From an uncultured Desulfovibrionaceae bacterium (GTDB lineage: Bacteria; Desulfobacterota; Desulfovibrionia; Desulfovibrionales; Desulfomicrobiaceae), in assembly GCA_964651415.1 (NCBI GenBank), contig CAZYZA010000001.1, forward strand, positions 40,274-104,273: 64,000 bases of DNA, given 5' to 3'. A program made the translations under genes and the position numbers. How positions within the stretch are numbered: position 1 is the stretch's first letter; each line of letters begins with the position of its first letter. This document shows, in pieces, positions 1 through 64,000 of the stretch. The notes under the pieces were generated by a model. It did no database searches. It saw nothing but the letters and a program-made list of their open reading frames with translations, and was not told the origin of the DNA.

Positions 1-2035
1 AGGCCAGAGGCAGGTGATAGGCATCCTGGCCGTGTTCACGCTGAAAAATGGCGTAGAGGCGTTCTTCCGTGGCGGACATGGGATGGAAAAACCGTGGCGC
101 GCCCTTGTCCAGTTCAAAGGCAAATCCACCGGCGCGCAGGGCGTGCACGCTGTGTTTGACCGCGTCCTCAATGTGGCGGATGTCGTCCTCGGTGTGTTCG
201 GTGCACAGGCCGCAGGTTCGACGCTCCCAGGTGTACACCCCCTGTTCCATGAGCAGCAGGAAGAAAAGCGGCAGCTCAATGGGCTGGGCAAAGCTGCTGT
301 ATGGTCCGTAGCTTTCAAAGATGAACTGCGGACCGAAATGCATCATGCGCAGCGGCACGCAATTGTCCTGGAACCACAGATTGAGTCGATCGGCCAGAGC
401 GTCCGCCAGGCGGCTGACCCGATCCTGCAGGCCAGGTCCCTGATCCAGGAGATATCCGGTGGCCGCGACCACGCCTTCCATGCTCAGAGGATGGCGACAG
501 AAGGTTCCGCCGAAAACAATGGTTTTGGCCTCGGCCGGATTGGAGTCATGGCCGAGAAACCCTCCATCGATATAGTCCAGATATTCCCTGCTGCCGGTGA
601 CGATGCCCACGGGCAGGCCGCCGCCCGCGACCTTGCCGTAAAGCGCCATGTCGGCAGTGACGCCGAAATGCTGCTGCGCCCCGCCCGGTGCGGTCCTGAA
701 CCCGTTGACCATCTCGTCGAAGATCAGACAGATGCCCAGCTCCCTGGTGATTCGGCGCAGACGGCGCAAAAAGGTCTGGGGCTGGAGCCCCGGCTTGCGG
801 CTCTGCACCGGCTCCACGAGCACGGCGGCCACGTCGCGTCCGCGCTGGCGGAGCATTTCCAGGGCTGACTCCGCGTTGTAATCAAGCACCAGGACATCTT
901 TGACCATGCCCGGGGGAGTACCGGGCGAGTAGGTGCCGGTGACCCCGTTTTCCGATGCGGCCAGCACGCCGTCAAAGGTGCCGTGATAGGCCCCGTTGAA
1001 CAGGGCGACCAGTGGCCGACCGGTTTTGGCCCTGGCCAGACGCAGGGCGAACATGACCGCTTCCGATCCGGTGTTGCAGAACGAAACCCGCTCCATGCCC
1101 GTCAACCGGCTGATGCGTCGGGCCGCTTCAGCCGTCAGGTCGCACTGGGGACCGAGGCCAAAGCCCCGATCCAGCCGTTTGCGCAGCGCCTCCACCACAT
1201 AGGGGGGATTATGCCCGAGAAAATGCACGCCCATGCCCAGGGCGATGTCGATGTACTCGTTGCCGTCCACATCACGGAAGCGGCCGCCATAGGTGGTGTC
1301 GGCCACCAGGGGATAGGCGGTGTCGGCCAGTTCCGGTCGGTAGGACAGGCTGGATTTCCAATCGGCCAGGGTGTCCGTGTCGCGGCCGAGTTTGCGGGAG
1401 CCAGGGGTGCGGGCCGTATGGCGCGCGACCAGACTACTGACAAAGGCCTGCTGCTCTGAGTCAAGGGGTGTTGGCTCAAAGACAAATCCCCGCAGGTTTC
1501 GTTCCAACCGAACGGGCTCGGTTTCAGGGGCGGCGGTGGACGGCAAAACAGAATGCGACGCGGCCGGAGTCGCTCCCATGGCCCGCAGTTGTGCGGCGAA
1601 AAGATCCTGCATGGTCCGCAGTTGCGTCTCGAAAAGCGCGGCCAGGTCCGGGTGTGGTCCTTGTTTTTTGCTCCGCGTTTCAGGCCGGGACGGTTGCGGG
1701 GCCTGGATGGCCACGGTGGTCTGCTCTGCCTCGGCCGTTTCAGGGCGGGAGGGAAAAGGCTGGGCGTGTTTGGGTCGTTCGGCCAGGACGTGCCGGGCCA
1801 GATCCGACATGGACGGCATGGTCGTCAGGAACCAGCGGGCCTCCAGACTGACCTCGAAACGGCGTTCAATTTCCTGGGCCAGGCGAATGATCATCAGGGA
1901 ATCGAGGCCCAATTCCAGGATATTGACATCCGGATCCAGTTCGTCAGGTTTAAGTCCGAGCGTGGTCTGGGCCAGGCCGATGATGGTCTGCAGGATGTCG
2001 TGCATATCGAGATGTCCGGATGAGGTTGGAATCAT
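1..2035 (-). CDS. Hybrid PKS/NRPS protein, N-terminal part: carrier protein (ACP) - class III PLP aminotransferase - start of a condensation domain; 3' end lies beyond the left window edge
   Basis: Not in the ORF track because there is no stop in the window. My own reverse-strand translation from the ATG at 2035 gives MIPTSSGHLDMHDILQTIIGLAQTTLGLKPDELDPDVNILELGLDSLMIIRLAQEIERRF (carrier, LGLDSL Ser). It continues ...DGNEYIDIALGMGVHFLGHNPPYVVEAL...SFCNTGSEAVMFALRLARAKTGR...LIFDEMVNGFR...DMALYGKVAGGGLPVG (PLP-Lys codon at 632-634). At the edge it reads ...HPMSATEERLYAIFQREHGQDAYHLPLA, a C1-like condensation motif. The frame is open over all ~678 codons that I read. Confidence 0.8.
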   Translation of the reverse strand, partial: MIPTSSGHLDMHDILQTIIGLAQTTLGLKPDELDPDVNILELGLDSLMIIRLAQEIERRFEVSLEARWFLTTMPSMSDLARHVLAERPKHAQPFPSRPETAEAEQTTVAIQAPQPSRPETRSKKQGPHPDLAALFETQLRTMQDLFAAQLRAMGATPAASHSVLPSTAAPETEPVRLERNLRGFVFEPTPLDSEQQAFVSSLVARHTARTPGSRKLGRDTDTLADWKSSLSYRPELADTAYPLVADTTYGGRFRDVDGNEYIDIALGMGVHFLGHNPPYVVEALRKRLDRGFGLGPQCDLTAEAARRISRLTGMERVSFCNTGSEAVMFALRLARAKTGRPLVALFNGAYHGTFDGVLAASENGVTGTYSPGTPPGMVKDVLVLDYNAESALEMLRQRGRDVAAVLVEPVQSRKPGLQPQTFLRRLRRITRELGICLIFDEMVNGFRTAPGGAQQHFGVTADMALYGKVAGGGLPVGIVTGSREYLDYIDGGFLGHDSNPAEAKTIVFGGTFCRHPLSMEGVVAATGYLLDQGPGLQDRVSRLADALADRLNLWFQDNCVPLRMMHFGPQFIFESYGPYSSFAQPIELPLFFLLLMEQGVYTWERRTCGLCTEHTEDDIRHIEDAVKHSVHALRAGGFAFELDKGAPRFFHPMSATEERLYAIFQREHGQDAYHLPLA

Positions 2036-2098
2036 GGGAAAAGAGCGGTGTACGCATGGCTCCTGCCCGGCGTGCGCCGGGCAGGAGCGGTTGAGAGA

Positions 2099-5000
2099 CT
2101 AGAAAACGCCGCCGATGGAGAAGCCAAGGATCGTGGTTTCCTGCATGGATGGACCGTCATAGCGCCCGTATTCGAGGTTCAGGCGCAGCCCTGAGGAGGT
2201 GAGCACGTCCAGGGCCGCATTGAGACGCAGCAGATTATCGTCCAGATCAGCTCCCGTGGTCGAGAATCCGAAACCGGGATCGCTGCGCAGAGCGGCGTTG
2301 ACATCCGGTTGGTCGAGCCAGTTCCGCCACCAGGCCGCGCTGAGCCGGGGGGTGACCTCGACGCTTTTCAACATAAAGGTCCGGCTCAGTTCCAGACCGG
2401 CCGTGGTCGCGAGGTAATCGGCGCGCAGGCTGTCCACGGCCAGGGCGCTGTCACCGCCGTCTTCCTTGTATCCGGCGCTGGCCAGGTTCAGGTACGCACC
2501 TTCGACGAAAGGTCTGACCGTCAGATATTCAAAGGCCAGGGCGTGGGACAGGGCGGTGGAGAGGCGGACGTCCTGCATGGTGTAATCGGCGTGATTTTTT
2601 TCGTTCAGAAACGGTACGTTGCGGTCGGACTCCACATCGTGCAATCCCAGGGACAGCTCCGCGCTCCATTCTGTCGGCCCCGATGTCCAGCGCACAAAGG
2701 GACCAAAACGCAAAATCGTGTCTTCCACGTCTCCGCCTTTGGCGTAGTCCAGTTCTTCGGTGCCGTATCCCAGGAAGAGACCGGCCTGCAGGCGGGAATT
2801 CAGATTTCGTCCCAGACCGACGATGGCTCCGCCGCCCCTGGTGTCGTAGTCGTCCCAGGCCTGGCCGGAGGCGTCCTGGGAGCCGAAGTGGCCATGAAAT
2901 GCTCCAAAAGCGAACCACTGATTTTCCGTGGCGGCCGTACTTTTGGTCGCGATGGTTTTGTGCAGGATCTGGGTCTGACGGAGCTGGGCCATGGCCAGAC
3001 CGTTTGGTGCATGGGGCTGAAGTTGGGCCGTATCCTTTTTGACCGTGGAGGACATGTCCAGGTTTTCGATCAGATCGTGACCGCCGGAGGACAGTGCGCC
3101 GCCGACAGCGGCGGCTGCCATGCGGTCCAGGGCCCTGCCCAGACTGTCGTTGGCGGCATTGGCGGTGTAATAGTCCCAGTCCCGACTGCTGGTCAGGATC
3201 ACGTCGCCGCCTGCCTCGGACAGGGCGAAGGTGACGGGTCTGTAGGGGTTTTCGACCAGCGGACTACCGGCATACGTGGCCACGTCGGTCGCGAGCACGT
3301 AGCCGGCGTCACCCAGGACGCCCGTCAATCCCGTTTCAATTCTGGTTGCGGCGTCCAGCACCAGGGTGTCGGCTCCCTGAATGCCGGGCCCGGACGCAAG
3401 GTCCAGAACCAGCATCGCGCCGGTCGCCGTCAGACTGTTGTCTCCCGCTCCCAGGTCGATATTGCCGTGGACCAAGCCTCTGTCGCTGATGACGACGTTG
3501 TCGTTTCCGTCTTCGCCTTTGATGGACAACAATTCGCCGGACACGGCTCCGCCGACGATATTCAGGTTGCTCACGCCGTTTCGCATCCATGCGCCGTAGC
3601 CGCTGCCCGCGACCACGCCGTAGACGTTGGCGGTGGAGTCTTCCAGGCTGATGCCGGCGGTCAGCACTCCGGGCATGCGGGACATGTCGCTGATGTACGC
3701 CCCGGGAGTGTAGCTGACGCCGTCCCAGGGGTTTACGGCCTGGGCCATGACTCTGCCGTACAGATCAAGCACCGCACCGTTTTCCAGGACCGCGCCGTAC
3801 GCGGCGTGGGTTTGTGGGCTGACCGTGGTGAAGTCCGGGGTCATGGAATGAGCGGCGGTGTAGACACCGAGGTTGCCGCTGGCCTCGACCGTGGCCTGAG
3901 CGCCATCAAGACGCAGGGCCGATGACGAACCCAGGGAAAGCAGGGTCCCGGCGATGGTGACCTCCGAGGCTCCGGGCCTGACCTGCACGGCGCTGCCTGC
4001 GCCGCCCTGCATATAGGCCAGGGACTGACCTGCCGTGTGCAGGCTGCCACCGGCTCCCACGGAAATGGCCGATGCACCCTCGCCGTAGGCCGCGACTTCG
4101 CCGTCCAAGTCGAGGGTCGCGCCGGAGCCGACGTGAAAAACGGATGTCCGGGTACCGTAGGCTTCGGCCCGAGCGCCGGCGGCCACGCGTCCGCTCACCC
4201 CGTTGGTCAGGGTCACGGCGGCAGTGTCGGCGGTATCCGTGTAGTAGGTCAGGGTGGGATCGATGGTTTTGCGCATGGGATTGCCACCCAGGGCCAGGAA
4301 AGTCAGATCCATGTACGAGGTCGTCCGGCCGCTTGCATCCACCACGAAGCTGGTGCTCTGCACGGCGTCGGTGATGATCGGATCAAAGGTGAAATAGCCG
4401 CCGTTGGCGCCGGCGGACACCCCGGCCAAACCAGTCAGAACGCCGTCGGCACGGTACAGACGTTCCAGGCCGTGGCAGAGATCCATGAGCAGGGCTTCGG
4501 ATGGAGTGCTTGTCTGCACGCCGTGGGTATCGATGGTGCTCAGACTCAGGGCGTTGACGACCAGACCAAGGCCCAACTGCTGGTACCAGGCCGAAAAGGA
4601 GCTGTACCCGGCGATGCTGCCGCCGTGGCCGATGATGGTCAGAGGTATCTCCGCGTTGGTGAAATCCAGGGTGAAGACATTGTAGCCATACAGGAGCGGC
4701 ATGCCGGCCATGCTGATCAGGGTGCTGTTGGCCAGATCGGTCCGGGCCGCGAACAAGGCGTCCGAAAGGAAAGAAGTTCCGTCGGGCAGGATGTTCGTTT
4801 TCAGGATTTCCAGCCATTTGAGCTGATCTTCCAGGGTGCTGACCACCGCGCCGGAGGTCCAGGGGATGGTCGGGTCCATGTCGGTGATGGTCTGGCCGCT
4901 CTCTTTGCCGGGAATGATTCCGGTCGAATCCGGTGTCATGGCCAGATAGGTATTGGTCAGACCGGCCGGAGCAAGGACCATTTCGTCCAGGATTTCGGCA

Positions 5001-5677
5001 AAAGTTTTGGATGCTCCTGTCTCGGCCGAGTAGGCCGCTTCGCCGATGAGGGACAGGATGATGGCGTTGGTGTTGGAGTAGCTGCCTTGGAACGGGGGCG
5101 AGGGGATCTGCGGGTATCCGGCCAGTCCCAGAGCGGCCAGTTCTTCATGGGTGACCGGCGGCGTGAGCACTCCGTAATTGGCAGCGATCCATTCGTCCCA
5201 GAGGATGGAAGACGATCCGGATCTGGCCCCGCTCATGTAGTTGGGAATGCGCGAGTCCATGTTCAGGAGTTGCTCCACGGTGATACTTTCCGTACCGGCC
5301 GGAAGCTGGGCCAGACCGAGATCCAGGCTGTATTTCTGCTGCAATTCGCCAATGGTGTCGGTCAGTTTGAGATAGCCGCGGTCGATCATGAGCAGGACGA
5401 CGCTGCCGGTGAACATTTTGGATTGGCTGCCAATGCGGAACTGTCCGTTCGGGTCGGCGCCATGGCCGGACAGGGTGATGGCCCCGCTGCCCAGGGTCAG
5501 GCCGACATTGCTGACGATGCCGGTCTGGTCATGGTGATTCCGATGGATGATGTTTGTCAGGTCGGCGGCCAGACCGTTTGCCATGGGATTGGCCGAATAG
5601 TCGGCGGCTGTCGCGGGCAGTGCGGCCGTCCAGACCATGGTGAGGCAGAGCAGGATATGTAGGAAATGTTTCAGCAC
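2099..5677 (-). CDS. Secreted S12 / class-C-beta-lactamase-fold serine hydrolase fused to a Gly-rich passenger and a C-terminal autotransporter (type Va) beta-barrel
   Basis: ORF-track ORF 2099..5776 (1225 aa). The likely true start is the GTG at 5677, preceded by GGAGG (alternative ATG at 5695). This gives the signal peptide LKHFLHILLCLTMVWTAALPATA/ADY. Hydrolase motifs are SxxK (FRIGSQSK, Ser codon ~5426-5428), YxN (GSYSNTN) and HGG (IIGHGGSIAGY). The C-terminal ~280 aa has alternating hydrophobic strands and ends ...ILGFSIGGVF (terminal aromatic), typical of an autotransporter beta-domain. Confidence 0.8.
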   Translation of the reverse strand: MLKHFLHILLCLTMVWTAALPATAADYSANPMANGLAADLTNIIHRNHHDQTGIVSNVGLTLGSGAITLSGHGADPNGQFRIGSQSKMFTGSVVLLMIDRGYLKLTDTIGELQQKYSLDLGLAQLPAGTESITVEQLLNMDSRIPNYMSGARSGSSSILWDEWIAANYGVLTPPVTHEELAALGLAGYPQIPSPPFQGSYSNTNAIILSLIGEAAYSAETGASKTFAEILDEMVLAPAGLTNTYLAMTPDSTGIIPGKESGQTITDMDPTIPWTSGAVVSTLEDQLKWLEILKTNILPDGTSFLSDALFAARTDLANSTLISMAGMPLLYGYNVFTLDFTNAEIPLTIIGHGGSIAGYSSFSAWYQQLGLGLVVNALSLSTIDTHGVQTSTPSEALLMDLCHGLERLYRADGVLTGLAGVSAGANGGYFTFDPIITDAVQSTSFVVDASGRTTSYMDLTFLALGGNPMRKTIDPTLTYYTDTADTAAVTLTNGVSGRVAAGARAEAYGTRTSVFHVGSGATLDLDGEVAAYGEGASAISVGAGGSLHTAGQSLAYMQGGAGSAVQVRPGASEVTIAGTLLSLGSSSALRLDGAQATVEASGNLGVYTAAHSMTPDFTTVSPQTHAAYGAVLENGAVLDLYGRVMAQAVNPWDGVSYTPGAYISDMSRMPGVLTAGISLEDSTANVYGVVAGSGYGAWMRNGVSNLNIVGGAVSGELLSIKGEDGNDNVVISDRGLVHGNIDLGAGDNSLTATGAMLVLDLASGPGIQGADTLVLDAATRIETGLTGVLGDAGYVLATDVATYAGSPLVENPYRPVTFALSEAGGDVILTSSRDWDYYTANAANDSLGRALDRMAAAAVGGALSSGGHDLIENLDMSSTVKKDTAQLQPHAPNGLAMAQLRQTQILHKTIATKSTAATENQWFAFGAFHGHFGSQDASGQAWDDYDTRGGGAIVGLGRNLNSRLQAGLFLGYGTEELDYAKGGDVEDTILRFGPFVRWTSGPTEWSAELSLGLHDVESDRNVPFLNEKNHADYTMQDVRLSTALSHALAFEYLTVRPFVEGAYLNLASAGYKEDGGDSALAVDSLRADYLATTAGLELSRTFMLKSVEVTPRLSAAWWRNWLDQPDVNAALRSDPGFGFSTTGADLDDNLLRLNAALDVLTSSGLRLNLEYGRYDGPSMQETTILGFSIGGVF

Positions 5678-5772
5678 GGTTACCTCCATGAGCATCCGCA
5701 GATCGTCGGGGATTATGCGGCCAGAACGCGAAAAGGCCGCCGGAAAAAGGCCGGCGGCCTCGAAGCGGCAAA

Positions 5773-6444
5773 TCATGTTGCCGGTACTTCAGCCGGTTCG
5801 TCTTTGGTGAACCATCCTTTGACGGTTTTCTTGCTCCCTTCGTAGCCGGATTTGATCTCATCGCCGATTTTTTTCATGTCCAGGGGGTTGAAGCCGGCAC
5901 CGGTGGCGAAGTGGCTGGCGAAGGCGCGGCCCACGGCGTAGGTTGCGGCCGCGTTGGTCAGGGGCAGAGTGGCCAGGGACAACCCCGGACCGACGATAGG
6001 CACATAGCGCATCAGATGCGAAAGTTTGGGGGTGATCAGGGCGGGGAGGATGCCACCGACCAGGGCGGCGGTGATCTGCTTGCCCCATTCGGCCTTGAAG
6101 GGGATGCCGTTGGCTTTGGCCAACTGGTAGATCATTTCGACCTGCAGAGCGGCCAGGGCCGTGGTGTTGAAAAAGGGTACCGGAACCAGCGCGATGGCCA
6201 GCGAGCCGTGAACCCGGTTACGGATAATGATGTCAGTTTCCCTGGTACAAGGTTTGACGGGAGCCGTTTCTTCGGTCTGCAGGTTCAGATCGGTTGCAGG
6301 TGTTTCTTCCACGATTCTCTCTCCGGGTAAAAGGGTTGTGAGGCTCATGGGCGACGCCTCGCCGGGTGAGCATAACGTCTCTGTCGTTTTCCGGCCGCGA
6401 CCGGCTGGTTTACGGTTTTTTGGTCTCTGGTTCGAGTTTGCCAC
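5773..6444 (-). CDS. DUF697-like small membrane protein (YcjF-related fold), function unknown
   Basis: 223-aa ORF with a GTG start at 6444. The first ATG is at 6348 (MSLTTLL...), so the basic N-terminus may not be translated. The core RNRVHGSLAIALVPVPFFNTTALAALQVEMIYQLAKANGIPF...LPLTNAAATYAVGRAF resembles the DUF697 pattern as I remember it. Family assignment needs an HMM search. Confidence 0.5.
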   Translation of the reverse strand: MANSNQRPKNRKPAGRGRKTTETLCSPGEASPMSLTTLLPGERIVEETPATDLNLQTEETAPVKPCTRETDIIIRNRVHGSLAIALVPVPFFNTTALAALQVEMIYQLAKANGIPFKAEWGKQITAALVGGILPALITPKLSHLMRYVPIVGPGLSLATLPLTNAAATYAVGRAFASHFATGAGFNPLDMKKIGDEIKSGYEGSKKTVKGWFTKDEPAEVPAT

Positions 6445-6534
6445 TGTGTACTCCAGGCCGCCGTGTGCGTCCAGCGGTTCCGAAAAATGATGACATGACG
6501 ACAGCCGCCCGCATAACCCTGCACACAGGCATGA

Positions 6535-7227
6535 TCACGACTGCCCGAGCACCTCCCAGAGCAGGGTCTCCAGGGCATCGGGCCGCTCCAGCAGATGAAA
6601 ATGCGAACCGGTCAGCACCTGTACGGTGCAGTCGGCCGTGGTGTGTCGACGCCATACTTCCATGTCCTCCCTGTCCACGATGTCCGCATGACCGCAGATG
6701 GCCGTGACCGGGGCGTCGATGGCCGGCAGGGTCGGCGGGGAGTAGTTCAGGACAGCGCCGAGGTCGGCCCGCAGAACCGGGGCGAAGAGCGTCATGAGTT
6801 CCGGGCTGGCCGCGATCTGATCCGGCATGCCGCCAAAATAGGTCGAGCTTTCGCGCCACAATTCCCGGTCCCCGAGTGAGGGGAATTGCGGTGGAATATG
6901 GTGCCGACCCGGTGTGCAGGTGCTCGATATGACGACATGGGCCGGGGTTATGGACATCTCATCCAGATGTGCGGCCAGGGCGTGGGCCAGGATGCCGCCC
7001 ATGCTGTGTCCGAACAGGGCGAAGGGGTCGCACTTGACCGAGGCGCGAAGTATCCGCCCCAGGTCGTCGACCATATCGTCGATGTTCCGGAGCAGCGCTT
7101 CGCCCATGCGCCGACCATGGCCGGGCAGATCAAGGGGAACGAGTTCGTGTGACCGTCCGAGGCCGGAGAAAAGGGGGACGTAGGCGGCGGGGCTGCCGCC
7201 GGCATGGCCAAGAAGAAACAGCTTCAT
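6535..7227 (-). CDS. Type II (editing) thioesterase, alpha/beta hydrolase
   Basis: MKLFLLGHAGGSPAAYVPLFSGL..., nucleophile elbow GHSMGG, and C-terminal ...VLTGSHFHLLERP. The ATG at 7227 overlaps the upstream PKS stop (ATGA, 7224-7227). The longer ORF-track start at 7428 lies inside the PKS gene. Confidence 0.85.
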   Translation of the reverse strand: MKLFLLGHAGGSPAAYVPLFSGLGRSHELVPLDLPGHGRRMGEALLRNIDDMVDDLGRILRASVKCDPFALFGHSMGGILAHALAAHLDEMSITPAHVVISSTCTPGRHHIPPQFPSLGDRELWRESSTYFGGMPDQIAASPELMTLFAPVLRADLGAVLNYSPPTLPAIDAPVTAICGHADIVDREDMEVWRRHTTADCTVQVLTGSHFHLLERPDALETLLWEVLGQS

Positions 7228-10121
7228 TGCCCTTCCTCCCCGTCCCTGCCGCTGAGCAGGGCCTGCTGCATGAGGCAGACTTCCCGAAACATTTCGACCT
7301 GGCGAATGGCCAAGTGCACTGCCGAGGCCCTGGCGGTTTCCGGCGGCGTCAACGCTGACAGCGGAACTGAGGCCACACAAGCGTCCCGGGGCATGTCCGT
7401 TTCCGGGGTATGAGGGGCAAGCGCCCACTGCGGCACGAGTCGCTCCCGTTCAAAGGAGTACGGTGGCATGATTTCCGGGCAGGGTCGGCCTGTGTCCTGC
7501 CAGTCCCAGCGCGGTGTTATGCCCAGAGTGAACAACCGGGCCAGGGACTGGGCAAAGGGCTTCATGCCGGCGTCGGGGTTTTCGGAAAAGAGCCAGGTAC
7601 CGTTGTCGCGGCATTGTCGACCGTAGGAGGTCAGGGTCGGGCTGGCCCCGAGTTCGAGAAAAACTGTTTCGTTCGTTGCAGCCATGGCCTGGGCAAAGCG
7701 GACCGGGCGTCTGGTCTGGGCGCGGAAATAGGTCGGCCAATGTGTTCTCGGATCAAGATACTCTCCGCTCAGCCCGGAAAGGATGGGGATTGTCGGTGCG
7801 GAAAAGGTCATGGTGCGCAGAAAATCCTCGAATTCGTCCAGAATCGGCTCGATCAGAGGGCAGTGGAAGGCGTGGGACACGGGAAGAGGGCGGCTTTCCA
7901 GGCCACGTTCACGCAGGAGGTTGACCGCGTTTTCGACCTCGTCTCGTCTTCCGGCGATGGTCACCGTGTCCGGTCCATTGATTGCGGCAATGCCGACATC
8001 GGAACCGGAGCCAAGCACTTGGGCCACGGCGGTTTCACTGCCCAGAATGGCGGCCATGGCCCCCTGCGCGGTGATGGACGCGGCCAGTTCGCCGCGTTTC
8101 AAAGTAATGGACAGCCCGGTTTCCAGATCAAAGACACCGGCCGCATGGGCGGCCGCGTATTCACCGATGCTGTGTCCGAAAACGGCGGACGGCCGGATCC
8201 CGCATTCCCGCCACAAGGCCGTCAGGGCGACCTGATGGGCGTAGATGGCCGGTTGGGTGCAACGCGTGTCGTGCAGGCGGTCGTTGTCCGGGGCGAACAT
8301 GGCTTCGCGCAGGGAATATCCGAGCCGTGCAGCCGCCACTTCGTCGCAGCGGTCGATGACGTGACGAAAGACCGGAAAGGTGTCGTACAGCAGCCGTCCC
8401 ATGCCCCCGTGCTGAGACCCCTGTCCGCTGAACAGGAACATGACCGGCAAAGCGTCTTTGACCACGCCACGGGCCACTCCCCGCTTGGTCTTGCCCTGGG
8501 CGAAAGCCTGCAAGGCGTCCAGGGCTTCGGTTGTCGTGGACGCCGTCAGGGCCAGGCGTTCGGGTTCCGCCGGACGCAGCGCTGCCGCCATGCACAGATG
8601 GTCCAGAGCAGTCCCCTCTTTCAAGACATGTGCGCAGGCGGCGGCCAGCCTGGTCAGACCGGGCAGGCTGCGGGCGCTCAAGGGCAGGACGTGGCAGGAA
8701 GGCGCCGGCTCTGCCGGTTCTTCAGACGCCAGGGCAGGTGGTTCGGCCACCAGCAGATGGACCAGGGTTCCGGAAATGGCGAAACTGTCAATGCCTGCGA
8801 CCCGTCGGGCATAATTCCGGGGCCAGGGCTGAGTGGCCGACACGACCTGCACCGGTAAACTGTCCCAATCCAGAAGGGGATTCGGGGGCTGGCAGTGCAG
8901 ACTGGCCGGAATGACGCCGTCGCGCACGGCCAGGACGGTTTTGATCAGCCCGGCCATGCCCGAGGCCGCCTCCAGGTGGGCCACATTGCTTTTGACCGCT
9001 CCGATGAGCAGCTTGTCCCCGCGCTGGCCATAGACTTGGCTCAGGCTTTCGACCTCGATGGGATCGCCCAGTGGGGTGCCCGTGCCGTGAGTTTCCACAA
9101 ATCCGACCTCTTCGGGCCGGACTGCGGCATTGGCCAGGGCTCTGGTCATGGTCAGCCGCTGACCCTTGGCGCTGGGCGCGGTGAAACCGGCGCTTTTTCC
9201 GTCCGAGCCGATGGCTCCGCCCAGGATAACGGCATGGATGCGTCGTTTGTGACGCTGGGCGTCGCTCAGCCGTTCCAGCACGACCATTCCGCCGCCTTCG
9301 CCGCGACCGAAGCCGTCGGCTCCGGCCCCGAAGGCCTTGCAGCGTCCATCCGGAGCCAGGGAATGCATGGCCCCGAGCCAGTGGCTGGGCGTGGGGCCGA
9401 GCAGCAGATTGGCGGATCCGGCCAGGGCCAGGGAGCATTCACCCAGACGCAGGCTGTTGACCGCGTTCATGACCGCGACCAGACCCGTGGCGCAGGCCGA
9501 CTCCACGGCCACACACGGGCCGCTGAAGTCGTAGAAATGAGATATGCGACCGGGCAGGGTGCTGTGCATGTTGCCGGTCATGGTGTAGGGATCGTCGGCC
9601 GAATCACGGGCCGTGCCCAGAATGTCGAACAGGTAGTCCGTGCCGGTCTTGCCGGCGAAAACGCCGCTGTCCGTTCCGGGCAGGGCCGTCGGGTCAAGGC
9701 CTGCGTCCAGAATGGCCTGCCAGGACAATTCCAGGAGCAAACGATGTTGGGGATCGATCATGGCCGCCTCGGCCGGAGTCTGGCCGAACAGAGTCCGGTC
9801 AAAGGCAAAGATGTCGCGCTGGAGCAGGGCGGCGTGGGTCAGGCCGGGCACGCGCGGTTGCTGCTCCTGCCTGTGCCGGGAGCGCCACAGCGCGGCCCGC
9901 TCTTCCGGGATCGGCCGTACCGCGTCATAGCCCCGGGCCAGAAGCCGGGCAAAGGCGTCCGGGGTTTCGGCGTCACCGTGGTCGTCGCCGGGAAAAAGGC
10001 AGGACATGCCGATGATCGCCACTGCTTCGCCCATGGTCCGGGTCTGGCGCTGCAGGTCGCGGATGGTGTCCCGCGCCCCGCGCAGGGCGGTTTTGTATTG
10101 CTGCTCCAGGGTCTGGTCCAT
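7224..10121 (-). CDS. Type I PKS, KS-AT didomain protein without a carrier domain
   Basis: KS motifs are VESACATG, ETHGTGTPLGD and NVAHLE. AT motifs are FSGQGSQHGGMG, GHSIGEYAAAH and SHAFHCPL (HAFH = malonyl-type). The ~130-aa tail has no DSL-type carrier motif. The ATG at 10121 overlaps the upstream stop (TGATG, 10119-10123). The ORF-track start at 10250 lies inside the upstream gene. Confidence 0.9.
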   Translation of the reverse strand: MDQTLEQQYKTALRGARDTIRDLQRQTRTMGEAVAIIGMSCLFPGDDHGDAETPDAFARLLARGYDAVRPIPEERAALWRSRHRQEQQPRVPGLTHAALLQRDIFAFDRTLFGQTPAEAAMIDPQHRLLLELSWQAILDAGLDPTALPGTDSGVFAGKTGTDYLFDILGTARDSADDPYTMTGNMHSTLPGRISHFYDFSGPCVAVESACATGLVAVMNAVNSLRLGECSLALAGSANLLLGPTPSHWLGAMHSLAPDGRCKAFGAGADGFGRGEGGGMVVLERLSDAQRHKRRIHAVILGGAIGSDGKSAGFTAPSAKGQRLTMTRALANAAVRPEEVGFVETHGTGTPLGDPIEVESLSQVYGQRGDKLLIGAVKSNVAHLEAASGMAGLIKTVLAVRDGVIPASLHCQPPNPLLDWDSLPVQVVSATQPWPRNYARRVAGIDSFAISGTLVHLLVAEPPALASEEPAEPAPSCHVLPLSARSLPGLTRLAAACAHVLKEGTALDHLCMAAALRPAEPERLALTASTTTEALDALQAFAQGKTKRGVARGVVKDALPVMFLFSGQGSQHGGMGRLLYDTFPVFRHVIDRCDEVAAARLGYSLREAMFAPDNDRLHDTRCTQPAIYAHQVALTALWRECGIRPSAVFGHSIGEYAAAHAAGVFDLETGLSITLKRGELAASITAQGAMAAILGSETAVAQVLGSGSDVGIAAINGPDTVTIAGRRDEVENAVNLLRERGLESRPLPVSHAFHCPLIEPILDEFEDFLRTMTFSAPTIPILSGLSGEYLDPRTHWPTYFRAQTRRPVRFAQAMAATNETVFLELGASPTLTSYGRQCRDNGTWLFSENPDAGMKPFAQSLARLFTLGITPRWDWQDTGRPCPEIMPPYSFERERLVPQWALAPHTPETDMPRDACVASVPLSALTPPETARASAVHLAIRQVEMFREVCLMQQALLSGRDGEEGQ

Positions 10122-13100
10122 CAGTCTTCTCCGAGCAGACTGTCGATATCCGCCAGCAGGGCGTCCGTGGCCGCGTTGCCGCGGCCTGCGGGTTCCGGCC
10201 CGGCTTGCGCCTGCGGTTGGACGGAGTCCGTGGCACTTGACGAGAGCCACTGCACGATCTTGTCCAGGGTCGGATATTCGAAAATCATGGACACCGGCAC
10301 GGCCCGGCCCAGTTCCCGTCCGATCCGATTGCGGAACTCCACGGCCAGCAGCGAGTCAAAACCCTGTTCCAGGAGCGGGACGTCCGTGGCAATGCGACTG
10401 GGGTCGGCATAACCGAGCAGTCGGCAAGCCAGGGTGCGCAACCCCTGGGCCAATTGGGTGAGATCGGTCCCATCGCCGAGCAGGCCTTCGGTGACGGCGT
10501 TGTCACTTCGGGTTTCGGCTCGCCACTGGGCGGGGATGACCGTGCGGAAATACCCGTCGGGGTGGCGGGCCAGGAAGCCGGAGCGGACAGCGGCAAAACG
10601 TTTCCAGTCCATGGGCATGACGCCGAAGCACGGAGCCAGGGGCTGGGCGTGCTGAAACGCGGTCAGGGCGTCATGGGCATCCAGACTCAAAATGCCCTGG
10701 CGGTCCAGGTGCGAGCTGCGGCGGGCATCAGCCTGAGCCATGCCGCCCCGGGACCACGGCCCCCAGCAGACGCTGGTGGCGGGCAGGCCGAGGGCCTGAC
10801 GCATGTGGGCCAGGGCGTTCAGAAAATGATTGCCGGCATTGTAATTGGCCTGGCCCTGGGTGCCGAGCAGGGTACCGGCCGAGGAATACAGAACGAAATG
10901 GTCCAGTTTGTCGTCCAGGGTGGCGTGGTGCAGATTGAGGGCCGCTGTCTTGGGCGTCATGACCGAGCGGATGCGCTCGGGGGTCAGTTCGGTGATGACG
11001 CCGTCGTCCAGGATGCCGGCCGCGTGGAACACGCCGCATAGCGGAGGCGCCTCTTGGCGCAGACGGGCGACAACGGTCCGGACTTCATCCGGATTGGCCA
11101 CGTCGGCCTCCAGTTCAAGCACCTCCACGCCCTGAAGGCGAAGCCTGTCGACCGCGGCCCGGCCGGATGCGGTCCGGATGCCTGTGCGGGAGATCAGTGC
11201 AACGGTCCGGGCCCCGTTGGCGCCCAGCCAGCCGGCCAGTTCCAGCCCCAGGGCCCCGGAGCCGCCGGTGATCAGGTGCGTGCCCCGGATGGGCAGAGGT
11301 TGGGCGTCGGGAAGTTTCGTGATCCGTTCCAGGGTGCTTTCATGGATTTGTCCGTTGCGCACCGCTCTGGCCTCGAACGGTTCCGGGCAGCGGCACAACC
11401 CGAGCAGGGCGTCCACATCCCGGTCGGTCCAGGCCTGGGCGGGCATGTCCACGCCGCCGCGCCACAGATCGGGATGTTCCAGGGCGAAGCTGCCGCCAAG
11501 CCCCCATAGCCCGGACCCGGACGGTTGCGGCCGATCCTCCGGGGTGGCGGGCATGACGCCGCTGGTCACGGTCACGACCGGCAGGACACGACGCACGCAG
11601 GCCTGCAGAACGCTCAGGGCCGTGCAGCAGTCGTCCATTTCGTCGTGGGCCCGCAGTTCCGGGTCCGGCCCGTGCACGAGAACAAGACGTGCTCCCGGGG
11701 GGACTGCCGGTGGTTGCTCGCCGGTCAGACTGGTGACCGTGACCAGTTCTATGCCCGGCCGCCGGGCCAGAAGTTCCGCCCGGTCTTGCCCGCCGCGTAG
11801 CGGCAGCACCAGGAGGACGGATTCACCGCCGCTGATTCCGGCTGTCGGCCGCCAACGCGGCGCGTAGACGTGAGCCAGCGGATCGGTATGCATCTGGCGG
11901 TACAAGGTGGCGCGATCGGTCATGCGGAAAACAAAGCCATCCAGCTCCAGGACCGGTTGTCCCTGCTCGTCCACGCCCAGGGTCTGACCGCTCAGGGTCG
12001 AGTCGCCCGCGCCGCGCACGGCCGTGGCCCGGCACCAGAGCTGGTCCGGCACGGGTCGCCACAGGCGCAGACTGTCCAGATGCAGCGGAATGAGCAGGGC
12101 TTCCTCGGCCATCATCGTGTCGGCCAGATCGTGGAAAAACGGCGGCAGGATGGTCTGCAGCACGGAGTCCAGAGCGCCGGGATAGATCACGTGCCCCTGT
12201 TCGCCGGGATCGCGTCGTCTGCACCGGACCCGGCACAAGGCCATGTGGCCGCTGATGGAGATGTCCTCGATGCGCTGAAATCCCGGCCCGACCTCGTACC
12301 CCCGGCTGACGAACCGGTTGTAGAACGTTTCCGGCGTTTCACCGTCCGTGAACCGGTCTCCCGGGCGGTGCTCCGGACGGGTTTCCGGACCCGGGTTTCG
12401 GACCAGGGTGCCTGAGCAGTGGGTCTGCCAGTCGGAACCGTTGTGCTCCCGGCTGACCAGGGTGAACGGGCATTCATCTCCGGCCGCGTCGACAATGACC
12501 TGCACGGTGCGCGTTTGTCCCGGCTCCACAACCAGGGGGCTCAGGAAGTCCACCCCGCGCAGTTCGCAGCGCTCCTCGCCCCACAATTCCCGACCGGCAG
12601 CCAGGAGCATGGCCATGTGTCCGGCCGCCGGGCTGATGGGTTTGCCGAAAATGACGTGCTCGTGCACAAAAATCGGTCCGAGGTCGGAAAACACGGATTC
12701 AAAGACAACGCTGCGGCCCAGGGCCGGACTGTCCAAACGGCGGCCAGGCACGGCCAGGGCTGTTTCGCCCTCCTGGACCGGATCAACCTGGACCTCTATC
12801 CAGTGCCGCTTCCGTTCAAAAGGATAGAACGGCAGGGGTTCGTGCCGCTGGGGAAAAAACGAAAAGAGTTCTTCGAAACAAAGCTGCGTTCCGGCTCGGT
12901 ACAACCGGGCCGCGGCCTGGAACAGGCTGGTCAGGGCGGACTGGTTCGGCGCCAGGGACGGTATGGCCTGCAGCCCTCTGTCGCACTGCTCGACCAGTCC
13001 GGACAAGGCGGCCGAAGGTCCGGCTTCAATGGCCAGGGCGTGGGTATTGGCCAGGGTGGTCACGGCGTCGGCAAAGCGCACGGGCGAGGTGATCTGGCCG

Positions 13101-16100
13101 GTCCAGTATGCGTGGTGCGCGATTTCCGGTCCGGCGATCTGTCCGCTGACGGTCGAGACCAGGGTCAAGCCCGACGGTTCACGCAGCCGGACGCGTTCAC
13201 AGTGTGCGCCAAAGCTGCGGGCCGCTTCGGCCATGGCCGGGGAATGAAAGGCGTGCGCCACGCGCAGTTCCTTGCCGTTGATGCCGTGCGCGCCAAGAAC
13301 TTCCATGAACCGCCTCAAGGCGTCACGGGGGCCGGATACGGTCAGGCTGGTCGGGGCGTTGACCGCGGCGATGGTCAGGTCCGGATGTTGGGCGAGCAGA
13401 GGGGAAATGATGTTTTCGGAGGCGAACACGGCCGCCATGCCGCCGTCCGGGGCATGGTCCATGGCCCGTCCCCTGGCCACGGCCAGGCGGAGCATGTCGG
13501 GCAGATCCATGACTCCGGCCGCCACGGCCGCCGGATATTCGCCAATGCTGTGTCCGGCCACGGCGTCAAAATGCAGCCCAAAGGATTCCCACAGCCGCCA
13601 CACGGCGTAGGACACGGCCACGATGGCCGGCTGGGCATTGGCCGTCCGGGCCAGGTCCTGTGCCGGAGTGTCGAACAGGAGCGCGTGCAGATCAATGCCT
13701 TCCGGGCGAAGAATCTCGGCGCACAGGTCAATGGCCCGGCGAAAGGCCGGATAGACCAGAAGTTCCCGGCCCATGCCCGGATGCTGGGAGCCCTGTCCGG
13801 TGAAAAGCAGGGCCGGCCCGGTGGCAGCCGAGCGTGCGTCCGGGTCAAGACGGTCAATCTGTTCGGCTTCCAGGCGCAGATTTTCGGCCAGTTCCTCCGG
13901 CGTGCGGCCAGCAGCGGCCAGACGGCAGGGGAAATGGGCATGGCGGCAGGCCGCGCTGCGGCACAGGGCTGCGGCTCCGGCGGGCGTCATGCCGTGCACT
14001 TTCGCGGCTGTGTCCAGGGCCAGTCGGCGCAGGGCCTGGGGAGTTTTGGCCGAGAGGAAGAGCGGCAGGACCGGAATCTCGGTCTCGTCAGCCGGAATCG
14101 GTCGGTATTCTTCAATGACGGCGTGACCGTTGACTCCGGAAAAGCCGAAGGCGCTCATGCCGGCCCGGCGCGGTCCCGCACTGTCCCAGGCCACAAGGGC
14201 GGTGGGCGCTTCCACGCCCCGTCCGGTCCAGTCAAAGCGGGTGTTGGGCGTTGTGACGTGGATGTTGGCCGGAATGGCCTCGTGCCGCATGCACAGCAGC
14301 ACTTTGGCCAGGGCGGCCAGGGCGGCGGCCGGTTCCAGGTGGCCGATGTTGGCCTTGACCGATCCCAGGCGCAGCAGACTGTCCGGGCGGGATCGGTAGG
14401 CATTGGCCAGGGCTTCCAGCTCAATGGCGTCGCCCAGGGCCGTGCCTGTGCCGTGGGCCTCGACATAGCTGACGTCACCCGCCTGCAGACCGGCGTCGGC
14501 CAGAGCCCGGGCAATGACTTTTTGTTGGGCCAGACCATTGGGCGAGGTCAGACCATTGCTCTTACCGTCCTGGTTGATGGCTGTGCCGCGCACCAGGCCC
14601 AGAATGCGGTCCCCGTCCCGCTCGGCATCGGACAGACGCTTGAGCACCAGGGCCACCGCGCCTTCGCCGCGACCATATCCATCGGCGCTGTCGTCAAAGG
14701 TCTTGCTGCGGCCATCCGGGCTGATGGCCCCGAGCTTGCTGAAGCAGATATGCAGGTCCGGGGTGAGCATGAGGGTCACCCCGGCCACTAGGGCCAGGTC
14801 CGATTCCCCCCGGCGCAGGCTCTGGCAGGCGCAGTGCAGAGCGACAATGCCCGACGAGCAGGCCGTGTCCACGGCAAAACACGGCCCTTCAAAGCCGTAA
14901 AAATAGGAAATCCGTCCGCAGGCCCCGCTCATGGTCGTGCCGGTCAGGGAATAGGCGTCGATGCGGTCGCGCAGGTAGGATTCGCGGTGGGCGTGGCTGT
15001 ATTCGTTGTTGGTCATGGCCACGAACACTCCGGCCTGTTTGCCGCGCCAGGCGAAAGGATCGATGCCGGCATGCTCGAAGGCTTCCCAGCTCAGTTCCAG
15101 GAGCAGACGCTGCTGAGGGTCAAGCTGGGCCGCTTCCCGGGCTGAAATGCCGAAGAAATGGGCATCAAACTCTTCGATGTCGGGAGTCGGATGGCTCAGA
15201 AACGCGGCTTCGCGGGTGTACATCTTGCCCGGAGCCTGACGGTCCGGGTCATAATACCGGTCGCGGTCCCAACGGGACGGGGGGATCAGACCCACTGCGT
15301 CCCGGCCTTCGGCCAGAAATCTCCAGAAATCATCCAGATCGTTGATGCCGCCGGGTAACCGGCAGGCCACGCCGACCACGGCCAGGGGCTCGGTGCCGGA
15401 CGAAGGGCGGCAGGAAAGCTGCGCGCTGGTGGCGGCCGGATCATCGCTGATCACTCCGGCCAGATGTTCGGCCAGGCTGGGGATGTCGGGATGGTTGAAA
15501 ACGGCCGATGCAGGTAGCGGAATGCCCAGGCGCTGGCCAAGGGCCGCGCATAGCCGGGTGGCCAGAAGAGAGGTCACGCCCTGGGCCTGAAACGTCTGGT
15601 CGGCAGACGTCTTCTGCTGGGGCAGCAGTTGGTTCAGCTCCGTTTCGATCCAGGTCCTGAGCGTTTGGACCCGCTCACGGTGGGACCCGGCACGAAGACT
15701 CAGGGCTTCCTGGCTGGCCGGAGGGATGCAGTGGCGCGCTCCCCGGGGGTTCCAGCTGCGGATGACGTCCAGGGCCAGCCCGAAGGACTGCACGCTGTCC
15801 GTGTCGCGGCACATGAGTCCGACGCTTTCAATGCCGTGGCCCATGGCCGTGGCCGTCTCGGCCACATGGCCGAGCAGTACGGCGTGGGGGGAAATTTCCA
15901 CCGCGTGGGTCATCCCCTGTTCCAGGGCCCGGCGCACAGCGGCCTCGAAACGTACCGGTTCGCGGACGTGGCGGCTCCAGTACAGGGCGTCGAAATCACC
16001 CGGCGCGGCCATATTTCCGTGCACGGTGGAGATGATGGGTGTCTTGGGAGCGCCCGGCGCAATGGAGGCCAGGGCCTGGCTGAACAGGGGAAGATGGGTT

Positions 16101-16699
16101 TCAATGGCCGCGCAGTGAAACGGCACGTCCACGGGCAGCAATCGGCAGAATACTTCCGGCTCGCAGGAGGTGATCAGCTCCTGCAGCACGTCCGGGTCGC
16201 CGCTGCACACCGTCCCGGCCGGAGCATTGAGAGCCGCGATCTGAACTTTTCCCCCCCGGGGTTTGAGCAACTTGGTCATGGCCTCCTCGCCCAGGGCGAA
16301 AAAGGCCATGTGCCCCGCACCGCTGGCCTGCTGCAGGAGCAGGCTGTGCCGCCAGGCGACCAGAGCCGCGTCGTGAGCCGAAAGAGCTCCGCACGCCCAG
16401 GCCGCCGCCACTTCGCCGCCGCTGTGGCCCATGATCAGATCCGGCTCGAACCCCTCTGACTGGAGCAGGCGGAACAGGCCGCATTCAACGGCCAGGACGC
16501 AGGGGTGTCCGAGGTGAGCCGGCCGGATGTCCTTGTCCTGCCGGTACAGGAGCTGTTCCACGGACCAGCCGGACAAGTGGGTGAAGGGGTGGTCGAATTC
16601 CCGCAGTCCGGCGGCAAAGGAGGAACTGGCGTCGAGCAGTTCCCGTCCCATGGCCGCCCACTGGGTGCCTATTCCTGAAAAAAGAGCCAAAGCGGTCAT
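10121..16699 (-). CDS. Modular type I PKS: AT(loading)-ACP-KS-AT-DH-KR-ACP
   Basis: 2192 aa. Motifs appear in this order:
- deviant AT: LFSGIGTQWAAMG, GHSGGE, VPFHCAA
- carrier: QGVTSLLATRL
- KS: VDTACSSG, EAHGTGTALGD, NIGHLE
- AT: FTGQGSQHPGMG, GHSIGEYPAA, AHAFHSPAM
- DH: HVIFGKPISP = HxxxGxxxxP
- KR: ITGGSGALG, AAGILDDG (LDD, B-type), YSSAG...NYNAGN
- ACP: QGFDSLLAVEF. Confidence 0.92.
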   Translation of the reverse strand: MTALALFSGIGTQWAAMGRELLDASSSFAAGLREFDHPFTHLSGWSVEQLLYRQDKDIRPAHLGHPCVLAVECGLFRLLQSEGFEPDLIMGHSGGEVAAAWACGALSAHDAALVAWRHSLLLQQASGAGHMAFFALGEEAMTKLLKPRGGKVQIAALNAPAGTVCSGDPDVLQELITSCEPEVFCRLLPVDVPFHCAAIETHLPLFSQALASIAPGAPKTPIISTVHGNMAAPGDFDALYWSRHVREPVRFEAAVRRALEQGMTHAVEISPHAVLLGHVAETATAMGHGIESVGLMCRDTDSVQSFGLALDVIRSWNPRGARHCIPPASQEALSLRAGSHRERVQTLRTWIETELNQLLPQQKTSADQTFQAQGVTSLLATRLCAALGQRLGIPLPASAVFNHPDIPSLAEHLAGVISDDPAATSAQLSCRPSSGTEPLAVVGVACRLPGGINDLDDFWRFLAEGRDAVGLIPPSRWDRDRYYDPDRQAPGKMYTREAAFLSHPTPDIEEFDAHFFGISAREAAQLDPQQRLLLELSWEAFEHAGIDPFAWRGKQAGVFVAMTNNEYSHAHRESYLRDRIDAYSLTGTTMSGACGRISYFYGFEGPCFAVDTACSSGIVALHCACQSLRRGESDLALVAGVTLMLTPDLHICFSKLGAISPDGRSKTFDDSADGYGRGEGAVALVLKRLSDAERDGDRILGLVRGTAINQDGKSNGLTSPNGLAQQKVIARALADAGLQAGDVSYVEAHGTGTALGDAIELEALANAYRSRPDSLLRLGSVKANIGHLEPAAALAALAKVLLCMRHEAIPANIHVTTPNTRFDWTGRGVEAPTALVAWDSAGPRRAGMSAFGFSGVNGHAVIEEYRPIPADETEIPVLPLFLSAKTPQALRRLALDTAAKVHGMTPAGAAALCRSAACRHAHFPCRLAAAGRTPEELAENLRLEAEQIDRLDPDARSAATGPALLFTGQGSQHPGMGRELLVYPAFRRAIDLCAEILRPEGIDLHALLFDTPAQDLARTANAQPAIVAVSYAVWRLWESFGLHFDAVAGHSIGEYPAAVAAGVMDLPDMLRLAVARGRAMDHAPDGGMAAVFASENIISPLLAQHPDLTIAAVNAPTSLTVSGPRDALRRFMEVLGAHGINGKELRVAHAFHSPAMAEAARSFGAHCERVRLREPSGLTLVSTVSGQIAGPEIAHHAYWTGQITSPVRFADAVTTLANTHALAIEAGPSAALSGLVEQCDRGLQAIPSLAPNQSALTSLFQAAARLYRAGTQLCFEELFSFFPQRHEPLPFYPFERKRHWIEVQVDPVQEGETALAVPGRRLDSPALGRSVVFESVFSDLGPIFVHEHVIFGKPISPAAGHMAMLLAAGRELWGEERCELRGVDFLSPLVVEPGQTRTVQVIVDAAGDECPFTLVSREHNGSDWQTHCSGTLVRNPGPETRPEHRPGDRFTDGETPETFYNRFVSRGYEVGPGFQRIEDISISGHMALCRVRCRRRDPGEQGHVIYPGALDSVLQTILPPFFHDLADTMMAEEALLIPLHLDSLRLWRPVPDQLWCRATAVRGAGDSTLSGQTLGVDEQGQPVLELDGFVFRMTDRATLYRQMHTDPLAHVYAPRWRPTAGISGGESVLLVLPLRGGQDRAELLARRPGIELVTVTSLTGEQPPAVPPGARLVLVHGPDPELRAHDEMDDCCTALSVLQACVRRVLPVVTVTSGVMPATPEDRPQPSGSGLWGLGGSFALEHPDLWRGGVDMPAQAWTDRDVDALLGLCRCPEPFEARAVRNGQIHESTLERITKLPDAQPLPIRGTHLITGGSGALGLELAGWLGANGARTVALISRTGIRTASGRAAVDRLRLQGVEVLELEADVANPDEVRTVVARLRQEAPPLCGVFHAAGILDDGVITELTPERIRSVMTPKTAALNLHHATLDDKLDHFVLYSSAGTLLGTQGQANYNAGNHFLNALAHMRQALGLPATSVCWGPWSRGGMAQADARRSSHLDRQGILSLDAHDALTAFQHAQPLAPCFGVMPMDWKRFAAVRSGFLARHPDGYFRTVIPAQWRAETRSDNAVTEGLLGDGTDLTQLAQGLRTLACRLLGYADPSRIATDVPLLEQGFDSLLAVEFRNRIGRELGRAVPVSMIFEYPTLDKIVQWLSSSATDSVQPQAQAGPEPAGRGNAATDALLADIDSLLGED

Positions 16700-16723
16700 G
16701 CAGCGTCCTTGAAGTCGAGATGG

Positions 16724-17752
16724 TCAGGAGAGAATGCGAACATCCAGATAACCGGGGAAACCGGCGTGACCGTCACCCTGGTATTCCAGCAGGGACCAGG
16801 AACCATCCCGGGCCACTTCCTCGAAGCCCGCGAATTTGTAGGTCACGTACATCATCCGGTTGCGGTCCGTTTCCACGAATTCGGCCCGCAGCTTCTTGCC
16901 GGATCGGACCGCCTCGGAGATGACATGGTTGAGCATGACCGAACCGACCCCGCGCGACATGACCCGGCAGGACATGAGCAGCAGTTTCAACGTCCAGCAG
17001 TCCTCGCCTTTTTCCACCAGGCACAGGCCGATTTTGCCGTAGGGGCCGAATTTGTCCTCCAGGGCGCTCATGAGCAGGAGGTGGTCCGGCGAGGAGCGTA
17101 GCCTGTCCAGCTCGTCGTGGCCGAAGGTCAGTCCTGTGGCGTTGAGTTGATGGGTGCGTTCCGTCAGGTCCACGGCCCGTTGCAGATCGCCGTCGGCCAC
17201 GGGGGCGATGGAGAAGCGCATGTCGAGGCTGGCCAGAAAGGCTTCGGCCGGGCCGGAAAAGTTTTCCTCGGCCTTGGCCCGGCTCTGGTCCGTCAGATAG
17301 AGCTGGCGGCGCATGGCCGAATCCTCGGTCACAAAGCGCGGGATGAAGCGCGGCAATTCCGGGATGGTCGGCATGTTGGCCGCGTCCAGGCACAGCACCT
17401 CGGGCAGGGCCAACCCGACCTCTTCCCGCTCAAAGGGCTGATCATCGACAAAGGCAAAGGTGTTCAGGCCGATGTTCAATTTTTGGGCGATAGTCTGCAG
17501 GGACTGGCTTTTGGGACCGAAATGGATCTGCGGATACAGAAAATAGTCGTTCAGGCCCAGGCGGGTCAGGTTAGCCATGGCGTGGTCATGCTCGTTGCGG
17601 CTGGCGATGGATTGCAGGATGCCGCGCCGGTCCAGGCTTTGGATCACTTCCAGCGCTGCGGGTCGCAGATCCCGACCGCCTCCTTCCAGCAGCACGCCGT
17701 CCCAGAGCGTGTCGTCCAGGTCCCAGACCAGGCACTTGACGGTTTTACTCAT
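16724..17752 (-). CDS. FkbH-like HAD-superfamily phosphatase/acyltransferase (glyceryl-ACP forming)
   Basis: MSKTVKCLVWDLDDTLWDG (HAD DxDxT motif) ...ILQSIASRNEHD...FAFVDDQPFEREEV, plus a C-terminal acyltransferase-like half. Size (342 aa) and motif pattern match FkbH/ZmaN-type proteins as I recall them. The ATG overlaps the upstream stop by 8 nt. Confidence 0.75.
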   Translation of the reverse strand: MSKTVKCLVWDLDDTLWDGVLLEGGGRDLRPAALEVIQSLDRRGILQSIASRNEHDHAMANLTRLGLNDYFLYPQIHFGPKSQSLQTIAQKLNIGLNTFAFVDDQPFEREEVGLALPEVLCLDAANMPTIPELPRFIPRFVTEDSAMRRQLYLTDQSRAKAEENFSGPAEAFLASLDMRFSIAPVADGDLQRAVDLTERTHQLNATGLTFGHDELDRLRSSPDHLLLMSALEDKFGPYGKIGLCLVEKGEDCWTLKLLLMSCRVMSRGVGSVMLNHVISEAVRSGKKLRAEFVETDRNRMMYVTYKFAGFEEVARDGSWSLLEYQGDGHAGFPGYLDVRILS

Positions 17753-18887
17753 GGCGTTTTCTCCGGGGAGGGCGGTGGCGCATAAAGGCGTGATTGGAAA
17801 TCATGAGCTGCTGCATCTGGGAGCTGCCTTCGATGATTTCGCAGATCTTGGCGTCGCGGTAATAGCGCATGAGCGGGTAGTCCGGGGAACAACCATTGCC
17901 GCCATGAACCTGCAGGGCGTCGGACGCGGCGCGCAGGGCGGCCCTGGAGCAGAAATACTTGGCCGTGGTGATGAGCATGATCGAGTCCGGGGACATGGCG
18001 TCCCGCTCCCGCCCGGCATGCAGCACCAGGGCCCTGGCCGCTTCCAGGTCCGTGGCCATGTTGGCGATCATTTCCTGGATGAGCTGGTGCTTGCGCAGGG
18101 CCTGGCCGAACTGGGTCCGCTCCTTGGCGTAGATGACGCTCGTTTCCAGGCAGGCTTCCAGAATGCCCACGCAGCCGCAGCCCACGGTGAAGCGCCCATG
18201 ATCCAGGGCATGGGAGGCAACAAAGGTGAAGCCGCCGCCGGTGGGGCCCAGGATGGACTCGGCCGGCAGCGCGCAGTCCGTGAAATCCAGGCGGGCGATG
18301 CCGGCCGCCCGGAATCCGAGCAGATCCTTCATGGGCGTGATGCGCAAACCGGGCGTGCCGGCCGGAACCAGCAGGGCGACCACGCCTTCGTCCTCCAGCC
18401 GGGCCATGATCAGAAAAAGACCGGCATGGACCGAGCCGGAGATCCATTTCTTGGCTCCGTTCAGGATCAGCCTCTCCCCGTCGCGCCGGACCCGGCACTG
18501 GATGCCGGCCGCGTCACTGCCATGGTCGGGTTCGGTCAGACCGAAGGCGGCCCGGACCCGGCCGGCGGCCAAAAGAGGCAGCCATCGGTGCTGTTGCTCG
18601 GGCGTGCCCCAGCGCAGCACGGCCTGGGAAACCATGTTGTGCACGGTCAAAAGACTCAGCAGGGACACGCTGCCCCTGGCCAGTTCGGCGCAGATCCGGC
18701 ACAGACCGGAACTGTCCAGGCCCTGGCCGCCCCAGGTCCGGGGCAGACCCGCTCCAAACCACTTCTCGGCGCATTCTTCGATGATGTCGTCCGGCAGGGA
18801 CTGCGCTTCCTCCCAGGCGTTGGAATAGGGGTAGACCCGGTCGTTAATCCACGCGCGCATGGCGCGGCCTGCGACTTCAGCGTCCAT
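17745..18887 (-). CDS. Acyl-CoA/acyl-ACP dehydrogenase (FkbI/ZmaE/ClbF-like)
   Basis: ACAD-family sequence (...GLTEPDHGSDAAGIQC..., ...YFCSRAALRAASDALQVHGGNGCSPDYPLMRYYRDAKICEIIEGSSQMQ). The probable start is the ATG at 18887, preceded by GAAGGAGAAGGG. The ORF-track start is at 18914. Confidence 0.85.
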   Translation of the reverse strand: MDAEVAGRAMRAWINDRVYPYSNAWEEAQSLPDDIIEECAEKWFGAGLPRTWGGQGLDSSGLCRICAELARGSVSLLSLLTVHNMVSQAVLRWGTPEQQHRWLPLLAAGRVRAAFGLTEPDHGSDAAGIQCRVRRDGERLILNGAKKWISGSVHAGLFLIMARLEDEGVVALLVPAGTPGLRITPMKDLLGFRAAGIARLDFTDCALPAESILGPTGGGFTFVASHALDHGRFTVGCGCVGILEACLETSVIYAKERTQFGQALRKHQLIQEMIANMATDLEAARALVLHAGRERDAMSPDSIMLITTAKYFCSRAALRAASDALQVHGGNGCSPDYPLMRYYRDAKICEIIEGSSQMQQLMISNHAFMRHRPPRRKRHE

Positions 18888-19122
18888 GCCCTTCTCCTTC
18901 GACCAGGGAGACAATGGCGTCGATGGATTGAAAATTGCTCAGTTTCAGATTTTCACGGCTGATGGTCAGTTGAAACTGTTTTTCCACGAACATCACCAGT
19001 TGCATGGCAAAAAGCGAATTGACGTATCCCAGTTCGAACATGTTTTCATCATCGGCCAGTTCGTCGTCCTTGACGTATTTCAGCACAAAATCCCGGATAG
19101 TCCCCCGCACGTCGTTGGTCAT
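18877..19122 (-). CDS. Stand-alone acyl carrier protein (FkbJ/ZmaD/ClbE-like)
   Basis: 81 aa, acidic, with the carrier-type helix II motif ELGYVNSLFAMQLVMFVE. It lies between the two dehydrogenases, as in known extender-unit cassettes. Confidence 0.75.
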   Translation of the reverse strand: MTNDVRGTIRDFVLKYVKDDELADDENMFELGYVNSLFAMQLVMFVEKQFQLTISRENLKLSNFQSIDAIVSLVEGEGHGR

Positions 19123-19161
19123 GTATTCGTCCTTAGGTCTTTGGTGGATAAAAGTACGTTG

Positions 19162-20010
19162 TCAGGCGTATTCGTAAAAACCCTTGCCACTCTTGCGGCC
19201 CAGCAAACCTGCGTCCACCATCTTGCGCAGCAGGGGACACGGTCTGAATTTCGGATCGTTGTAGCTTGCGTACAGCCCTTCGAGGGACAGCAGGATCGTG
19301 TCCAGGCCGATCAGGTCGCCGGTTTCCAGCGGTCCCATGGGATGGCCGAAACAGGATTTGAAAATCCGGTCCACGTCTTCGGGGCGGGCCACATTGTCCT
19401 GGACGGTCCAGATGGCCTCGTTGACCGTGAGCATGAGCACGCGGTTGGACACGAATCCCGGCAGGTCGTTGACCACCACGGCCCGTTTTTTCATCTGTTT
19501 CAGAAAAGTCTTGGCCCGTGCGATGGTTTCGTCGCTGGTGTGATGCCCCCGAATGACCTCGACCACGGGTTTGAGCGGGACCGGGTTCATGAAATGCATG
19601 CCCACGATTTTGTCCGCGCGCTGTGTCCAGGACCCGATGCGGGTGATGGAAATGACCGAGGTGTTGGCCGCGATGCATGTCTCCGGCCGACAGATGCGGT
19701 CCAGGTCGCGGTACAGGGGTTCTTTCAGGTCAACCAGCTCCGTGATGTTTTCGACGACAAAATCCGCTTCGGCCAGTACTTCGGGTCGGGTGGCGAATCG
19801 GATGCGCGGCAGACAGGCGTCCACGTCCACGGCGTCCCGACCGAACAGACCGTGCATGCGCATGGCCTGGACGATGTCGTGTCGGGCCTGGTCCAGAATG
19901 TCCGTGTTCACGTCCACGAGCAGGACGTCCATGCCGTGCATGGCCAGGGTCTGGCTCACGCCGCGTCCCATGACTCCGGCGCCCACGACGCCTATGCATT
20001 GAAAATCCAT
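19162..20010 (-). CDS. 3-hydroxyacyl-CoA dehydrogenase family protein (FkbK/ZmaG/ClbD-like)
   Basis: MDFQCIGVVGAGVMGRGVSQTL (Rossmann GxGxxG) and the HBD-family core ...MHFMNPVPLKPVVEVI...GFVSNRVL.... ATG at 20010 is preceded by GGAGGA. The ORF-track start is at 20076. Confidence 0.85.
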   Translation of the reverse strand: MDFQCIGVVGAGVMGRGVSQTLAMHGMDVLLVDVNTDILDQARHDIVQAMRMHGLFGRDAVDVDACLPRIRFATRPEVLAEADFVVENITELVDLKEPLYRDLDRICRPETCIAANTSVISITRIGSWTQRADKIVGMHFMNPVPLKPVVEVIRGHHTSDETIARAKTFLKQMKKRAVVVNDLPGFVSNRVLMLTVNEAIWTVQDNVARPEDVDRIFKSCFGHPMGPLETGDLIGLDTILLSLEGLYASYNDPKFRPCPLLRKMVDAGLLGRKSGKGFYEYA

Positions 20011-20080
20011 GAATCCTCCATAACAATGAGACCTGCCTTCGCCAGGCATATTTCCATAACGACCTGAAATATCCATGAGT

Positions 20081-23000
20081 TTATGCGCCAGGTTGTCCCG
20101 TGGCCGGTCGAATCCGGCGCAGGCTCATGACCACCTTGAAAAACCAGGGGACAAAAACCGGTGAGATCACGGTGGCCGCGACCATACCGCCGATGATGCT
20201 GCTGCCGAGCACATGACGGCAGCCTGAACCGGCCCCGGAGGAGATCACCAGGGGCACGCAGCCCAGGATAAAGGCCAGGGACGTCATGATGATGGGACGA
20301 AATCGCAATCTGGCCGCCTCCAGTGCCGCCTCGGCCGGAGTGCGGCCGGCGGCCAGCTCCACGGCCGCGAACTCAACGATGAGAATGGCGTTCTTGGCCG
20401 CCAGGCCGATCAGAGTGACCATAGCCACCTGGACGTAAATATCGTTGGCAAAGCCAAGCACGAAGATTGTCGCCAGCGCGCCGAACAGGGCAAACGGAAC
20501 CGCCAGAACAACGGCCGTGGGTAGGGTCCAGCTATCATACTGGGCGGCCAGGATCAGGAACATCAGTCCCAGCCCCAGCAGCAGGGCCATGTAGTTGGTG
20601 CCGCCTTCAGCCTTTTCCTGAAAGGACGATCCGCTCCAGGCCAGGGAGTATCCGGCGGGCAACTCCGTGCGGACCAGGTCCTCCAGGGCGGCCATGGCCT
20701 GCAGGTTGCTGTATCCGGGGGCGGCCTGGCCGGACATCCGGGCCGCGGGCACTCCGTTGAACCGGGTCAGGGCGAAAGCGCCGCTGGTGGTCGTGGTCGA
20801 GATCAGGTTGGCCAGGGGAATCATTTCTCCGGCCTGGCTGCGCACGAAAATCGAAGACAGATCTTCCGGTCCGGCCCGGAACACGGAATCCGCCTGCAGA
20901 TAGACCCGAAAGGCCCGGCCGTGCAGGGTGAAATCATTCAGATAGCTGCCGGCCAGGGCGGAACTCAGAGCCTGGTACACGTCACCCACCGCGACGCCCA
21001 TGAGCTTGGCCTTTTCCACGTCAAGCTGCACGTAAACCTTGGGCGTGCCCAGACTCAGGGAACTGCCCACGCCGTCCAGTTCCGGCCGTCCGGCAGCGGC
21101 TTGGGACAGCTTGGCCGCCTGTGCGGCCATGTCTTCGACGGACGCCCCGGCATTGTTTTGCAGAAAACCTTCCAGCCCGCCCACGGTGCTCAGTCCGACG
21201 ATGGGTGGAGGATTGAAGGCCGCGAGCATTCCGTCCGTGACGTCGACACCGAAGACCCGTCCGGCCACCGCCTGGGAGGACTGGGCCGGGTCCGGACGCT
21301 GGTCCCAGGGCTTGAGCATGATGAAGGCGGCTCCGGCGCTGCCGACAGTGCCGGTGCCGCCGAGCAGGTCGGTGCCGGCGATGGTCAGCACGGAATCCAC
21401 GGCCGGGTCCCGGAGCATTGTCGCGGACAGGGTGTCGAGCACCTTGTCCGTGCGCGGCATGGCCGCTCCCTCGGGCAGCATGGCCACGGCGATGACGTAG
21501 CCCTGATCCTCGTCGGGAGCCAGTCCTTCGGGCACGCGATGCAGAAGGTCCCAGACGGCCCAGCCAAGCAGGCACATGCCCACGATGGCCAGGATGTCGA
21601 ACCGCAGCAGCAGGCGCACTCCGGCCAGATAGATGTTTGTCACCCAGGCGAAGCAGCGGTCGAAAAGACGCGAGAACCACGTGCCGCCGCCATGAGGGCG
21701 CAGCAGGCGGGCGCACATGACCGGCGAGAGAGTCAGAGCCACGATGCCGGACAGAGTCACGGACAGGGCGATGGTGATGCCGAACTGCCGGAACATTTCG
21801 CCGGTCATGCCGCCCATGAACGAGACCGGCACGAACACGGCGCACATCACCAGGACGGTGGCGATGACCGGTCCCGTGACCTCGCGCATGGCCAGACTGG
21901 TGGCCTGACGGGCCGATAGTCCCTTTTCGTGCATGATGCGCTCCACGTTTTCCAGGACCACGATGGCGTCGTCGACCACGATGCCGATGGCCAGGACCAT
22001 GCCGAAGAGGGTCAGGGTATTGATGGAGAATCCGAGCAGATACATGCCGATCATGGTGCCGATGATGGACACCGGCACGGCGATGCAAGGAATGAGTGTG
22101 GCCCGGACGTTCTGGAGGAAAAGAAAAATGACCAGGGCCACCAGGACCATGGCTTCAAACAGGGTATGCACGACCTCTTCGATGGAGATGCGGACAAAGG
22201 TGGTCACGTTGTAGGGTATGGCATGCTCCATGCCCGGCGGAAAATCCCGGCTCAGTTCGATCATTCTGGCCGCGATGAGATCGGCGGTCTGCAGGGCGTT
22301 GGCGCCGGGGGCAAGGGAAATGCTGACGCCGGCCACGGGCTGACCGTTGAGCTTGCTGCGCACCCCGTAGTCGGCGGCGCCCAGTTCGATGCGGGCCACG
22401 TCGCGCAAACGCATGATGCCCTTGTTCTGGTCCACCCGGACGATGATGTCGCCGAACTCCTCCACCGTGGCCATGCGGCCCTGGGTGCTGACCAGCCAGG
22501 TCATTTTCAGGTCGTCGGGTGCGGGCTGCAGGCCGACGGTTCCGGCCGCGTACTGGGCGTTTTGTTCCTGCACGGCCCGGGCGATATCCTGGGGCGTGAG
22601 GGCGAAGGCGGCCAGCTTGGCCGGATCGAACCAGATACGCATGGCGTATTCTTCGGAGATGAGCGACGCGGCCGAGGCCACTCCGGGAATGCGCTTCAAA
22701 TGGTCGATGATGTTCAGGGCCGCGTAATTGTTCAGGTAGAGGCTGTCGTAGCGGCCGTCCGGGCTGGACAGGGTGATGATCATGAGGAACGCGCCCGAGC
22801 CGGCGGTCACGCTGACGCCCAGTCGGCGCACCTCGTCCGGCAGGGAGGCCAGTGTCCCCTGGACAAGGTTGCTGACCCGGCTGCTGGCGGCTTCCGGATC
22901 GGTGCCCTGGGCAAAGGTCGCGGTCATGGACATGACCCCGTTGGCAGAGCAGGTCGATTGGAGATAGAGCAGGTCCTGAGCCCCGTTCACGGCCTGCTCC

Positions 23001-23203
23001 AGGGGGGCGGCCACGACCTGGGAAATGACCTCGGGGCTGGCGCCGGGATAGATCGCGGTGACCGAGACGGCCGGCGGAAGCAGATCCGGATATTGGGCCA
23101 CCGGCAGGCGTGTCAGCGCCAGGGTGCCCAAGATGACGATGACCAGGGAGATGACGATGGCCAGGACCGGTCGACGCAGAAAGAAAATGTCCTGCATGAT
23201 CAA
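20081..23203 (-). CDS. RND (HAE1/AcrB-type) efflux permease
   Basis: 1040 aa with 12-TM RND architecture. The N-terminus FFLRRPVLAIVISLVIVILG and multiple conserved AcrB-like blocks are present. The start overlaps the MFP stop (ATGA). Confidence 0.93.
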   Translation of the reverse strand: MIMQDIFFLRRPVLAIVISLVIVILGTLALTRLPVAQYPDLLPPAVSVTAIYPGASPEVISQVVAAPLEQAVNGAQDLLYLQSTCSANGVMSMTATFAQGTDPEAASSRVSNLVQGTLASLPDEVRRLGVSVTAGSGAFLMIITLSSPDGRYDSLYLNNYAALNIIDHLKRIPGVASAASLISEEYAMRIWFDPAKLAAFALTPQDIARAVQEQNAQYAAGTVGLQPAPDDLKMTWLVSTQGRMATVEEFGDIIVRVDQNKGIMRLRDVARIELGAADYGVRSKLNGQPVAGVSISLAPGANALQTADLIAARMIELSRDFPPGMEHAIPYNVTTFVRISIEEVVHTLFEAMVLVALVIFLFLQNVRATLIPCIAVPVSIIGTMIGMYLLGFSINTLTLFGMVLAIGIVVDDAIVVLENVERIMHEKGLSARQATSLAMREVTGPVIATVLVMCAVFVPVSFMGGMTGEMFRQFGITIALSVTLSGIVALTLSPVMCARLLRPHGGGTWFSRLFDRCFAWVTNIYLAGVRLLLRFDILAIVGMCLLGWAVWDLLHRVPEGLAPDEDQGYVIAVAMLPEGAAMPRTDKVLDTLSATMLRDPAVDSVLTIAGTDLLGGTGTVGSAGAAFIMLKPWDQRPDPAQSSQAVAGRVFGVDVTDGMLAAFNPPPIVGLSTVGGLEGFLQNNAGASVEDMAAQAAKLSQAAAGRPELDGVGSSLSLGTPKVYVQLDVEKAKLMGVAVGDVYQALSSALAGSYLNDFTLHGRAFRVYLQADSVFRAGPEDLSSIFVRSQAGEMIPLANLISTTTTSGAFALTRFNGVPAARMSGQAAPGYSNLQAMAALEDLVRTELPAGYSLAWSGSSFQEKAEGGTNYMALLLGLGLMFLILAAQYDSWTLPTAVVLAVPFALFGALATIFVLGFANDIYVQVAMVTLIGLAAKNAILIVEFAAVELAAGRTPAEAALEAARLRFRPIIMTSLAFILGCVPLVISSGAGSGCRHVLGSSIIGGMVAATVISPVFVPWFFKVVMSLRRIRPATGQPGA

Positions 23204-24363
23204 CCCTGGGTCCGGGAGTCGGGCTCCGGATTTTCGCGGACATTGACCGGCATGCCCGGACCGACCTTGCCCGTGCCTTCGACAATGATCCGTTCCGTGC
23301 CGTCCAGCCCGGAGGAGACCACGAGCTGTCTGCCGACACGGGTCAGGATTTCGATGGGACGGAAGGACGCGGTCTGGGCGTCATCGACCACGACGACCAT
23401 GGCCCCGGTCTGCCCCTGCAGAACCGCCTGTTCGGGAATGGCGATGGCGGCGGGGAAGGTCAGAAGGCTCAGATGGATGCGGACAACCTGGCCCGGCAGC
23501 AGGGTTCTGTCCGGGTTGGGAAAAACTGCCTTGGCCAGCATGCAGCCTGTTTCCCGGCTGATCACGGGATTGCCGAAGGTCATGGTGCCGTTGTGCGGGT
23601 AGGCGTGATTCTGGTCGATGGACAGCCGGGCCGGAACCGTTTTGTCCATGACGGCCCGTTCGCTGGCCAGAAAGCCCTGGATGCGCCGGACCTGGGTGTC
23701 GGGCACGGAAAAGACGATTTGCACCTTGTGCACGTTGTGAATGGTGGTCAGCAGGCTGTCCGGCGAACCGGCGGCAATAAGGCTGCCTTCGTTATGTTCG
23801 GCCATGCTGGCGAACCCGCCGATGGGTGCCTTGATCCGGGTCTGATCCAGTTCGATCCGCGCCGCGCGAAGGGTAGCCTCGGCTTCGGCCAGGCCCGCCT
23901 TGGCCGATTCGTACTCGGTCTGCACCAGGTCGCGGTCCCGCTGGCTGATGGAATTGCGTTCGGCCAGGGGTACAGCCCGGTCCAGATCCCGCCGGGCGTT
24001 GTCCAGCCGTGCCTTGAGGCTGGTGACGCGGCTTGCGGCCTGATCGACCTGGGCCTGGAACGGTCCGGGCTCAATCTCGAACAAGACCTGTCCGGCCTGG
24101 ACCGCTTCGCCGTCCCGGAAAAAACGCTTTCTGAGAATTCCGCTGACCTGGGCCCGCACTTCAACGGATTCGATTCCTTCCACATGACCGACAAAGGTCT
24201 GCTCGAAAGAGATGTCCGCCGGCGAAAGCTGCTGCACCAGGACCGTGGGCCGGGGCCGCGTCGGGGCCGGTTCGGAGGAGCCGCCATCCTGGTTGGAACA
24301 GCCTGCCGCAAGTCCGCAGCAGAGCAGAATCATCAGCCACAAAATGCCGGCTCCACGAATCAT
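23200..24363 (-). CDS. RND periplasmic adaptor (membrane fusion protein), lipoprotein
   Basis: Lipobox LAAGC at the N-terminus. HlyD/AcrA-like coiled-coil and beta-barrel segments are present (...RAARIELDQTRIKAPIGG...). ATGA overlaps on both sides. Confidence 0.9.
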   Translation of the reverse strand: MIRGAGILWLMILLCCGLAAGCSNQDGGSSEPAPTRPRPTVLVQQLSPADISFEQTFVGHVEGIESVEVRAQVSGILRKRFFRDGEAVQAGQVLFEIEPGPFQAQVDQAASRVTSLKARLDNARRDLDRAVPLAERNSISQRDRDLVQTEYESAKAGLAEAEATLRAARIELDQTRIKAPIGGFASMAEHNEGSLIAAGSPDSLLTTIHNVHKVQIVFSVPDTQVRRIQGFLASERAVMDKTVPARLSIDQNHAYPHNGTMTFGNPVISRETGCMLAKAVFPNPDRTLLPGQVVRIHLSLLTFPAAIAIPEQAVLQGQTGAMVVVVDDAQTASFRPIEILTRVGRQLVVSSGLDGTERIIVEGTGKVGPGMPVNVRENPEPDSRTQG

Positions 24364-25796
24364 GGGTGTACCTTTTGGCTAGAAGTGTCGGGCGTTTGGA
24401 TCCGGCCGGTTGTTTCTTCCCATCCGCCGCCCAGGGCCATGCACATGTCCACGGCGGCCTGCAGTTGGCCCGTTCTGGTCTGGGCCCAGCTCAGTTGGGC
24501 GTCAAAGAGCGCGCGACCTGCGTCCAGTACGTCAAGATAATTGGAATATCCGTGCCGATGCCGGTCTTCGGCCTTGATGGCGGCCTCCTGCAGGCCGGCA
24601 ATGTTGCGGCTCAGGGCGATTTCGGCCTGCGCCAACAAAGACTGACGAGCCAGGATGCTTCGGATGTCGCTGAACGCCGACAGCACGGCCTGTTCATAGC
24701 CTGCGGCCGCTTCCTGGCACGCGGCCCGGGCCATGAGTTCACGGAAGCGGGTGTTCCAGAAGTCCAGCGGCAGATTCAGACTCAGCCCATAGCCCCAGGT
24801 CAGCGCCCCGGACATGGTCATGTCAGTGGGCTGTGCCCCAGCCAGGCCGGCTTTTCCGGTCAGGGAGATGGAAGGAAAATAGTCGGCGCGGACCACGCCC
24901 ACATCGAAATGGGCCGCGCGCAGACGCTGTTCGGCCGCATGCAGGTCCGGACGTCGCAGCAGCAGGCTGGACGGCAGATCATCCGGCAGGACGGGTGCTG
25001 CGGGAAACGTTTCAAGGCTTGCGCCGGGCCGGATTGATGCGTTCAGGATTTTTTCCGGCGAACGTCCGAGCAGCACAAGCAGGGCGCTCTGGGTTTCCTC
25101 CAGACCCAGCCGGGCCATGGCCAGGGAATAGCGGGCGACCTCGACTTCGCTTTCGGCCCGCAGGAGATCGGCCCGGCTGAAGAATCCCACGGCTTCGTTG
25201 ATCTGGTAAAACTCAAGGGCCTCGATGCGCTGGGTCAGGGTCTGTTCGGCGATGCGAACCTGAAAGCCGTAGCCGATCAGGGAAAAATAGGCTTTTGCGG
25301 TGGAGGCGGCCACCAGGAGGCGGGCGGCGGCGAGGTCGGATTCGGTGGCCAGCAGGAGGGCATCGGCAGAGTCGGCGGAGTTGCGAAATTTCCCCCAGAA
25401 GTCGAGCTCCCAGGCTGTGTTGAACATGATGTTGTGGAGGCTGGACGATTCGTGTCCTTTGGGTGGTCCGCCAGCTATGCGCCGGGATGTCCAGGATTCT
25501 TCCGCGTTACCGGCCAGGGCGGGCGAGGGGGCCAGGTCGCCCCGGGCTCTTCCGGCCCGGGCCCGGGCCTGGAGCACGCGGGCCGTGGCTGCGGCCAGAT
25601 CCCGGTTATGCTCAAGGGCCTCGCCTACCAGTTGATCGAGCACGGGATCGTCAAAGCGTTGCCACCAGTCGGAAGCCAGGCTTTCTCCGGCCGTTTGCGG
25701 CCAGGAAGGAGGCAATTCCTGCACCGGACGCACGTATGATGGGGCCAGGGAGCAACCTGTCAGCAGCAGAACGAGCAGGAAAAGAGTATGCTTCAC
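24360..25796 (-). CDS. Outer-membrane factor lipoprotein (NodT/OprM family)
   Basis: GTG start, signal plus lipobox LLLTGCSLAPSY, and two OEP repeats (478 aa). It is the first gene of the minus-strand unit. Confidence 0.9.
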   Translation of the reverse strand: MKHTLFLLVLLLTGCSLAPSYVRPVQELPPSWPQTAGESLASDWWQRFDDPVLDQLVGEALEHNRDLAAATARVLQARARAGRARGDLAPSPALAGNAEESWTSRRIAGGPPKGHESSSLHNIMFNTAWELDFWGKFRNSADSADALLLATESDLAAARLLVAASTAKAYFSLIGYGFQVRIAEQTLTQRIEALEFYQINEAVGFFSRADLLRAESEVEVARYSLAMARLGLEETQSALLVLLGRSPEKILNASIRPGASLETFPAAPVLPDDLPSSLLLRRPDLHAAEQRLRAAHFDVGVVRADYFPSISLTGKAGLAGAQPTDMTMSGALTWGYGLSLNLPLDFWNTRFRELMARAACQEAAAGYEQAVLSAFSDIRSILARQSLLAQAEIALSRNIAGLQEAAIKAEDRHRHGYSNYLDVLDAGRALFDAQLSWAQTRTGQLQAAVDMCMALGGGWEETTGRIQTPDTSSQKVHP

Positions 25797-26386
25797 AAGG
25801 GTTCCGGTCGCCGTACCCCACGCGGCAGTGGCCTGGCCGTGGTGTTATGATGTTTGTTCGGGAGTTGACGCCTTCCGGTCGGCGCAGCTTGTTACATGCT
25901 TGTGCCGAATTTCTCACAAGAGAAACTATGCCTTTGTTGCAAAGAAAACAACAGGCTTTCGGCTTTATCGAGATGAAAAAAAATAATTGAACATAGAATC
26001 AAATAGTTGTCCGTGATGAGTGTTTGTGATTGGCGTTTCTGAGCCAGTATCCCCCCCCGGATGGGAGAGCCTTTTCCCGGTGCAAATCGTGCCGGCTCAG
26101 GTGCACGATGCCGCGAGTAATCTAAACCAATGCGTTAAGAATCCGGGATGTGTGACCCTTGCGGTCTTCCCGTTTCGAGCGGTTATTTCAGCCAGTTGTT
26201 TCACCCTGATCCTCGGCCAAAAACTGCCTGCGGTCGGACGTGGAAGACAAGACTCGACCAGCCGCCCATTGCTGTTTCGTATCAAGGCCGGTATCAGAAA
26301 GCGGTCTTGGCTCTTGAAGTCTTTTTTTGCCTTCGCCTCCATGTCATCAAGAAACTGAACCGCTTAATTCCGGAAGTTGGTGCCCG

Positions 26387-27463
26387 ATGAATCATCTGTT
26401 CGCGTTTGCGCCTGGCCAAGGATTTTATGGCGTATGGCTTTTTTTGTGTGCGTTGTTGATCATCCAACCTGTTTCTGCCCACGGTCAGGAGACGGCCGTC
26501 AAACGCATCGGCTATCTGGAAGCGGGGCACTTCTGGCTCTTTGATCGCACCTACGAAGCCTTTCAACAAGCCATGGCCGGACAAAGCGCGGTGAGCGTAC
26601 AGTACCCATCGGATGCCCGTCATAGTCCGGGTTGGGATGCGGCCAACATGGAACGTCTGCCTGCTTCGGCCCATGAACTCATGGCCCGCGAAGACCTTGA
26701 TCTGGTCGTGGGCATGGGCACAGCCGCGGTCAAAGCACTGCTGGTTGCGAATAACGGACGCACCCCCATTCTCGGCATGGGTATGGCCGATCCTGTCGCG
26801 GCCGGTGTTGTCCGGGATATCACGGACTCCGGTGTGGACAATTTCACCTGTCAGGTTGTGGTCGACAGATGGACGACCATGTTTCGGGTCTTTTATGATG
26901 TGGTTCGGTTCAGGAAGCTCGGCATTTTGTATCAGAACAGCCCGGAAGGGCGTGTTTATGCGGCCCTGGATGATGTACATGCCGTTGCCTCGGAACTCGG
27001 TTTTTCTGTTGCGGCCTACGGAGGTCTTTCCACCGCGGAAACCGACGACGAATGTCGTCAGGGTTTGGCGCAGTTGCGCAAGGACGGCATGGACGCTTTT
27101 TTCATCGGGCCGCTCAATTGTTTTGACTGGGACAGCAACGACGTGGGGGCCTTGCTGCGCACCTTGAACGGTTGGAATATTCCGACCTTTGCCCGCGACG
27201 GGTCGGATTTTGTCAAAGCAGGAGCGATGATGGGCTTTTCGACCTGGAACTTCGGACCTACCGGAGAATTTCTGGCCAATCAGGCCGTAGCCATATTCTC
27301 CGGCAGCCAACCGCGCTCCCTGTCCATGGTGGATCGGGTTGAGCCGACCATCGCCGTGAATCTGGAAACGGCCGCCAGGATCGGGTTCCATTTTCCCTTT
27401 GACGTGCTGGTTATCGCCGACGAAATCTTTGAGAAAACAGTACGGCCCGTTCGGCAGGACTAG
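26387..27463 (+). CDS. Periplasmic ABC-type substrate-binding protein (ABC_sub_bind-like), orphan: no permease or ATPase nearby
   Basis: Start at ATG 26387 (MNHLFAF... signal peptide ...IIQPVSAHG). Blocks such as VGMGTAAVKAL, ADPVAAGVV, KLGILYQNSPEG and TIAVNLETAARIG fit the ABC_sub_bind pattern from memory. Confidence 0.75.
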   Translation: MNHLFAFAPGQGFYGVWLFLCALLIIQPVSAHGQETAVKRIGYLEAGHFWLFDRTYEAFQQAMAGQSAVSVQYPSDARHSPGWDAANMERLPASAHELMAREDLDLVVGMGTAAVKALLVANNGRTPILGMGMADPVAAGVVRDITDSGVDNFTCQVVVDRWTTMFRVFYDVVRFRKLGILYQNSPEGRVYAALDDVHAVASELGFSVAAYGGLSTAETDDECRQGLAQLRKDGMDAFFIGPLNCFDWDSNDVGALLRTLNGWNIPTFARDGSDFVKAGAMMGFSTWNFGPTGEFLANQAVAIFSGSQPRSLSMVDRVEPTIAVNLETAARIGFHFPFDVLVIADEIFEKTVRPVRQD

Positions 27464-27472
27464 AGGTAGTAT

Positions 27473-29863
27473 ATGGTCGGCGCGTCACTTTTCAGATTGC
27501 GGGCAGGCATCGGTGCGCTGTCGCTGACAGTGCTGGTGCTGACTCTGAGCTTCAATGCATTGCTGTCGGTGTCAACATTGGATCGTCTGGTCATCGAGTC
27601 CTTGCTTTCCGGATACCGTGGCGCGGCGGAACACTTGGCTTTGAATATTGAGCGAGGCCTGCGTTTCGGCAAGCCGCTCGAAAAATATGCCGGCATGATG
27701 GAAATGCTTTGGGAGTTGCAGGACGGCGTGTCCGGCATAGCCTGTGTGGAAATACTTGATGCGGAGGGCGGAATTCTTCATTCCACAGGAGGCAGTGCCG
27801 GGCAGTCTGACAGATCCCTTTCCGCCAATCGCCAAACCTTTGACCAGCGGGCCCTGGCGGCAGAAGACGATGAAGCGCAAACATTATTTCTGGCCACGGA
27901 TAACGCCTATCGGCTTGTCATTCCCCTCCGTCATCATGGCGTTGCCGGCGGCGTGGCCCTGGAAGTGGACGCGTCAGTGGTCGAGGCCGCCAGCGCCGGA
28001 TTTATCCGCTGGGCCACAACGCTGCTGGTCCTGGCTTGCGTTGTCACTGGAGGAGTGCTGGCGGCATGGATTGGACTGCTGACCAGTACACCGCAAGCCC
28101 GCTCTGGTCTGGCCCGTTCCCTGGGGATCCTGCTACTGATTCTCATCGGCGGCACGCAGCTGGCGTATTCCACAGCCATGCTTTCCCTGTTTGATTCTTT
28201 TCTGCAGAAAGCGGTCGTCGACAAGGCGCGCTTGGCGGCGCATTTCATCAAACGTGATTTCGAGTATCTTGTGCACAAAGGCGTCGATGTCCGCATTTTG
28301 CCCGGAGGCGACGCCCTGCTGGCCCAAATTGTCGATGCTCATCCTGAATTACGAGGGGCGTCGTTGGTCACATCGGACGGACAGGTGCTGACTGCCGTCG
28401 GGCATCCGGTGGCCCATGGTTATGTGGTCGAGACCTCTGTCGAAGCCTATTGGCCCAGCCGTTTTCGGCAGCGTGAAGAGGTGATGCGCATCCGTCTGCA
28501 TACGAACCCGGATCATATTTCCGCCAACGTGTTCAGACTGGGCGTCGATCTGGCGACATCACTGGTTATCTGTCTGCTTTTTCTGATGGAGTTGGCCAAA
28601 ATGCTGGTCATGTTGTCCGGTCGGATGCAGCGTTCCCTGATGACGGATGATCAGCAAGACCCATCGCCGCCGCTTTCATCGGCCAATGCCTTGCGCGCGG
28701 CCGGATTTTTCTTTTTTTTGGCTTATGACATGGGCATTTCCTTTATTCCTGTCCTGGCGCGTTCACTCCATGCCCCGCTGTGGGGTCTGCCGGAACAGGT
28801 GCTGACGGGTCTGCCCATTTCTGCGGAAATGATCTGCGCGGGCCTGGCGCTTCTGGGAGCCGGGGTGTTTTCAGAGCGATTCGGCTGGCGCGTGACCTTT
28901 GCTGTCGGTGTGCTGGCTGCCTGTCTTGGTCTTTTCATGGGCGGGGCATCGTCGTCGTTGCCGGAGCTCATCGTTGCTCGTGGAGTCTGCGGCATCGGCT
29001 TCGGCCTGGTGCTCATGGCGGCCCAGATTGGTTCACTGGAAGAGAAAAATGCCGGCTCTGGCCTGGCCGGAGTGTTTGCCGGCGTCTTTTCCGGAAGTAT
29101 CTGCGGAGCCGCCATCGGAGCCATGCTGGCCGATCGCATCGGCTTTGAGCTTGTTTTTTACGCGGCTGCGGTTCTGATGCCCGTTGCGTTGCCGACGTTG
29201 CTGCTCGGCGCGTCAGGTCGGAAGAGTAGTGAGGTTGAGACGTCACCTGTCGAGTCGGTCCACGCCGTCGGGGCTGTCTGGTCTTTTGTTCGTGATCCGC
29301 GCATGCATGTCCTGCTGGGAATGATCGGCCTTCCCGTCGCAATCTGCCTGACCGGCTATCTGCATTACATGCTGCCGCTTCTGCTGACCGAGGCCCAGGC
29401 TTCGCAGTCCGACATCGGCCGTGTCTTCATGCTTTACGGCCTGTGCTTCATTACGGTGGGACCTTTGCTTGGCCGGTATCTTGACCGTTCGGACAATAAG
29501 TATTTGTTCGCCATGCTGACCGGGCTTTTGTCCGGCTGTGCTCTTCTGATCGCGGCGGCGTCCTCTACCTTGGCTGTCGCCTCGCTGTCGGTGGTCGTTA
29601 TTGGCGTGGCCCAGTGTCTGGCCGCACCGTCGACAATGCTTTGCGTCATCAGCCTTGGTTCGGCCCAAAGACTCGGCAGGGAAAAGACGGCAAGCATTTA
29701 CCGTTCACTGGAACGTCTGGGTCAGGTCTGTGGTCCGATTCTTTTTGGGACGGCGTTGGTCCGGTTCAGTCCATCGCTGACGCTGACTGTGGCCGGGTTG
29801 GCAGTCTGTGCGCTTGCCCTGATGTATCTTGCTTTCCGGCGTATCAGCATCCAGCGTCGTTGA
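27473..29863 (+). CDS. Fusion protein: N-terminal double TM-bounded sensor-like region (~390 aa) plus a C-terminal 12-TM MFS transporter
   Basis: 796 aa. The N-terminal half has TM-loop-TM units. The C-terminal half has MFS signatures (GAGVFSERFGWRV between TM2 and TM3, and GPLLGRYLDRSDNK in the second half). RBS AGAGGT precedes the ATG. Confidence 0.7.
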   Translation: MVGASLFRLRAGIGALSLTVLVLTLSFNALLSVSTLDRLVIESLLSGYRGAAEHLALNIERGLRFGKPLEKYAGMMEMLWELQDGVSGIACVEILDAEGGILHSTGGSAGQSDRSLSANRQTFDQRALAAEDDEAQTLFLATDNAYRLVIPLRHHGVAGGVALEVDASVVEAASAGFIRWATTLLVLACVVTGGVLAAWIGLLTSTPQARSGLARSLGILLLILIGGTQLAYSTAMLSLFDSFLQKAVVDKARLAAHFIKRDFEYLVHKGVDVRILPGGDALLAQIVDAHPELRGASLVTSDGQVLTAVGHPVAHGYVVETSVEAYWPSRFRQREEVMRIRLHTNPDHISANVFRLGVDLATSLVICLLFLMELAKMLVMLSGRMQRSLMTDDQQDPSPPLSSANALRAAGFFFFLAYDMGISFIPVLARSLHAPLWGLPEQVLTGLPISAEMICAGLALLGAGVFSERFGWRVTFAVGVLAACLGLFMGGASSSLPELIVARGVCGIGFGLVLMAAQIGSLEEKNAGSGLAGVFAGVFSGSICGAAIGAMLADRIGFELVFYAAAVLMPVALPTLLLGASGRKSSEVETSPVESVHAVGAVWSFVRDPRMHVLLGMIGLPVAICLTGYLHYMLPLLLTEAQASQSDIGRVFMLYGLCFITVGPLLGRYLDRSDNKYLFAMLTGLLSGCALLIAAASSTLAVASLSVVVIGVAQCLAAPSTMLCVISLGSAQRLGREKTASIYRSLERLGQVCGPILFGTALVRFSPSLTLTVAGLAVCALALMYLAFRRISIQRR

Positions 29864-30713
29864 TCAGGGCTCTCATGCGTTGCGTCCGGCTGTCGTCCAT
29901 GCCTGCGGGCAAATACGAGGCGAGCAGTTCAAGATAGTCGGCGGTATCGACCAACCTGCCGCCGTTCGCGAGGAAACGGCTGAACTCGACTTCCGTCGGG
30001 TACGAGAAATAGCGTCGTTGTGACTCATCCTGGATCGTTGCCGCCAGGCGCTCGCCCTTTTCGATGATCGGTAGGTACTTTCTGAAGGTTTCGATGCCGG
30101 CCAGGTACGTCTGCACGAAGTTCCACAGTACGGAGCGGGAGTAATTGATGTCGTGCCACCCGATGTCCACCACCGGACCGCTATCGATCCCTTCTTCGAG
30201 GTGAAAGAGCGTACAGCCGGAACGCTGATGCTGCAGCTGCATTGCGCGGAATGGCCCGCACAGTCCCCGGATCTGGGGCAACATGCCCGGATGCAGACCG
30301 TATGCTCCCAACGGGGGCACGCGGATGATTTCCAGTGGCAGGATGTAGTCGTAACGACAGGAAAGGATCAGATCCGGGGCAAGACCTCGCATCTTTTCGA
30401 TGGCGTCTGAATCTCCGGCCCGCCCCCAGAGCTGAACGGAGATCTTGCGGGTGGCGGCAAGACCTGCAATGGTCTGGCATGCCTGTGGGCAACCTGCGGG
30501 AAATTCCTGGTCCAGCCATGGGAAAAGAAGTTTTTGAGGTATGTCACGTTCGAATTCGAGCAGGCAGCCGGCCAGGGGATTTTCCCGTTCGGCTTTGAGC
30601 ACGTAGTCGGACAGGATGACCTGAATCTGATGACGCGGGGCCAGGATGGCCACAAGCCTGTTCAGGGCCAGATTCCCGGCCAGATCATGTTTGGAGCAGA
30701 TGACGATTTTCAA
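29844..30713 (-). CDS. Formyltransferase-fold protein (Fmt/PurN N-terminal-domain-like)
   Basis: 289 aa. ...DLILSCRYDYILP...GAYGLHPGMLPQIRG... resembles the formyl_trans_N HxSLLPxxRG block. The C-terminal half is unassigned. The 3' end overlaps the convergent MFS gene by 20 bp. Confidence 0.5.
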   Translation of the reverse strand: MKIVICSKHDLAGNLALNRLVAILAPRHQIQVILSDYVLKAERENPLAGCLLEFERDIPQKLLFPWLDQEFPAGCPQACQTIAGLAATRKISVQLWGRAGDSDAIEKMRGLAPDLILSCRYDYILPLEIIRVPPLGAYGLHPGMLPQIRGLCGPFRAMQLQHQRSGCTLFHLEEGIDSGPVVDIGWHDINYSRSVLWNFVQTYLAGIETFRKYLPIIEKGERLAATIQDESQRRYFSYPTEVEFSRFLANGGRLVDTADYLELLASYLPAGMDDSRTQRMRALINDAGC

Positions 30714-30912
30714 GAAAAATCCAATGGTTGGAGTGAAAACTTGCGAATTTCCCTTGTAGCGACAGGCGTTCCTCTAGCACAGCATGTGACGGTTTGCCAG
30801 GAGCGAGTGCTCTGCAGGGGAGGATGGAGCGTATGGAACGGAAAAAACCGCTACGGCATGGGGTTTGAGCACCGCCGAGCGATCTGTGCATTGTAACGAA
30901 CCGGGTGAGGAT

Positions 30913-31248
30913 ATGTCAGAATTTGAAAGGTGCTTATTGGAGACGGAAACGCTTATCAAAAATCCGATGATCGCCAAGGAACAGGTCCGGGCCCACGCCA
31001 GGTCTTTGCCGTGGATGCGGGCCAACAGCCAAGAACTGCAGGCCGCAGGCTGGAGCGTGGATGAGTTGTACCGTATCGGAACGTTGTGTTTTCCCTATTC
31101 CGAATGGGGGCCGGGGTGGTTTAGCCTGTGGAACAACGAAAAATGCGAGCCCCGGATCTCCGACCGGGGCAATATTGAGTTTGTGCTGCACGAAGCCGGT
31201 GGCGACGTGGTGCAGACCTGCTGGCTGAAAAAGAGTTTTCTGGCCTGA
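30913..31248 (+). CDS. Hypothetical protein
   Basis: ATG at 30913 is preceded by GTGAGGA (the ORF-track ORF starts at 30865). I recognise no motif. Confidence 0.4.
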   Translation: MSEFERCLLETETLIKNPMIAKEQVRAHARSLPWMRANSQELQAAGWSVDELYRIGTLCFPYSEWGPGWFSLWNNEKCEPRISDRGNIEFVLHEAGGDVVQTCWLKKSFLA

Positions 31249-32325
31249 TTATTCCGGGGGCACGGTTTGGGCCGGAGCAGCGTCCGGCACCCCCGGAGCC
31301 TGCTGGCTTCTTTCTTCCAGGGCAACGGCAGTTCTGACCAGAAGGTCACCGGCCTTGCCCACGATTTCAAGCGTTTTGTCATTTTCCTGGCCGCGTCGAT
31401 ACACCCATTGCGCAAGATAAATCAGCTCCGATGCGTCCAGGCCCTGAGGGTCGGCCAGGGTGGCGATGGTTTGGAGCAGACGCTGACGAGACATTTCCCG
31501 GCTCTGGATTGCGGCCTTGATCCTGGCGCTGCCTTCACTGAGCGCCGCGGGCGAGGCTTCCTCGGTCTGCAGATTCCAGAAAGCCAGATGCGCTTCTGTC
31601 ACCTTATCCATTTCTTCCAAGTACTTCGTGACCAACGGACGCATGCTGTCGGTTCTGGCCAGGATGGCGACTATTTGCCCCACTGCGCGCAGCTTTTTCG
31701 CCAGCATGGTCATCATTTCCCGCCTTTGCGCGGGGGTGATGGGAACAGTCCGCCCATCGGGCAGGGTGAACGCGGCTGATTGCAGGGATTGATCCAGGCT
31801 GTTCAAAAACAAGGGCATGTAGGCGGCGTGGAGAAAATCAAGCACTGGTCCTTGCAGTACGTGGGCGAAAATGAGCTTGCGGGACTGGAGCGTTTCCACC
31901 GGATCGACGGCCAGGCCGAAAAAATCAACGCCGTAGCGCATATTGAGGGCTTTGACGTTGAGGTCCAGGCGGCTGGGTCCGGTGGGATTGTTTTGCGTTC
32001 CGGATGGAAGATAAAGATCCACGAAATACGTGGCCGTATCGTCCACGAATTCATGGCGGACAATCTCGTCGCTGGGGATGAGAGCCAGGGTGGCGTTGTC
32101 CAGCAGGCTGGCGTTCTGATCCATGTCTGCCGTGTCGTTGGTGGCGTTCAGATCTTCCGGCACGGTGAGATTGCCTTCGGTTCCCGGTTGGGTCGAAGCC
32201 ACTTGCCAGCGTTGCGGAGCCACTTCCCTGGGTTCGGGTTGGGGGGGAACATGATCCCGGCTCTGATAAAACCAGTAGCCTCCGGCCACGGCAAGTAAAA
32301 CGGCAAGAATGAGGACTCGCTTCAT
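31249..32325 (-). CDS. Hypothetical membrane-anchored/secreted protein
   Basis: 358 aa with an N-terminal hydrophobic anchor MKRVLILAVLLAVAGGYWF. The ATG overlaps the pfk stop (ATGA). No family recognised. Confidence 0.6.
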   Translation of the reverse strand: MKRVLILAVLLAVAGGYWFYQSRDHVPPQPEPREVAPQRWQVASTQPGTEGNLTVPEDLNATNDTADMDQNASLLDNATLALIPSDEIVRHEFVDDTATYFVDLYLPSGTQNNPTGPSRLDLNVKALNMRYGVDFFGLAVDPVETLQSRKLIFAHVLQGPVLDFLHAAYMPLFLNSLDQSLQSAAFTLPDGRTVPITPAQRREMMTMLAKKLRAVGQIVAILARTDSMRPLVTKYLEEMDKVTEAHLAFWNLQTEEASPAALSEGSARIKAAIQSREMSRQRLLQTIATLADPQGLDASELIYLAQWVYRRGQENDKTLEIVGKAGDLLVRTAVALEERSQQAPGVPDAAPAQTVPPE

Positions 32326-33647
32326 TTGGTTTCAGCCTGCGTTGCGCATGAAAACATTTCTTGGGGTTGTCCGGTGGATTCCATGACCGAGCGCCAGTAA
32401 TTGGACTGCACGTTCAACTTGCGGCGCTTGGCGGTGACAATATGCAGGGGCAGATAGAGGTAGCGGTCCTGCAGCTTGGAGACCACCATGCCGGTCTTGC
32501 CGGCCATGGCGGCGTGCACGGCGTGCTGTCCGAGGAAGCCGCAGTAGATGCGGTCGTTGGAATTGGCCGGAATGGAACGGATGATGTAACTGGGGTCGAT
32601 GTATTTGAGCGTGTAGGGAAAATCGATCTCTGCGAAGTATTTTTTGATCTCCGCCCGCAGCACGTCGCAAATGTCACCCAGAATGGGATTTCCCGACAGA
32701 TCATGCTGATTGTCCACGCGGCACAGATCCTGCCCCGCACCCTCGGCGACGACAATCACCGCGTGCTGTCTTTTGGCCAGACGTTCCTTGAGTTTGGTCA
32801 GAAATCCGCCTGGACCGTGCAGTTCAAAATTGGCTTCGGGCACCAGAACAAAATTGACTTCTTTCAAGGCCAGGCTGGCCTGGGCCGCGATAAACCCTGA
32901 TTCCCGGCCCATGAGTTTGACCATGCCGATGCCGCCCGGAGCGCCGAGGGCTTCGACATGGGCGCAGCGGATGGCTTCTGTGGCCTTTTCAACGGCGGTG
33001 TCAAAACCAAAGGAGCGAGGCACGAAATTGATATCGTTGTCGATGGTTTTCGGCACGCCGACCACGGCGATCTTCAACCCCCGTCGCAACACTTCCTGCG
33101 TCACCGCGTTGGCGGCTTTCATGGTCCCGTCTCCGCCGATCATGAACAGGATGGAGATGTTCATGCGTTCCAGGGCGTCGACGATTTCCTCCGGCGGTTG
33201 CGGACCGCGTGACGAGGACAGGACAGTGCCGCCGAACTCATGGATGTCGGCGACGGTGTCCGGGGTCAGCTCCATGACATCGTGCTTGAACTTGGGGATG
33301 AAGCCCTGCAGCCCGTAACGGATGCCGAACGTGCCGGAAACGCGGTAATTATGGTGGGCGCTCATGACGATGGCCCTGATGACGTCGTTGATTCCGGGGC
33401 ACAGTCCGCCACAGGTCACGATGGCGCATTTGGTCTTGGGCGGGTCGAAATATATGTGCTTGCGCGGTCCGGCTTCCTCGAATTCCCGGACCACGTTGGC
33501 CATGCCCGGATCTTCCGTGAGTTCCGCCGGCAGGTACAGGGGCATTTTGTCGGAGTCGTCAACATAGTGGCAGTAGGGCAGTGGATTGTCGACTTTGCAA
33601 GGACCCAGGGTGAGGATGGAGGTGTCGAAGGCCGGTCGATTTTCCAT
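32322..33647 (-). CDS. pfkA: ATP-dependent 6-phosphofructokinase
   Basis: GGLCPGINDVIRAIV, IGGDGTMKAANA (GGDG = ATP type) and VGVPKTIDNDI. ATG at 33647 is preceded by AAGGAGA. The ORF-track start is at 33725. Confidence 0.88.
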   Translation of the reverse strand: MENRPAFDTSILTLGPCKVDNPLPYCHYVDDSDKMPLYLPAELTEDPGMANVVREFEEAGPRKHIYFDPPKTKCAIVTCGGLCPGINDVIRAIVMSAHHNYRVSGTFGIRYGLQGFIPKFKHDVMELTPDTVADIHEFGGTVLSSSRGPQPPEEIVDALERMNISILFMIGGDGTMKAANAVTQEVLRRGLKIAVVGVPKTIDNDINFVPRSFGFDTAVEKATEAIRCAHVEALGAPGGIGMVKLMGRESGFIAAQASLALKEVNFVLVPEANFELHGPGGFLTKLKERLAKRQHAVIVVAEGAGQDLCRVDNQHDLSGNPILGDICDVLRAEIKKYFAEIDFPYTLKYIDPSYIIRSIPANSNDRIYCGFLGQHAVHAAMAGKTGMVVSKLQDRYLYLPLHIVTAKRRKLNVQSNYWRSVMESTGQPQEMFSCATQAETK

Positions 33648-33770
33648 GATGTCTCCTTGAAAATTGAGGCGTGAAAGGGCCTGAAAAAACGAATGCTCCT
33701 TGTCCGGTAAGCCAGGGAGGCTCAAAAAACAAGAAGCACGGGCCTTAATTCGGGAAAAATGTCGGGTGCG

Positions 33771-34664
33771 TTATGAGCCCAGGATGTCGGCCAGCGCCGT
33801 ATCCAGGGCCGGATACGAAAAGGTGAATCCCGCTTCCAGCAGCCTGGCTGGAACGCAGCGCTGACCTTCCAGGAGCATGGAGGCCATTTCTCCCATGATC
33901 AGGCGCAGGGCCGGGGCCGGCACCGGAAAAAAGGCCGGTCGTTTCAGGGTTTGCGCCAGGGTGCGGGTAAAGTCCGTGTTGGTCGTCGGGTTGGGGGAGC
34001 AGGCATTGAACGCTCCGCTGAGCGCGGGGTTTTCCAGCAGAAAACCCATCATCCGGACCAGGTCCGTGACATGGACCCACGAGAACCACTGCCCGCCGGA
34101 TCCGAGCCGGCCGCCCAGACCCAGGGAAAAAGGCAGCTTCATTTTGGCCAGGGCTCCGCCATCGCCGAGCACCACGGCAATGCGCGGAATGACCACGCGG
34201 TGTCCGTATGTTTCGGCCCGCAGGGCCTCTTCCTGCCAGGCTGCAGCCACGTCGCCCAGAAAGCCCTGACCGCGTGGGGCGTCTTCGGTCAGGATCAGGT
34301 CGCCGCCGTCGCCGTAATAGCCGACGGCCCCGGCGCAGAGCAGGGTTTTGCCCGTGGTATCGGCCAGGGCGTCGACGATGTTGCGGGTGCTCAGAATCCG
34401 GGATTCGCGGATGCTTTTCTTGCCGGCCTCGTTCCAGCGGGTGGTGATGGGGGTGCCGGCCAGGTTGACAACCGCGTCGTAGTCTTTGAGCCGCTTCTGC
34501 CACGGCCCGGGAACGGTGGGATCGGCCTGGATGACTTCAACATCACGGCCGAAACGGGCCTTCCCGGAGCGGGCCGCGACAGTAACCCCATGTCCCTGTT
34601 CGAGCAGATGGGGCACCAGATGCCTGCCGACAAAACCAGTTACGCCGAAAGCCAGAATCTTCAT
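33771..34664 (-). CDS. NAD-dependent epimerase/dehydratase family protein with C-terminal DUF1731 (YfcH-like)
   Basis: MKILAFGVTGFVGRHLVPHLL Rossmann motif; ...NLAGTPITTRWNEAGKKSIRESRI...; 297 aa. Confidence 0.78.
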   Translation of the reverse strand: MKILAFGVTGFVGRHLVPHLLEQGHGVTVAARSGKARFGRDVEVIQADPTVPGPWQKRLKDYDAVVNLAGTPITTRWNEAGKKSIRESRILSTRNIVDALADTTGKTLLCAGAVGYYGDGGDLILTEDAPRGQGFLGDVAAAWQEEALRAETYGHRVVIPRIAVVLGDGGALAKMKLPFSLGLGGRLGSGGQWFSWVHVTDLVRMMGFLLENPALSGAFNACSPNPTTNTDFTRTLAQTLKRPAFFPVPAPALRLIMGEMASMLLEGQRCVPARLLEAGFTFSYPALDTALADILGS

Positions 34665-34689
34665 GGTCGCCTCCCCGGGCCGGACTGCC

Positions 34690-35295
34690 TCAGAGTCCGA
34701 AATGTTTCTGGATATAGCCGGTCATCACGGTCTGGGCCTGTTCCTGACATTCGCCGCAACCGGTGCCGATCTTGGTCATGTCCTGCAGTTCGGAAAAACT
34801 CCTGGCTCCGTCCAGCACCGCGTGTTCAATGTCCTCGTCCGTGACCTGCATGCATTCGCAGACGATTTTGGCCCCCTGGGTGGTGATGCGGTCTTCCAGA
34901 CCATTCTTGCGATAATAGTCGTCAATGGCCGCGCGCAAGGCCTTGTCCCCCAGGACCGAGCAGTGCACCTTGTTGTCCGGCAGGCCGTCGAGTTCGTTCA
35001 AAATGTCTTTGGCCTTGATGGCGTAAGCCTGGTCCAGGGTCATGCCCTTGACCATCTCCGAGAGCATGGAGGTACTGGCGATGGCGCTGGCGCAGCCGTA
35101 CGTCCGCCATTTGCAGTCCGTGATGGTCAGGTCGGCCGGATCAACCTTGATGTAGACGATCATTTCGTCGCCGCATTTGATGTTGCCGGTGTGACCGATA
35201 CCGTGAAAATCCGCTTCGTTGTCCTCGCGCAGGATGTTGCGCGGATTCATGAAATGGTCCTTGACCTTGTCCGAGTATGTCCATTTGCCGGCCAT
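34690..35295 (-). CDS. nifU: NifU-type Fe-S scaffold (IscU-like domain plus BFD-like [2Fe-2S] domain, no C-terminal Nfu domain)
   Basis: MAGKWTYSDKVKDHFMNPRN...GNIKCGDEM...YGCASAIASTS...VHCSVLG...CECMQVTDEDIE...GTGCGEC. ATG at 35295 sits just after the nifS stop. The longer ORF-track ORF (to 35571) is an upstream extension. Confidence 0.88.
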   Translation of the reverse strand: MAGKWTYSDKVKDHFMNPRNILREDNEADFHGIGHTGNIKCGDEMIVYIKVDPADLTITDCKWRTYGCASAIASTSMLSEMVKGMTLDQAYAIKAKDILNELDGLPDNKVHCSVLGDKALRAAIDDYYRKNGLEDRITTQGAKIVCECMQVTDEDIEHAVLDGARSFSELQDMTKIGTGCGECQEQAQTVMTGYIQKHFGL

Positions 35296-35296
35296 G

Positions 35297-36481
35297 TCAT
35301 TTTCTCCTGTAAACCGTCGACATCTCGCGGATGCGGCTGATGGTGGGGGGAAGGTGCTCAAGCATGTAGTTGACGTCGTCCATGGTGTTTTCCCGGCCCA
35401 GGCTGATGCGGATGGAGCCGTGGGCGTTTTCCACGGGCACGCCCGTGGCCATGATGACGTGGGAGGGATCCAGCGAACCCGAGGCGCAGGCCGAACCCGT
35501 GGATACGGCGATTCCGGCCAGATCAAGATAGAGCAGGATGGCTTCACCCTCGGCCCCGGCAAAGGACACATTGAGGGTGCCTGCCAGGCAGTGTTCCGGA
35601 TGGCCCATGAAAAGCACGTCCGGGATGGCTGCGGCGATGCCGTCGCGCAAGGCTTTTTTCATCGCCAGCAGACGTTTTTCCTCCTCGGCCATTTCCAAAG
35701 CGCGCATTTCAACGGCTTTTCCCAGTCCCATGATGCCGAGGGAATTCTCCGTCCCGGCCCGGCGGCCCGATTCCTGATGTCCGCCCAGGATCAACGGGCA
35801 GTACGGAGTGCCCTTTTTGACGTACAGGGCCGCCACGCCTTTGGGGCCGTAGATCTTGTGTCCGGAAAGACTGAGGAAATCCACGTCCAGGTCGCGCACG
35901 TCGACCGGTATCTTGCCCACGGCCTGGACCGCGTCGGTATGGAAAAGAGCGCCGCGTTCATGGGTGATGCGCGCCGCTTCCCGGATGTCCTGAATGGTGC
36001 CGATTTCGTTGTTGGCCATCATGATGGAGACCAGGCCGATCTTGTCGGTCACCAATCGCCGCAGGTCGTCGAGGTCAATGCGCCCGTGCCTGTCGACGGC
36101 CATATAGACCACCTCGTGCTTGCTCCGGCCGAGATTGCGGGCCGTGTTCAGCACGCAGGGATGTTCGATGGCCGTGGTGACCAGACCGTGTCGACCGCTC
36201 AAGGCACAGGCGCAGGACGTGCTTTCGCAGCGCAGCAGCGACAAGACCGTGTTGTTGGCCTCGGATCCGCTGCCGACAAAAAGGATCTCGGCCGGAGAGG
36301 CGTTGATGAAGCCGGCCACGGACGAGCGTGCGTCCTCTATTTTTTCCCGGGCTTCGCGGCCGAAGCTGTGCATGCTTGAGGGATTGCCGAATATTTCAAG
36401 CCCCTCGATCATTGTTTTTTTGACCTCGGGGTGGAGTGGGGTGGTGGCGTTGTTGTCCAGATAGACTGTGCGGTGTTCCAT
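35297..36481 (-). CDS. nifS: Cysteine desulfurase NifS
   Basis: YLDNNATTPLHPEV, PLP-Lys block SLSGHKIYGPKG, and active-site GSACASGS. 394 aa. Confidence 0.9.
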   Translation of the reverse strand: MEHRTVYLDNNATTPLHPEVKKTMIEGLEIFGNPSSMHSFGREAREKIEDARSSVAGFINASPAEILFVGSGSEANNTVLSLLRCESTSCACALSGRHGLVTTAIEHPCVLNTARNLGRSKHEVVYMAVDRHGRIDLDDLRRLVTDKIGLVSIMMANNEIGTIQDIREAARITHERGALFHTDAVQAVGKIPVDVRDLDVDFLSLSGHKIYGPKGVAALYVKKGTPYCPLILGGHQESGRRAGTENSLGIMGLGKAVEMRALEMAEEEKRLLAMKKALRDGIAAAIPDVLFMGHPEHCLAGTLNVSFAGAEGEAILLYLDLAGIAVSTGSACASGSLDPSHVIMATGVPVENAHGSIRISLGRENTMDDVNYMLEHLPPTISRIREMSTVYRRK

Positions 36482-36538
36482 AAAAGCTCCTTTGTTCGCG
36501 AAATAACGATGAGACAGTAAGGTTTAATTCGGACCTGT

Positions 36539-37267
36539 CTACCCAGAAATACAATCTTGATCCATCTGATCGATGCTGTCCGCCCTCTGCCAGGCTTTGT
36601 CGGTCCAGGAATAGAGTTCGTGGGGTCTGAACCCGGCTTTGTAGGCCATTCGTCCGCACCCGGCCACAATGTAGCCCAGGTAGTAATAGGACAATCCCAG
36701 CCGCCGGGCTTCTTCGATCTCCCGCAGTGCGCCGAAAATGCCAAGGCTGAAATGGGAGAATTCCGGATCAAAAACAAAATAGACGGAACTCAGCGCCGTG
36801 GTGGCGCGATCCAGATATCCGGCCGCAATCAGCCGGCCGTCCAGTTCGTACCGGGCCAGCATCGTCGGGCAGGACGGGGAGTGCAGATTGGTCGCGAACT
36901 CTTCAAAACCGGGGTCCTGGTCAAAGCGCCGGCGGGAGTGGGTCCGGTACAGATCAAAAAGTCTGTCGCAGTAATGGATTGGTCCGAAGCCGACCCGGAC
37001 CTCCTGACATTTGCGCAGGACCCGTCGTTGGCTGCGGCTGGGAGAAAAACGGGTGACGTCCACTCGCAGCGGAGTGCAGGCCCTGCAGTCCGGGCAAGCC
37101 GGACGAAAAAAATACTGCCCGAACTTGCGCCACCCCCTGGCCAGAAACCACCCCAGTTCTCCCTGGTTCAATCCGTCGGCGAAAAAATATTCGTACACCA
37201 GATCCTGATCCGGAAGATACGGGCAGGCAATGGCCGGTGAGAGTTCGGGATGCTGATAGATGACCAT
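36539..37267 (-). CDS. bpt: Arginyl/leucyl-tRNA--protein transferase (ATE/Bpt family)
   Basis: CPYLPDQ...GWRKFGQYFFRPACPDCRACTPLRV...LSYYYLGY. Start is the ATG at 37267, or alternatively the TTG at 37303. Confidence 0.75.
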   Translation of the reverse strand: MVIYQHPELSPAIACPYLPDQDLVYEYFFADGLNQGELGWFLARGWRKFGQYFFRPACPDCRACTPLRVDVTRFSPSRSQRRVLRKCQEVRVGFGPIHYCDRLFDLYRTHSRRRFDQDPGFEEFATNLHSPSCPTMLARYELDGRLIAAGYLDRATTALSSVYFVFDPEFSHFSLGIFGALREIEEARRLGLSYYYLGYIVAGCGRMAYKAGFRPHELYSWTDKAWQRADSIDQMDQDCISG

Positions 37268-37321
37268 GGTTCGGCCCTGGTCCGGGCAGGGCGCCTGGAT
37301 CAAGACGCCCGTCCGGCCCGG

Positions 37322-38983
37322 TTAGCGGGTGGCCTTGGCCCATGAGTCGCGCAAGGTCACGGTCCGGTTGAAGACAAGGTTGTCTGATGAATGATCCAGA
37401 CGATCGGCGCAGAAGAAGCCCTGACGTTCGAACTGGAAGCGGCTTTCGGGCAGGGCCCTGGCCAGGCTTTCCTCCAACGGACAGGCGGTCAGCACTTCCA
37501 GGGACTGCGGGTTGACCTGAGTCAGGAAGTCCGCGTCTTTACCCGGTGCTTCGACCGTAAACAGCCGGTCGTAAAGACGGATTTCAGCACGGGCGCAGTG
37601 CCGGGCGCTGACCCAGTGCAGGGTGCCCTTGACTTTACGTCCGTCCGGAGCGTCGCCGCCGCGAGAGGCCGGATCGTACGAGCAGGTCACGGCCTGTATC
37701 CGGCCGTCGGCGTCCTTGATCACGCCCGTGCAGGTCACGAGGTACGCGCCGCGCAGGCGGACTTCGCGGCCGGGAGCCAGGCGGAAGAACTTGGAGCAGG
37801 GATTTTCCATGAAATCCGACTCTTCAATATAGATTTCGCGTGAGAATCCGACCTGACGGCTGCCCATGCCCGCGTTCTTGGGATGGTTGGCCAGCTCGAA
37901 AAATTCTTCCCGGCTTTCGGGATAGTTTTCGATGATCACTTTGATCGGGCGCAGCACGGCCATGGCGCGGGGCGCAGTGGCGTCCAGATCCTCGCGGACA
38001 CAGTTTTCCAGCAGGCTCATGTCCACGCAGCTGTCCGAACGGCTGACGCCGATGCGCTCACAGAAATCGCGCAGGGCCGCCGGGGGAAATCCCCGTCGTC
38101 GCAGGCCGGAGATGGTCGGCATACGGGGGTCGGACCAGCTGGTGACGACATTATGTTCAACCATGAGTTTAAGTTTGCGTTTGCTGGTGACCGTGTAGTT
38201 GATGTTCAGGCGGTTGAATTCATACTGCCGGGGCCGGGCCGGAACATCGAGCTGGTCCAGGATCCAGTCGTAGAGCGGCTTGTGGTCGGCGAACTCCAGG
38301 GTGCAGATGGAATGGGTGATGTGCTCCAGGGCGTCGGACAGGCCGTGGGCAAAATCGTACATGGGATAGATGCACCAGGCCTTGCCGGTGTTCTGGTGCT
38401 CCTGGTGCAGGATGCGGTACAGGGCCGGGTCGCGCATGTTCATGTTGGGCGAGGCCATGTCGATTTTGGCCCGCAGGATGTGACTGCCCTCCGGAAATTC
38501 CCCGGCGCGCATGCGGGCAAAGAGATCCAGGTTTTCCTCGACGCTGCGATCCCGGTAGGGACTGTTGACGCCGGGTTCGGTCAGGGTGCCCCGGTACCGG
38601 CGCACCTCTTCGGCCGGGAGGGAACAGACATAGGCCTTGTCCTGCCTGATCAGATCGACTGCAAATTGGTACAGTTGCTCGAAGTAGTCGGAGGCGTGGT
38701 AGAGATGTCCGCCCCAGTCAAAGCCGAGCCAGCGCACGTCCTCCTTGATGGACTCGACATAGACCGGGTCTTCCTTGCCGGGATTGGTGTCGTCGAAACG
38801 CAGGTGGCAGCGTCCGCCGTAGTCGCGGGCCAGTCCGAAATTGAGGCAGATGGACTTGGCGTGACCGATGTGCAGAAATCCGTTGGGTTCCGGAGGGAAA
38901 CGCGTGAAAACCCGGCCTTCGTTCAGGCCGTTTTTGAGGTCGTCTTCAATGATCTGGCGCAGAAAATTGGAAGGGCTATCCAT
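37322..38983 (-). CDS. glnS: Glutaminyl-tRNA synthetase
   Basis: [17 protein letters not shown] (HIGH), VTSKRKL (KMSKS-like), 553 aa, with GlnRS-type C-terminal beta-barrels. Confidence 0.93.
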
Positions 38984-38994
38984 ATATAAGTTCC

Positions 38995-39582
38995 TCAGCA
39001 GGTTGGGTCGAAAAATTGATCAGTCGGCATGCTTACGGCCAGGGGCCGGGGTTGGCAAGTCCGCTGCTCCAGATGGGCTCTCAGGGCGTCGCGGGTGCTG
39101 GGAAAGGCCAGCTTGTCCCAGGGAATTTCCTCCGGAGCGAACAGGGCCAGATCCTCGGTTTCCTCGCCGGCCTTGGGGTCGCCCCGGTCCAGGCGGGCAT
39201 GGTAGACAATGATGACCGGAGGCCAGCCCGGATAGGAGAAAACGCCGACCAGGCCGTCGAGTTGCACGTCCAGTTCGACTTCTTCGCGAATTTCCCGCAC
39301 GGCGGCCTGTTCGACCTGTTCGCCTTCGTCCACATAGCCGCCGGGCAGCAACCAGCGTTCGGAGTCGTCCGGACGCTTTCGGCGCAGCAGCAGGATTTTG
39401 CCGCCGATTTCCAGGATGACGCAGGCCACGACCTTGGGGTCAAGATAGACCACACCGCCACAACCCGAACAGACCAGACGCTGTGGTTCTTCGGGCCGCA
39501 ACGAGTGCAGCTCAAGGGGTGATCCACAGGCCGGGCAATAGCGGTAGCGGTCGTGACGGATGGGGCCGGTGTTGGTTTTCAT
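38995..39582 (-). CDS. NUDIX hydrolase with N-terminal zinc ribbon
   Basis: CPACGS...CSGCGG and Nudix box [24 protein letters not shown]. The ATG overlaps the upstream stop (ATGA). Confidence 0.85.
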
Positions 39583-40100
39583 GCGTAGACGTCTGTTTTG
39601 ACTTTGAAATCCTTCAGGCTTTCCCGGGGATGGGGCTTGGCTGTCCTGGCGGGGTGGCCGATACCGACAATGGACAACACGCGCAGGTTTGGCGGAATGT
39701 TCAAAATTTGGCGCACCTTGTCTTCGGCCAAGCTGCCGGATTCATGCTCGCGCATGCGGATCTGCACCCAGCAACTGCCCAGGCCAAGGCTCTCGCAGGT
39801 CAGTTGCAGGATGATGGTGGCGATGGAGCAGTCTTCAATCCAGGTATCGGCCGTGGATTCATTGCCAAGGACAACCACGCCCAGGGCCGCGTCGCCCAGA
39901 AAATGGGCACCGTGGGGTTTGACCCGGGCCAGGGCGGCCAGGCGGGTTTTATCGGTGACAAAGATGAACTCCCACGGATCCAGGCCGCGCGAGGACGGGG
40001 ATCGCAGCACGGCTTCCTTGAGCTGATCAACCAATTCCGGGGAGATGGGTTCCGAGGTGTAGTGCCGCGTACTGCGGCGACTGCGCAAAATATTGAGCAT
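39579..40100 (-). CDS. Nitroreductase family protein
   Basis: MLNILRSRRSTRHYTSEPIS...SSRGLDPWEFIFV; 173 aa. Confidence 0.8.
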   Translation of the reverse strand: MLNILRSRRSTRHYTSEPISPELVDQLKEAVLRSPSSRGLDPWEFIFVTDKTRLAALARVKPHGAHFLGDAALGVVVLGNESTADTWIEDCSIATIILQLTCESLGLGSCWVQIRMREHESGSLAEDKVRQILNIPPNLRVLSIVGIGHPARTAKPHPRESLKDFKVKTDVYA

Positions 40101-40232
40101 GAAGATTTCCGTGATGTTGGAGGTGACGTGCCTTGGCTAGATGGCGGTCTCATTTCAAGCGCCCTTGATCAGCCGCACGGGTTTCCGTATCAAAGCCCTT
40201 TGCAGGGAGCAATCTTGGGTTCCGGAGGACTG

Positions 40233-40676
40233 ATGGACGGACTGATTCTGATCTTGACACTGCTGGCCGGGTGTCTCATGCCGGTGCAGCCGGCGGTCAA
40301 CGCCGTGGTCGCGCAGTGGATGAGCAGCGCCTATCTGGCGGCCTTTTTTTCTTTTCTGACCGGAACCCTGGTGCTCGGCCTTGTTTGCGTGATCCTGCGC
40401 CTGCCCTGGCCCGACGGCCGCGTGCTGTCCGGGCTGCCCTGGTGGGCCTGGACCGCCGGACCCATGGGCGCGTTTTTCGTGACCATGACCATCCTGGCCA
40501 TTCCTCGGCTGGGCGCCATGACCGTCATGGCCCTGCTGGTGGCCGGGCAGATGGTCATGTCCATGATCATGGACCACTACGGCTGGCTCGGCATTCCGTC
40601 TCAACCAGTAAGCCCGGGTCGGATGCTCGGAGCCGTGCTCCTGCTGTCCGGCGTGGTCCTGATCCGAAAATTTTAG
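40233..40676 (+). CDS. Small DMT-superfamily membrane protein (DUF606/YdcZ-like)
   Basis: ATG at 40233 is preceded by GGAGGA. 147 aa, with ~5 TM helices. The ORF-track ORF 39483..40676 is a spurious upstream extension through the antisense nitroreductase gene. Confidence 0.7.
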   Translation: MDGLILILTLLAGCLMPVQPAVNAVVAQWMSSAYLAAFFSFLTGTLVLGLVCVILRLPWPDGRVLSGLPWWAWTAGPMGAFFVTMTILAIPRLGAMTVMALLVAGQMVMSMIMDHYGWLGIPSQPVSPGRMLGAVLLLSGVVLIRKF

Positions 40677-40686
40677 GAGGCTCGAC

Positions 40687-41031
40687 ATGAAAACCGCCTT
40701 ATTTGTCTTTAACAGGGATCCCCTGTGCTTCATCCATGTCATGTTCAACGCCCTGGACATGCATGGCCATGGCTACTTTGTGCGGGTGGTTTTGGAGGGC
40801 GCTTCGGTCCAGCTCGTCCCGATCCTGGATTCGCCCGAACATCCCCGGGCCAAACTATTTGCCAAGGTTCGACAAAAAAAATTGCTTGACGGGGCCTGCA
40901 GGGCCTGTTCGGTCAAGCTGGGTGTGGCCAAAGAGGTGGAAAGGGCCGGAGTGAACCTGATCGGCGACATGAGCGGGCATCCTTCCATGCGCGCATACTT
41001 GAACAGCGGATTTCAGGTCATCACTTTCTGA
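40687..41031 (+). CDS. Small cytoplasmic protein, possibly DsrE/DsrF-like fold
   Basis: 114 aa. MKTALFVFNRDP...GACRACS.... The family call is from memory only and is weak. Confidence 0.35.
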   Translation: MKTALFVFNRDPLCFIHVMFNALDMHGHGYFVRVVLEGASVQLVPILDSPEHPRAKLFAKVRQKKLLDGACRACSVKLGVAKEVERAGVNLIGDMSGHPSMRAYLNSGFQVITF

Positions 41032-41221
41032 ACAGCCACAGGGCGAGGCTGACGACGACGCTGACAATGATTCCGGTGGTCAGCGGAAAAAAGAACTTGA
41101 AGCCGGGCCGTTCAACGACGATATCGCCCGGCAATCGGCCCAGAGGCAGTTTGGCGAGCAGGGGCCAGGCCAGACCGACGACAATCACGGCCAGTCCGAT
41201 CAGAATCAGGGTGCGTTGCAT
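41021..41221 (-). CDS. DUF2905-like small membrane protein
   Basis: ATG at 41221 is preceded by CAGGAGG. MQRTLILIGLAVIVVGLAWPLLAKLPLGRLPGDIVVERPGFKFFFPLTT... matches the GRLPGDI pattern of this family. Confidence 0.6.
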   Translation of the reverse strand: MQRTLILIGLAVIVVGLAWPLLAKLPLGRLPGDIVVERPGFKFFFPLTTGIIVSVVVSLALWLFRK

Positions 41222-41284
41222 GACGACCTCCTGTCCGGTTCGTGGCAAAGACCGAGGCGTCTGGCAAGAAACTTGAGGAGCACT

Positions 41285-41809
41285 ATGATCATTCGAGTCG
41301 GATCATCCAATCCGGTCAAGCTGGCAGCCATTCGTGCCGTCATGGGCCCAAGGTTTCCCCGGGCTGTTTTTGAGCCCGTCAAGGTGGCTTCCGATGTGCC
41401 GGATCAGCCTCTGGGGCTGGACGAAACTTTGCGCGGGGCCAAAAATCGGGCCAGGGCCGCCTTTGCCCTGACTCCGTCGCCGTATCTGGCCGTGGCTCTG
41501 GAGTCGGGTCTGGTTCCTGTGCCCGAAACGCGCACCGGACATATGAATCTGACGGCCTGCGCCATTTTTGACGGCCGGGAAATCTACATGGGCCTGGGAC
41601 CGGCATTCGAACTGCCGGAAGACGTGACCCGGATGGTGGTTCACGAAGGTCTGGAGTTGGACCCGGCCGTGCACCGGGCCGGTCTGACCGACAACCAGCG
41701 TATCGGTTACAGCCAGGGCATCATCGGCATTTTGAGTCGGGGCCGGGTCACCCGCGAGGACTACAGCCGCCCGGCCGTGTCCATGGCCCTGGTCGGCATG
41801 GGATTGTAA
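41285..41809 (+). CDS. Inosine/xanthosine triphosphatase (YjjX / DUF84 NTPase)
   Basis: MIIRVGSSNPVKLAAIRAV...VASDVPDQPLGLDETLRGAKNRA. ATG at 41285 is preceded by GAGGAG. Confidence 0.72.
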   Translation: MIIRVGSSNPVKLAAIRAVMGPRFPRAVFEPVKVASDVPDQPLGLDETLRGAKNRARAAFALTPSPYLAVALESGLVPVPETRTGHMNLTACAIFDGREIYMGLGPAFELPEDVTRMVVHEGLELDPAVHRAGLTDNQRIGYSQGIIGILSRGRVTREDYSRPAVSMALVGMGL

Positions 41810-41833
41810 CACACAAACATATCGAGGGAAAAA

Positions 41834-42244
41834 ATGTCTCGTTCATATCTTGTCTACCGTTGCACCAAAGGCGAAGTCATCAAGAAACCCGAAGCCGTCA
41901 TTTCGCTTTGGGATGAAGATCTGCCGCGATTTTCGGAAATCCTGGACGAGGCCACGGCCAACCGTCCGGACAAGGCCCGAAAGGAGAACGAATATTGGGA
42001 AATCGTCACCAAGGATAAAGCCGATCCCTACGATTGGGAGAAAGTGGTCAAGCCCATCAAGAACAAAGACCACGATCCCCTGGGCGACATGTGGCGTGAG
42101 CGGGCCAAGATCGAAAAGCTCATGGCCGAGGGCGCGACGCTGGAGCAGGCGCTGCAGGTCATGACGCCTTTCAGCCACACCTTTCGCTATGAGTCGGAAA
42201 CCCCTAAGAATCTCATTCCAAACATGGATGATGTGAAATCCTGA
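41834..42244 (+). CDS. Hypothetical protein
   Basis: 136-aa ORF, charged and lysine-rich, in a coding-like context. No motif recognised. Confidence 0.45.
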   Translation: MSRSYLVYRCTKGEVIKKPEAVISLWDEDLPRFSEILDEATANRPDKARKENEYWEIVTKDKADPYDWEKVVKPIKNKDHDPLGDMWRERAKIEKLMAEGATLEQALQVMTPFSHTFRYESETPKNLIPNMDDVKS

Positions 42245-42290
42245 AACAGGGTTCTTCTGCCGCTTTCAAATGCACTATCAAGGAGGAGTC

Positions 42291-42701
42291 ATGACTACGA
42301 CGAGCACGGAATTGGAGGCGTTTGTCTCGGACTGGGCGGACTGTGACGCCAAAAAAGCATTTCAGATTTTTCATCAGGCCTTGGCCGGGCTTGACGGGGC
42401 GGCGCTTGGGTTCAAGGCCCGTCCGGGTATCACCTACTCCCTGCGCGGATCGCACCCGAGTCAGCAGGGACGGGATCTGTTCGCCATGATCGACGTCATT
42501 GACGATGATCCGGAGCAGCGATGGCTGTCCGTCTGTTTTTACGACGACATGGTCACGGACCCTGAAGATCAAGGCGACTGGGTGCCCCAGGGCCTTCTGG
42601 GCGAGGACGCCCGGTGTTTCAACGTGGATGAACTGGACGAGACTTTTGTCGCGTACGTGGTCGAACGGATTCGCGAAGCCGGAGCCAAAGCGGCAGCATA
42701 G
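42291..42701 (+). CDS. Hypothetical acidic protein
   Basis: ATG at 42291 is preceded by AAGGAGGAG. 136 aa. No motif recognised. Confidence 0.5.
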   Translation: MTTTSTELEAFVSDWADCDAKKAFQIFHQALAGLDGAALGFKARPGITYSLRGSHPSQQGRDLFAMIDVIDDDPEQRWLSVCFYDDMVTDPEDQGDWVPQGLLGEDARCFNVDELDETFVAYVVERIREAGAKAAA

Positions 42702-42756
42702 CTTTCACGCTTTCAGCCCCTGGGCGTTCCCATTAAATATGCGGAGGTAAATTGCT

Positions 42757-43266
42757 TTGCGACTGCACGGGGAAATATCCGAATGGCGTGATGACAGGGG
42801 ATTCGGTTTTATCACGCCTGTGGGCGGGGGCGGCCGAGTATTTGTCCATGTCAGTGCTTTTGATCGGGGAAAGAGGCCCCGGCAGGGTGATCAGGTCACC
42901 TATGAGGTTGTTTCAGATGGGCCGAAGGGGGCAAGAGCTGTGCAAGTGCGTTTTTCTGGCTCTGTAACCAGGAAGTCGTCAAGAGCAACAACTGGTCGAT
43001 GGGCGCTTCAGGCCGCCATGCTGGCATTGCTTGTGGGAGCCGGGATCCTGTATTCCCAACGGACTGGATTGAATTTGACGCCGGCAGCTTCAGGCTCTGT
43101 TCGAAACGAAGTGTCACAAGCGACTTTCAAATGCTCGGGGAAGCGAAAATGTTCGGAAATGACATCATGTGAAGAGGCGAAGTTTTATCTTGCGAACTGT
43201 CCGGGAGTGGAAATTGACGGCGATGGTGACGGTATTCCTTGTGAGTCGCAATGGTGCGGGTACTAA
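42757..43266 (+). CDS. Cold-shock-domain protein with a central TM helix and a C-terminal Excalibur Ca-binding domain
   Basis: TTG start 9 nt after GGAGG. The CSD reads GEISEWRDDRGFGFITP...VFVHVSAF. The TM helix is WALQAAMLALLVGAGILY. The Excalibur motif is CSEMTSCEEAKFYLANCPGVEIDGDGDGIPCESQWC. Confidence 0.75.
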   Translation: MRLHGEISEWRDDRGFGFITPVGGGGRVFVHVSAFDRGKRPRQGDQVTYEVVSDGPKGARAVQVRFSGSVTRKSSRATTGRWALQAAMLALLVGAGILYSQRTGLNLTPAASGSVRNEVSQATFKCSGKRKCSEMTSCEEAKFYLANCPGVEIDGDGDGIPCESQWCGY

Positions 43267-43299
43267 TGCCGTCATAACGATTTGAAGCTGGAGGACATC

Positions 43300-44259
43300 A
43301 TGGCGACCATTCTGGCGGCGGATATTGGCGGCACGAACAGCAGATTCGGCCTTTTTCAGACAGAAGACTGTCGGCAACCCCGGATGGTCGATTCCTGCTG
43401 CGTTTCCAGCAGCGAGGTCGGGTCTTTTGCCGAATTGCTGGATCGGGTCGAGGCTCTCGGCTTGCGTCTGTCGGACGCGGACCGGATTGTGCTGGCCGTG
43501 GCCGGCGTGGTGCAGAACGGCCTTTGCTGCCAGCTGACCAATGCAGCCTGGAGCATTGACCTGCGCCTGACTTCCAGCCGATTGCCGCAGGAGCGGACCA
43601 CGCTGATCAATGACTTTGTCGCCCAGGCTGTCGGCTGCGTATCACGGGCCGTCGCAAATTCCCTGTCGCCGGTCCAGAGTCCCGGGGACGTCCCCGGGGT
43701 TGTCGCCGTGGTCGGGGCCGGAACCGGTCTTGGGCATTGCGCCCTGGTTCCCCGGCCTGGAGGCGGATGCATGTCCATGCCCCTGCCGTCCGAGGGCGGA
43801 CATGCCCCGCTGGCCTGCATCACGGATCGTGAATTCGAATTTCAGAAGTTTCTGTGCCGGGAAACCGGGTATTCTCACCTTTTTGGGGATATCGTGGTTT
43901 CTGGCCGGGGATTGACGGCCATTCATCATTTTTTGACCGGTAAACGTCTGGCCCCAAGCGAAGTCGCGGCGGAGATCGGGCCGCAGAGCGAGACCACGGC
44001 CTGGTTCGCCCGTTTTTTTGCCCGGGCTTGCCGGGGATATGTGCTGCAGGTTCTGGCCGGCAGCCTGTATCTCTGCGGTGGCTTGGTCGCCAAAAATCCC
44101 TGGCTGGCGGCCAATGAGGACTTTGTGCGCGAATTCTGCGACTGTCCGGCGTACGAGCACCTGCTCTCGGCCATCCCCATCTCCGTGGTGACGCACGGGG
44201 AGGTTGGGTTGATCGGAGCCGCCATGTACGCCCAGATGTGCCTTGAACCCGCGATCTGA
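43300..44259 (+). CDS. glk: Glucokinase
   Basis: MATILAADIGGTNSRFGLF (ROK/glucokinase ATP-binding motif). 319 aa. ATG at 43300 is preceded by GGAGGA. Confidence 0.82.
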   Translation: MATILAADIGGTNSRFGLFQTEDCRQPRMVDSCCVSSSEVGSFAELLDRVEALGLRLSDADRIVLAVAGVVQNGLCCQLTNAAWSIDLRLTSSRLPQERTTLINDFVAQAVGCVSRAVANSLSPVQSPGDVPGVVAVVGAGTGLGHCALVPRPGGGCMSMPLPSEGGHAPLACITDREFEFQKFLCRETGYSHLFGDIVVSGRGLTAIHHFLTGKRLAPSEVAAEIGPQSETTAWFARFFARACRGYVLQVLAGSLYLCGGLVAKNPWLAANEDFVREFCDCPAYEHLLSAIPISVVTHGEVGLIGAAMYAQMCLEPAI

Positions 44260-44270
44260 GGCAGACGCGA

Positions 44271-44293
44271 GCCGGTCATCCGTCCGGACCGGC
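44271..44293. terminator. Hairpin between convergent glk and maf
   Basis: GCCGGTC-9 nt-GACCGGC, 12 nt after the glk stop, with no clear U-tract. Confidence 0.35.
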
Positions 44294-44347
44294 CGCGTCC
44301 TTCATTACTTGAAATTAAACGTGATCCTCTTTTTCCGTTCGAAGCGC

Positions 44348-45001
44348 TTAACCGTGCCCGCCCACAACGCATCGGGCCGGCGCGAAGCCTGACGCATCAG
44401 CTACTTCTATCGCCTGTATTTTCAACAAGATGTCAAGCACCGACCGCAACGGCAGCCCGACGACGTTGGTGTAGGACCCCTGCACCTCGTCGACCAGAAA
44501 CGCACCGATGCCCTGAATGCCGTAGGCTCCGGCCTTGTCCATGGGTTCACCAGTCGCCACATAGGCGCTGAGCATTTCCGGTGAATTCTGCGCCATGTGC
44601 ACCCGGGTGGTCACGGTCCGGCACTGAGTCAGTCCCTGGCGGGCCTGAATGAGGCAAAAGCCGGTCGTGACCTCGTGCCAGCGCCCGGTCAGAGACCGCA
44701 GCATGTTCAGGGCTTCCGCTTGCGTGGCTGGTTTGCCGAGGATGTGTCCGTCACGGACCACGATCGTGTCGGCGCTGATGACGACAGCGTCCGGATGCCG
44801 GCCTGCAATGTCGTGCCCCTTGATGCCGGCCATGCGGGCCGCGTAGGCGTCCGGCGTTTCGTCCGATTCCGGTTCAGGCTCCCTGACCGTGCTCGGGACG
44901 ACCTCGAAACACAGCCCTTGCCCGGCCAGCAGGGCCTGGCGGCGGGGCGAGGCAGAGGCCAGGACCAGAGGGCGGCAGGCTCGAAACGGCCCCGGACTCA
45001 T
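44348..45001 (-). CDS. maf: Maf-like nucleoside triphosphate pyrophosphatase
   Basis: LVLASASPRRQALL...DTIVV...GKP...AGAYGIQG...VVGLPL. ATG at 45001 overlaps the upstream stop (ATGA). Confidence 0.85.
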   Translation of the reverse strand: MSPGPFRACRPLVLASASPRRQALLAGQGLCFEVVPSTVREPEPESDETPDAYAARMAGIKGHDIAGRHPDAVVISADTIVVRDGHILGKPATQAEALNMLRSLTGRWHEVTTGFCLIQARQGLTQCRTVTTRVHMAQNSPEMLSAYVATGEPMDKAGAYGIQGIGAFLVDEVQGSYTNVVGLPLRSVLDILLKIQAIEVADASGFAPARCVVGGHG

Positions 45002-46359
45002 TGCTCCTCCAGCGGGGCGAGCAGGGCGTCGCGCAGGGCCTCGTCCAGGGTGGGATGGGCGAAAATGTGCTGATGGGCGGTTTCCCTGGTCCAGCCGTCG
45101 CGAACCATGATTTCGGCCAGGGTGACCAGATGGGAGGCTGCGTGCCCCACGGCGCTGACACTGCACACCTTGTCCTCAATCCAGACGACCTTGACCAGCC
45201 CCTGGGCCTGGCCGTGGGCCTGGGAAATGGGATTGGCGCCGAGGTTGGCGCGGGAAATCCGGATTTCGCGGCCGGCGGCAGCCAGCTCGGCCGCGGTCTG
45301 TCCGACACGCATGACCTCGATGGAGCCGTAGATGCAGCCGGGCATGGGGCCGGGATCGTAGGCCTTGTCCGTTTCGCCCAGAGCGTGCAGCACGGCGTAT
45401 CTGGCCTGGTGTTCGGCCGCATGGGCCAGCAGGGTGCGGCCGTTGACGTCGCCGACGGCATAGATGCCCGCAGCGGCCCGTAGGCAGTCATCGGTTTGTA
45501 TCCAGCCCCGACCGGCAACGGTTATTGCGGCCCCGTCAAGACCCAATCCGTCCGTGTTTGGCGTCCGACCCACGGCCACCAGGGCTTTGTCCGTGCGGAT
45601 CTCCGTTCCATCGGCCAGTCTGGTCACCACGGATTGACCGTCGTTGACCAGCCCGGCCACGGCCTGACCGGTCACGATGTGCCATTTTTTGCGCTTGAGC
45701 ATCAGGGACAGGGTCTGAGCGATTTCGCCGTCCTCGGTCGGGGCGATCTGCGGGGCGGCCTCGATCAGATGTATTTCCGCGCCCAGTCGGTGCCAGAAGT
45801 CGGCCATTTCCAGGCCGATGGCTCCGGCGCCGATCACGGCCAGGCTGGCCGGAGCCTGATCCAGATCGAGCAGGTCCGTGGAGTCGAGAATGCGCTGATG
45901 GTCAGGGGCGAGGGCGGGAAAGACGGCCGGACGCGAGCCCGTGGCGATGATCAGCACGTTGAAGCCAAGGGGCTCTGAGTTTTGGTCCGCAATCTGCAAT
46001 GTGCGATGTTTCGTCAGGACGGCCCGGCCCTCGATCAGGGTCACGCCGTGTTTTTCCAGACAGCACCGCATGGCTTTGTGGGTGGCGGAAACAAAGGCAT
46101 TCTTGCGCTTTTTGAGGGCCGGCATGTCCATCCGGACCTGGCCGGTGCACAGGCGCAGCCGTGACTGGGCGTGCAATCCGTCGATATGTGCAGTCGCGCC
46201 GAGATAGAGTTTGGTGGGGATGCAGCCCCAGTTGAGGCAGGTCCCGCCGAGGTTTTGTTTTTCGATCAGGGCGACCGTTTTTCCTCTTTGACTGGCGAGC
46301 AGAGCTGCGGCATAACCGCCCGGACCTGCTCCTATGACAATGATGTCAAAATGAGGCAT
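44998..46359 (-). CDS. Dihydrolipoyl dehydrogenase-family flavoprotein disulfide reductase
   Basis: DIIVIGAGPGGYAAA, redox disulfide GGTCLNWGCIPTK, and C-terminal HAHPTLDEAL. 453 aa. No E1/E2 partner genes lie nearby. Confidence 0.82.
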   Translation of the reverse strand: MPHFDIIVIGAGPGGYAAALLASQRGKTVALIEKQNLGGTCLNWGCIPTKLYLGATAHIDGLHAQSRLRLCTGQVRMDMPALKKRKNAFVSATHKAMRCCLEKHGVTLIEGRAVLTKHRTLQIADQNSEPLGFNVLIIATGSRPAVFPALAPDHQRILDSTDLLDLDQAPASLAVIGAGAIGLEMADFWHRLGAEIHLIEAAPQIAPTEDGEIAQTLSLMLKRKKWHIVTGQAVAGLVNDGQSVVTRLADGTEIRTDKALVAVGRTPNTDGLGLDGAAITVAGRGWIQTDDCLRAAAGIYAVGDVNGRTLLAHAAEHQARYAVLHALGETDKAYDPGPMPGCIYGSIEVMRVGQTAAELAAAGREIRISRANLGANPISQAHGQAQGLVKVVWIEDKVCSVSAVGHAASHLVTLAEIMVRDGWTRETAHQHIFAHPTLDEALRDALLAPLEEQ

Positions 46360-46573
46360 GTGGGTTCTCTTTTTGGTTTAATGGTGGCAACGAAGACAGG
46401 AATCGTATTTGTTTAATCCAGGGCAGGGTGGAACTCAACCCTAGACGGTCAAGACAAGATTCGTCCTGCCGAAGCGTCGGTCACGCACCGATAATGGGAT
46501 AAGGATGTCGAACATCAATTCGCTATGTGAAGATCAGTGCTTTGCCGCCGGGGCCAAGCCATATGGAGATTCG

Positions 46574-47350
46574 ATGCAGGATACGCAAAAGAAGCAGAGC
46601 GGTGGAAAGCGCAAAGGAGTCGCCTCGCTCTTCGATGATTATGAAATCAAGGATTTGTTCCGTCGGTATGTGCAGCTCCTCATTGTTGTCGAGGTGCTGA
46701 TCTTTCTGGTGTGCTGGGTCTATCAACTCGGGCTGGACGAGGTGGCGGTCACGGGCAAGCCCGTGGATATCCCGTTTCCGTGGAAAGCATACTTCCTGGT
46801 GTCCTTTGCCGCACCTTTAGCCGTGACCTTTCTGGTCGGGATCGTGGTTCTGGCCTTCAATTCCTTTCTGTACGGCCAGCGGGGCACTCCCATCTTCAAA
46901 GAGGACGGTTCCGACGGCACGTCGAGCAAGCTGGCCCGCATCGCCAATTTTTGCTTCCAGCTCCCTTTTTTGCTGACCCTGTTTTTGCTGGGAGTACTGC
47001 TTGGCGTTGTCTACAACATGAACGAGATTCTGCTTTTTCTGGGACGCTTCGGCGAGGCGGCGGCCAAATTCGTGCTCATCGGCCTGGGCTGCGTGCTGGT
47101 GGCCGGGACCATTTTCGGCGTGGTGCGGATGGTGCTCAACTATAAGCTGCGCAAGAAAAACATGGAGTACGAGTACAAGCGTGAGGTCATGGAACGCCTG
47201 GGTATCGCCATTCTGGATGAAAAGACCATGATTGACAGCAACGGTCAGATGGTCGGACCACGTCAGATCGACGTTTCGCCCCGCAACTCCAATGTGCTGC
47301 CTCCCTCTGCTGCGGACGACGTGGCCAAGGGCAAACCAGACGTGCTGTGA
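46574..47350 (+). CDS. Hypothetical integral membrane protein
   Basis: Four predicted TM helices. ATG at 46574 is preceded by GGAGA (the ORF-track start is at 46505). It is followed by a strong terminator. Confidence 0.5.
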
Positions 47351-47399
47351 TCGTCGCGGCCCTGCGCCGTCTGCCCCGGAGTGTCTGCTCCCCTTCAAA

Positions 47400-47423
47400 A
47401 GCCCGGTTCGCCGGGCTTTTTTC
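47400..47423 (+). terminator. Rho-independent terminator
   Basis: AGCCCGG-ttcg-CCGGGCT followed by TTTTTT, 50 nt after the stop at 47350. An A-tract upstream means it could act bidirectionally. Confidence 0.78.
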
Positions 47424-47601
47424 GTCCGCGCCCGCCGGGACGTCCGCGTCCATTTCCGCTTTTGTCGTCCTTTTGTCACACAGCTGTCATCACCAGGCTG
47501 CAAACAACGATCAGTCCCCACCTTACGTTTGTGGCAACAAGGCGGACAATGCCACGCTCCGGGCCGTGGGTGCCTGTGAGAAACCACCGCAGGCAGCAGT
47601 A

Positions 47602-49752
47602 ATGATAGGAATTCAAACCAAGATATCGATTCTGACCGTAGCCATTGTTCTTGTGACAGTCGTGTGTCTTTCGGTTTCCCAGATCTACCTGGCCAACAAC
47701 GACGCCCTGGCCAAGGGGCGCGAAGGTCTGGGGACAATTTCGGCCATGCTGGGGGAATCCGTGGCGTTGCAGCACACCCTGATGCAAGACAAGGTACGGA
47801 TCGACCGCGACATCATGCGCACCCAGTTTGCCCTGAGCGGCTTTCCCATTCCCGAAGTGCTGATGGACGCCGAGCTGGACCTGATCCCGCAGGAGGGTGG
47901 GGAGTCCGGACCGCAGATTCTTCCGGCCATGAAACACGGCTCCGTATATCTGCACGAAAACGCGGACGTGGTCCGCAAGGTCGCCCAATTGACCGGCGGA
48001 GTCGCTTCTGTGCTGCAGATGCACGACGGCAGGCTGGTGCGCATTTCCATGTCGGATGAAATCCCGCAGACCTTCTGGCGACAGGGCTCGTACATGACGG
48101 CCGATCATCCGGCCTATGCGGCCGTAGAGGCCGGGCAGGGATGGGAAGGCCTGGCCTATCTTGGCGGACAGTGGCGTCTGGTCGCCTATGAACCGTTCAC
48201 GGACCTGAGCGGAGATCAGGTTTTGGGAGCTCTGGAAATCGCCCATCCGCTGATCAGCGAGGCCTTTGCCAGCTATGTACGCAAAGTCGGGATCGGAGGA
48301 CAGGGTGGAACAATGGCCTTTGACGGCCAGGGGCGAACCGTCATCGACAGTCCGGAGATTCGGGATATCGGAAGCCTTGTCGACGGATCTGACCGGGAAA
48401 ATGGCCACTTCCGGGTTACGTCGGAGCAGGGCCGACAGCTGGAAATTGCCCTGGAGACCTTTGCCCCTTGGGGCATGACCTTTGCGACCTGGGTCGCCAC
48501 CGAGGACCTCATGGCCGGAGTGCAGGAGCGTCTGGTCAGCAATGCCCTGATCGGCATGATTTTTCCGCTGGTGCTTTCCGTGATTCTCATCGGCCTGGCG
48601 GTTCGCGTTCTGCTGGCCCCGGTCAGGCGCATGGCCCAGCTGGCCGAGGACGTGGCCGGGGGCAATTACACGGCGACCATCAGCTATCCGGCGCGGGATC
48701 CGTTGGGGCATCTGGCCGGAGCCCTGAATCTGATGGTCGCCAAGAGTCGGGAGGTGCTGCAGGAAATCGTCGCGGCCTCCGGTTCTCTGTCCGGGGCGTC
48801 GACAGCTCTGGGCGCGGCCGCTGACGGTCTTTTGGTCAATTCGGCCGGTACGGCCCGGCAAGCGCAGACCGCGTTTCAGTCGGCCAGCGGAGTCAGCGAA
48901 AATATGCACTCGGTGTCTGCGGCCATGGAGCAGGCCACGGTCAATGTCGGAATGGTGGCCGCATCAACCACCGAGCTGGCGGCGACCATCCAGGGGGTGG
49001 CCCAGAGCGCCGATCTGGCCAAACGCACGACAGCCGACGCCGTATCCAGGGCCGGAGAATCCGCCCGCTCCATGGCGCAGCTCCGGCAGGCGGCCAAGGA
49101 CATCAACGCGGTCAGCGCGACCATTGCCGCCATTTCCTCCCAGACCAACCTCCTGGCCCTGAACGCGACCATCGAGGCTGCCCGGGCCGGCACCGCCGGA
49201 CGCGGATTTGCCGTGGTGGCCGGGGAAATCAAGGAATTGTCCCGCCAGACCTCCGAGGCCACGGACAGCATCAAGGGCATGGTGCAGTCCATCCAGGCCG
49301 TATCGGATGTCGCCGGCCGGGAACTGGCGGCGATCATTGCCGTCATCGACGAGGTCAACGAGATCATCGCCTCCATTTCCGAGACCATAGAAGAGCAGAG
49401 CGGGATGACCGGCGATATTTCCGCCAGCATCAATCAGGCGGCGAAGGGGCTGCATGAAATTTCGGCCAATGTGGCCCTCAGTTCGTCCATGACCCGCGAA
49501 ATCAGCCATGAGGTCGCGGGCGTGCTGGACAGTTCCAGGCACATGCAGAGCGAGAGCGACGTGGTCCAGCAGCGGGCGGAAAGCCTGGCCGGGCTGGCCG
49601 CTGATCTGCAGTCTCTGGTCAGTCGGTTCCGATTCGACACCTCCGAACCTCGGGACGTGGCGCAGGAGCCTCCACAGCATCAGGCTCGGGCGGTCTCTCG
49701 GTCAGGAGATTCGGATCCTGAGCAGATCGCCCCGTTGCATATCGCGGCTTGA
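47602..49752 (+). CDS. Methyl-accepting chemotaxis protein with a large periplasmic sensor domain
   Basis: ATG at 47602 ([21 protein letters not shown]). Second TM plus HAMP at about aa 330-400. Signalling hairpin [32 protein letters not shown]. The ORF-track start at 47347 is an extension through the terminator. Confidence 0.88.
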
Positions 49753-49944
49753 TGCCGAAACAGGCGACAGATCAGCGCGGCTCGTCAAAATAACGCTGTC
49801 CGTTGGTGAAGAGACCGTGGTCCGGAAAGCGCATCCTTGTTTCCCCTTCTTGATTTGGGCTCCACTTTTACATGGAATTGCGATAGCGCATCGGTGAAAG
49901 ACGTTGCCTGGAGCTTGATCGCATCAATAAAGGAGGAAAACATC

Positions 49945-50490
49945 ATGCGCGACAACCAAGACAAATCCGGAGGCTGGAATCCCTATCTGGCCGGGGCCCT
50001 GGTCGGACTACTGGCCATTGTCTCGGCCTATGCCACCACTGCCTGGCTGGGTAAAACCACATATCTCGGCGCTTCAACCACGTTTGTCCGTGGTGCGGGA
50101 TTTATCGAGCAACAGTTTGCGCCGGATCACGTTCAGGCCAATGAATATTTTGCCACGTCAAAAATTCGCGTCGACTGGCAGTTCATGTTTGTGCTCGGTA
50201 TTTTCGCCGGAGCGTTCATTGCCTCATCCACGGACAAGAGTTTCAAGCTGGAAGCCGTGCCGCCGAAATGGAAAGAGCGCTTCGGGCCGTCCGTGGGCAA
50301 GCGGGCGGTGGGCGCTTTTCTCGGCGGGGTGGTGGCCATGTTCGGGGCCCGGCTGGCCGATGGGTGCCCCAGCGGACACGGACTAAGCGGCATGATGCAG
50401 CTTTCCCTCAGCGCCTTTGTCGCCCTGGCCATGTTTTTCGGGGTGGGCATTGCCGTGGCGGCCATGGTTTACGGCAGGAGGTCGAAATGA
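49945..50490 (+). CDS. YeeE/YedE-family sulfur-compound transporter, half 1
   Basis: ATG at 49945 is preceded by AAGGAGGA. Conserved GCPSGHG-type motif (LADGCPSGHGLSG). Confidence 0.75.
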   Translation: MRDNQDKSGGWNPYLAGALVGLLAIVSAYATTAWLGKTTYLGASTTFVRGAGFIEQQFAPDHVQANEYFATSKIRVDWQFMFVLGIFAGAFIASSTDKSFKLEAVPPKWKERFGPSVGKRAVGAFLGGVVAMFGARLADGCPSGHGLSGMMQLSLSAFVALAMFFGVGIAVAAMVYGRRSK

Positions 50491-51017
50491 GCACGGAACA
50501 GATTCTCGGTCTGGTCACGGGCATCCTTTTTGGATTTCTCCTGCAAAAGGGCAGGGTGTTGCGCTTTGAAAAACAGGTCGGAGCCATGCTGCTGCAGGAC
50601 ATGACCATTCTCAAGTTCATGCTCTCGGCCATTGCCGTCGGCATGGTCGGCGTGGCGGCCTTGGCGTCGGCCGAAATCATCACCTTGAGCCACAAACCCA
50701 TGAACATCGGAGCCATTGTTGTCGGCGGAGCTTTTTTTGGAGCGGGCTGGGCCATCCTGGGCTTTTGTCCCGGCACGTCCGTCGGCGCTCTGGGAGAAGG
50801 GCGGTGGCACGCCATTTTCGGCATTGCCGGAATGATCACCGGGGCCGGAATCTATGCCGAGTTGTATCCGATGCTGAAAACCACAGTGTTGGCCTGGGGC
50901 GATTACGGCAAGATCGGGGTGCCCGATGCGCTTGGTTTGTCGCCGTGGGTGGTCATCGCGCTGTTCATCGGGGTGATGCTGGCCCTTTTCCGCTGGTTTG
51001 AGCGCAAAGGGCTGTAA
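50487..51017 (+). CDS. YeeE/YedE-family sulfur-compound transporter, half 2
   Basis: ATG at 50487 overlaps the upstream stop (ATGA) after GGAGG. Motif GFCPGTSVGALG. Confidence 0.75.
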   Translation: MSTEQILGLVTGILFGFLLQKGRVLRFEKQVGAMLLQDMTILKFMLSAIAVGMVGVAALASAEIITLSHKPMNIGAIVVGGAFFGAGWAILGFCPGTSVGALGEGRWHAIFGIAGMITGAGIYAELYPMLKTTVLAWGDYGKIGVPDALGLSPWVVIALFIGVMLALFRWFERKGL

Positions 51018-51185
51018 CCCCCGACCGCAAGAAACTCACGAGCGTCTTGATGGAAAAGACAGCTTTTCACGTTTGACCGACCACTGTCGACCGTGCAGAC
51101 GGGCTGTTTCACCGCCCCGGGCAAGGCAGAGTGCCGCACAGGGTGGTGGAACAGCCCTGGTTCTTTTCATCCCGCCCCTTCCTCA

Positions 51186-52307
51186 TCAGCACTGTCCTCC
51201 ATCCAGACAACGTTCTTGTTTGACCAGGGCCTGAACTTCGGCCGTACTCAGGGGGCGGCCGGACCGTCCGGCCTGGTGGCGGATGGTTTTGACCAGATTC
51301 GTCAGGCAGTGCAGGGGGCCGGTTGCGCCCATCTGTTCCAAGATGGCCCGCACCGCGCCCCGGCCGGCCTTCGCTCCCACGGCCAGCCGTCGTCTGGCTC
51401 CGGTCTGGGCAGGGTCGTAGGGTTCGAACAGGGCCGGGTTTTTCAGGATTCCATCCACATGCAGGCCTGATTCGGCGGCGAAAATATCCTCTCCGGCCAC
51501 GGGCCGGTTGCGGGCCACGGGGATGCGGGCGTGTCCGGATACCAGCTCGCACAGTTCGCGAACCACGTTCATGTCGTACACTTCGTAGCCCTGCACCAGC
51601 CGGAGATGCCCGGCCACTTCCTCCAGGGCCGCGATGCCCGATCTCTCCCCGATACCCAGTACCGAAACATCGGCCCATTGCGCCCCGGCGGCCAGGGCCG
51701 TGATGGCGTTGGCCGTGGCCATGCCGAAGTCGTTGTGGCAATGCACGGCGATTTCCATCTCGACCCTGTCCGCAAAGAAACGGACCAGTTCGCGGATGCG
51801 ATCCGGAGTCATGACCCCCAGGGTGTCGGCCAGACGGATGCGCACCGCCCCGAGGCTTGCGGCCATGCGGGCCATGGACAGGGCGAAATTCTGGTCGGCG
51901 CGGGTCACGTCTTCCAGACCGATGCTGATGCGGCGGATGCCGCAGGAGTGGGCCATACCCAAGGTTTCGCGCAGCATGGCGGTCAATCCGTCGCGATCTG
52001 TGCGCAGGCGCTCCTGGATGTGCAGGTCGGACACGGGCAGTCCGATGCTCAGGGTGTCGATGCCCAATCCGGCGGCGCGGTAGATATCGACCGGACGACA
52101 CGGAGACCAGACGCTCACGTCGCAGACAGCCCCCCTGGCCCGCAGGGACTTGACCAGTTCCGCCAGCCCATCCTGACCGACCCAGCCGACTTCGATCTCT
52201 TCCACGCCCAGATCCGCAATCCGCCCGGCAATCTGAATGCGGGCTTCCTGCGGAACGTAGGTTTCAAACATTTGCGCTCCTTCTCTGAGCGTCGTGTCGA
52301 TCAGCAT
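51186..52307 (-). CDS. nifV: Homocitrate synthase
   Basis: HMGL-like: MLIDTTLREGAQ...HCHNDFGMATANA...GIGERSG. 373 aa. It is divergent from nifH, with its own sigma54-like promoter. RBS GGAGGAG. Confidence 0.8.
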   Translation of the reverse strand: MLIDTTLREGAQMFETYVPQEARIQIAGRIADLGVEEIEVGWVGQDGLAELVKSLRARGAVCDVSVWSPCRPVDIYRAAGLGIDTLSIGLPVSDLHIQERLRTDRDGLTAMLRETLGMAHSCGIRRISIGLEDVTRADQNFALSMARMAASLGAVRIRLADTLGVMTPDRIRELVRFFADRVEMEIAVHCHNDFGMATANAITALAAGAQWADVSVLGIGERSGIAALEEVAGHLRLVQGYEVYDMNVVRELCELVSGHARIPVARNRPVAGEDIFAAESGLHVDGILKNPALFEPYDPAQTGARRRLAVGAKAGRGAVRAILEQMGATGPLHCLTNLVKTIRHQAGRSGRPLSTAEVQALVKQERCLDGGQC

Positions 52308-52334
52308 AACTCCTCCCGGGTTTGGCTGATGAAA

Positions 52335-52350
52335 TGCACATGCAGTGCCA
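52335..52350 (-). promoter_or_regulatory. Probable sigma54 promoter of nifV
   Basis: The reverse strand reads TGGCACtgcatGTGCA, with correct GG-N10-GC spacing and a -12 element GTGCA instead of TTGCA. It lies ~28 nt upstream of the nifV ATG (52307). Confidence 0.55.
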
Positions 52351-52540
52351 CAGCAGGGCCGGGCAGGCAGCTGCCGTCCTGATTGGCTTGGCCGCCGTCG
52401 GCGCTGTCAACGCTTTCCGACGCTAATGTCTGAAACTACAATTTTGTACGTGTAGACTGTGTAGGTTGGCTTGCTCCGGCTAGCCGGGCTTGCAGTGAAA
52501 AATTATTATATTACAGGATAATATGATTGTTTTTTCGTTT

Positions 52541-52556
52541 TGGCACGACCATTGCC
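52541..52556 (+). promoter_or_regulatory. Sigma54 (-24/-12) promoter of the nifH operon
   Basis: TGGCACgaccaTTGCc is an exact match to TGGCAC-N5-TTGC. It lies ~60 nt upstream of the nifH ATG (52615) and is preceded by an AT-rich tract (52499-52540). Confidence 0.78.
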
Positions 52557-52602
52557 CTAGCGGTGTCAGGTACGGGACAGAAATTGTGAAAACCTCACCT
52601 AA

Positions 52603-53445
<843 letters not shown>

Positions 53446-53505
53446 TTGGTCGGATGACACAATACATTTCATTACATCACATCGAACTCACAGGAGAGAA
53501 AACAT

Positions 53506-53847
53506 ATGATCATGGTCAGAGCAATTGTACGGCCCGAAAAAGCGGATGATGTCCTGGCAGCCCTCATGGACGCGGGTTTTCCGGCAGTGACCAAGTATTC
53601 CGTGGCCGGTCGCGGCAAGCAGCGCGGCATCAAGATCGGCGAAGTGACCTACGACGAGATCCCCAAGACCATGCTGATGAGCGTCGTCAACACCGCGGAC
53701 AAGGATTTTGTCATCAGCGTGATCATGAAAGCCGCCCGCAGCGGAGCCAAGGGCGCGTTCGGCGACGGCAAGATCTTCGTCAGTCCGGTCGAGGACGTCT
53801 ACACCATCAGCTCCGGTGTTTGTGATTCCGCATCCGAAGGAGTCTAG
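53506..53847 (+). CDS. nifI1: PII-family nitrogenase regulator NifI1
   Basis: GlnB-like MIMVRAIVRPEKADDV...GRGKQRG...GDGKIFV. It sits between nifH and nifD. Confidence 0.85.
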   Translation: MIMVRAIVRPEKADDVLAALMDAGFPAVTKYSVAGRGKQRGIKIGEVTYDEIPKTMLMSVVNTADKDFVISVIMKAARSGAKGAFGDGKIFVSPVEDVYTISSGVCDSASEGV

Positions 53848-53849
53848 CC

Positions 53850-54224
53850 ATGAAAGAAGTGATCGCGGTCATCCGCATGAACATGATGAACAAGACCAAA
53901 AAAGCGTTGCAGGACGCCGGTGTGGTGGCCTTCTTCGCTCATGAGGCCTTTGGGCGCGGCAAGGGATTGGTTGATCTCAAGCCGCTGGAAGGGGCCAAGA
54001 AAGGAATCGAGGAAGCGGTGGCCGTACTCGGGGAAAAGGGCAAGCTCTATCCCAAGCGCATGTTGACCGTGGTCGTGACTGACGACCTGGTGCCCGAGGT
54101 GGTCAAGGTCATCACCGATGTGAACAAGACCGGACAGCCCGGCGACGGCAAGATTTTCGTTCTGCCCATGCTTGATGCGGTCAGAGTCAGAACCGGAGAA
54201 AAGGGCGCCAAGTCCATTGAATAG
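53850..54224 (+). CDS. nifI2: PII-family nitrogenase regulator NifI2
   Basis: GlnB-like MKEVIAVIR...GRGKG...(extended T-loop)...GDGKIFVLP. 124 aa. Confidence 0.85.
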   Translation: MKEVIAVIRMNMMNKTKKALQDAGVVAFFAHEAFGRGKGLVDLKPLEGAKKGIEEAVAVLGEKGKLYPKRMLTVVVTDDLVPEVVKVITDVNKTGQPGDGKIFVLPMLDAVRVRTGEKGAKSIE

Positions 54225-54267
54225 AGCCGGTTTTCCCGCAGAAACCCGGACACACAAGGAGTACAAC

Positions 54268-55908
54268 ATGCCATCGACTGCAAAGAAGCTCGTCAACTGG
54301 ACGCCCACGGACATCAAGGCGGACATGCTCGCCAAGTATCCGCCCAAGGTGGCCCGCAAGCGCGCCTCGCAGATTCTGATCAACGAGGCCCTGGGCAACG
54401 AAACCCCGGAAATTTCGGCCAACGTGCGGACCATCCCCGGCATCATCACCATGCGCGGCTGCACCTATGCCGGGTGCAAGGGCGTTATCCTGGGGCCGAC
54501 CCGCGACATCGTCAATATCACCCACGGCCCCATCGGCTGCGGATTCTATTCCTGGCTGACCCGCCGCAATCAGACCGACGCGTCCGGCGAAGGCGACGAA
54601 AACTTCATGACCTACTGCTTTTCCACGGACATGCAGGACCAGGACATCATCTTCGGCGGCGAAAAGAAGCTGGAAGCGGCCATCCAGGAGGCCTACGACC
54701 TCTTTCACCCCAAGGCCATCGCCATATTCGCCACCTGTCCGGTCGGTCTGATCGGCGACGACATCCATGCCGTGGCCCGCAAGATGAAGGCCAAGTTCGG
54801 CGATTGCAATGTCTTTGCTTTCAGCTGTGAAGGCTACAAGGGCGTCAGTCAGTCGGCCGGTCACCATATCGCCAACAACCAGGTCTTTACCCATGTGGTC
54901 GGCGAAAAGGACGAGGCGGTCAAAGGCGAATTCAAGATCAACCTGCTCGGGGAATACAATATCGGCGGCGACGGCTTCGAGATCGACCGCATCCTCAAGA
55001 AGTGCGGCATCACCAACATCGCCACCTTTTCCGGCAACTCGACCTACGACCAGTTCGCCACGGCCCATCAGGCCGACCTGTCCTGCGTCATGTGTCACCG
55101 CTCCATCAACTACGTGGCCGACATGCTGGAGACCAAGTACGGCATTCCGTGGATCAAGGTGAACTTCATCGGCGCGAAATCCACGGCCAAGTCCCTGCGC
55201 AAGATTGCGGAATACTTCGGCAACCCCGATCTGACCGCCCGCGTGGAAGAAGTCATTGCCGAGGAAATGCCCGAAGTCGAAGCGGTGGTGACCGACGTGC
55301 GCTCCCGGACCGAAGGCAAGACCGCCATGCTTTTTGTCGGTGGTTCCCGCGCCCATCACTATCAGGATCTCTTTGCCGAAATGGGCATGAAGACCCTGGC
55401 CGCCGGTTACGAATTTGCCCACCGCGACGACTACGAAGGCCGGGAAGTCATTCCCAACCTCAAAGTCGACGCCGACAGCCGCAACATCGAGGAAATCGAG
55501 GTTGAAGCCGATCCCAATCGCTTCAAGCCGCGCAAGACCAGCGAGGAGATGCAGAAACTGCAGGCCGCCGGATACAAGTTCAAGGAATACGACGGCATGA
55601 TCCCGGACATGGATCACCAGACGTTCATTATCGACGATCTCAATCAGTACGAAGCGGAAAAGCTGGTCGAGATTCTGCGACCCGACATTTTCTGCGCCGG
55701 CATCAAGGAAAAGTTCTCCATTCAGAAGCTGGGCATCCCCATGAAGCAGCTGCACAGCTACGACTCCGGCGGCCCGTATGCCGGATTCCAGGGCGCGATC
55801 AATTTCTACAAAGAGATCGACCGCCTCGTGAACAGCAAGGTCTGGAGCTACATGAAGGCCCCCTGGCAGGAGAACCCGGAACTGTCCGCCACCTACGTGT
55901 GGGAATAA
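54268..55908 (+). CDS. nifD: Nitrogenase MoFe protein alpha chain
   Basis: ATG at 54268 is preceded by AAGGAG. GCTYAGCKGV, HGPIGCG, CHRSINY (FeMo-co Cys) and ...GYEFAHRDDY. 546 aa. Confidence 0.95.
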   Translation: MPSTAKKLVNWTPTDIKADMLAKYPPKVARKRASQILINEALGNETPEISANVRTIPGIITMRGCTYAGCKGVILGPTRDIVNITHGPIGCGFYSWLTRRNQTDASGEGDENFMTYCFSTDMQDQDIIFGGEKKLEAAIQEAYDLFHPKAIAIFATCPVGLIGDDIHAVARKMKAKFGDCNVFAFSCEGYKGVSQSAGHHIANNQVFTHVVGEKDEAVKGEFKINLLGEYNIGGDGFEIDRILKKCGITNIATFSGNSTYDQFATAHQADLSCVMCHRSINYVADMLETKYGIPWIKVNFIGAKSTAKSLRKIAEYFGNPDLTARVEEVIAEEMPEVEAVVTDVRSRTEGKTAMLFVGGSRAHHYQDLFAEMGMKTLAAGYEFAHRDDYEGREVIPNLKVDADSRNIEEIEVEADPNRFKPRKTSEEMQKLQAAGYKFKEYDGMIPDMDHQTFIIDDLNQYEAEKLVEILRPDIFCAGIKEKFSIQKLGIPMKQLHSYDSGGPYAGFQGAINFYKEIDRLVNSKVWSYMKAPWQENPELSATYVWE

Positions 55909-55920
55909 GAGGAAAACGCC

Positions 55921-57297
55921 ATGCTACTCAGACATACACCCAAAGAAGTCAGTGAACGCAGCGCCCTGGCCATCAATCCGGCCAAGACCTGCCAGCCCAT
56001 CGGGGCCATGTACGCGGCCCTGGGCGTGCACGGCTGCCTGCCGCACTCCCACGGTTCCCAGGGTTGCTGCGCCTATCATCGCAGCACCCTGACCCGGCAT
56101 TACAAGGAGCCCATTTCCGCAGCCACCAGTTCCTTTACCGAAGGCGCCTCGGTCTTTGGCGGCGGAGCCAACCTGGTCACGGCCATCGAGAACATTTTCA
56201 CCGTTTATGAGCCCGACGTCATTGCCGTGCACACCACCTGCCTGTCCGAAACCATTGGCGACGATCTGCCGCAGATGACGGACAAGGCCAAGAAAAGCGG
56301 CAAGGTGCCGGACGGCAAGCACGTCGTGTACGCCAATACCCCGAGCTACGTCGGCTCCCACGTCACGGGCTTTTCGAACATGGTCAAGGGCATTGCCCAG
56401 GGCTTTGCCGAAAAGACGGGCAAAAAGAACGGCCGGGTCAACATCATTCCCGGTTGGGTCGAACCGGCCGACATGGAAGAGGTCAAACGTCTGGCCGCCC
56501 TCATGGGCCTGGACATCATTCTCTTTCCGGACACCTCGGGCGTGCTGAACGGGGCCCTGACCGGCGAATACAAGATGTTTCCGGACGGCGGCACACCCAT
56601 CGCCGACCTGAAGGCCGCCGGTGACGCCATCGGCACCCTGGCCCTGGGCGAATGGTGCTCGGCCGACGCGGCCCGCTGGCTCGACACCCAGTGCAAAGTG
56701 CCGTGTTCGGTGCTGGACATGCCTTTCGGCCTCAAAGCCACGGACCGGTTCATCGACACCCTGCGCATGGTCGGCGGCGTCAGCGTGCCTGACAGCATCG
56801 CCTTTGAACGCGGCCAGCTGGTCGACCTGATCTCCGACATGCATCAGTATGTTTACGGCAAGAAGGTCGCCCTGGTCGGCGATCCGGATCAGCTCATCGC
56901 CATGACCGAATTCCTGGTCTCCATGGACATGCAGCCCGTGCACATCGTGACCGGCACGCCGGGCTCCAGATTCGAGAAGCGCATTGAGGAGATTGCGGCT
57001 GCTGCCGGGTTCACTCCCAATGTCAAGGCCAGCGGCGACATGTTTCTGCTCCATCAGTGGATCAAGAACGAGCCGGTCGATCTGATCATCGGCAATTCGT
57101 ACTGCAAGTACATTGCCCGCGACGAGGACATTCCGTTTCTGCGCTGGGGATTTCCCATCCTGGACCGTGTCGGTCACCAGTACTTCACGACCCTGGGCTA
57201 CAAGGGCGGGCTGTATCTGTTGACCCGCATGCTGGACCTGATCCTGTCCCGCACGGACCGTGACGCGCCTGAACAGACCTTTGAACTTGTGTACTGA
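55921..57297 (+). CDS. nifK: Nitrogenase MoFe protein beta chain
   Basis: INPAKTCQPIGA, HGSQGCCAY, TTCLSETIGDD. 458 aa. Confidence 0.95.
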   Translation: MLLRHTPKEVSERSALAINPAKTCQPIGAMYAALGVHGCLPHSHGSQGCCAYHRSTLTRHYKEPISAATSSFTEGASVFGGGANLVTAIENIFTVYEPDVIAVHTTCLSETIGDDLPQMTDKAKKSGKVPDGKHVVYANTPSYVGSHVTGFSNMVKGIAQGFAEKTGKKNGRVNIIPGWVEPADMEEVKRLAALMGLDIILFPDTSGVLNGALTGEYKMFPDGGTPIADLKAAGDAIGTLALGEWCSADAARWLDTQCKVPCSVLDMPFGLKATDRFIDTLRMVGGVSVPDSIAFERGQLVDLISDMHQYVYGKKVALVGDPDQLIAMTEFLVSMDMQPVHIVTGTPGSRFEKRIEEIAAAAGFTPNVKASGDMFLLHQWIKNEPVDLIIGNSYCKYIARDEDIPFLRWGFPILDRVGHQYFTTLGYKGGLYLLTRMLDLILSRTDRDAPEQTFELVY

Positions 57298-57305
57298 GTA
57301 AGCCG

Positions 57306-57327
57306 GGCGGCGGATCAGTCCGCCGCC
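57306..57327 (+). promoter_or_regulatory. 9-bp GC stem-loop directly after nifK
   Basis: GGCGGCGGA-tcag-TCCGCCGCC, 9 nt after the nifK stop, with no U-tract. Confidence 0.5.
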
Positions 57328-57346
57328 TTCCGGCACGGAGCCAGTT

Positions 57347-57688
57347 ATGACCATCCGACCCCCTCATGGAAATCGCCCTCTGGTGGCTGTGGCCAGCAGC
57401 ACCGGCAGCACCGTGGACACCCATCTTGGTCATGCCCGGGAGTTTCGGATTTACGGCTTTGACCGGGGTGTGATCGGGCTGCTCGGGACCCGTCCCGCGC
57501 CGAGCCCCGGCTCCGGAGACGCCCGGTGGGAGGGGGTGGGGGAGATCCTGTCCGACTGCGCCTACCTGCTGGTGGCCGGAGTCGGCCGCAAGCCTCTGGA
57601 CATCCTGAGCGCTGCCGGACTGACGATCATCGAGGCCGAAGGATATGTCCAGAGTCTGGTTCGACAGCTCTATGCCGGAGTGGAATAA
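57347..57688 (+). CDS. NifX/NifB-C-terminal-family (dinitrogenase FeMo-cofactor-binding) protein
   Basis: 113 aa. VAVASSTGSTVDTHLGHAREFRIYGF...CAYLLVAGVGRKPLDIL fits the NifX-NifB domain pattern. Located between nifK and nifE. Confidence 0.7.
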   Translation: MTIRPPHGNRPLVAVASSTGSTVDTHLGHAREFRIYGFDRGVIGLLGTRPAPSPGSGDARWEGVGEILSDCAYLLVAGVGRKPLDILSAAGLTIIEAEGYVQSLVRQLYAGVE

Positions 57689-57714
57689 ATTATTTCGATA
57701 TGTTGGAGAAAAAT

Positions 57715-58017
57715 ATGGCGATCCCAGAGAGACTCATTCTTGTTTGTCAGAGTTTTCGGGTCGGCGGCGACCCCAAGGGCGTCTGCTTCAAGCAGACCGA
57801 CGGGTTCCTGCAGTACCTGGAAGAAGAGATCCTGGCCCGGGGCCTGGATATCCTGGTCACGGCCACGGGCTGCATGAAGTTTTGCGAGAAGGGACCGGTC
57901 ATGGTTGTCCAGCCGGACAACTGGTGGTTTGGCGGCGTGAACAGCGAAGAGGCCATTGACGCCATTCTTGACGGCATTGAGAGCGGCGAACCCTGTGCCG
58001 ACTATCATATGAGTTGA
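57715..58017 (+). CDS. Thioredoxin-like [2Fe-2S] ferredoxin
   Basis: MAIPERLILVCQSFRVGGDPKGVC...TGCMKFCEKGP (4 Cys). ATG at 57715 is preceded by GGAGAA; an alternative ATG is at 57700. Confidence 0.7.
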   Translation: MAIPERLILVCQSFRVGGDPKGVCFKQTDGFLQYLEEEILARGLDILVTATGCMKFCEKGPVMVVQPDNWWFGGVNSEEAIDAILDGIESGEPCADYHMS

Positions 58018-58049
58018 ATGGGCAGAATCAGGATGGACCGAGTCTGTCC

Positions 58050-58086
58050 GGGCCGGTCGGAGTATCCTCCATCCTCCGACCGGCCC
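58050..58086 (+). promoter_or_regulatory. 13-bp perfect stem-loop between fdx and nifE
   Basis: GGGCCGGTCGGAG-tatcctccatc-CTCCGACCGGCCC, with no U-tract. Confidence 0.6.
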
Positions 58087-58171
58087 GGCGGACACCACGG
58101 GCGGCATGATCCGGACATCGCGGACACCCCCGGATACGAGAGGGCAGGGCAAGGCCTGCCGGGAGCACACC

Positions 58172-59560
58172 ATGAATCAGAACATACTTGAAGAACGCAA
58201 AAGCCAGGTGCACCGGATCGGCGAGGAGCCCTTTGCCATGGCCTGCAACCGGCCCAGTCTGGCCGGTGCGGTCAGTCAGCGGGCCTGCGTTTTCTGCGGC
58301 TCGCGGGTGGTGCTCTATCCCATTGCCGACGCCCTGCACTTGGTGCACGGGCCCATCGGTTGCGCCACCTACACCTGGGACATCCGGGGAGCCATTTCTT
58401 CCGGTCCGCAGCTGCACCGGCTGAGTTTTTCCACGGATCTGCAGGAAATGGACGTCATTTTCGGCGGCGAGAAAAAGCTGGAGGCCTCCCTGCGCGAACT
58501 CATCAACCTGCATCAGCCCAAGGCCGCCTTTGTCTATTCGACCTGTATCGTCGGTCTGATCGGCGACGACATGGAAGCGGTCTGCCGCCGTGTGGGTCAG
58601 GACACGGGCATTCCGGTTCTGCCGGTCATGAGCGAGGGCTTCAAGGGCAACAAGCGCGAAGGCTACACCGCAGCCTGCAAGGCCATGTTCCGGCTGGTCG
58701 GCACAGGGGACACGACAGGCATTTCACCGCTCAGCGTCAATATCCTGGGCGACTTCAACCTGGCGGGGGAAACATGGATCGTGCGCGAATATTTCCGTCA
58801 GATGGGCGTGGAAGTGGTGGCCAATGTGACCGGAGACGGCCGGATCGACGATATCCGGCGCTGTCACGGCGCGGCCCTGAATCTGGTCCAGTGTTCCGGG
58901 GCAACCATGGAACTGGCCAAGATGATGCAGGAAAAATACGGCACGCCTTTTCAGCGGGTATCCTACCTTGGCGTGGAGGATATGGCCGACTCCCTCTACA
59001 AGGTGGCCGATTTTTTTGCGGACCAGGATCCGTCCATCAAGGCCAAGACCGTGGAGTTGGTGCGCCGCGAACTCTCGGAACTGATGCCCAAACTGGCCGA
59101 ACTGCGCCGGGATCTGGAAGGCAAAAAGGTCGCCATGTATGTCGGCGGGTCGTTCAAGGCCTTTTCCCTGATCAAGGCCTTCCGTCATCTGGGCATGCAG
59201 GTCGTGGTGGTCGGGTCCCAGACCGGGACCGAGGAAGACTACCGCGAACTGGCCGCCATCTCCGATCCCGGAACAATCATCGTTGACGACACCAACCCCC
59301 TGGAGCTGGCCCAGTTCATCAAGGAAAAAGACGTCGATGTCTTTGTCGGCGGGGTCAAGGAACGGCCCATTGCCTACAAGCTGGGCGTGGGCTTCTGCGA
59401 TCACAACCATGAGCGCAAGATTGCCCTGGAAGGGTTTGTCGGCATGTATAACTTTGCCAAGGAAGTGCACATGTCGGCCATGAGTCCGGTTTGGAAGTTC
59501 ATGCCCCGGCGGGCCGGGGTGCGGGTCGCGTGCAGCGGCCAGGAGGTCGTCAATGGCTGA
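58172..59560 (+). CDS. nifE: FeMo-cofactor scaffold NifE
   Basis: ATG at 58172. ...RACVFCGSR...HGPIGCATYTWDIRG...STCIVGLIGDD. 462 aa. Confidence 0.92.
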   Translation: MNQNILEERKSQVHRIGEEPFAMACNRPSLAGAVSQRACVFCGSRVVLYPIADALHLVHGPIGCATYTWDIRGAISSGPQLHRLSFSTDLQEMDVIFGGEKKLEASLRELINLHQPKAAFVYSTCIVGLIGDDMEAVCRRVGQDTGIPVLPVMSEGFKGNKREGYTAACKAMFRLVGTGDTTGISPLSVNILGDFNLAGETWIVREYFRQMGVEVVANVTGDGRIDDIRRCHGAALNLVQCSGATMELAKMMQEKYGTPFQRVSYLGVEDMADSLYKVADFFADQDPSIKAKTVELVRRELSELMPKLAELRRDLEGKKVAMYVGGSFKAFSLIKAFRHLGMQVVVVGSQTGTEEDYRELAAISDPGTIIVDDTNPLELAQFIKEKDVDVFVGGVKERPIAYKLGVGFCDHNHERKIALEGFVGMYNFAKEVHMSAMSPVWKFMPRRAGVRVACSGQEVVNG

Positions 59561-60905
59561 TACCTATGTTTCCACCACCAACGCCTGCAAGATGTGCACG
59601 CCCATGGGCGCGGCCCTGGTCTTCAAGGGCATCGAGAACGCCGTCCCCTTTCTGCACGGCTCCCAGGGCTGCGCGACCTATATGCGCCGCTACATCATCA
59701 GCCATTACCGCGAGCCCGTGGACATCGCCTCCTCGGCCCTGGGCGAGAAGAGCGCGGTCTACGGCGGCGGACCCAACCTCAAGAAGGGCATCCTGAACGT
59801 CATGCGCAAGTACGACGCGGCCCTGGTCGGCGTGGCCACAACCTGTCTGACCGAGACCATCGGCGATGACGTCGGCCGTTACCTCAATGAATTCCGGGAG
59901 GAGTTTTCCGACCTGCCTCTGCCGGAGCTGGTCCATGTGTCCACGCCCAGCTATTCGGGCACGCACATGGAAGGCTGGTTTTATGCCGTGCGCGCCCTGG
60001 TCGATCAGATCGTGCGCGACAAGGCCCCGGCCCACGGCGGCGTCAATCTGCTGCCCGGCTTCCTGTCGCCGGCCGATTACCGCTTTCTGAAGGATCTGGG
60101 AATCCGCGCCGGCGTACCCTTCACCCTGCTGCCCGACCTGTCCGAAACCATGGATGGGGTCATCTGGGATGACTACCACAGCCTGCCCGACGGCGGCACC
60201 CCGGTGGCGGCCATACGCGGCATGAGCGGGGCAGCTGGCACCATAGAATTCGGCATGTCCGGCGGCATGTCCGAATCCGCGGCCGGAGTGCTGGAGCGCA
60301 AGTTCGGCGTGCCGGCCGGCCGGACCCTGATGCCCATCGGCCTGCGGGCCACGGACAGTTTCATGGATCTGCTGGCCGAGTTCGGCGACTGCGACCTGCC
60401 GGCCAAGGACGCCTTTGACCGCGGACGTCTGCTCGATGCCATGGTTGATGGTCACAAGTACATTTTCGGCAAAAGGGCCGTGGTCTACGGCGAAGAGGAT
60501 TTCGTGGTCGCCCTGTGTTCCTTTTTGGGCGAGATCGGCGTGCAGCCCGTGCTGGCCGCCACCGGCACCCAGAGCGACCGTTTCGAAAAGAAGATCATCG
60601 AAGTCCTGGGCGACGTCTGTCTGCACATGCCGGTTGTCCGCAGCGGGGCTGACTTCAAGGATATCGAGGATGAAGCGGCCGAGCTGGCTCCGGACCTGCT
60701 GGTCGGACACAGCAAGGGCTACAAGCTGGCCAGGGCCAAAAACATTCCGCTCATCCGGGTCGGTTTCCCCATCCATGATCGCTTCGGCGGCCAGCGCATC
60801 CTGCATGTCGGCTACGAGGGAGCTCTGTCCCTGTACGACAAACTGGTCAATGCGGTACTGGAAAAGAGTCAGGACGAGTGCCCGGTCGGGTATGGGTATT
60901 TGTAG
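59553..60905 (+). CDS. nifN: FeMo-cofactor scaffold NifN
   Basis: NACKMCTPMGA...LHGSQGCATYMR...TTCLTETIGDD. The ATG overlaps the nifE end by 8 nt. Confidence 0.9.
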   Translation: MADTYVSTTNACKMCTPMGAALVFKGIENAVPFLHGSQGCATYMRRYIISHYREPVDIASSALGEKSAVYGGGPNLKKGILNVMRKYDAALVGVATTCLTETIGDDVGRYLNEFREEFSDLPLPELVHVSTPSYSGTHMEGWFYAVRALVDQIVRDKAPAHGGVNLLPGFLSPADYRFLKDLGIRAGVPFTLLPDLSETMDGVIWDDYHSLPDGGTPVAAIRGMSGAAGTIEFGMSGGMSESAAGVLERKFGVPAGRTLMPIGLRATDSFMDLLAEFGDCDLPAKDAFDRGRLLDAMVDGHKYIFGKRAVVYGEEDFVVALCSFLGEIGVQPVLAATGTQSDRFEKKIIEVLGDVCLHMPVVRSGADFKDIEDEAAELAPDLLVGHSKGYKLARAKNIPLIRVGFPIHDRFGGQRILHVGYEGALSLYDKLVNAVLEKSQDECPVGYGYL

Positions 60906-61028
60906 GCGGGGTGTTTTGCGGACGTTCGGCGGGTCGGGCAGGGCATCCAGGGAGCGCGACGTCGAAGCCCCCGAAAACCAGGCTTTGCCTGGCGACGCAC
61001 AGCCAAGCCCGTCATTGCGGGCGCAGCG

Positions 61029-61073
61029 CGGCAATCCATCTTTCCAGCGGGCGTAATTCGGCAATCCATCTTT
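61029..61073 (+). repeat. Two exact 15-nt direct repeats (CGGCAATCCATCTTT) spaced 30 bp apart, upstream of nifB
   Basis: Copies at 61029-61043 and 61059-61073. The second ends 48 nt before the nifB ATG. Confidence 0.7.
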
Positions 61074-61121
61074 GGTTTTCATCCGCGTCTTAAGGCGCGT
61101 CAACATAGACGGGAGGACCCC

Positions 61122-62375
61122 ATGTCCCAGGAAAAAGACAGATCCAAGCATCCCTGTTTCAATAAAGCCGAGTCCGGGTCCTGCGGGCGGGTTCATCTGC
61201 CCGTGGCTCCAGGCTGTAATATCCAGTGCAATTACTGCAACCGCAAATACGATTGCGTCAACGAGTCCCGGCCCGGGGTGACCAGTGCGGTGCTGCCGCC
61301 GGACAAGGCAGTGGAATATCTGGACGAGGTCCTGGCCAAGGAACCACGCATCACCGTGGTCGGCATTGCCGGGCCGGGCGACCCCATGGCCGACGCGGAC
61401 AAGACCATTGCCACCATCGAGGCCATCAACGTCAAGTACCCGGACATGCTCTACTGTCTGTCCTCCAACGGCCTGGCCCTGCCCGGGCACGTTGACCGGC
61501 TGGCCGAGTTGGGCGTGACCCACGTCACGGTCACGGTCAATGCCGTGGACCCGGAAATCGGGGCCCGGATCTATTCCTGGGTGCGGATCGGCAAAGTGGT
61601 CTACCGGGGTGTGGAAGGAGCACGGATGCTGCTGGAGCGGCAGTTGGAATCCATCCGGCTGCTCAAGGCCAGGGGCATCACGGTCAAGGTCAATTCCATC
61701 GTCATTCCCGGTGTCAATGACCACCATCTGGCCGAGGTGGCCAGGGTCGCGGCGGAGCTGGGAGCGGACATCCAGAATCTCATCCCGCTGCATCCCACGG
61801 CGGACACGCCCTTTGCCGCAGTGGACGAACCGTCCAAGGAATTGATTCACGAACTGCGGACCCAAAACGGTCAGACCATCCTGCAGATGACTCATTGCCG
61901 CCGTTGTCGGGCCGACGCCGTGGGCCTTCTCTGTTCGGACCGGTCCAGCGAGCTGATCCCGGCCCTGAACCGGCTGGCCTGTTCGGGCAAGGAAGTCCGG
62001 CCCTATGTGGCCGTGGCCACGCGCGAAGGGCTGCTGGTCAACATGCATCTGGGCGAAGTGCCCGGTTTTCAGATCTGGGCGCCTCAGGGCAATGGGGCGC
62101 GGATGATCGAGGAGCGTCAGGCCCCGGAAGTGGGCTGCGGCCCGGATCGCTGGCGCAAGCTGGCCGAAATCCTTCACGACTGTTCCCTGGTCCTGGTCGA
62201 AGCGGCCGGCAAGCAGCCCAAGCAGGTCCTGGCCGAACACGGCATCACGGTCTTTGAATGCGGTGGTATGATCAGCGATATCGTCACGGCCCATTTTCAG
62301 GGGGGAGATATCATGCGCTACAAAAACCGTCCGCACAAAGCCGGCTGTGCCGGTATGGGGGGTGGCTGCGGCTGA
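61122..62375 (+). CDS. nifB: Radical-SAM FeMo-cofactor biosynthesis protein NifB with a C-terminal NifX-like domain
   Basis: HPCFN...RVHLPVAPGCNIQCNYCNRKYDC (CxxxCxxC)...TVVGIAGPGDP. The C-terminal ~100 aa are NifX-like. RBS GGGAGGA. Confidence 0.93.
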   Translation: MSQEKDRSKHPCFNKAESGSCGRVHLPVAPGCNIQCNYCNRKYDCVNESRPGVTSAVLPPDKAVEYLDEVLAKEPRITVVGIAGPGDPMADADKTIATIEAINVKYPDMLYCLSSNGLALPGHVDRLAELGVTHVTVTVNAVDPEIGARIYSWVRIGKVVYRGVEGARMLLERQLESIRLLKARGITVKVNSIVIPGVNDHHLAEVARVAAELGADIQNLIPLHPTADTPFAAVDEPSKELIHELRTQNGQTILQMTHCRRCRADAVGLLCSDRSSELIPALNRLACSGKEVRPYVAVATREGLLVNMHLGEVPGFQIWAPQGNGARMIEERQAPEVGCGPDRWRKLAEILHDCSLVLVEAAGKQPKQVLAEHGITVFECGGMISDIVTAHFQGGDIMRYKNRPHKAGCAGMGGGCG

Positions 62376-62381
62376 CGCCGG

Positions 62382-62410
62382 AAAGCTCTGAAATCAGAGC
62401 TTTTCGTCGT
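62382..62410 (+). terminator. Terminator-like hairpin after nifB
   Basis: AAAGCTCTG-aaat-CAGAGCTTT followed by TCGTCGTT. It starts 7 nt after the nifB stop. Confidence 0.65.
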
Positions 62411-62550
62411 TGCCGCGTTCAGTTCGGATGATCACAATCGGGCAATGAAGCTTTTTCAGGCAAGATCGAAAATGGTTCGTATGTCTTCCTGAACGGTCGG
62501 GCTGGATGCGTTCTTGAGCCGGTTTCCCGGAACGCCACCGGAACGCCAAG

Positions 62551-62594
62551 CGTCCATGAGCGGGAGAGAGTCCCCTGTTCATGGACGTTTTTTT
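62551..62594 (+). terminator. Strong rho-independent terminator with no annotated upstream gene
   Basis: CGTCCATGA...(inner GGGA/TCCC pairing)...TCATGGACG followed by TTTTTTT. Confidence 0.7.
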
Positions 62595-62871
62595 GCGTCC
62601 TGTGAAGTCGGTCGGCTTATCGCTGCCTGAAAGCTAGAAGGTGCTCGGTTGATCGCAAGGGGCGTGAGATAAAATCATGAGTGACGGGATTCAAGCACCT
62701 GCCGATAACTCAGAGCCACCAGCAGTGTTGGAGGCATTGGCTGCAAATTCACCCACCCACCTTGATCAACACCCTGGCCTGTCAAGAACTATTCTCGACA
62801 TCGCCCCCGGCAGTTAGGAAGAGCAGGGCAGTGGATGGGGCAGCTCTTTTCTTGACGGGCAACTTTCAAGA

Positions 62872-62887
62872 TGTGTATTCATACACA
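62872..62887 (+). promoter_or_regulatory. Perfect palindrome abutting the hicA start, candidate HicB operator
   Basis: TGTGTAT-tc-ATACACA ends 2 nt before the hicA ATG (62889). TTGACG at 62852-62857 is a possible -35 element. Confidence 0.45.
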
Positions 62888-62888
62888 C

Positions 62889-63077
62889 ATGAAAAGCCGG
62901 GACGTTATCCGCAGACTCAAAAAAGAAGGCTGGTTCGTGGTCAACACCGAAGGTTCCCACGTGCAGCTCAAACACCCCGAAAAGCCGGGCAGGGTGACGG
63001 TTCCGCACCCAAAATCAGACCTTCCCGTCGGCACGCTCAAAAGCATTGAGCGTCAAGCGGGCATCAGCTTGAAATAG
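62889..63077 (+). CDS. hicA: HicA-family mRNA-interferase toxin
   Basis: MKSRDVIRRLKKEGWFVVNTEGSHVQLKHPEKPGRVTVPHP. The ORF-track start at 62871 adds 6 aa. Confidence 0.8.
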   Translation: MKSRDVIRRLKKEGWFVVNTEGSHVQLKHPEKPGRVTVPHPKSDLPVGTLKSIERQAGISLK

Positions 63078-63088
63078 AGAGGTACGTC

Positions 63089-63559
63089 ATGGCCAGTTAT
63101 GTTGCCATCATTCATAAGGACGAAGAAACAGACTTCGGCGCGCTCTTTCCGGATTTCCCCGGCTGCGTAACCGCCGGGGCCAGCCTGGACGAAGTGGCCG
63201 CCATGGCCAAGGAAGCCTTGGCGTTGCATGTTAAAGGAATGCGTGAGGACGGCGAACAACTTCCCGCTCCTAGCACTTTGGAGCAGGCCATGAACCACGA
63301 ACTGGCCAAAGACGCCGTGGCCTGCTTGGTGGTGGAGCTGGCCGAAGGGCAAAGGACGGTGAGGGTCAACATCACGTTGCCTGAAAACGATCTGAAGGAA
63401 ATCGATGCCTTTGCCCGGCGTGCCGGCCTGACCAGATCAAGCCTGCTGGCCATGGGTGCGCGGATGATAATGCAGGGAAAAATCCAGACCGACACAACCA
63501 AGCCTGCAACGCGGAGGGGAGGAAAATCAGGTTCCCCCAAAACTCATGCCGCGTCCTGA
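63089..63559 (+). CDS. hicB: HicB-family antitoxin with a C-terminal RHH (CopG-like) DNA-binding domain
   Basis: MASYVAIIHKDEETDFGALFPDFPGCVTAGASLDEV... (HicB N-terminal domain), then VNITLPENDLKEIDAFARRAGLTRSSLL (RHH). Confidence 0.8.
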   Translation: MASYVAIIHKDEETDFGALFPDFPGCVTAGASLDEVAAMAKEALALHVKGMREDGEQLPAPSTLEQAMNHELAKDAVACLVVELAEGQRTVRVNITLPENDLKEIDAFARRAGLTRSSLLAMGARMIMQGKIQTDTTKPATRRGGKSGSPKTHAAS

Positions 63560-63721
63560 GCCCAACCCCGTTTAAACCGCGCCTCAGCAGCACAGAATCG
63601 TCTCAAATCGGAGTCACGTATCAGGATACACTCCAGACACGCGATCGGCTTCTTGAATAGATCGGCTTTCACCCAGATGGTTCGGGCTTCGAACTGCATC
63701 TGTTCACGTACCTTAATTCAC

Positions 63722-64000
63722 TCAAACAGCTATTTCCTTCTGATACAAATATCTCTGGAATCCGACAAAAATTTTGTTGATCTCTTCCGCCTTGCCCAGG
63801 TCCGCCATGGCATCCTTCAGCGAGTTCCCGTAGCGCAGCCGCAAGAGAGGAGTCAGTTTCGCCTGGTCCAGTTCTTCCACGCCGACATTCACGTAGTGGC
63901 CAAGGACAAAGTCCAGAAAAGCCTGCTGTTTGCTGTTGAACCGCTGCTGGATGCTGATTCTGGCCCTGGCCGCTCTTTCTTCCCGCGTCAGGGGCACATC
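63722..64000 (-). CDS. hsdR: C-terminal end of a type I restriction enzyme R subunit (EcoEI-type C-terminal domain); 5' part beyond the right edge
   Basis: ...FNSKQQAFLDFVLGHYVNVGVEELDQAKLTPLLRLRYGNSLKDAMADLGKAEEINKIFVGFQRYLY matches my recollection of the HsdR C-terminal domain. The frame stays open to position 64000, and the apparent GTG at 63997 is probably internal. Confidence 0.55.
   Translation of the reverse strand, partial: DVPLTREERAARARISIQQRFNSKQQAFLDFVLGHYVNVGVEELDQAKLTPLLRLRYGNSLKDAMADLGKAEEINKIFVGFQRYLYQKEIAV

Follow-up and report, generated by a model that had tools for sequence, protein, structure and literature searches.

Gene and domain organization

The window, a 64,000 nt stretch of DNA, carries on its minus strand a PKS-NRPS cluster containing a gene for a 1192 residue protein (TAG stop at 2099-2101), confirmed by profile searches and structure prediction as an S12 serine hydrolase on a classical type Va autotransporter (Table 1). 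The longest open reading frame at this locus spans 2099..5776 (minus strand, 1225 codons). Nevertheless, the gene is best placed at 2099-5677, because GGAGG precedes the GTG codon, most homologues begin at this point in the alignment, and the 33 residues added by a call from the ATG at 5776 are non-conserved and come with a GC hairpin. This GTG is also the upper limit given in a preliminary description of the locus, made from the sequence alone. The resulting N-terminus, MLKHFLHILLCLTMVWTAALPATA-AD, resembles a Sec signal peptide by inspection, in keeping with the cleavable signal peptide proposed there.

Table 1. Features of the S12-autotransporter gene and its cluster, in window positions
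Feature	Position	Strand	Basis
S12 hydrolase-autotransporter gene	2099..5677	-	ORF, both Pfam domains, full-length AF2 model
Shine-Dalgarno GGAGG	5683..5687	-	sequence; 5 nt upstream of GTG start (5675-5677)
Putative Sec-type signal peptide, aa 1-24	5606..5677	-	inspection of sequence; low-pLDDT N-terminal helix in AF2
S12 (PF00144) alpha/beta hydrolase domain, aa ~30-410	4448..5590	-	Pfam, PDB profile matches, Foldseek, AF2
Motif I, S84-Q-S-K87 (nucleophile Ser, general-base Lys)	5417..5428	-	homologue conservation
Motif II, Y200-S-N202 (generic S12 Y-x-N)	5072..5080	-	homologue conservation
Motif III, H351-G-G353 (H-x-G type, as alkaline D-peptidase GHGGSIPGF)	4619..4627	-	conservation; residue-by-residue alignment to 4y7p
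Gly/Ala/Thr-rich beta-helix-like passenger stalk, aa 413-832	3182..4441	-	AF2
Helical region with pore-spanning linker helix, aa 836-910	2948..3172	-	AF2
Autotransporter beta-barrel translocator, aa 921-1192	2102..2917	-	PF03797; EstA, AaaA, NalP matches
DUF697 gene, directly upstream of the S12-autotransporter	about 5773..6444	-	Pfam, synteny
5' end of 5390-aa NRPS gene (ACP-AMT-C...), cut by window edge	1..2005	-	translation; full gene in locus L020
Type II thioesterase	6535..7227	-	Pfam PF00975; gene call in L001/L020
PKS gene AT-ACP-KS-AT-DH-KR-ACP-ACP	10121-16699	-	Pfam
PKS gene KS-AT	7224-~10121	-	Pfam
FkbH-like / ACAD / ACP (18877-19122) / HADH cassette	16724..20076	-	Pfam; ACP from ORF
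Tripartite efflux pump: RND 20081-23203, MFP 23200-24363, OMF 24360-25796	20081..25796	-	Pfam

Pfam assigns residues 71-374 to PF00144 Beta-lactamase (E 9e-23, 81 bits against a cut-off of 27) and 927-1171 to PF03797 Autotransporter (E 6e-38). The full-length AlphaFold2 model (mean pLDDT 89.4, pTM 0.74) arranges the protein as an alpha/beta domain (30-410), a beta-rich stalk of short regular strands with pLDDT mostly >90 (413-832), a set of helices (836-910) and a beta-barrel (921-1191), which bears out the Gly/Ala/Thr-rich passenger and the autotransporter beta-domain ending in GGVF described earlier (the C-terminus reads ...SIGGVF). The barrel matches EstA (3kvn) and AaaA (9oqa) in both profile and Foldseek searches, and the NalP translocator at TM 0.82. 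Because its nearest structures, EstA and AaaA, both remain tethered to the cell surface, retention of the passenger there is suggested.

Eight residues of the active site (S84, K87, Y200, S201, N202, H351, G352, G353) are invariant in an alignment of 20 homologues, and Q85 and S86 of motif I are at least 90% conserved. S84 is the 'Ser117' of the preliminary description, which used the numbering of the longer frame and spoke of an S12/class-C triad. SQSK, YSN and HGG are indeed all present; the class-C label for HGG is not retained, since HGG in this place is a usual trait of the R61/D-aminopeptidase/alkaline D-peptidase group and class C beta-lactamases have KTG.

Cluster organization and conservation of the association

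Within a single operon-like array, the S12-autotransporter gene separates the PKS from the NRPS genes and is flanked, as first described, by the DUF697 gene and the ACP-AMT-C gene. The HADH-ACP-ACAD cassette, type II thioesterase and RND-OMF pump reported with it were all recovered by Pfam; the cassette, judged by its domains, is of the hydroxymalonyl-ACP type, and the pump stands at the cluster head and is conserved in loci L003, L004 and L007. The assembly line reads AT-ACP-KS-AT-DH-KR-ACP-ACP, then KS-AT, then ACP-AMT-(C-A-T)x4-TE-E.

An exhaustive search of 1.84 billion representatives returned only 11 relatives at E<=1e-30, all of 1200-1300 aa, followed by a tier (E 1e-29 to 1e-17) with many proteins of about 1000-1300 aa; both Pfam domains were present in six of seven scanned members of this tier (~1000-1220 aa). 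The order DUF697, S12-autotransporter, ACP-AMT-NRPS recurs in six further loci (L002-L005, L008, L009) at 29-50% identity, and L006 and L007 have accessory genes in common with the query cluster. Each of the nine full-length orthologous NRPS proteins is encoded on a contig equal in size to that of an S12-autotransporter match. Orthologous clusters thus keep the gene, as the preliminary description required, and the arrangement of DUF697, S12-autotransporter and NRPS is the same in every one. Even distant S12-autotransporters (about 33% identity) fall in NRPS, PKS-NRPS or FAAL-PKS-AMT-NRPS clusters in 5/5 instances examined, with DUF697 nearby in 4/5 (within the stretch recovered) and Band_7 in 3/5. 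Nearly every locus recovered has DUF697 near the gene, and in the first-tier loci DUF697 lies immediately upstream of it. In total, about 15/15 contexts examined, from Desulfobacterota and Alpha- and Betaproteobacteria, are NRPS or PKS-NRPS clusters. By this comparison of gene neighborhoods the S12-autotransporter is a fixed accessory of the cluster, not a chance neighbor, and its recurrence across orthologous and distant clusters therefore excludes the 'unrelated surface esterase' previously listed as an alternative.

Placement of the hydrolase domain

Searched against PDB, the family profile matches alkaline D-peptidase (ADP, 4y7p) at E 1.4e-24, D-stereospecific amidohydrolase 3wwx at 1.7e-20, 9s7k at 5.6e-18 and R61 DD-peptidase at 2.5e-15. 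The same four rank first by Foldseek (TM about 0.74-0.76), although alignments to ADP, R61 and 3wwx have only 17-22% identity. Profile and model-based comparisons alike place the S12 domain beside alkaline D-peptidase, R61 DD-peptidase and the D-stereospecific amidohydrolases. S12 enzymes also comprise esterases, acyltransferases and transpeptidases, so peptide-bond hydrolysis is one of several possible chemistries. ClbP, to which the domain had been likened, is matched by the profile only at E 2e-3, without a significant stretch, and is not among the Foldseek top 50 for the AlphaFold2 model.

The predicted product

For condensation domains C2, C3 and C4 the best matches are C domains located after E domains (TycB1, SrfA-C, PvdL, BacC, McyB; 1e-45 to 1e-69), compared with about 1e-18 to 1e-24 for the LCL domain TycC6. 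No E domain occurs inside the NRPS, but its terminal domain matches the TycA/GrsA/PvdL epimerases at 1e-51. In the distant clusters, the C domains of the last module carry the same N-terminal signature as the query C domains. With D-donor-type condensation domains and a terminal epimerase, the NRPS probably makes a D-rich peptide; this configuration is read from C-domain similarity, and DCL-like domains with no E domain upstream do not necessarily epimerize.

The line begins with a PKS loading AT-ACP and has only four NRPS modules, whose A-domain codes (DAWYLGSITK, DVWWTGNITK, DAYFTACVCK, DAWNPPEIMK), read against a GrsA reference, gave no substrate assignment and include none that is Asn-like. 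By Pfam domains and these codes the assembly line has no C-A-T-E starter module, and neither the 38 kb upstream nor the 10 kb downstream contain another NRPS gene. The C-A(Asn)-T-E prodrug module anticipated in an NRPS beyond the window was thus not found, and the N-acyl-D-Asn version of the ClbP proposal therefore lacks the starter on which it depends.

Proposed function and alternatives

Because, in every context examined, this D-peptidase-type enzyme belongs to a single family of clusters that resemble those for peptide antibiotics, it probably cuts the D-amino-acid-rich product of its own cluster after export. We consider a surface D-stereospecific hydrolase processing the exported product, whichever way the cut alters activity, to be reasonably probable. 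The assembly line would make a beta-amino (probably alpha-hydroxy-beta-amino) acyl tetrapeptide rich in D-residues, which the cis TE would free and the RND-MFP-OMF pump would export. At the tip of the beta-helix stalk, on the external side of the outer membrane, Ser84 (with Lys87, Tyr200 and His351) would attack a peptide bond with a D-residue on its acyl side, most simply near the C-terminus of the peptide, and water would resolve the acyl-enzyme to leave a product trimmed or opened. Within this account we lean, tentatively, to maturation or activation of the product over DRP-type inactivation for self-protection.

The latter, in which the surface peptidase would destroy mature D-containing peptide returning to the producer surface, as BogQ and TriF do with bogorol and tridecaptin, seems rather unlikely, but it has points in its favor. 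The nearest solved relative is an alkaline D-peptidase, the assembly line has no recognizable 'pro' module, and D-stereospecific S12 peptidases are strongly tied to NRP clusters with D-amino acids, whose products they cleave (Li et al. 2018, via PMC9231227; TriF, PMC6146376). A hydrolase on a long stalk off the outer membrane would, however, be oddly sited to guard targets in the periplasm or inner membrane; the compartment of the enzyme is the very one that receives product from the pump, so that constant destruction would be wasteful; and protection could conceivably come already from DUF697/Band_7 and the pump.

An esterase acting on the product to open a lactone or depsipeptide bond, or freeing bound cargo (EstB-type or siderophore-esterase-like), appears improbable. 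The S12 esterase IS11 (7spn) is among the sequence and structure matches, the hydroxymalonyl-type cassette could supply a hydroxyl (for example for a TE-made ester onto the alpha-hydroxyl), and ABC substrate-binding and ABC genes in the cluster and its relatives, with TauD in one relative, hint at uptake or siderophore-like biology; but esterases rank well below D-peptidases by both measures, and the stretches examined showed no TonB-dependent receptor.

Still more improbable is an extracellular transpeptidase or cyclase, which would expel the C-terminal residue and pass the acyl group not to water but to an amine, perhaps the product's own beta-amino group (giving a macrolactam). R61 DD-transpeptidase ranks near the top by both sequence and structure, 3wwx catalyses aminolysis, and the AMT domain would give the predicted peptide a free beta-amine, to which D-donor C4 and the terminal E would probably add a D-D C-terminus. 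Against this, off-loading needs no helper, since a cis TE is part of the NRPS and a type II TE is encoded in the cluster; the PBP-type cyclase Ulm16 is a marginal profile match (E 1e-3) and SurE is not among the best 60 of 78; and such cyclases act on carrier-bound peptides in the cytoplasm, out of reach of a secreted passenger.

A role unrelated to the metabolite, as a cell-wall DD-peptidase, beta-lactamase or general surface hydrolase travelling with the cluster, is very improbable: relatives are annotated 'D-alanyl-D-alanine carboxypeptidase' or 'serine hydrolase' and NCBIfam AmpH matches weakly (38.7 bits against a cut-off of 266), but peptidoglycan is periplasmic and out of reach of an enzyme displayed outside the outer membrane, and the contexts examined and the place of the gene within the array argue otherwise.

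The original proposal, a ClbP/XcnG/ZmaM-type prodrug peptidase cutting an N-acyl-D-Asn motif with an autotransporter in place of the TM anchor, is already close to refuted. An extracytoplasmic S12 enzyme encoded in a PKS-NRPS cluster with a hydroxymalonyl-type cassette, type II TE and export pump is what it calls for, and ClbP-type enzymes are likewise D-specific S12 peptidases (PMC9889268); beyond the marginal profile match and missing starter, however, motif II of those enzymes has Ser/Thr at its third position, binding the D-Asn side chain, and ClbP activity requires a three-helix TMD with W466 (PMC9889268), where the S12-autotransporter has an invariant Asn and a beta-barrel with no equivalent of either, and the identity is not supported.

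Comparison with known systems

ClbP, XcnG, ZmaM and PamJ resemble the S12-autotransporter, as we read it, in S12 fold, D-specificity, extracytoplasmic location, PKS-NRPS origin and action after export. They differ in Y-x-S/T, N331/E92, a three-helix TMD forming part of the substrate site, and the need for an N-acyl-D-Asn motif from a C-A(Asn)-T-E starter; none of the ClbP-type features tested is present in this protein or its cluster. The PBP-type thioesterases SurE and Ulm16 likewise have the S12/PBP fold, SxxK/YxN/HxG, D-residue recognition and an NRPS-cluster origin, but are cytoplasmic, stand-alone proteins that act on carrier-bound peptides of NRPSs without a cis TE, whereas the S12-autotransporter is secreted, accompanies an NRPS with a TE and is only marginally similar to them.

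EstA (GDSL esterase), AaaA (M28 aminopeptidase) and NalP/SphB1 (subtilisin-like) have a Sec signal, an enzyme passenger and a superposing barrel in common with this protein, and NalP and SphB1 are proteases that mature other secreted molecules at the cell surface. None of these autotransporters has an S12 passenger, the enzymes being of the GDSL, M28 or S8 type, and they act on lipids, peptides or proteins instead of secondary metabolites; none is known to belong to a biosynthetic cluster. No S12-autotransporter is listed in surveys of autotransporter passengers (PMC3419190) and S12 architectures (PMC2605481).

The DRPs BogQ and TriF of the bogorol and tridecaptin clusters (Li et al. 2018, via PMC9231227; TriF PMC6146376) and Lip3/Lip7 (PMC12903863) are precedents for the likely activity, as extracytoplasmic S12 D-peptidases acting on D-containing nonribosomal (lipo)peptides, a likeness that for BogQ/TriF is drawn from published descriptions. 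The genes for BogQ and TriF belong to the very clusters that make their substrates, and all four are secreted or membrane-associated proteins of Gram-positive bacteria without an autotransporter. Closest in sequence and structure are the Bacillus cereus alkaline D-peptidase, Streptomyces R61 and 3wwx, which have SxxK/YxN/HxG, including GHGGSIxG(Y/F), in common with the S12-autotransporter and are secreted enzymes acting on D-aminoacyl bonds. These are small soluble proteins (about 350-390 aa) from outside PKS-NRPS clusters, whereas here the S12 domain continues into a beta-helix stalk and a barrel of the outer membrane.

Cluster layout and assembly line

The S12-autotransporter is encoded within a single-orientation array of minus-strand genes, whose members are listed in the table below. 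The preliminary description had placed it between a DUF697 gene and an ACP-AMT-C gene, in a cluster with a HADH-ACP-ACAD cassette, a type II thioesterase and a tripartite RND-OMF pump, and had read the protein as a signal peptide, an S12 domain with its triad motifs, a passenger and a barrel ending in GGVF; each of these elements was found as claimed. The remainder of the cluster, beyond the window, was taken from two near-identical public contigs. There the ACP-AMT-C gene encodes a 5390 residue NRPS and is followed by genes for a PPTase, an ABC substrate-binding protein, a second DUF697 protein, an ABC ATPase and a Band_7 protein. Domain scans of overlapping NRPS segments show the order ACP-AMT-(C-A-T)x4-TE plus a final condensation-like domain, which carries the epimerase motifs PIQRWFF, HHLVVDGVSW, EGHGRQ and FNYLG and matches the epimerases of TycA, TycB, GrsA, PvdL and bacitracin at approximately 1e-45 to 1e-51, compared with 1e-6 for ordinary C domains.

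On one of the near-identical contigs (L020:24068-26170) the 3' end of the NRPS gene reads T-TE-E, with a full epimerisation domain after the TE instead of before it; we know of no characterised assembly line with this order. Beside the cluster, an ~800 residue protein has an MFS domain in its C-terminal half only, the N-terminal ~400 residues matching no assigned domain. Approximately 25 kb from the cluster is a nif region, containing three genes of the nitrogenase component 1 type and one resembling homocitrate synthase, as would fit a Desulfovibrionales-like host that fixes nitrogen.

Features of the window and of the S12-autotransporter protein (nt, window positions; aa, residues numbered from the GTG start)
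Feature	Location	Strand	Remark
OMF, MFP, RND efflux genes	25796-20081 nt	-	
HADH, small ACP, ACAD, FkbH-like genes	20076-16724 nt	-	hydroxymalonyl-ACP-type cassette
2192-aa PKS		-	AT-ACP-KS-AT-DH-KR-ACP-ACP
KS-AT protein		-	after the 2192-aa PKS
Type II thioesterase		-	after KS-AT
DUF697	5773-6348 nt	-	precedes S12-autotransporter
Upstream GC hairpin	5731-5759 nt	-	
S12-autotransporter gene	2099-5677 nt	-	1192 aa
Downstream GC-rich hairpin	2062-2085 nt	-	
Gene beginning ACP-aminotransferase-C	1-2005 nt	-	93 nt past S12-autotransporter; leaves window
MFS-domain protein	27473-29863 nt	+	beside cluster
nif region	51186-59560 nt		
Disordered signal peptide	1-24 aa		AlphaFold2 model
Alpha/beta (S12) domain	30-410 aa		AlphaFold2 model
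PF00144 Beta-lactamase	71-374 aa		Pfam
Long beta-rich stalk	413-832 aa		AlphaFold2 model
Helices	836-910 aa		AlphaFold2 model; helix 892-910 precedes barrel
Beta-barrel	921-1191 aa		AlphaFold2 model
PF03797 Autotransporter	927-1171 aa		Pfam

Gene start and flanking hairpins

A minus-strand ORF spans 2099..5776, and the public 1225 residue call (P0001) begins at its ATG at 5776, overlapping the DUF697 stop. A GTG at 5677 has a GGAGG Shine-Dalgarno at the correct spacing (5683-5687) and coincides with the aligned starts of most homologues, and the 33 extra codons of the public call (5678-5776) are not conserved among them; we therefore place the start at the GTG. The deposited P0001 probably carries 33 spurious N-terminal residues, which would obscure its signal peptide.

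Between the DUF697 stop and this start lies a 9 bp GC hairpin, GGCCGCCGG-N7-CCGGCGGCC, followed by TTTT and falling within the over-long public ORF call. A second, GC-rich hairpin, CCTGCCCGG-N6-CCGGGCAGG, lies just past the stop codon. These could be intra-operon attenuators or mRNA-stability elements; a promoter and terminator scan of window positions 1900-7600 found nothing exceeding the shuffled background.

Protein architecture and relationships of the S12 domain

By model score (PF00144 E 9e-23, 81.4 bits, cut-off 27) and by catalytic motifs (S84QSK87, Y200SN202 and H351GG353, with catalytic residues invariant in 20 full-length homologues), the protein is a member of MEROPS S12. It is also a type Va (classical) autotransporter: the PF03797 match has an E of 6e-38, the N-terminus has on inspection the n-h-c shape of a Sec-type signal peptide (...ALPATA|AD), a beta-helix stalk and a linker helix precede the barrel, and the C-terminal ...GGVF ends in an aromatic F1192 that is at least 90% conserved, an outer-membrane protein signature. 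A full-length AlphaFold2 model (mean pLDDT 89.4, pTM 0.74) resolves these regions. Its barrel matches EstA, AaaA and NalP in Foldseek (NalP translocator TM 0.82), the first two also by profile, and the assignment rests on superposition with NalP and EstA because the 12-13 DSSP segments are ambiguous for strand count. EstA and AaaA, the nearest relatives of the barrel, remain tethered to the surface, which by analogy suggests that this passenger would do the same.

In a single-sequence search of solved structures the best match was the alkaline D-peptidase (ADP) of Bacillus cereus (1e-9), followed by the R61 DD-peptidase at ~1e-5; ClbP scored 0.05, over the SxxK region only. A profile built from 20 S12-autotransporter homologues and searched against solved structures gave ADP (4y7p, E 1.4e-24), a Streptomyces D-stereospecific amidohydrolase, DAH (3wwx, 1.7e-20), the D-stereospecific hydrolase dHy1 (9s7k, 5.6e-18), R61 (2.5e-15), the PBP cyclase Ulm16 (1e-3) and ClbP (2e-3, with no significant stretch). 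Foldseek with the model is led by 3wwx, R61, 4y7p, 9s7k and D-amino-acid amidase, DAA (ranks 3-13, target TM 0.73-0.80), with class C beta-lactamases behind the D-peptidase group and ClbP outside the top 50. The third motif, GHGGSIAGY, aligns with GHGGSIPGF of ADP and has the His-x-Gly of the D-peptidase group, in contrast to the Lys-Thr-Gly of class C beta-lactamases. By sequence and fold the domain thus belongs with the D-stereospecific peptidase/DD-peptidase clade (ADP, R61, DAH, DAA), and it may hydrolyse D-aminoacyl bonds specifically. NCBIfam naming as AmpH was rejected, the match being far sub-threshold (38.7 bits vs 266; class C match E 0.01).

Conservation of the cluster association

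Scanning one genome per species recovered the two-domain S12-autotransporter at eight loci, six of which keep the order DUF697, S12-autotransporter, ACP-AMT-NRPS down to 29% identity (tblastn with window proteins); these include a Desulfovibrio MAG, a Desulfovibrionaceae MAG, Candidatus Adiutrix and unclassified Deltaproteobacteria. Wherever the flank of the tblastn loci reaches, an RND pump and an FkbH/ACAD/HADH cassette adjoin. The Accumulibacter locus carries two tandem paralogues (L007:7980-12164 and ~13877-17589) directly after OMF-MFP-RND, and the matching 5304 residue NRPS (P0029) is on a contig equal in size to that of this locus. The Rhodospirillaceae locus has type II TE, Band_7 and ABC substrate-binding genes, as well as an 801 residue MFS protein (L006:3763-6168) resembling the one beside the window cluster. 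All full-length NRPS orthologues (9/9) are on contigs equal in size to those of S12-autotransporter matches. The nearest named homologues, at 59% (S12-autotransporter) and 63% (NRPS) identity, are from Desulfoplanes formicivorans.

An exhaustive HMMER search, with the S12 domain as query against 1.84 billion representatives, yielded no more than 11 proteins at E<=1e-30, each 1200-1300 aa long. The next tier (E 1e-29 to 1e-17, ~33% identity) includes many proteins of ~1000-1300 aa, and PF00144 and PF03797 occur together in 6 of 7 scanned members of ~1000-1220 aa. We inspected five next-tier contexts (Azospirillum sp. TSH100, Methylobacterium sp. EM32 and three metagenome contigs), and all five adjoin NRPS or FAAL-ACP-KS-AT-ACP-AMT-NRPS genes and a C-A-T-TE module. 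DUF697 is present in four of the recovered stretches and Band_7 in three; the sequence of the fifth locus ends 47 bases upstream of the S12-autotransporter gene. The occurrence of distant relatives in other cluster types means that the architecture is not confined to the type of the window cluster. In each context examined it nevertheless belongs to a biosynthetic cluster, which shows that the S12-autotransporter and DUF697 form a conserved accessory module. The tie to secondary metabolism is both strong and broad: the pair, frequently joined by Band_7, is seen again in two diverged cluster families of the aminotransferase PKS-NRPS type, spread over sulfate reducers, termite-gut lineages, Azospirillum, Methylobacterium and Accumulibacter.

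DUF697 lies near the S12-autotransporter in nearly all loci with enough flank, in close and distant families alike, a Band_7/SPFH protein often accompanies it, and a 58-68 residue ORF occurs in several distant clusters. Sites of the DUF697/Band_7 set are, besides the DUF697 gene of the window, L020:28069-28659 and 30995-32056 and the distant-cluster loci L021, L022, L023 and L024; the set could be membrane-protection or export helpers. Tailoring genes in the distant clusters (L021:19720-20691; L023:1-506) include a TauD-type hydroxylase (Azospirillum) and asparagine synthase-like plus methyltransferase domains (Methylobacterium). The first enzyme of these clusters is a fatty-acyl-AMP ligase, so their likely products are beta-amino lipopeptides with a long chain, unlike the short-chain product predicted for the window cluster.

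Predicted product

Domain order implies that a short polyketide would be assembled first and its beta-keto group transaminated on ACP-AMT, a step known from the assembly lines of mycosubtilin and the iturin type. Such transamination has also been described for RmyA (PMC4989320). Ralsolamycin (rmyAB) was set aside as a characterised relative, its cluster having a metallo-beta-lactamase and not an S12-autotransporter. The hydroxymalonyl-type cassette makes an alpha-hydroxy-beta-amino acid head group plausible. An alpha-hydroxy-beta-amino acid is the pharmacophore of bestatin/amastatin/microginin-type aminopeptidase inhibitors, and by domain content the FkbH/ACAD/ACP/HADH genes and the ACP-aminotransferase would together give it.

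Four amino acids would then be added before the cis TE frees the chain. The A-domain specificity codes, read off against a GrsA reference segment with consistent numbering, are DAWYLGSITK, DVWWTGNITK, DAYFTACVCK and DAWNPPEIMK. Domains C2, C3 and C4 best match TycB module 1, SrfA-C, the post-E C domains of PvdL and bacitracin, and McyB (1e-45 to 1e-69), all of which accept D-aminoacyl donors; the TycC LCL domain scores ~1e-18 to 1e-24. All three open with a (L/V)(S/T)P(M/L)Q signature, shared at the N-terminus of last-module C domains in Azospirillum-type clusters. We class them as 'D-donor type', the C4 motif HHTLEPDSP not fitting HH[IL]xxxxGD in a check of dual E/C against DCL; because no E domain precedes C2-C4, they would be of dual E/C type or take in D-residues directly. 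Together with the final epimerase, these C domains predict a peptide rich in D-residues as far as its C-terminus, with D-residues expected at positions 1-4.

Function of the S12-autotransporter

The best explanation is a dedicated post-export D-stereospecific hydrolase, which we consider probable, though with appreciable room for doubt, when activation and inactivation of the product are taken jointly. The peptide would be exported by the RND-MFP-OMF pump and then meet the S12 domain, held above the outer membrane on its beta-helix stalk; Ser84 would be acylated at the carbonyl of a D-residue, and water would free the product. A D-stereospecific S12 enzyme would fit a D-rich product, the gene's location in the NRP cluster being observed and the D-content of the product predicted only, from C and E domains. 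There are precedents for either direction: trimming by Lip3 and Lip7 at D-L bonds close to the C-terminus activates lipopeptides (PMC12903863), and cleavage by BogQ and TriF inactivates the D-containing peptides that their own clusters produce (PMC9231227). Maturation or activation of the product is a tentative reading, at somewhat less than even chances, and inactivation in the manner of a D-stereospecific resistance peptidase (DRP) is somewhat less likely. Under the predicted scheme the secreted precursor would differ from the final compound, which matters for isolation or heterologous production.

In every case examined the S12-autotransporter lies in a biosynthetic cluster, and the unrelated surface esterase listed among the alternatives in the preliminary description is accordingly dropped as a serious option; an esterase function in general we regard as improbable. 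A shade less probable still is an extracellular transpeptidase or cyclase. On this reading an energy-independent transpeptidase would act on a secondary metabolite into which the NRPS, by way of its D-donor C4 and unusual post-TE epimerase, has purposely put a C-terminal D-Xaa-D-Yaa; this would serve as a 'stored' leaving group like that of peptidoglycan precursors, and the last residue would be expelled at the surface with macrolactam formation onto the beta-amine or ligation to another acceptor. If true, the transpeptidase with DUF697 and Band_7 would be a new Gram-negative outer-membrane maturation module for natural products. An off-loading cyclase of the PBP type was rejected because such thioesterases (SurE-like) are cytoplasmic, stand-alone and serve NRPSs lacking a cis TE, whereas this protein has a signal peptide and barrel and its NRPS a cis TE. 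A function unrelated to the metabolite is very improbable given the invariable cluster setting.

The preliminary description had favoured a ClbP/XcnG/ZmaM-like prodrug peptidase with the barrel in place of the TM anchor. By the structural study of ClbP (PMC9889268), enzymes of this type act specifically on N-acyl-D-Asn. At ClbP position 188, the third of Y-x-N, prodrug-activating peptidases carry a Ser/Thr that binds the D-Asn side chain, in place of the Asn of the wider S12 family; N331, whose orientation is set by E92, is strictly conserved among them, and ClbP activity requires the three-helix TMD, W466 especially. Here the third Y-x-N position is Asn202, invariant in homologues; the C-terminal half is stalk and PF03797 barrel, not helices; and the assembly line opens with a loading AT-ACP of the PKS type in place of a C-A(Asn)-T-E prodrug starter. 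None of the four A domains has an Asn/Asp-like (DLTK/DATK) code, and no further NRPS gene is nearby, the remainder of the window being housekeeping and nif genes. The N-acyl-D-Asn prodrug model thus fails on similarity as well as on three features that define such enzymes, and retains next to no probability.

Comparison with known systems

Neither an enzyme of this kind on the Gram-negative outer-membrane surface nor an autotransporter tied to secondary metabolism was reported in the PubMed Central open-access full text and bioRxiv searched, and the S12-autotransporter is not listed in a 1,523-sequence autotransporter survey (PMC3419190) or in an S12 architecture survey (PMC2605481). What did not appear in this literature is the combination of S12 and autotransporter, together with its strict association with biosynthetic clusters. 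The gene offers a ready handle for mining genomes for these PKS-NRPS clusters; a naturally surface-displayed D-peptidase, as predicted here, would also be a possible biocatalyst. Known tailoring or resistance peptidases of NRPs act in the cytoplasm, at the inner membrane or in the periplasm (ClbP), or as Gram-positive secretions (BogQ, TriF). Both S12 D-peptidases tied to NRP clusters and classical autotransporters bearing enzymes are already known; because chemistry and secretion route are each familiar, current understanding is not overturned.

Follow-up and report, generated by a model that had tools for sequence, protein, structure and literature searches.

Four genes on the minus strand of a contig from an uncultured Desulfovibrio-like anaerobe adjoin a PKS-NRPS cluster and resemble those of pathways making ACP-bound three-carbon units, which raises the question of which unit they make and where in the assembly line it enters. 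In the window, meaning the whole stretch of 64,000 nucleotides analysed, a sequence-only reading had recognised an FkbK-J-I-H-like cassette without an O-methyltransferase, and this was borne out by protein families, motifs and coordinates, which all agree. An FkbH, a free ACP, a 3-hydroxyacyl-CoA-dehydrogenase-like protein (HADH) and an acyl-CoA-dehydrogenase-like protein (ACAD) are encoded in one operon at 16724-20010 (Table 1), and by sequence these genes are a genuine FkbH-type cassette with the complete FkbK-FkbJ-FkbI-FkbH set, a pathway type already known and here found in this anaerobe. The genes had been described as four overlapping ones, which holds for ACP/ACAD (11 nt) and ACAD/FkbH (8 nt) and not for HADH and ACP, which are separated by 39 nt. 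The HADH gene starts with the ATG at 20010, with a GGAGGA Shine-Dalgarno sequence ahead, and fkbH stops 24 nt before PKS1. The neighbouring efflux genes probably have a role in export, and the efflux-then-cassette order is also kept in the related loci L007, L008, L010 and L181.

Table 1 Features of the cassette and the adjoining assembly line in the window.
Feature	Coordinates	Strand	Description
HADH, FkbK/ZmaG-type NAD-dependent dehydrogenase	19162..20010	-	282 aa; 3HCDH_N 178 bits, 3HCDH 119 bits (Pfam)
Free-standing ACP (FkbJ/ZmaD-type carrier)	18877..19122	-	81 aa; PP-binding (Pfam)
ACAD, FkbI/ZmaE-type FAD-dependent acyl-ACP dehydrogenase homologue	17745..18887	-	380 aa; 3 Acyl-CoA_dh domains (Pfam)
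FkbH-family HAD phosphatase/acyltransferase	16724..17752	-	342 aa; TIGR01686
OEP-MFP-RND efflux genes	20081..25796	-	Pfam and NCBIfam; directly upstream of the cassette, same strand
PKS1	10121..16699	-	2192 aa; AT_L-ACP_L-KS1-AT1-DH-KR-ACP1 (Pfam); AT_L ~15740-16699, AT1 ~12830-13837
PKS2	7224..10121	-	965 aa; carrier-less KS2-AT2 (Pfam); AT2 ~7446-8453; start 10121
Type II thioesterase	6535..7227	-	Thioesterase (Pfam); ATGA overlap with the PKS2 stop, translationally coupled
NRPS N-terminus (ACP-aminotransferase)	2..2035	-	PP-binding and Aminotran_3 (Pfam); 5400-aa protein leaving the window

The FkbH protein scored 275.6 bits on TIGR01686 (cut-off 146.65) in an alignment that spans positions 2-320 of the 323-position profile, and the genome-wide search with this model returned it at 275.4 bits and found no second FkbH. 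Its HAD motif I, DxDxT, the site of the phosphatase nucleophile, reads W10-D11-L12-D13-D14-T15, with D11, D13 and T15 invariant in 14 homologues. The C-terminal Cys on which the sequence-only reading had staked the assignment and which would bear the glyceryl thioester has a candidate in Cys262, within LLLMSCRVMSRGVG, which is invariant across the 14 homologues from at least five phyla. Identity to the FkbH proteins of Streptomyces and Polyangium is 60-64%.

The catalytic residues of the carrier and of both dehydrogenases are likewise present and conserved in alignment with the loci of Streptomyces sp. NBC_01304 (L179) and Polyangium aurulentum (L180) and with L011. The ACP has the conserved Ser in ELGYVNSLFAMQLV (VNSL) and is 46-47% identical to the L179/L180 cassette ACPs; the HADH retains GxGxxG and the His of HFMNPVP (59-63% identity to its L179/L180 counterparts), and the ACAD retains the catalytic-base Glu in IIEGSSQMQ (45-47% identity). 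By raw similarity the ACAD is nearer to generic short-chain acyl-CoA dehydrogenases, its PDB matches reaching 242 bits, than to FkbI (1r2j, 174 bits).

Since in both PDB and NCBIfam the ACAD matches generic acyl-CoA dehydrogenases best, and the HADH 3-hydroxybutyryl-CoA dehydrogenases, both could be taken for enzymes of primary fatty-acid or butyrate metabolism, leaving FkbH and the ACP alone to make glyceryl-ACP, as in tetronate and glycerate-starter pathways. This is very improbable. Each dehydrogenase is the sole member of its family (tblastn against the whole 99%-complete genome returned only the query itself), so that there is no beta-oxidation set for it to join; both are translationally coupled within the cassette, form a fixed four-gene unit with fkbH in Streptomyces and Polyangium, and find better matches among the L179/L180 cassette genes (294-318 bits) than in any solved ACAD. 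The grouping with primary metabolism that the sequence-only reading had named as a threat to its claim was thus not seen. Furthermore, tetronate-type FkbH/ACP pairs have neither dehydrogenase (PMC7489565), and no FabH-like tetronate gene is present here.

By analogy with the pathways to FK520, zwittermicin and tetromadurin, which have been characterised (PMC7489565, PMC3679948, PMC4207774), FkbH would dephosphorylate 1,3-bisphosphoglycerate and pass the glyceryl unit through a Cys-bound thioester intermediate to the free-standing ACP. The NAD-dependent HADH would then turn C-3 of glyceryl-ACP into an aldehyde, giving 2-hydroxy-3-oxopropionyl-ACP, and the flavin-dependent ACAD would carry out the second oxidation, from aldehyde to acid, giving hydroxymalonyl-ACP, a rare building block. 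This product probably stays unmethylated, because no O-methyltransferase was found with the cluster, in the annotated relatives or linked in the genome. The zwittermicin A pathway of Bacillus cereus has the same four enzyme types (the FkbH-like ZmaN, the ACP ZmaD, ZmaG and ZmaE), no O-methyltransferase, and an unmethylated hydroxymalonyl-ACP destined for a hybrid PKS-NRPS; the present host, in contrast, is a Gram-negative anaerobe, and its assembly line has a beta-aminotransferase. In aminomalonyl-ACP cassettes (colibactin ClbD-E-F; ZmaG/H/I/J), homologues of the HADH and the ACAD act on a three-carbon unit bound to a free ACP; an adenylation domain there primes the ACP with serine, and a trans-AT is needed (ClbG, ZmaF). 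Here FkbH would do the priming in place of serine adenylation, so that the alpha substituent should be OH and not NH2. Methoxymalonyl-ACP cassettes (FK520 FkbG-H-I-J-K, tetromadurin Mad11-15, and those of bafilomycin, geldanamycin and oxazolomycin) share FkbH, the ACP and both dehydrogenases, and the chemistry proposed for them is identical as far as hydroxymalonyl-ACP (PMC7489565, PMC3679948), but they have a fifth gene, for an O-methyltransferase, and none is linked to the present cassette.

Among named organisms, all four genes have their nearest relatives in L179 and L180 (63% identity for FkbH), whose cassettes are collinear with the present one; the order HADH-ACP-ACAD-FkbH is also identical in L007, L008, L010, L011, L015, L096 and L099, and ACP-ACAD-FkbH is seen at the edge of locus L183. 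In L179 and L180 the cassette is preceded by a gene absent here, which encodes an AT (GYSLGE, ZmaA-like; 207 bits to 4qbu), an ACP and a Methyltransf_21 domain and which we take to be akin to soraphen SorC. FkbH and PKS1 give congruent trees, so the cassette is co-inherited with the cluster. The family shares the architecture AT_L-ACP-KS-AT-DH-KR-ACP, then KS-AT, then ACP-aminotransferase-NRPS, within which the cassette is an optional add-on. The same cluster occurs in the cultured Desulfoplanes formicivorans, where a 150-bp remnant of fkbH is all that is left of the cassette and no FkbH was found in the rest of the genome.

The statement that the 64 kb contain no methyltransferase gene stands, and it is true of the entire 109.7-kb contig (C1) as well, on which the methyltransferase models, the generic Methyltransf_25 included, found no match. 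Nor does an O-methyltransferase lie immediately off-window, where it would have turned the predicted unit into methoxymalonyl: the contig left of the window carries the NRPS, a PPTase, a binding protein, an ABC ATPase and a Band_7 protein, then housekeeping genes, and the cluster gene map has no gap large enough for a methyltransferase gene. The annotated surroundings of L007, L008, L010, L011 and L183 contain none either (Desulfovibrionales, a Betaproteobacteria bacterium MAG and metagenomes). In the genome (213 contigs, 99% complete), Methyltransf_21 (FkbM-type) is absent, and the search for an fkbG-like gene returned a sole Methyltransf_3 (FkbG family) match on contig C49, weak (42.9 bits, and 42.5 bits for the ORF) and unlinked; neither an FkbG-type Methyltransf_3 nor a SorC-like Methyltransf_21 gene is thus linked to the cassette. 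This match, together with 22 generic class I methyltransferase matches, all on contigs other than C1, and the AT-ACP-Methyltransf_21 gene of L179 and L180, is what would speak for methoxymalonyl-ACP as the true extender, methylated by an enzyme encoded elsewhere in the genome. Such a route is improbable: the C49 ORF, flanked by cyclophilin and hydrolase genes, received no NCBIfam name, and it has to be set against the lack of methyltransferases on C1, of Methyltransf_21 in the genome and of any methyltransferase in the clusters of the annotated relatives.

As for the site at which the unmethylated hydroxymalonyl unit is used, the sequence-only reading had left the loading AT, an off-window module or a starter role. 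An off-window PKS module is excluded, as the full NRPS gene (C1:26106-42308) reads ACP-AMT-(C-A-T)x4-TE-E-like and has no PKS or methyltransferase domain; the cluster therefore has only three ATs, to which the genome adds one FabD-like AT and none of GYSxGE type. The NRPS ACP-aminotransferase provides the carrier and the beta-amination for module 2, formed with KS2-AT2. The two canonical cis-ATs do bear HAFH, as had been claimed, and the N-terminal one is deviant. AT1 (GHSIG, NGK, HAFH) and AT2 (GHSIG; specificity motifs ESR, PLPVS, HAFH, C) are of malonyl type, alone keep the equivalent of the carboxylate-binding FabD Arg117, and have the malonyl-specific CurL AT as best PDB relative (for AT2, CurL 220 bits and ZmaA 128 bits at rank 33; for AT1, ZmaA is absent from matches at E<=1e-30). 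AT_L has GHSGG, FCR and VPFH, with His118 at the Arg117 position and GHP in place of TQP. In the ZmaA and ZmaF ATs, which take ACP-linked units, GYSxG and GAAH/GPFH are found in place of HAFH/YASH, and the RXR positions are hydrophobic (PMC4207774). This signature, defined on few characterised ATs, is absent from AT_L, AT1 and AT2, which counts against the reading proposed here, and the closest named cassettes do adjoin such an AT. In a bafilomycin study, presumed methoxymalonyl and methylmalonyl ATs showed no significant sequence difference (PMC3679948).

Entry as a starter through the AT_L-ACP_L didomain, with decarboxylation to glycolyl or possibly as intact hydroxymalonyl, is suggested by the position of fkbH just ahead of the gene opening with AT_L, an adjacency found in most cassette-bearing relatives, and by AT_L being the sole non-canonical AT, with an xPFH like the GPFH of ZmaF (PMC4207774), next to two that look like plain malonyl-CoA ATs. 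It is nevertheless unlikely, and less likely than the sequence-only reading implied. In AT_L the carboxylate-binding Arg is replaced by His and TQP by GHP, and no KSQ is present to decarboxylate the unit. Its deviant features are equally invariant in cassette-less clusters, including that of a Desulfuromonadaceae MAG without FkbH in its genome, and in Desulfoplanes, where the cassette is lost, the cluster is intact, VPFH is kept and only 3 conservative changes occur at 80 invariant AT_L positions; the AT_L starter therefore appears to be independent of the cassette.

More doubtful still is the use of the unit by AT1 in module 1, where KR and DH would yield a 2-hydroxy-enoyl, i.e. 2-oxoacyl, intermediate. 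AT1 keeps the Arg, and its YASH-equivalent motif opens with a residue that is unusually variable among family members (H, R, K, N, G), contrary to expectation for a strict malonyl AT, but cassette-less clusters vary in the same way (GAFH, HPFH, NAFH), Desulfoplanes has no changes at invariant columns of the AT1 motifs (nor of those of AT_L), and CurL is malonyl-specific. Moreover, the DH, with HxxxGxxxxP and DxxxQ present by inspection, is predicted to be active, and its action on an alpha-hydroxy intermediate would be chemically awkward.

Module 2 thus ranks first, followed by the AT_L starter and module 1, with other routes making up the remainder, and the unit is tentatively and weakly favoured as its extender, to give a 2-hydroxy-3-amino acid. 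Module 2 is preferred to AT_L because the AT2 specificity motifs changed in the cassette-losing Desulfoplanes lineage, with 4 of their 13 otherwise invariant columns altered, compared with 6 of 124 outside them (p=0.008); KS2 also changed more than KS1 (p=0.02), both being post hoc comparisons on one loss lineage, and AT2 keeps the carboxylate-binding Arg. KS2 carries ESACAT in place of DTACSS. Against module 2, the His793 position is Gln in P0250 and P0260, and the FkbH-positive L183 has a canonical KS2 and an AT2 with HSFH and S. Entry at module 2 would give a strict anaerobe an oxygen-free way of installing the hydroxyl.

It is possible, although doubtful, that the malonyl-looking AT2 (GHSIG, Arg117, HAFH) of this carrier-less KS-AT takes hydroxymalonyl from the free ACP, the aminotransferase then giving the 2-hydroxy-3-amino acid. 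If so, a bestatin/microginin-type warhead would obtain its hydroxyl from glycolysis with no oxygenase, by a route that needs no oxygen and would suit strict anaerobes, AT2 would represent a second class of ACP-dependent ATs, so far unrecognised, and motif-based predictors would miss glycolate units. At the KS-AT-ACP-aminotransferase junctions of mycosubtilin/iturin MycA type and microcystin McyE type, a carrier-bound beta-keto thioester undergoes transamination and then meets an NRPS C domain, as here, whereas the present module is split over two proteins and in one sub-family is joined by the hydroxymalonyl cassette, through which the beta-amino acid could acquire an alpha-hydroxyl.

The source genome (3.6 Mb, 213 contigs, 99% complete), of which the window covers C1:40274-104273, carries the cassette in a minus-strand run of closely packed genes extending, in the window gene map, from an efflux pump to the start of a large NRPS gene. 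Gene calls on the window reproduced exactly the boundaries given in the sequence-only reading for a FkbK-J-I-H-like cassette. Start codons were set from Shine-Dalgarno sequences and the lengths of relatives. ACP overlaps ACAD by 11 nt and ACAD overlaps FkbH by 8 nt, while PKS1 and PKS2 share TGATG, and PKS2 and the type II thioesterase gene (TEII) share ATGA, as stop/start, indicating that cassette and synthase genes are translationally coupled. Left of the window, the NRPS gene gives way to genes for a PPTase, a binding protein, an ABC ATPase and a Band_7 protein, beyond which lie housekeeping genes; on the right side, housekeeping genes likewise begin after those for a binding protein, an MFS fusion and a formyltransferase-fold protein. 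Two ABC_sub_bind-type binding proteins flank the cluster, one at either end, and the ABC ATPase and Band_7 protein at its far end recur in the cassette-less relatives L012, L104 and L107.

Features of the cluster and of related loci (window positions unless a contig or locus is named)
Feature	Position	Strand	Remarks
OEP-MFP-RND pump	20081-25796	-	
HADH	19162-20010	-	
ACP	18877-19122	-	
ACAD	17745-18887	-	
FkbH	16724-17752	-	
PKS1	10121-16699	-	
AT_L (loading AT of PKS1)	15740-16699	-	
PKS2	7224-10121	-	
KS2 active-site motif	about 9480-9500	-	
TEII	6535-7227	-	
DUF697 protein		-	between TEII and autotransporter
Beta-lactamase-fold autotransporter		-	between DUF697 protein and NRPS start
Large NRPS	2-2035	-	start only in window; whole gene C1:26106-42308, 5400 aa
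E-like domain after NRPS TE	G000:C1:26106-27430 (L005:110-1432)		
Binding protein	26327-27463	+	
Binding protein	G000:C1:24243-25340	-	
Methyltransf_3-like ORF	G000:C49:14381-14755 (L002:1381-2214)		278 aa; no NCBIfam name; between cyclophilin and alpha/beta-hydrolase genes
AT(GYSLGE)-ACP-Methyltransf_21 gene	L179:1186-3654; L180:1053-3623		directly upstream of HADH-ACP-ACAD-FkbH
RND-PKS1 spacer, Desulfoplanes formicivorans	L181:9804-10000 (BDFE01000015.1)		197 bp
Asparagine-synthase-family gene	L182:10847-12703; L183:19323-21119		between NRPS genes

FkbH matched TIGR01686 with 275.6 bits (cut-off 146.65) and contains the HAD DxDxT motif and a cysteine, C262 in LLLMSCRVMSRGVG, that is invariant in an alignment of 14 homologues ranging from Desulfovibrionales to Streptomyces, Polyangium and Chloroflexi. 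The conserved Ser of the ACP, the GxGxxG motif and active-site His of HADH, and the catalytic-base Glu of ACAD are all present. A genome-wide search found a single FkbH, and 3 of 61 related genomes carry one. By raw similarity, ACAD scores higher against generic short-chain acyl-CoA dehydrogenases (242 bits) than against FkbI of FK520 (174 bits), and FkbI (1r2j) was rejected as its nearest solved relative, ranking about 29th; cassette ACADs are therefore not separable from primary ones in this way, and similarity alone does not answer whether the enzyme belongs to primary metabolism. The dehydrogenases were assigned instead from gene context and the absence of paralogues. Searching the whole genome with tblastn returned only the HADH and ACAD query genes, so that the genome has no beta-oxidation set for them. 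All four genes are collinear with those of Streptomyces sp. NBC_01304 (L179) and Polyangium aurulentum (L180), with identities of 63% for FkbH, 59–63% for HADH, 45–47% for ACAD and 46–47% for ACP, and ACAD is closer to the ACADs of these two cassettes than to any solved structure. On this context, not on similarity, the assignment of the dehydrogenases to the cassette stands. Of the features examined, the locus shows those that mark FkbH proteins and the four-gene cassette, and lacks those of the O-methyltransferase variant and of Zma-type acceptor ATs. Judged from its genes, the cassette would work as the hydroxymalonyl-ACP branch of zwittermicin synthesis does, and as every methoxymalonyl pathway does in its first four steps (pathway chemistry: PMC7489565, PMC3679948, PMC4207774).

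The cluster map leaves no unassigned space from pump to NRPS. A generic class I methyltransferase model had 22 matches in the genome, none of them on contig C1, and the FkbM-type model Methyltransf_21 had none genome-wide. The sole genome match to the FkbG-type model Methyltransf_3 (about 42–43 bits) is on the unlinked contig C49. The earlier observation that the 64 kb hold no methyltransferase can thus be extended to the rest of C1, including the genes immediately left and right of the window, and none was found in the annotated flanks of the relatives L007, L008, L010, L011 and L183. Since no methyltransferase is linked, unlike in L179 and L180, where an AT-ACP-Methyltransf_21 gene absent from the window cluster adjoins the cassette, the expected product is unmethylated hydroxymalonyl-ACP. 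This unit ranks, to our knowledge, with the rarest that PKSs use, and few pathways containing it have been characterised.

PKS1 has the architecture AT_L-ACP_L-KS1-AT1-DH-KR-ACP1, PKS2 is a carrier-less KS2-AT2, and the NRPS reads ACP-aminotransferase-(C-A-T)x4-TE followed by an epimerase-like domain. The NRPS, which is the off-window gene, holds no PKS module, which removes one of the three entry points first considered for the unit (loading AT, off-window module, starter). The genome encodes four AT homologues, AT_L, AT1, AT2 and a FabD-like protein on contig C12, and none is of the GYSxGE type. The locus combines a complete, intact and operon-coupled FkbK/J/I/H set with no methyltransferase and only three possible acceptor ATs. 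AT1 and AT2 both have the HAFH motif reported for them, together with GHSIG, an Arg equivalent to FabD Arg117, and A/TQP. The best solved relative of both is the malonyl-specific AT of CurL; ZmaA-AT, the only hydroxymalonyl-ACP AT with a solved structure that we know of, ranked 33rd for AT2 and fell below threshold for AT1 in the solved-structure comparison. The cassette-adjoining AT of L179 and L180, with GYSLGE, matched ZmaA with 207 bits, fourth among its best solved matches, and a GYS active site may mark, in general, those ATs that act on ACP-linked three-carbon units. Features proposed for ACP-dependent ATs, namely GYSxG, GAAH/GPFH and a hydrophobic RXR (PMC4207774), occur in none of AT_L, AT1 and AT2, though few enzymes underlie these criteria; the ATs presumed to take methoxymalonyl in bafilomycin show no significant sequence difference from its methylmalonyl ATs (PMC3679948). 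YASH/RXR motifs were dropped as a specificity readout between clusters with and without the cassette, since no motif in the three ATs tracks it cleanly. One cis-AT of the cluster would take hydroxymalonyl from the free ACP without a Zma-type signature.

AT_L has GHSGG, VPFH (xPFH in the family), GHP in place of TQP, and His118 at the position of FabD Arg117, and the carrier that follows it has GVTSL. These AT_L features are invariant in the whole cluster family, cassette-less clusters included, which defines a distinct loading-AT clade. As GHSGG and the His are kept in all cassette-less members, AT_L probably loads something independent of the cassette. Entry of the unit as a starter through AT_L is accordingly unlikely: the Arg and a KSQ are missing, AT_L is unchanged where the cassette is absent, and the cluster of Desulfoplanes formicivorans is intact without it. 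GHSGG itself was uninformative as a marker of cassette-linked ATs; across the 185,579 species genomes scanned it was found mainly in this cluster family, and FkbH was near none of the 70+ actinomycete AT loci returned.

Among named relatives, the cluster of the cultured species D. formicivorans is the closest (PKS1 60% and PKS2 65% identical, same flanks). Its spacer between the RND gene and PKS1 retains a remnant of FkbH residues 288–338 (47% identity, E = 2e-9) and its genome contains no FkbH, so the cassette has been deleted, while all synthase ORFs are intact. Set against six cassette-bearing clusters, and counting only positions at which all six agree, Desulfoplanes differs at 3 of 80 in AT_L (all conservative), 4 of 242 in KS1, 6 of 105 in AT1, 12 of 210 in KS2 (several non-conservative) and 10 of 137 in AT2. 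The AT2 changes fall on 4 of 13 invariant specificity-motif columns and 6 of 124 others (Fisher p = 0.008; one lineage, post hoc), namely T662I and T665V in DTRCTQ (equivalent to RVDVVQ) and H793L and C797S in HAFH and the next residue; no invariant motif column of AT1 or AT_L is changed. KS2 has also changed more than KS1 (p = 0.02). Together, the AT2 motif and KS2 changes point to PKS2 as the part that felt the loss, in one lineage and post hoc. Against this, AT2 reads QAFH followed by C in P0250 and P0260, and the cassette-bearing L183 has a KS2 of canonical type (DAACSS) and an AT2 with HSFH followed by S; these same cases break KS2 E[ST]AC[AS]T plus AT2 HAFH followed by C as a signature of cassette clusters. 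The window KS2 has VESACATG instead of DTACSS and retains the Cys and both His; the form E[STAG]AC[AS]T is common to the window's sub-family and Desulfoplanes and absent in L013, L098, L183 and the Desulfuromonadaceae clusters.

We tentatively favour entry of the hydroxymalonyl unit at module 2, although with less than even confidence. The 2-hydroxy-3-oxoacyl thioester would then be formed on the N-terminal ACP of the NRPS and converted by the aminotransferase into a 2-hydroxy-3-amino acid. Where the cassette is absent, malonyl-CoA would be used and the plain 3-amino acid made, consistent with the cassette being an optional add-on. Entry at module 1, whose AT1 kept its invariant motif columns in Desulfoplanes, is less likely still than the starter route, and other routes take up the remaining probability. 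Entry at module 2 would give a strict anaerobe a hydroxyl group without an oxygenase, and use of the unit at the aminotransferase module would yield a product with an alpha-hydroxy-beta-amino acid made oxygen-free. A literature search for a product characterised from this cluster, in Desulfovibrio or Desulfoplanes, found none.

This family of clusters recurs widely across metagenomes and MAGs, some members carrying the cassette and others not; its hosts include Desulfovibrionaceae, a Betaproteobacteria bacterium MAG, Rhodospirillaceae, Accumulibacter, Latescibacterota and Desulfuromonadaceae. No FkbH is encoded anywhere in the genome of a Desulfuromonadaceae MAG whose PKS1/PKS2 architecture is the same, and L013 and several single-module variants have no cassette within their flanks. 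L098 was left out as a cassette-less contrast, its 10-kb upstream flank being devoid of cluster genes, and L184 was left out of the comparison because its contig begins inside PKS1. The FkbH tree matches that of AT_L/PKS1, which indicates a single gain of the cassette and co-inheritance with the cluster since; besides uncultured Desulfovibrionales, the Betaproteobacteria bacterium, Rhodospirillaceae and Latescibacterota MAGs have the hydroxymalonyl-ACP cassette, in their case through whole-cluster transfer. Unusual here are the lineage of the host, the setting with an aminotransferase, the fact that the cassette is optional, the lack of a recognisable acceptor AT, and, in a cultured species, a deletion scar that can be dated. 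The cassette appears as an optional addition to a beta-amino lipopeptide-like assembly line with no recognisable ACP-dependent AT, and the natural matched variants with and without it, D. formicivorans among them, make it testable which AT accepts the ACP-linked unit and what determines the choice.

The Condensation-superfamily domain after the NRPS TE occurs with the cassette in 4 of 4 clusters. It was considered as an AT-free user of hydroxymalonyl-ACP and dropped, as the motif HHLVVDGVSWRIL and a TIGR01720 match (58 bits) make it epimerase-like. The order T-TE-E-like is unusual and is kept in the genomes G011, G062 and G063; the cassette-less L013 stops at TE. In the first C domain after the aminotransferase (NRPS residues about 780–800), LHIAADG replaces HHxxxDG, with loss of the first motif His. 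Latescibacterota-type variants have an additional asparagine-synthase-family gene.
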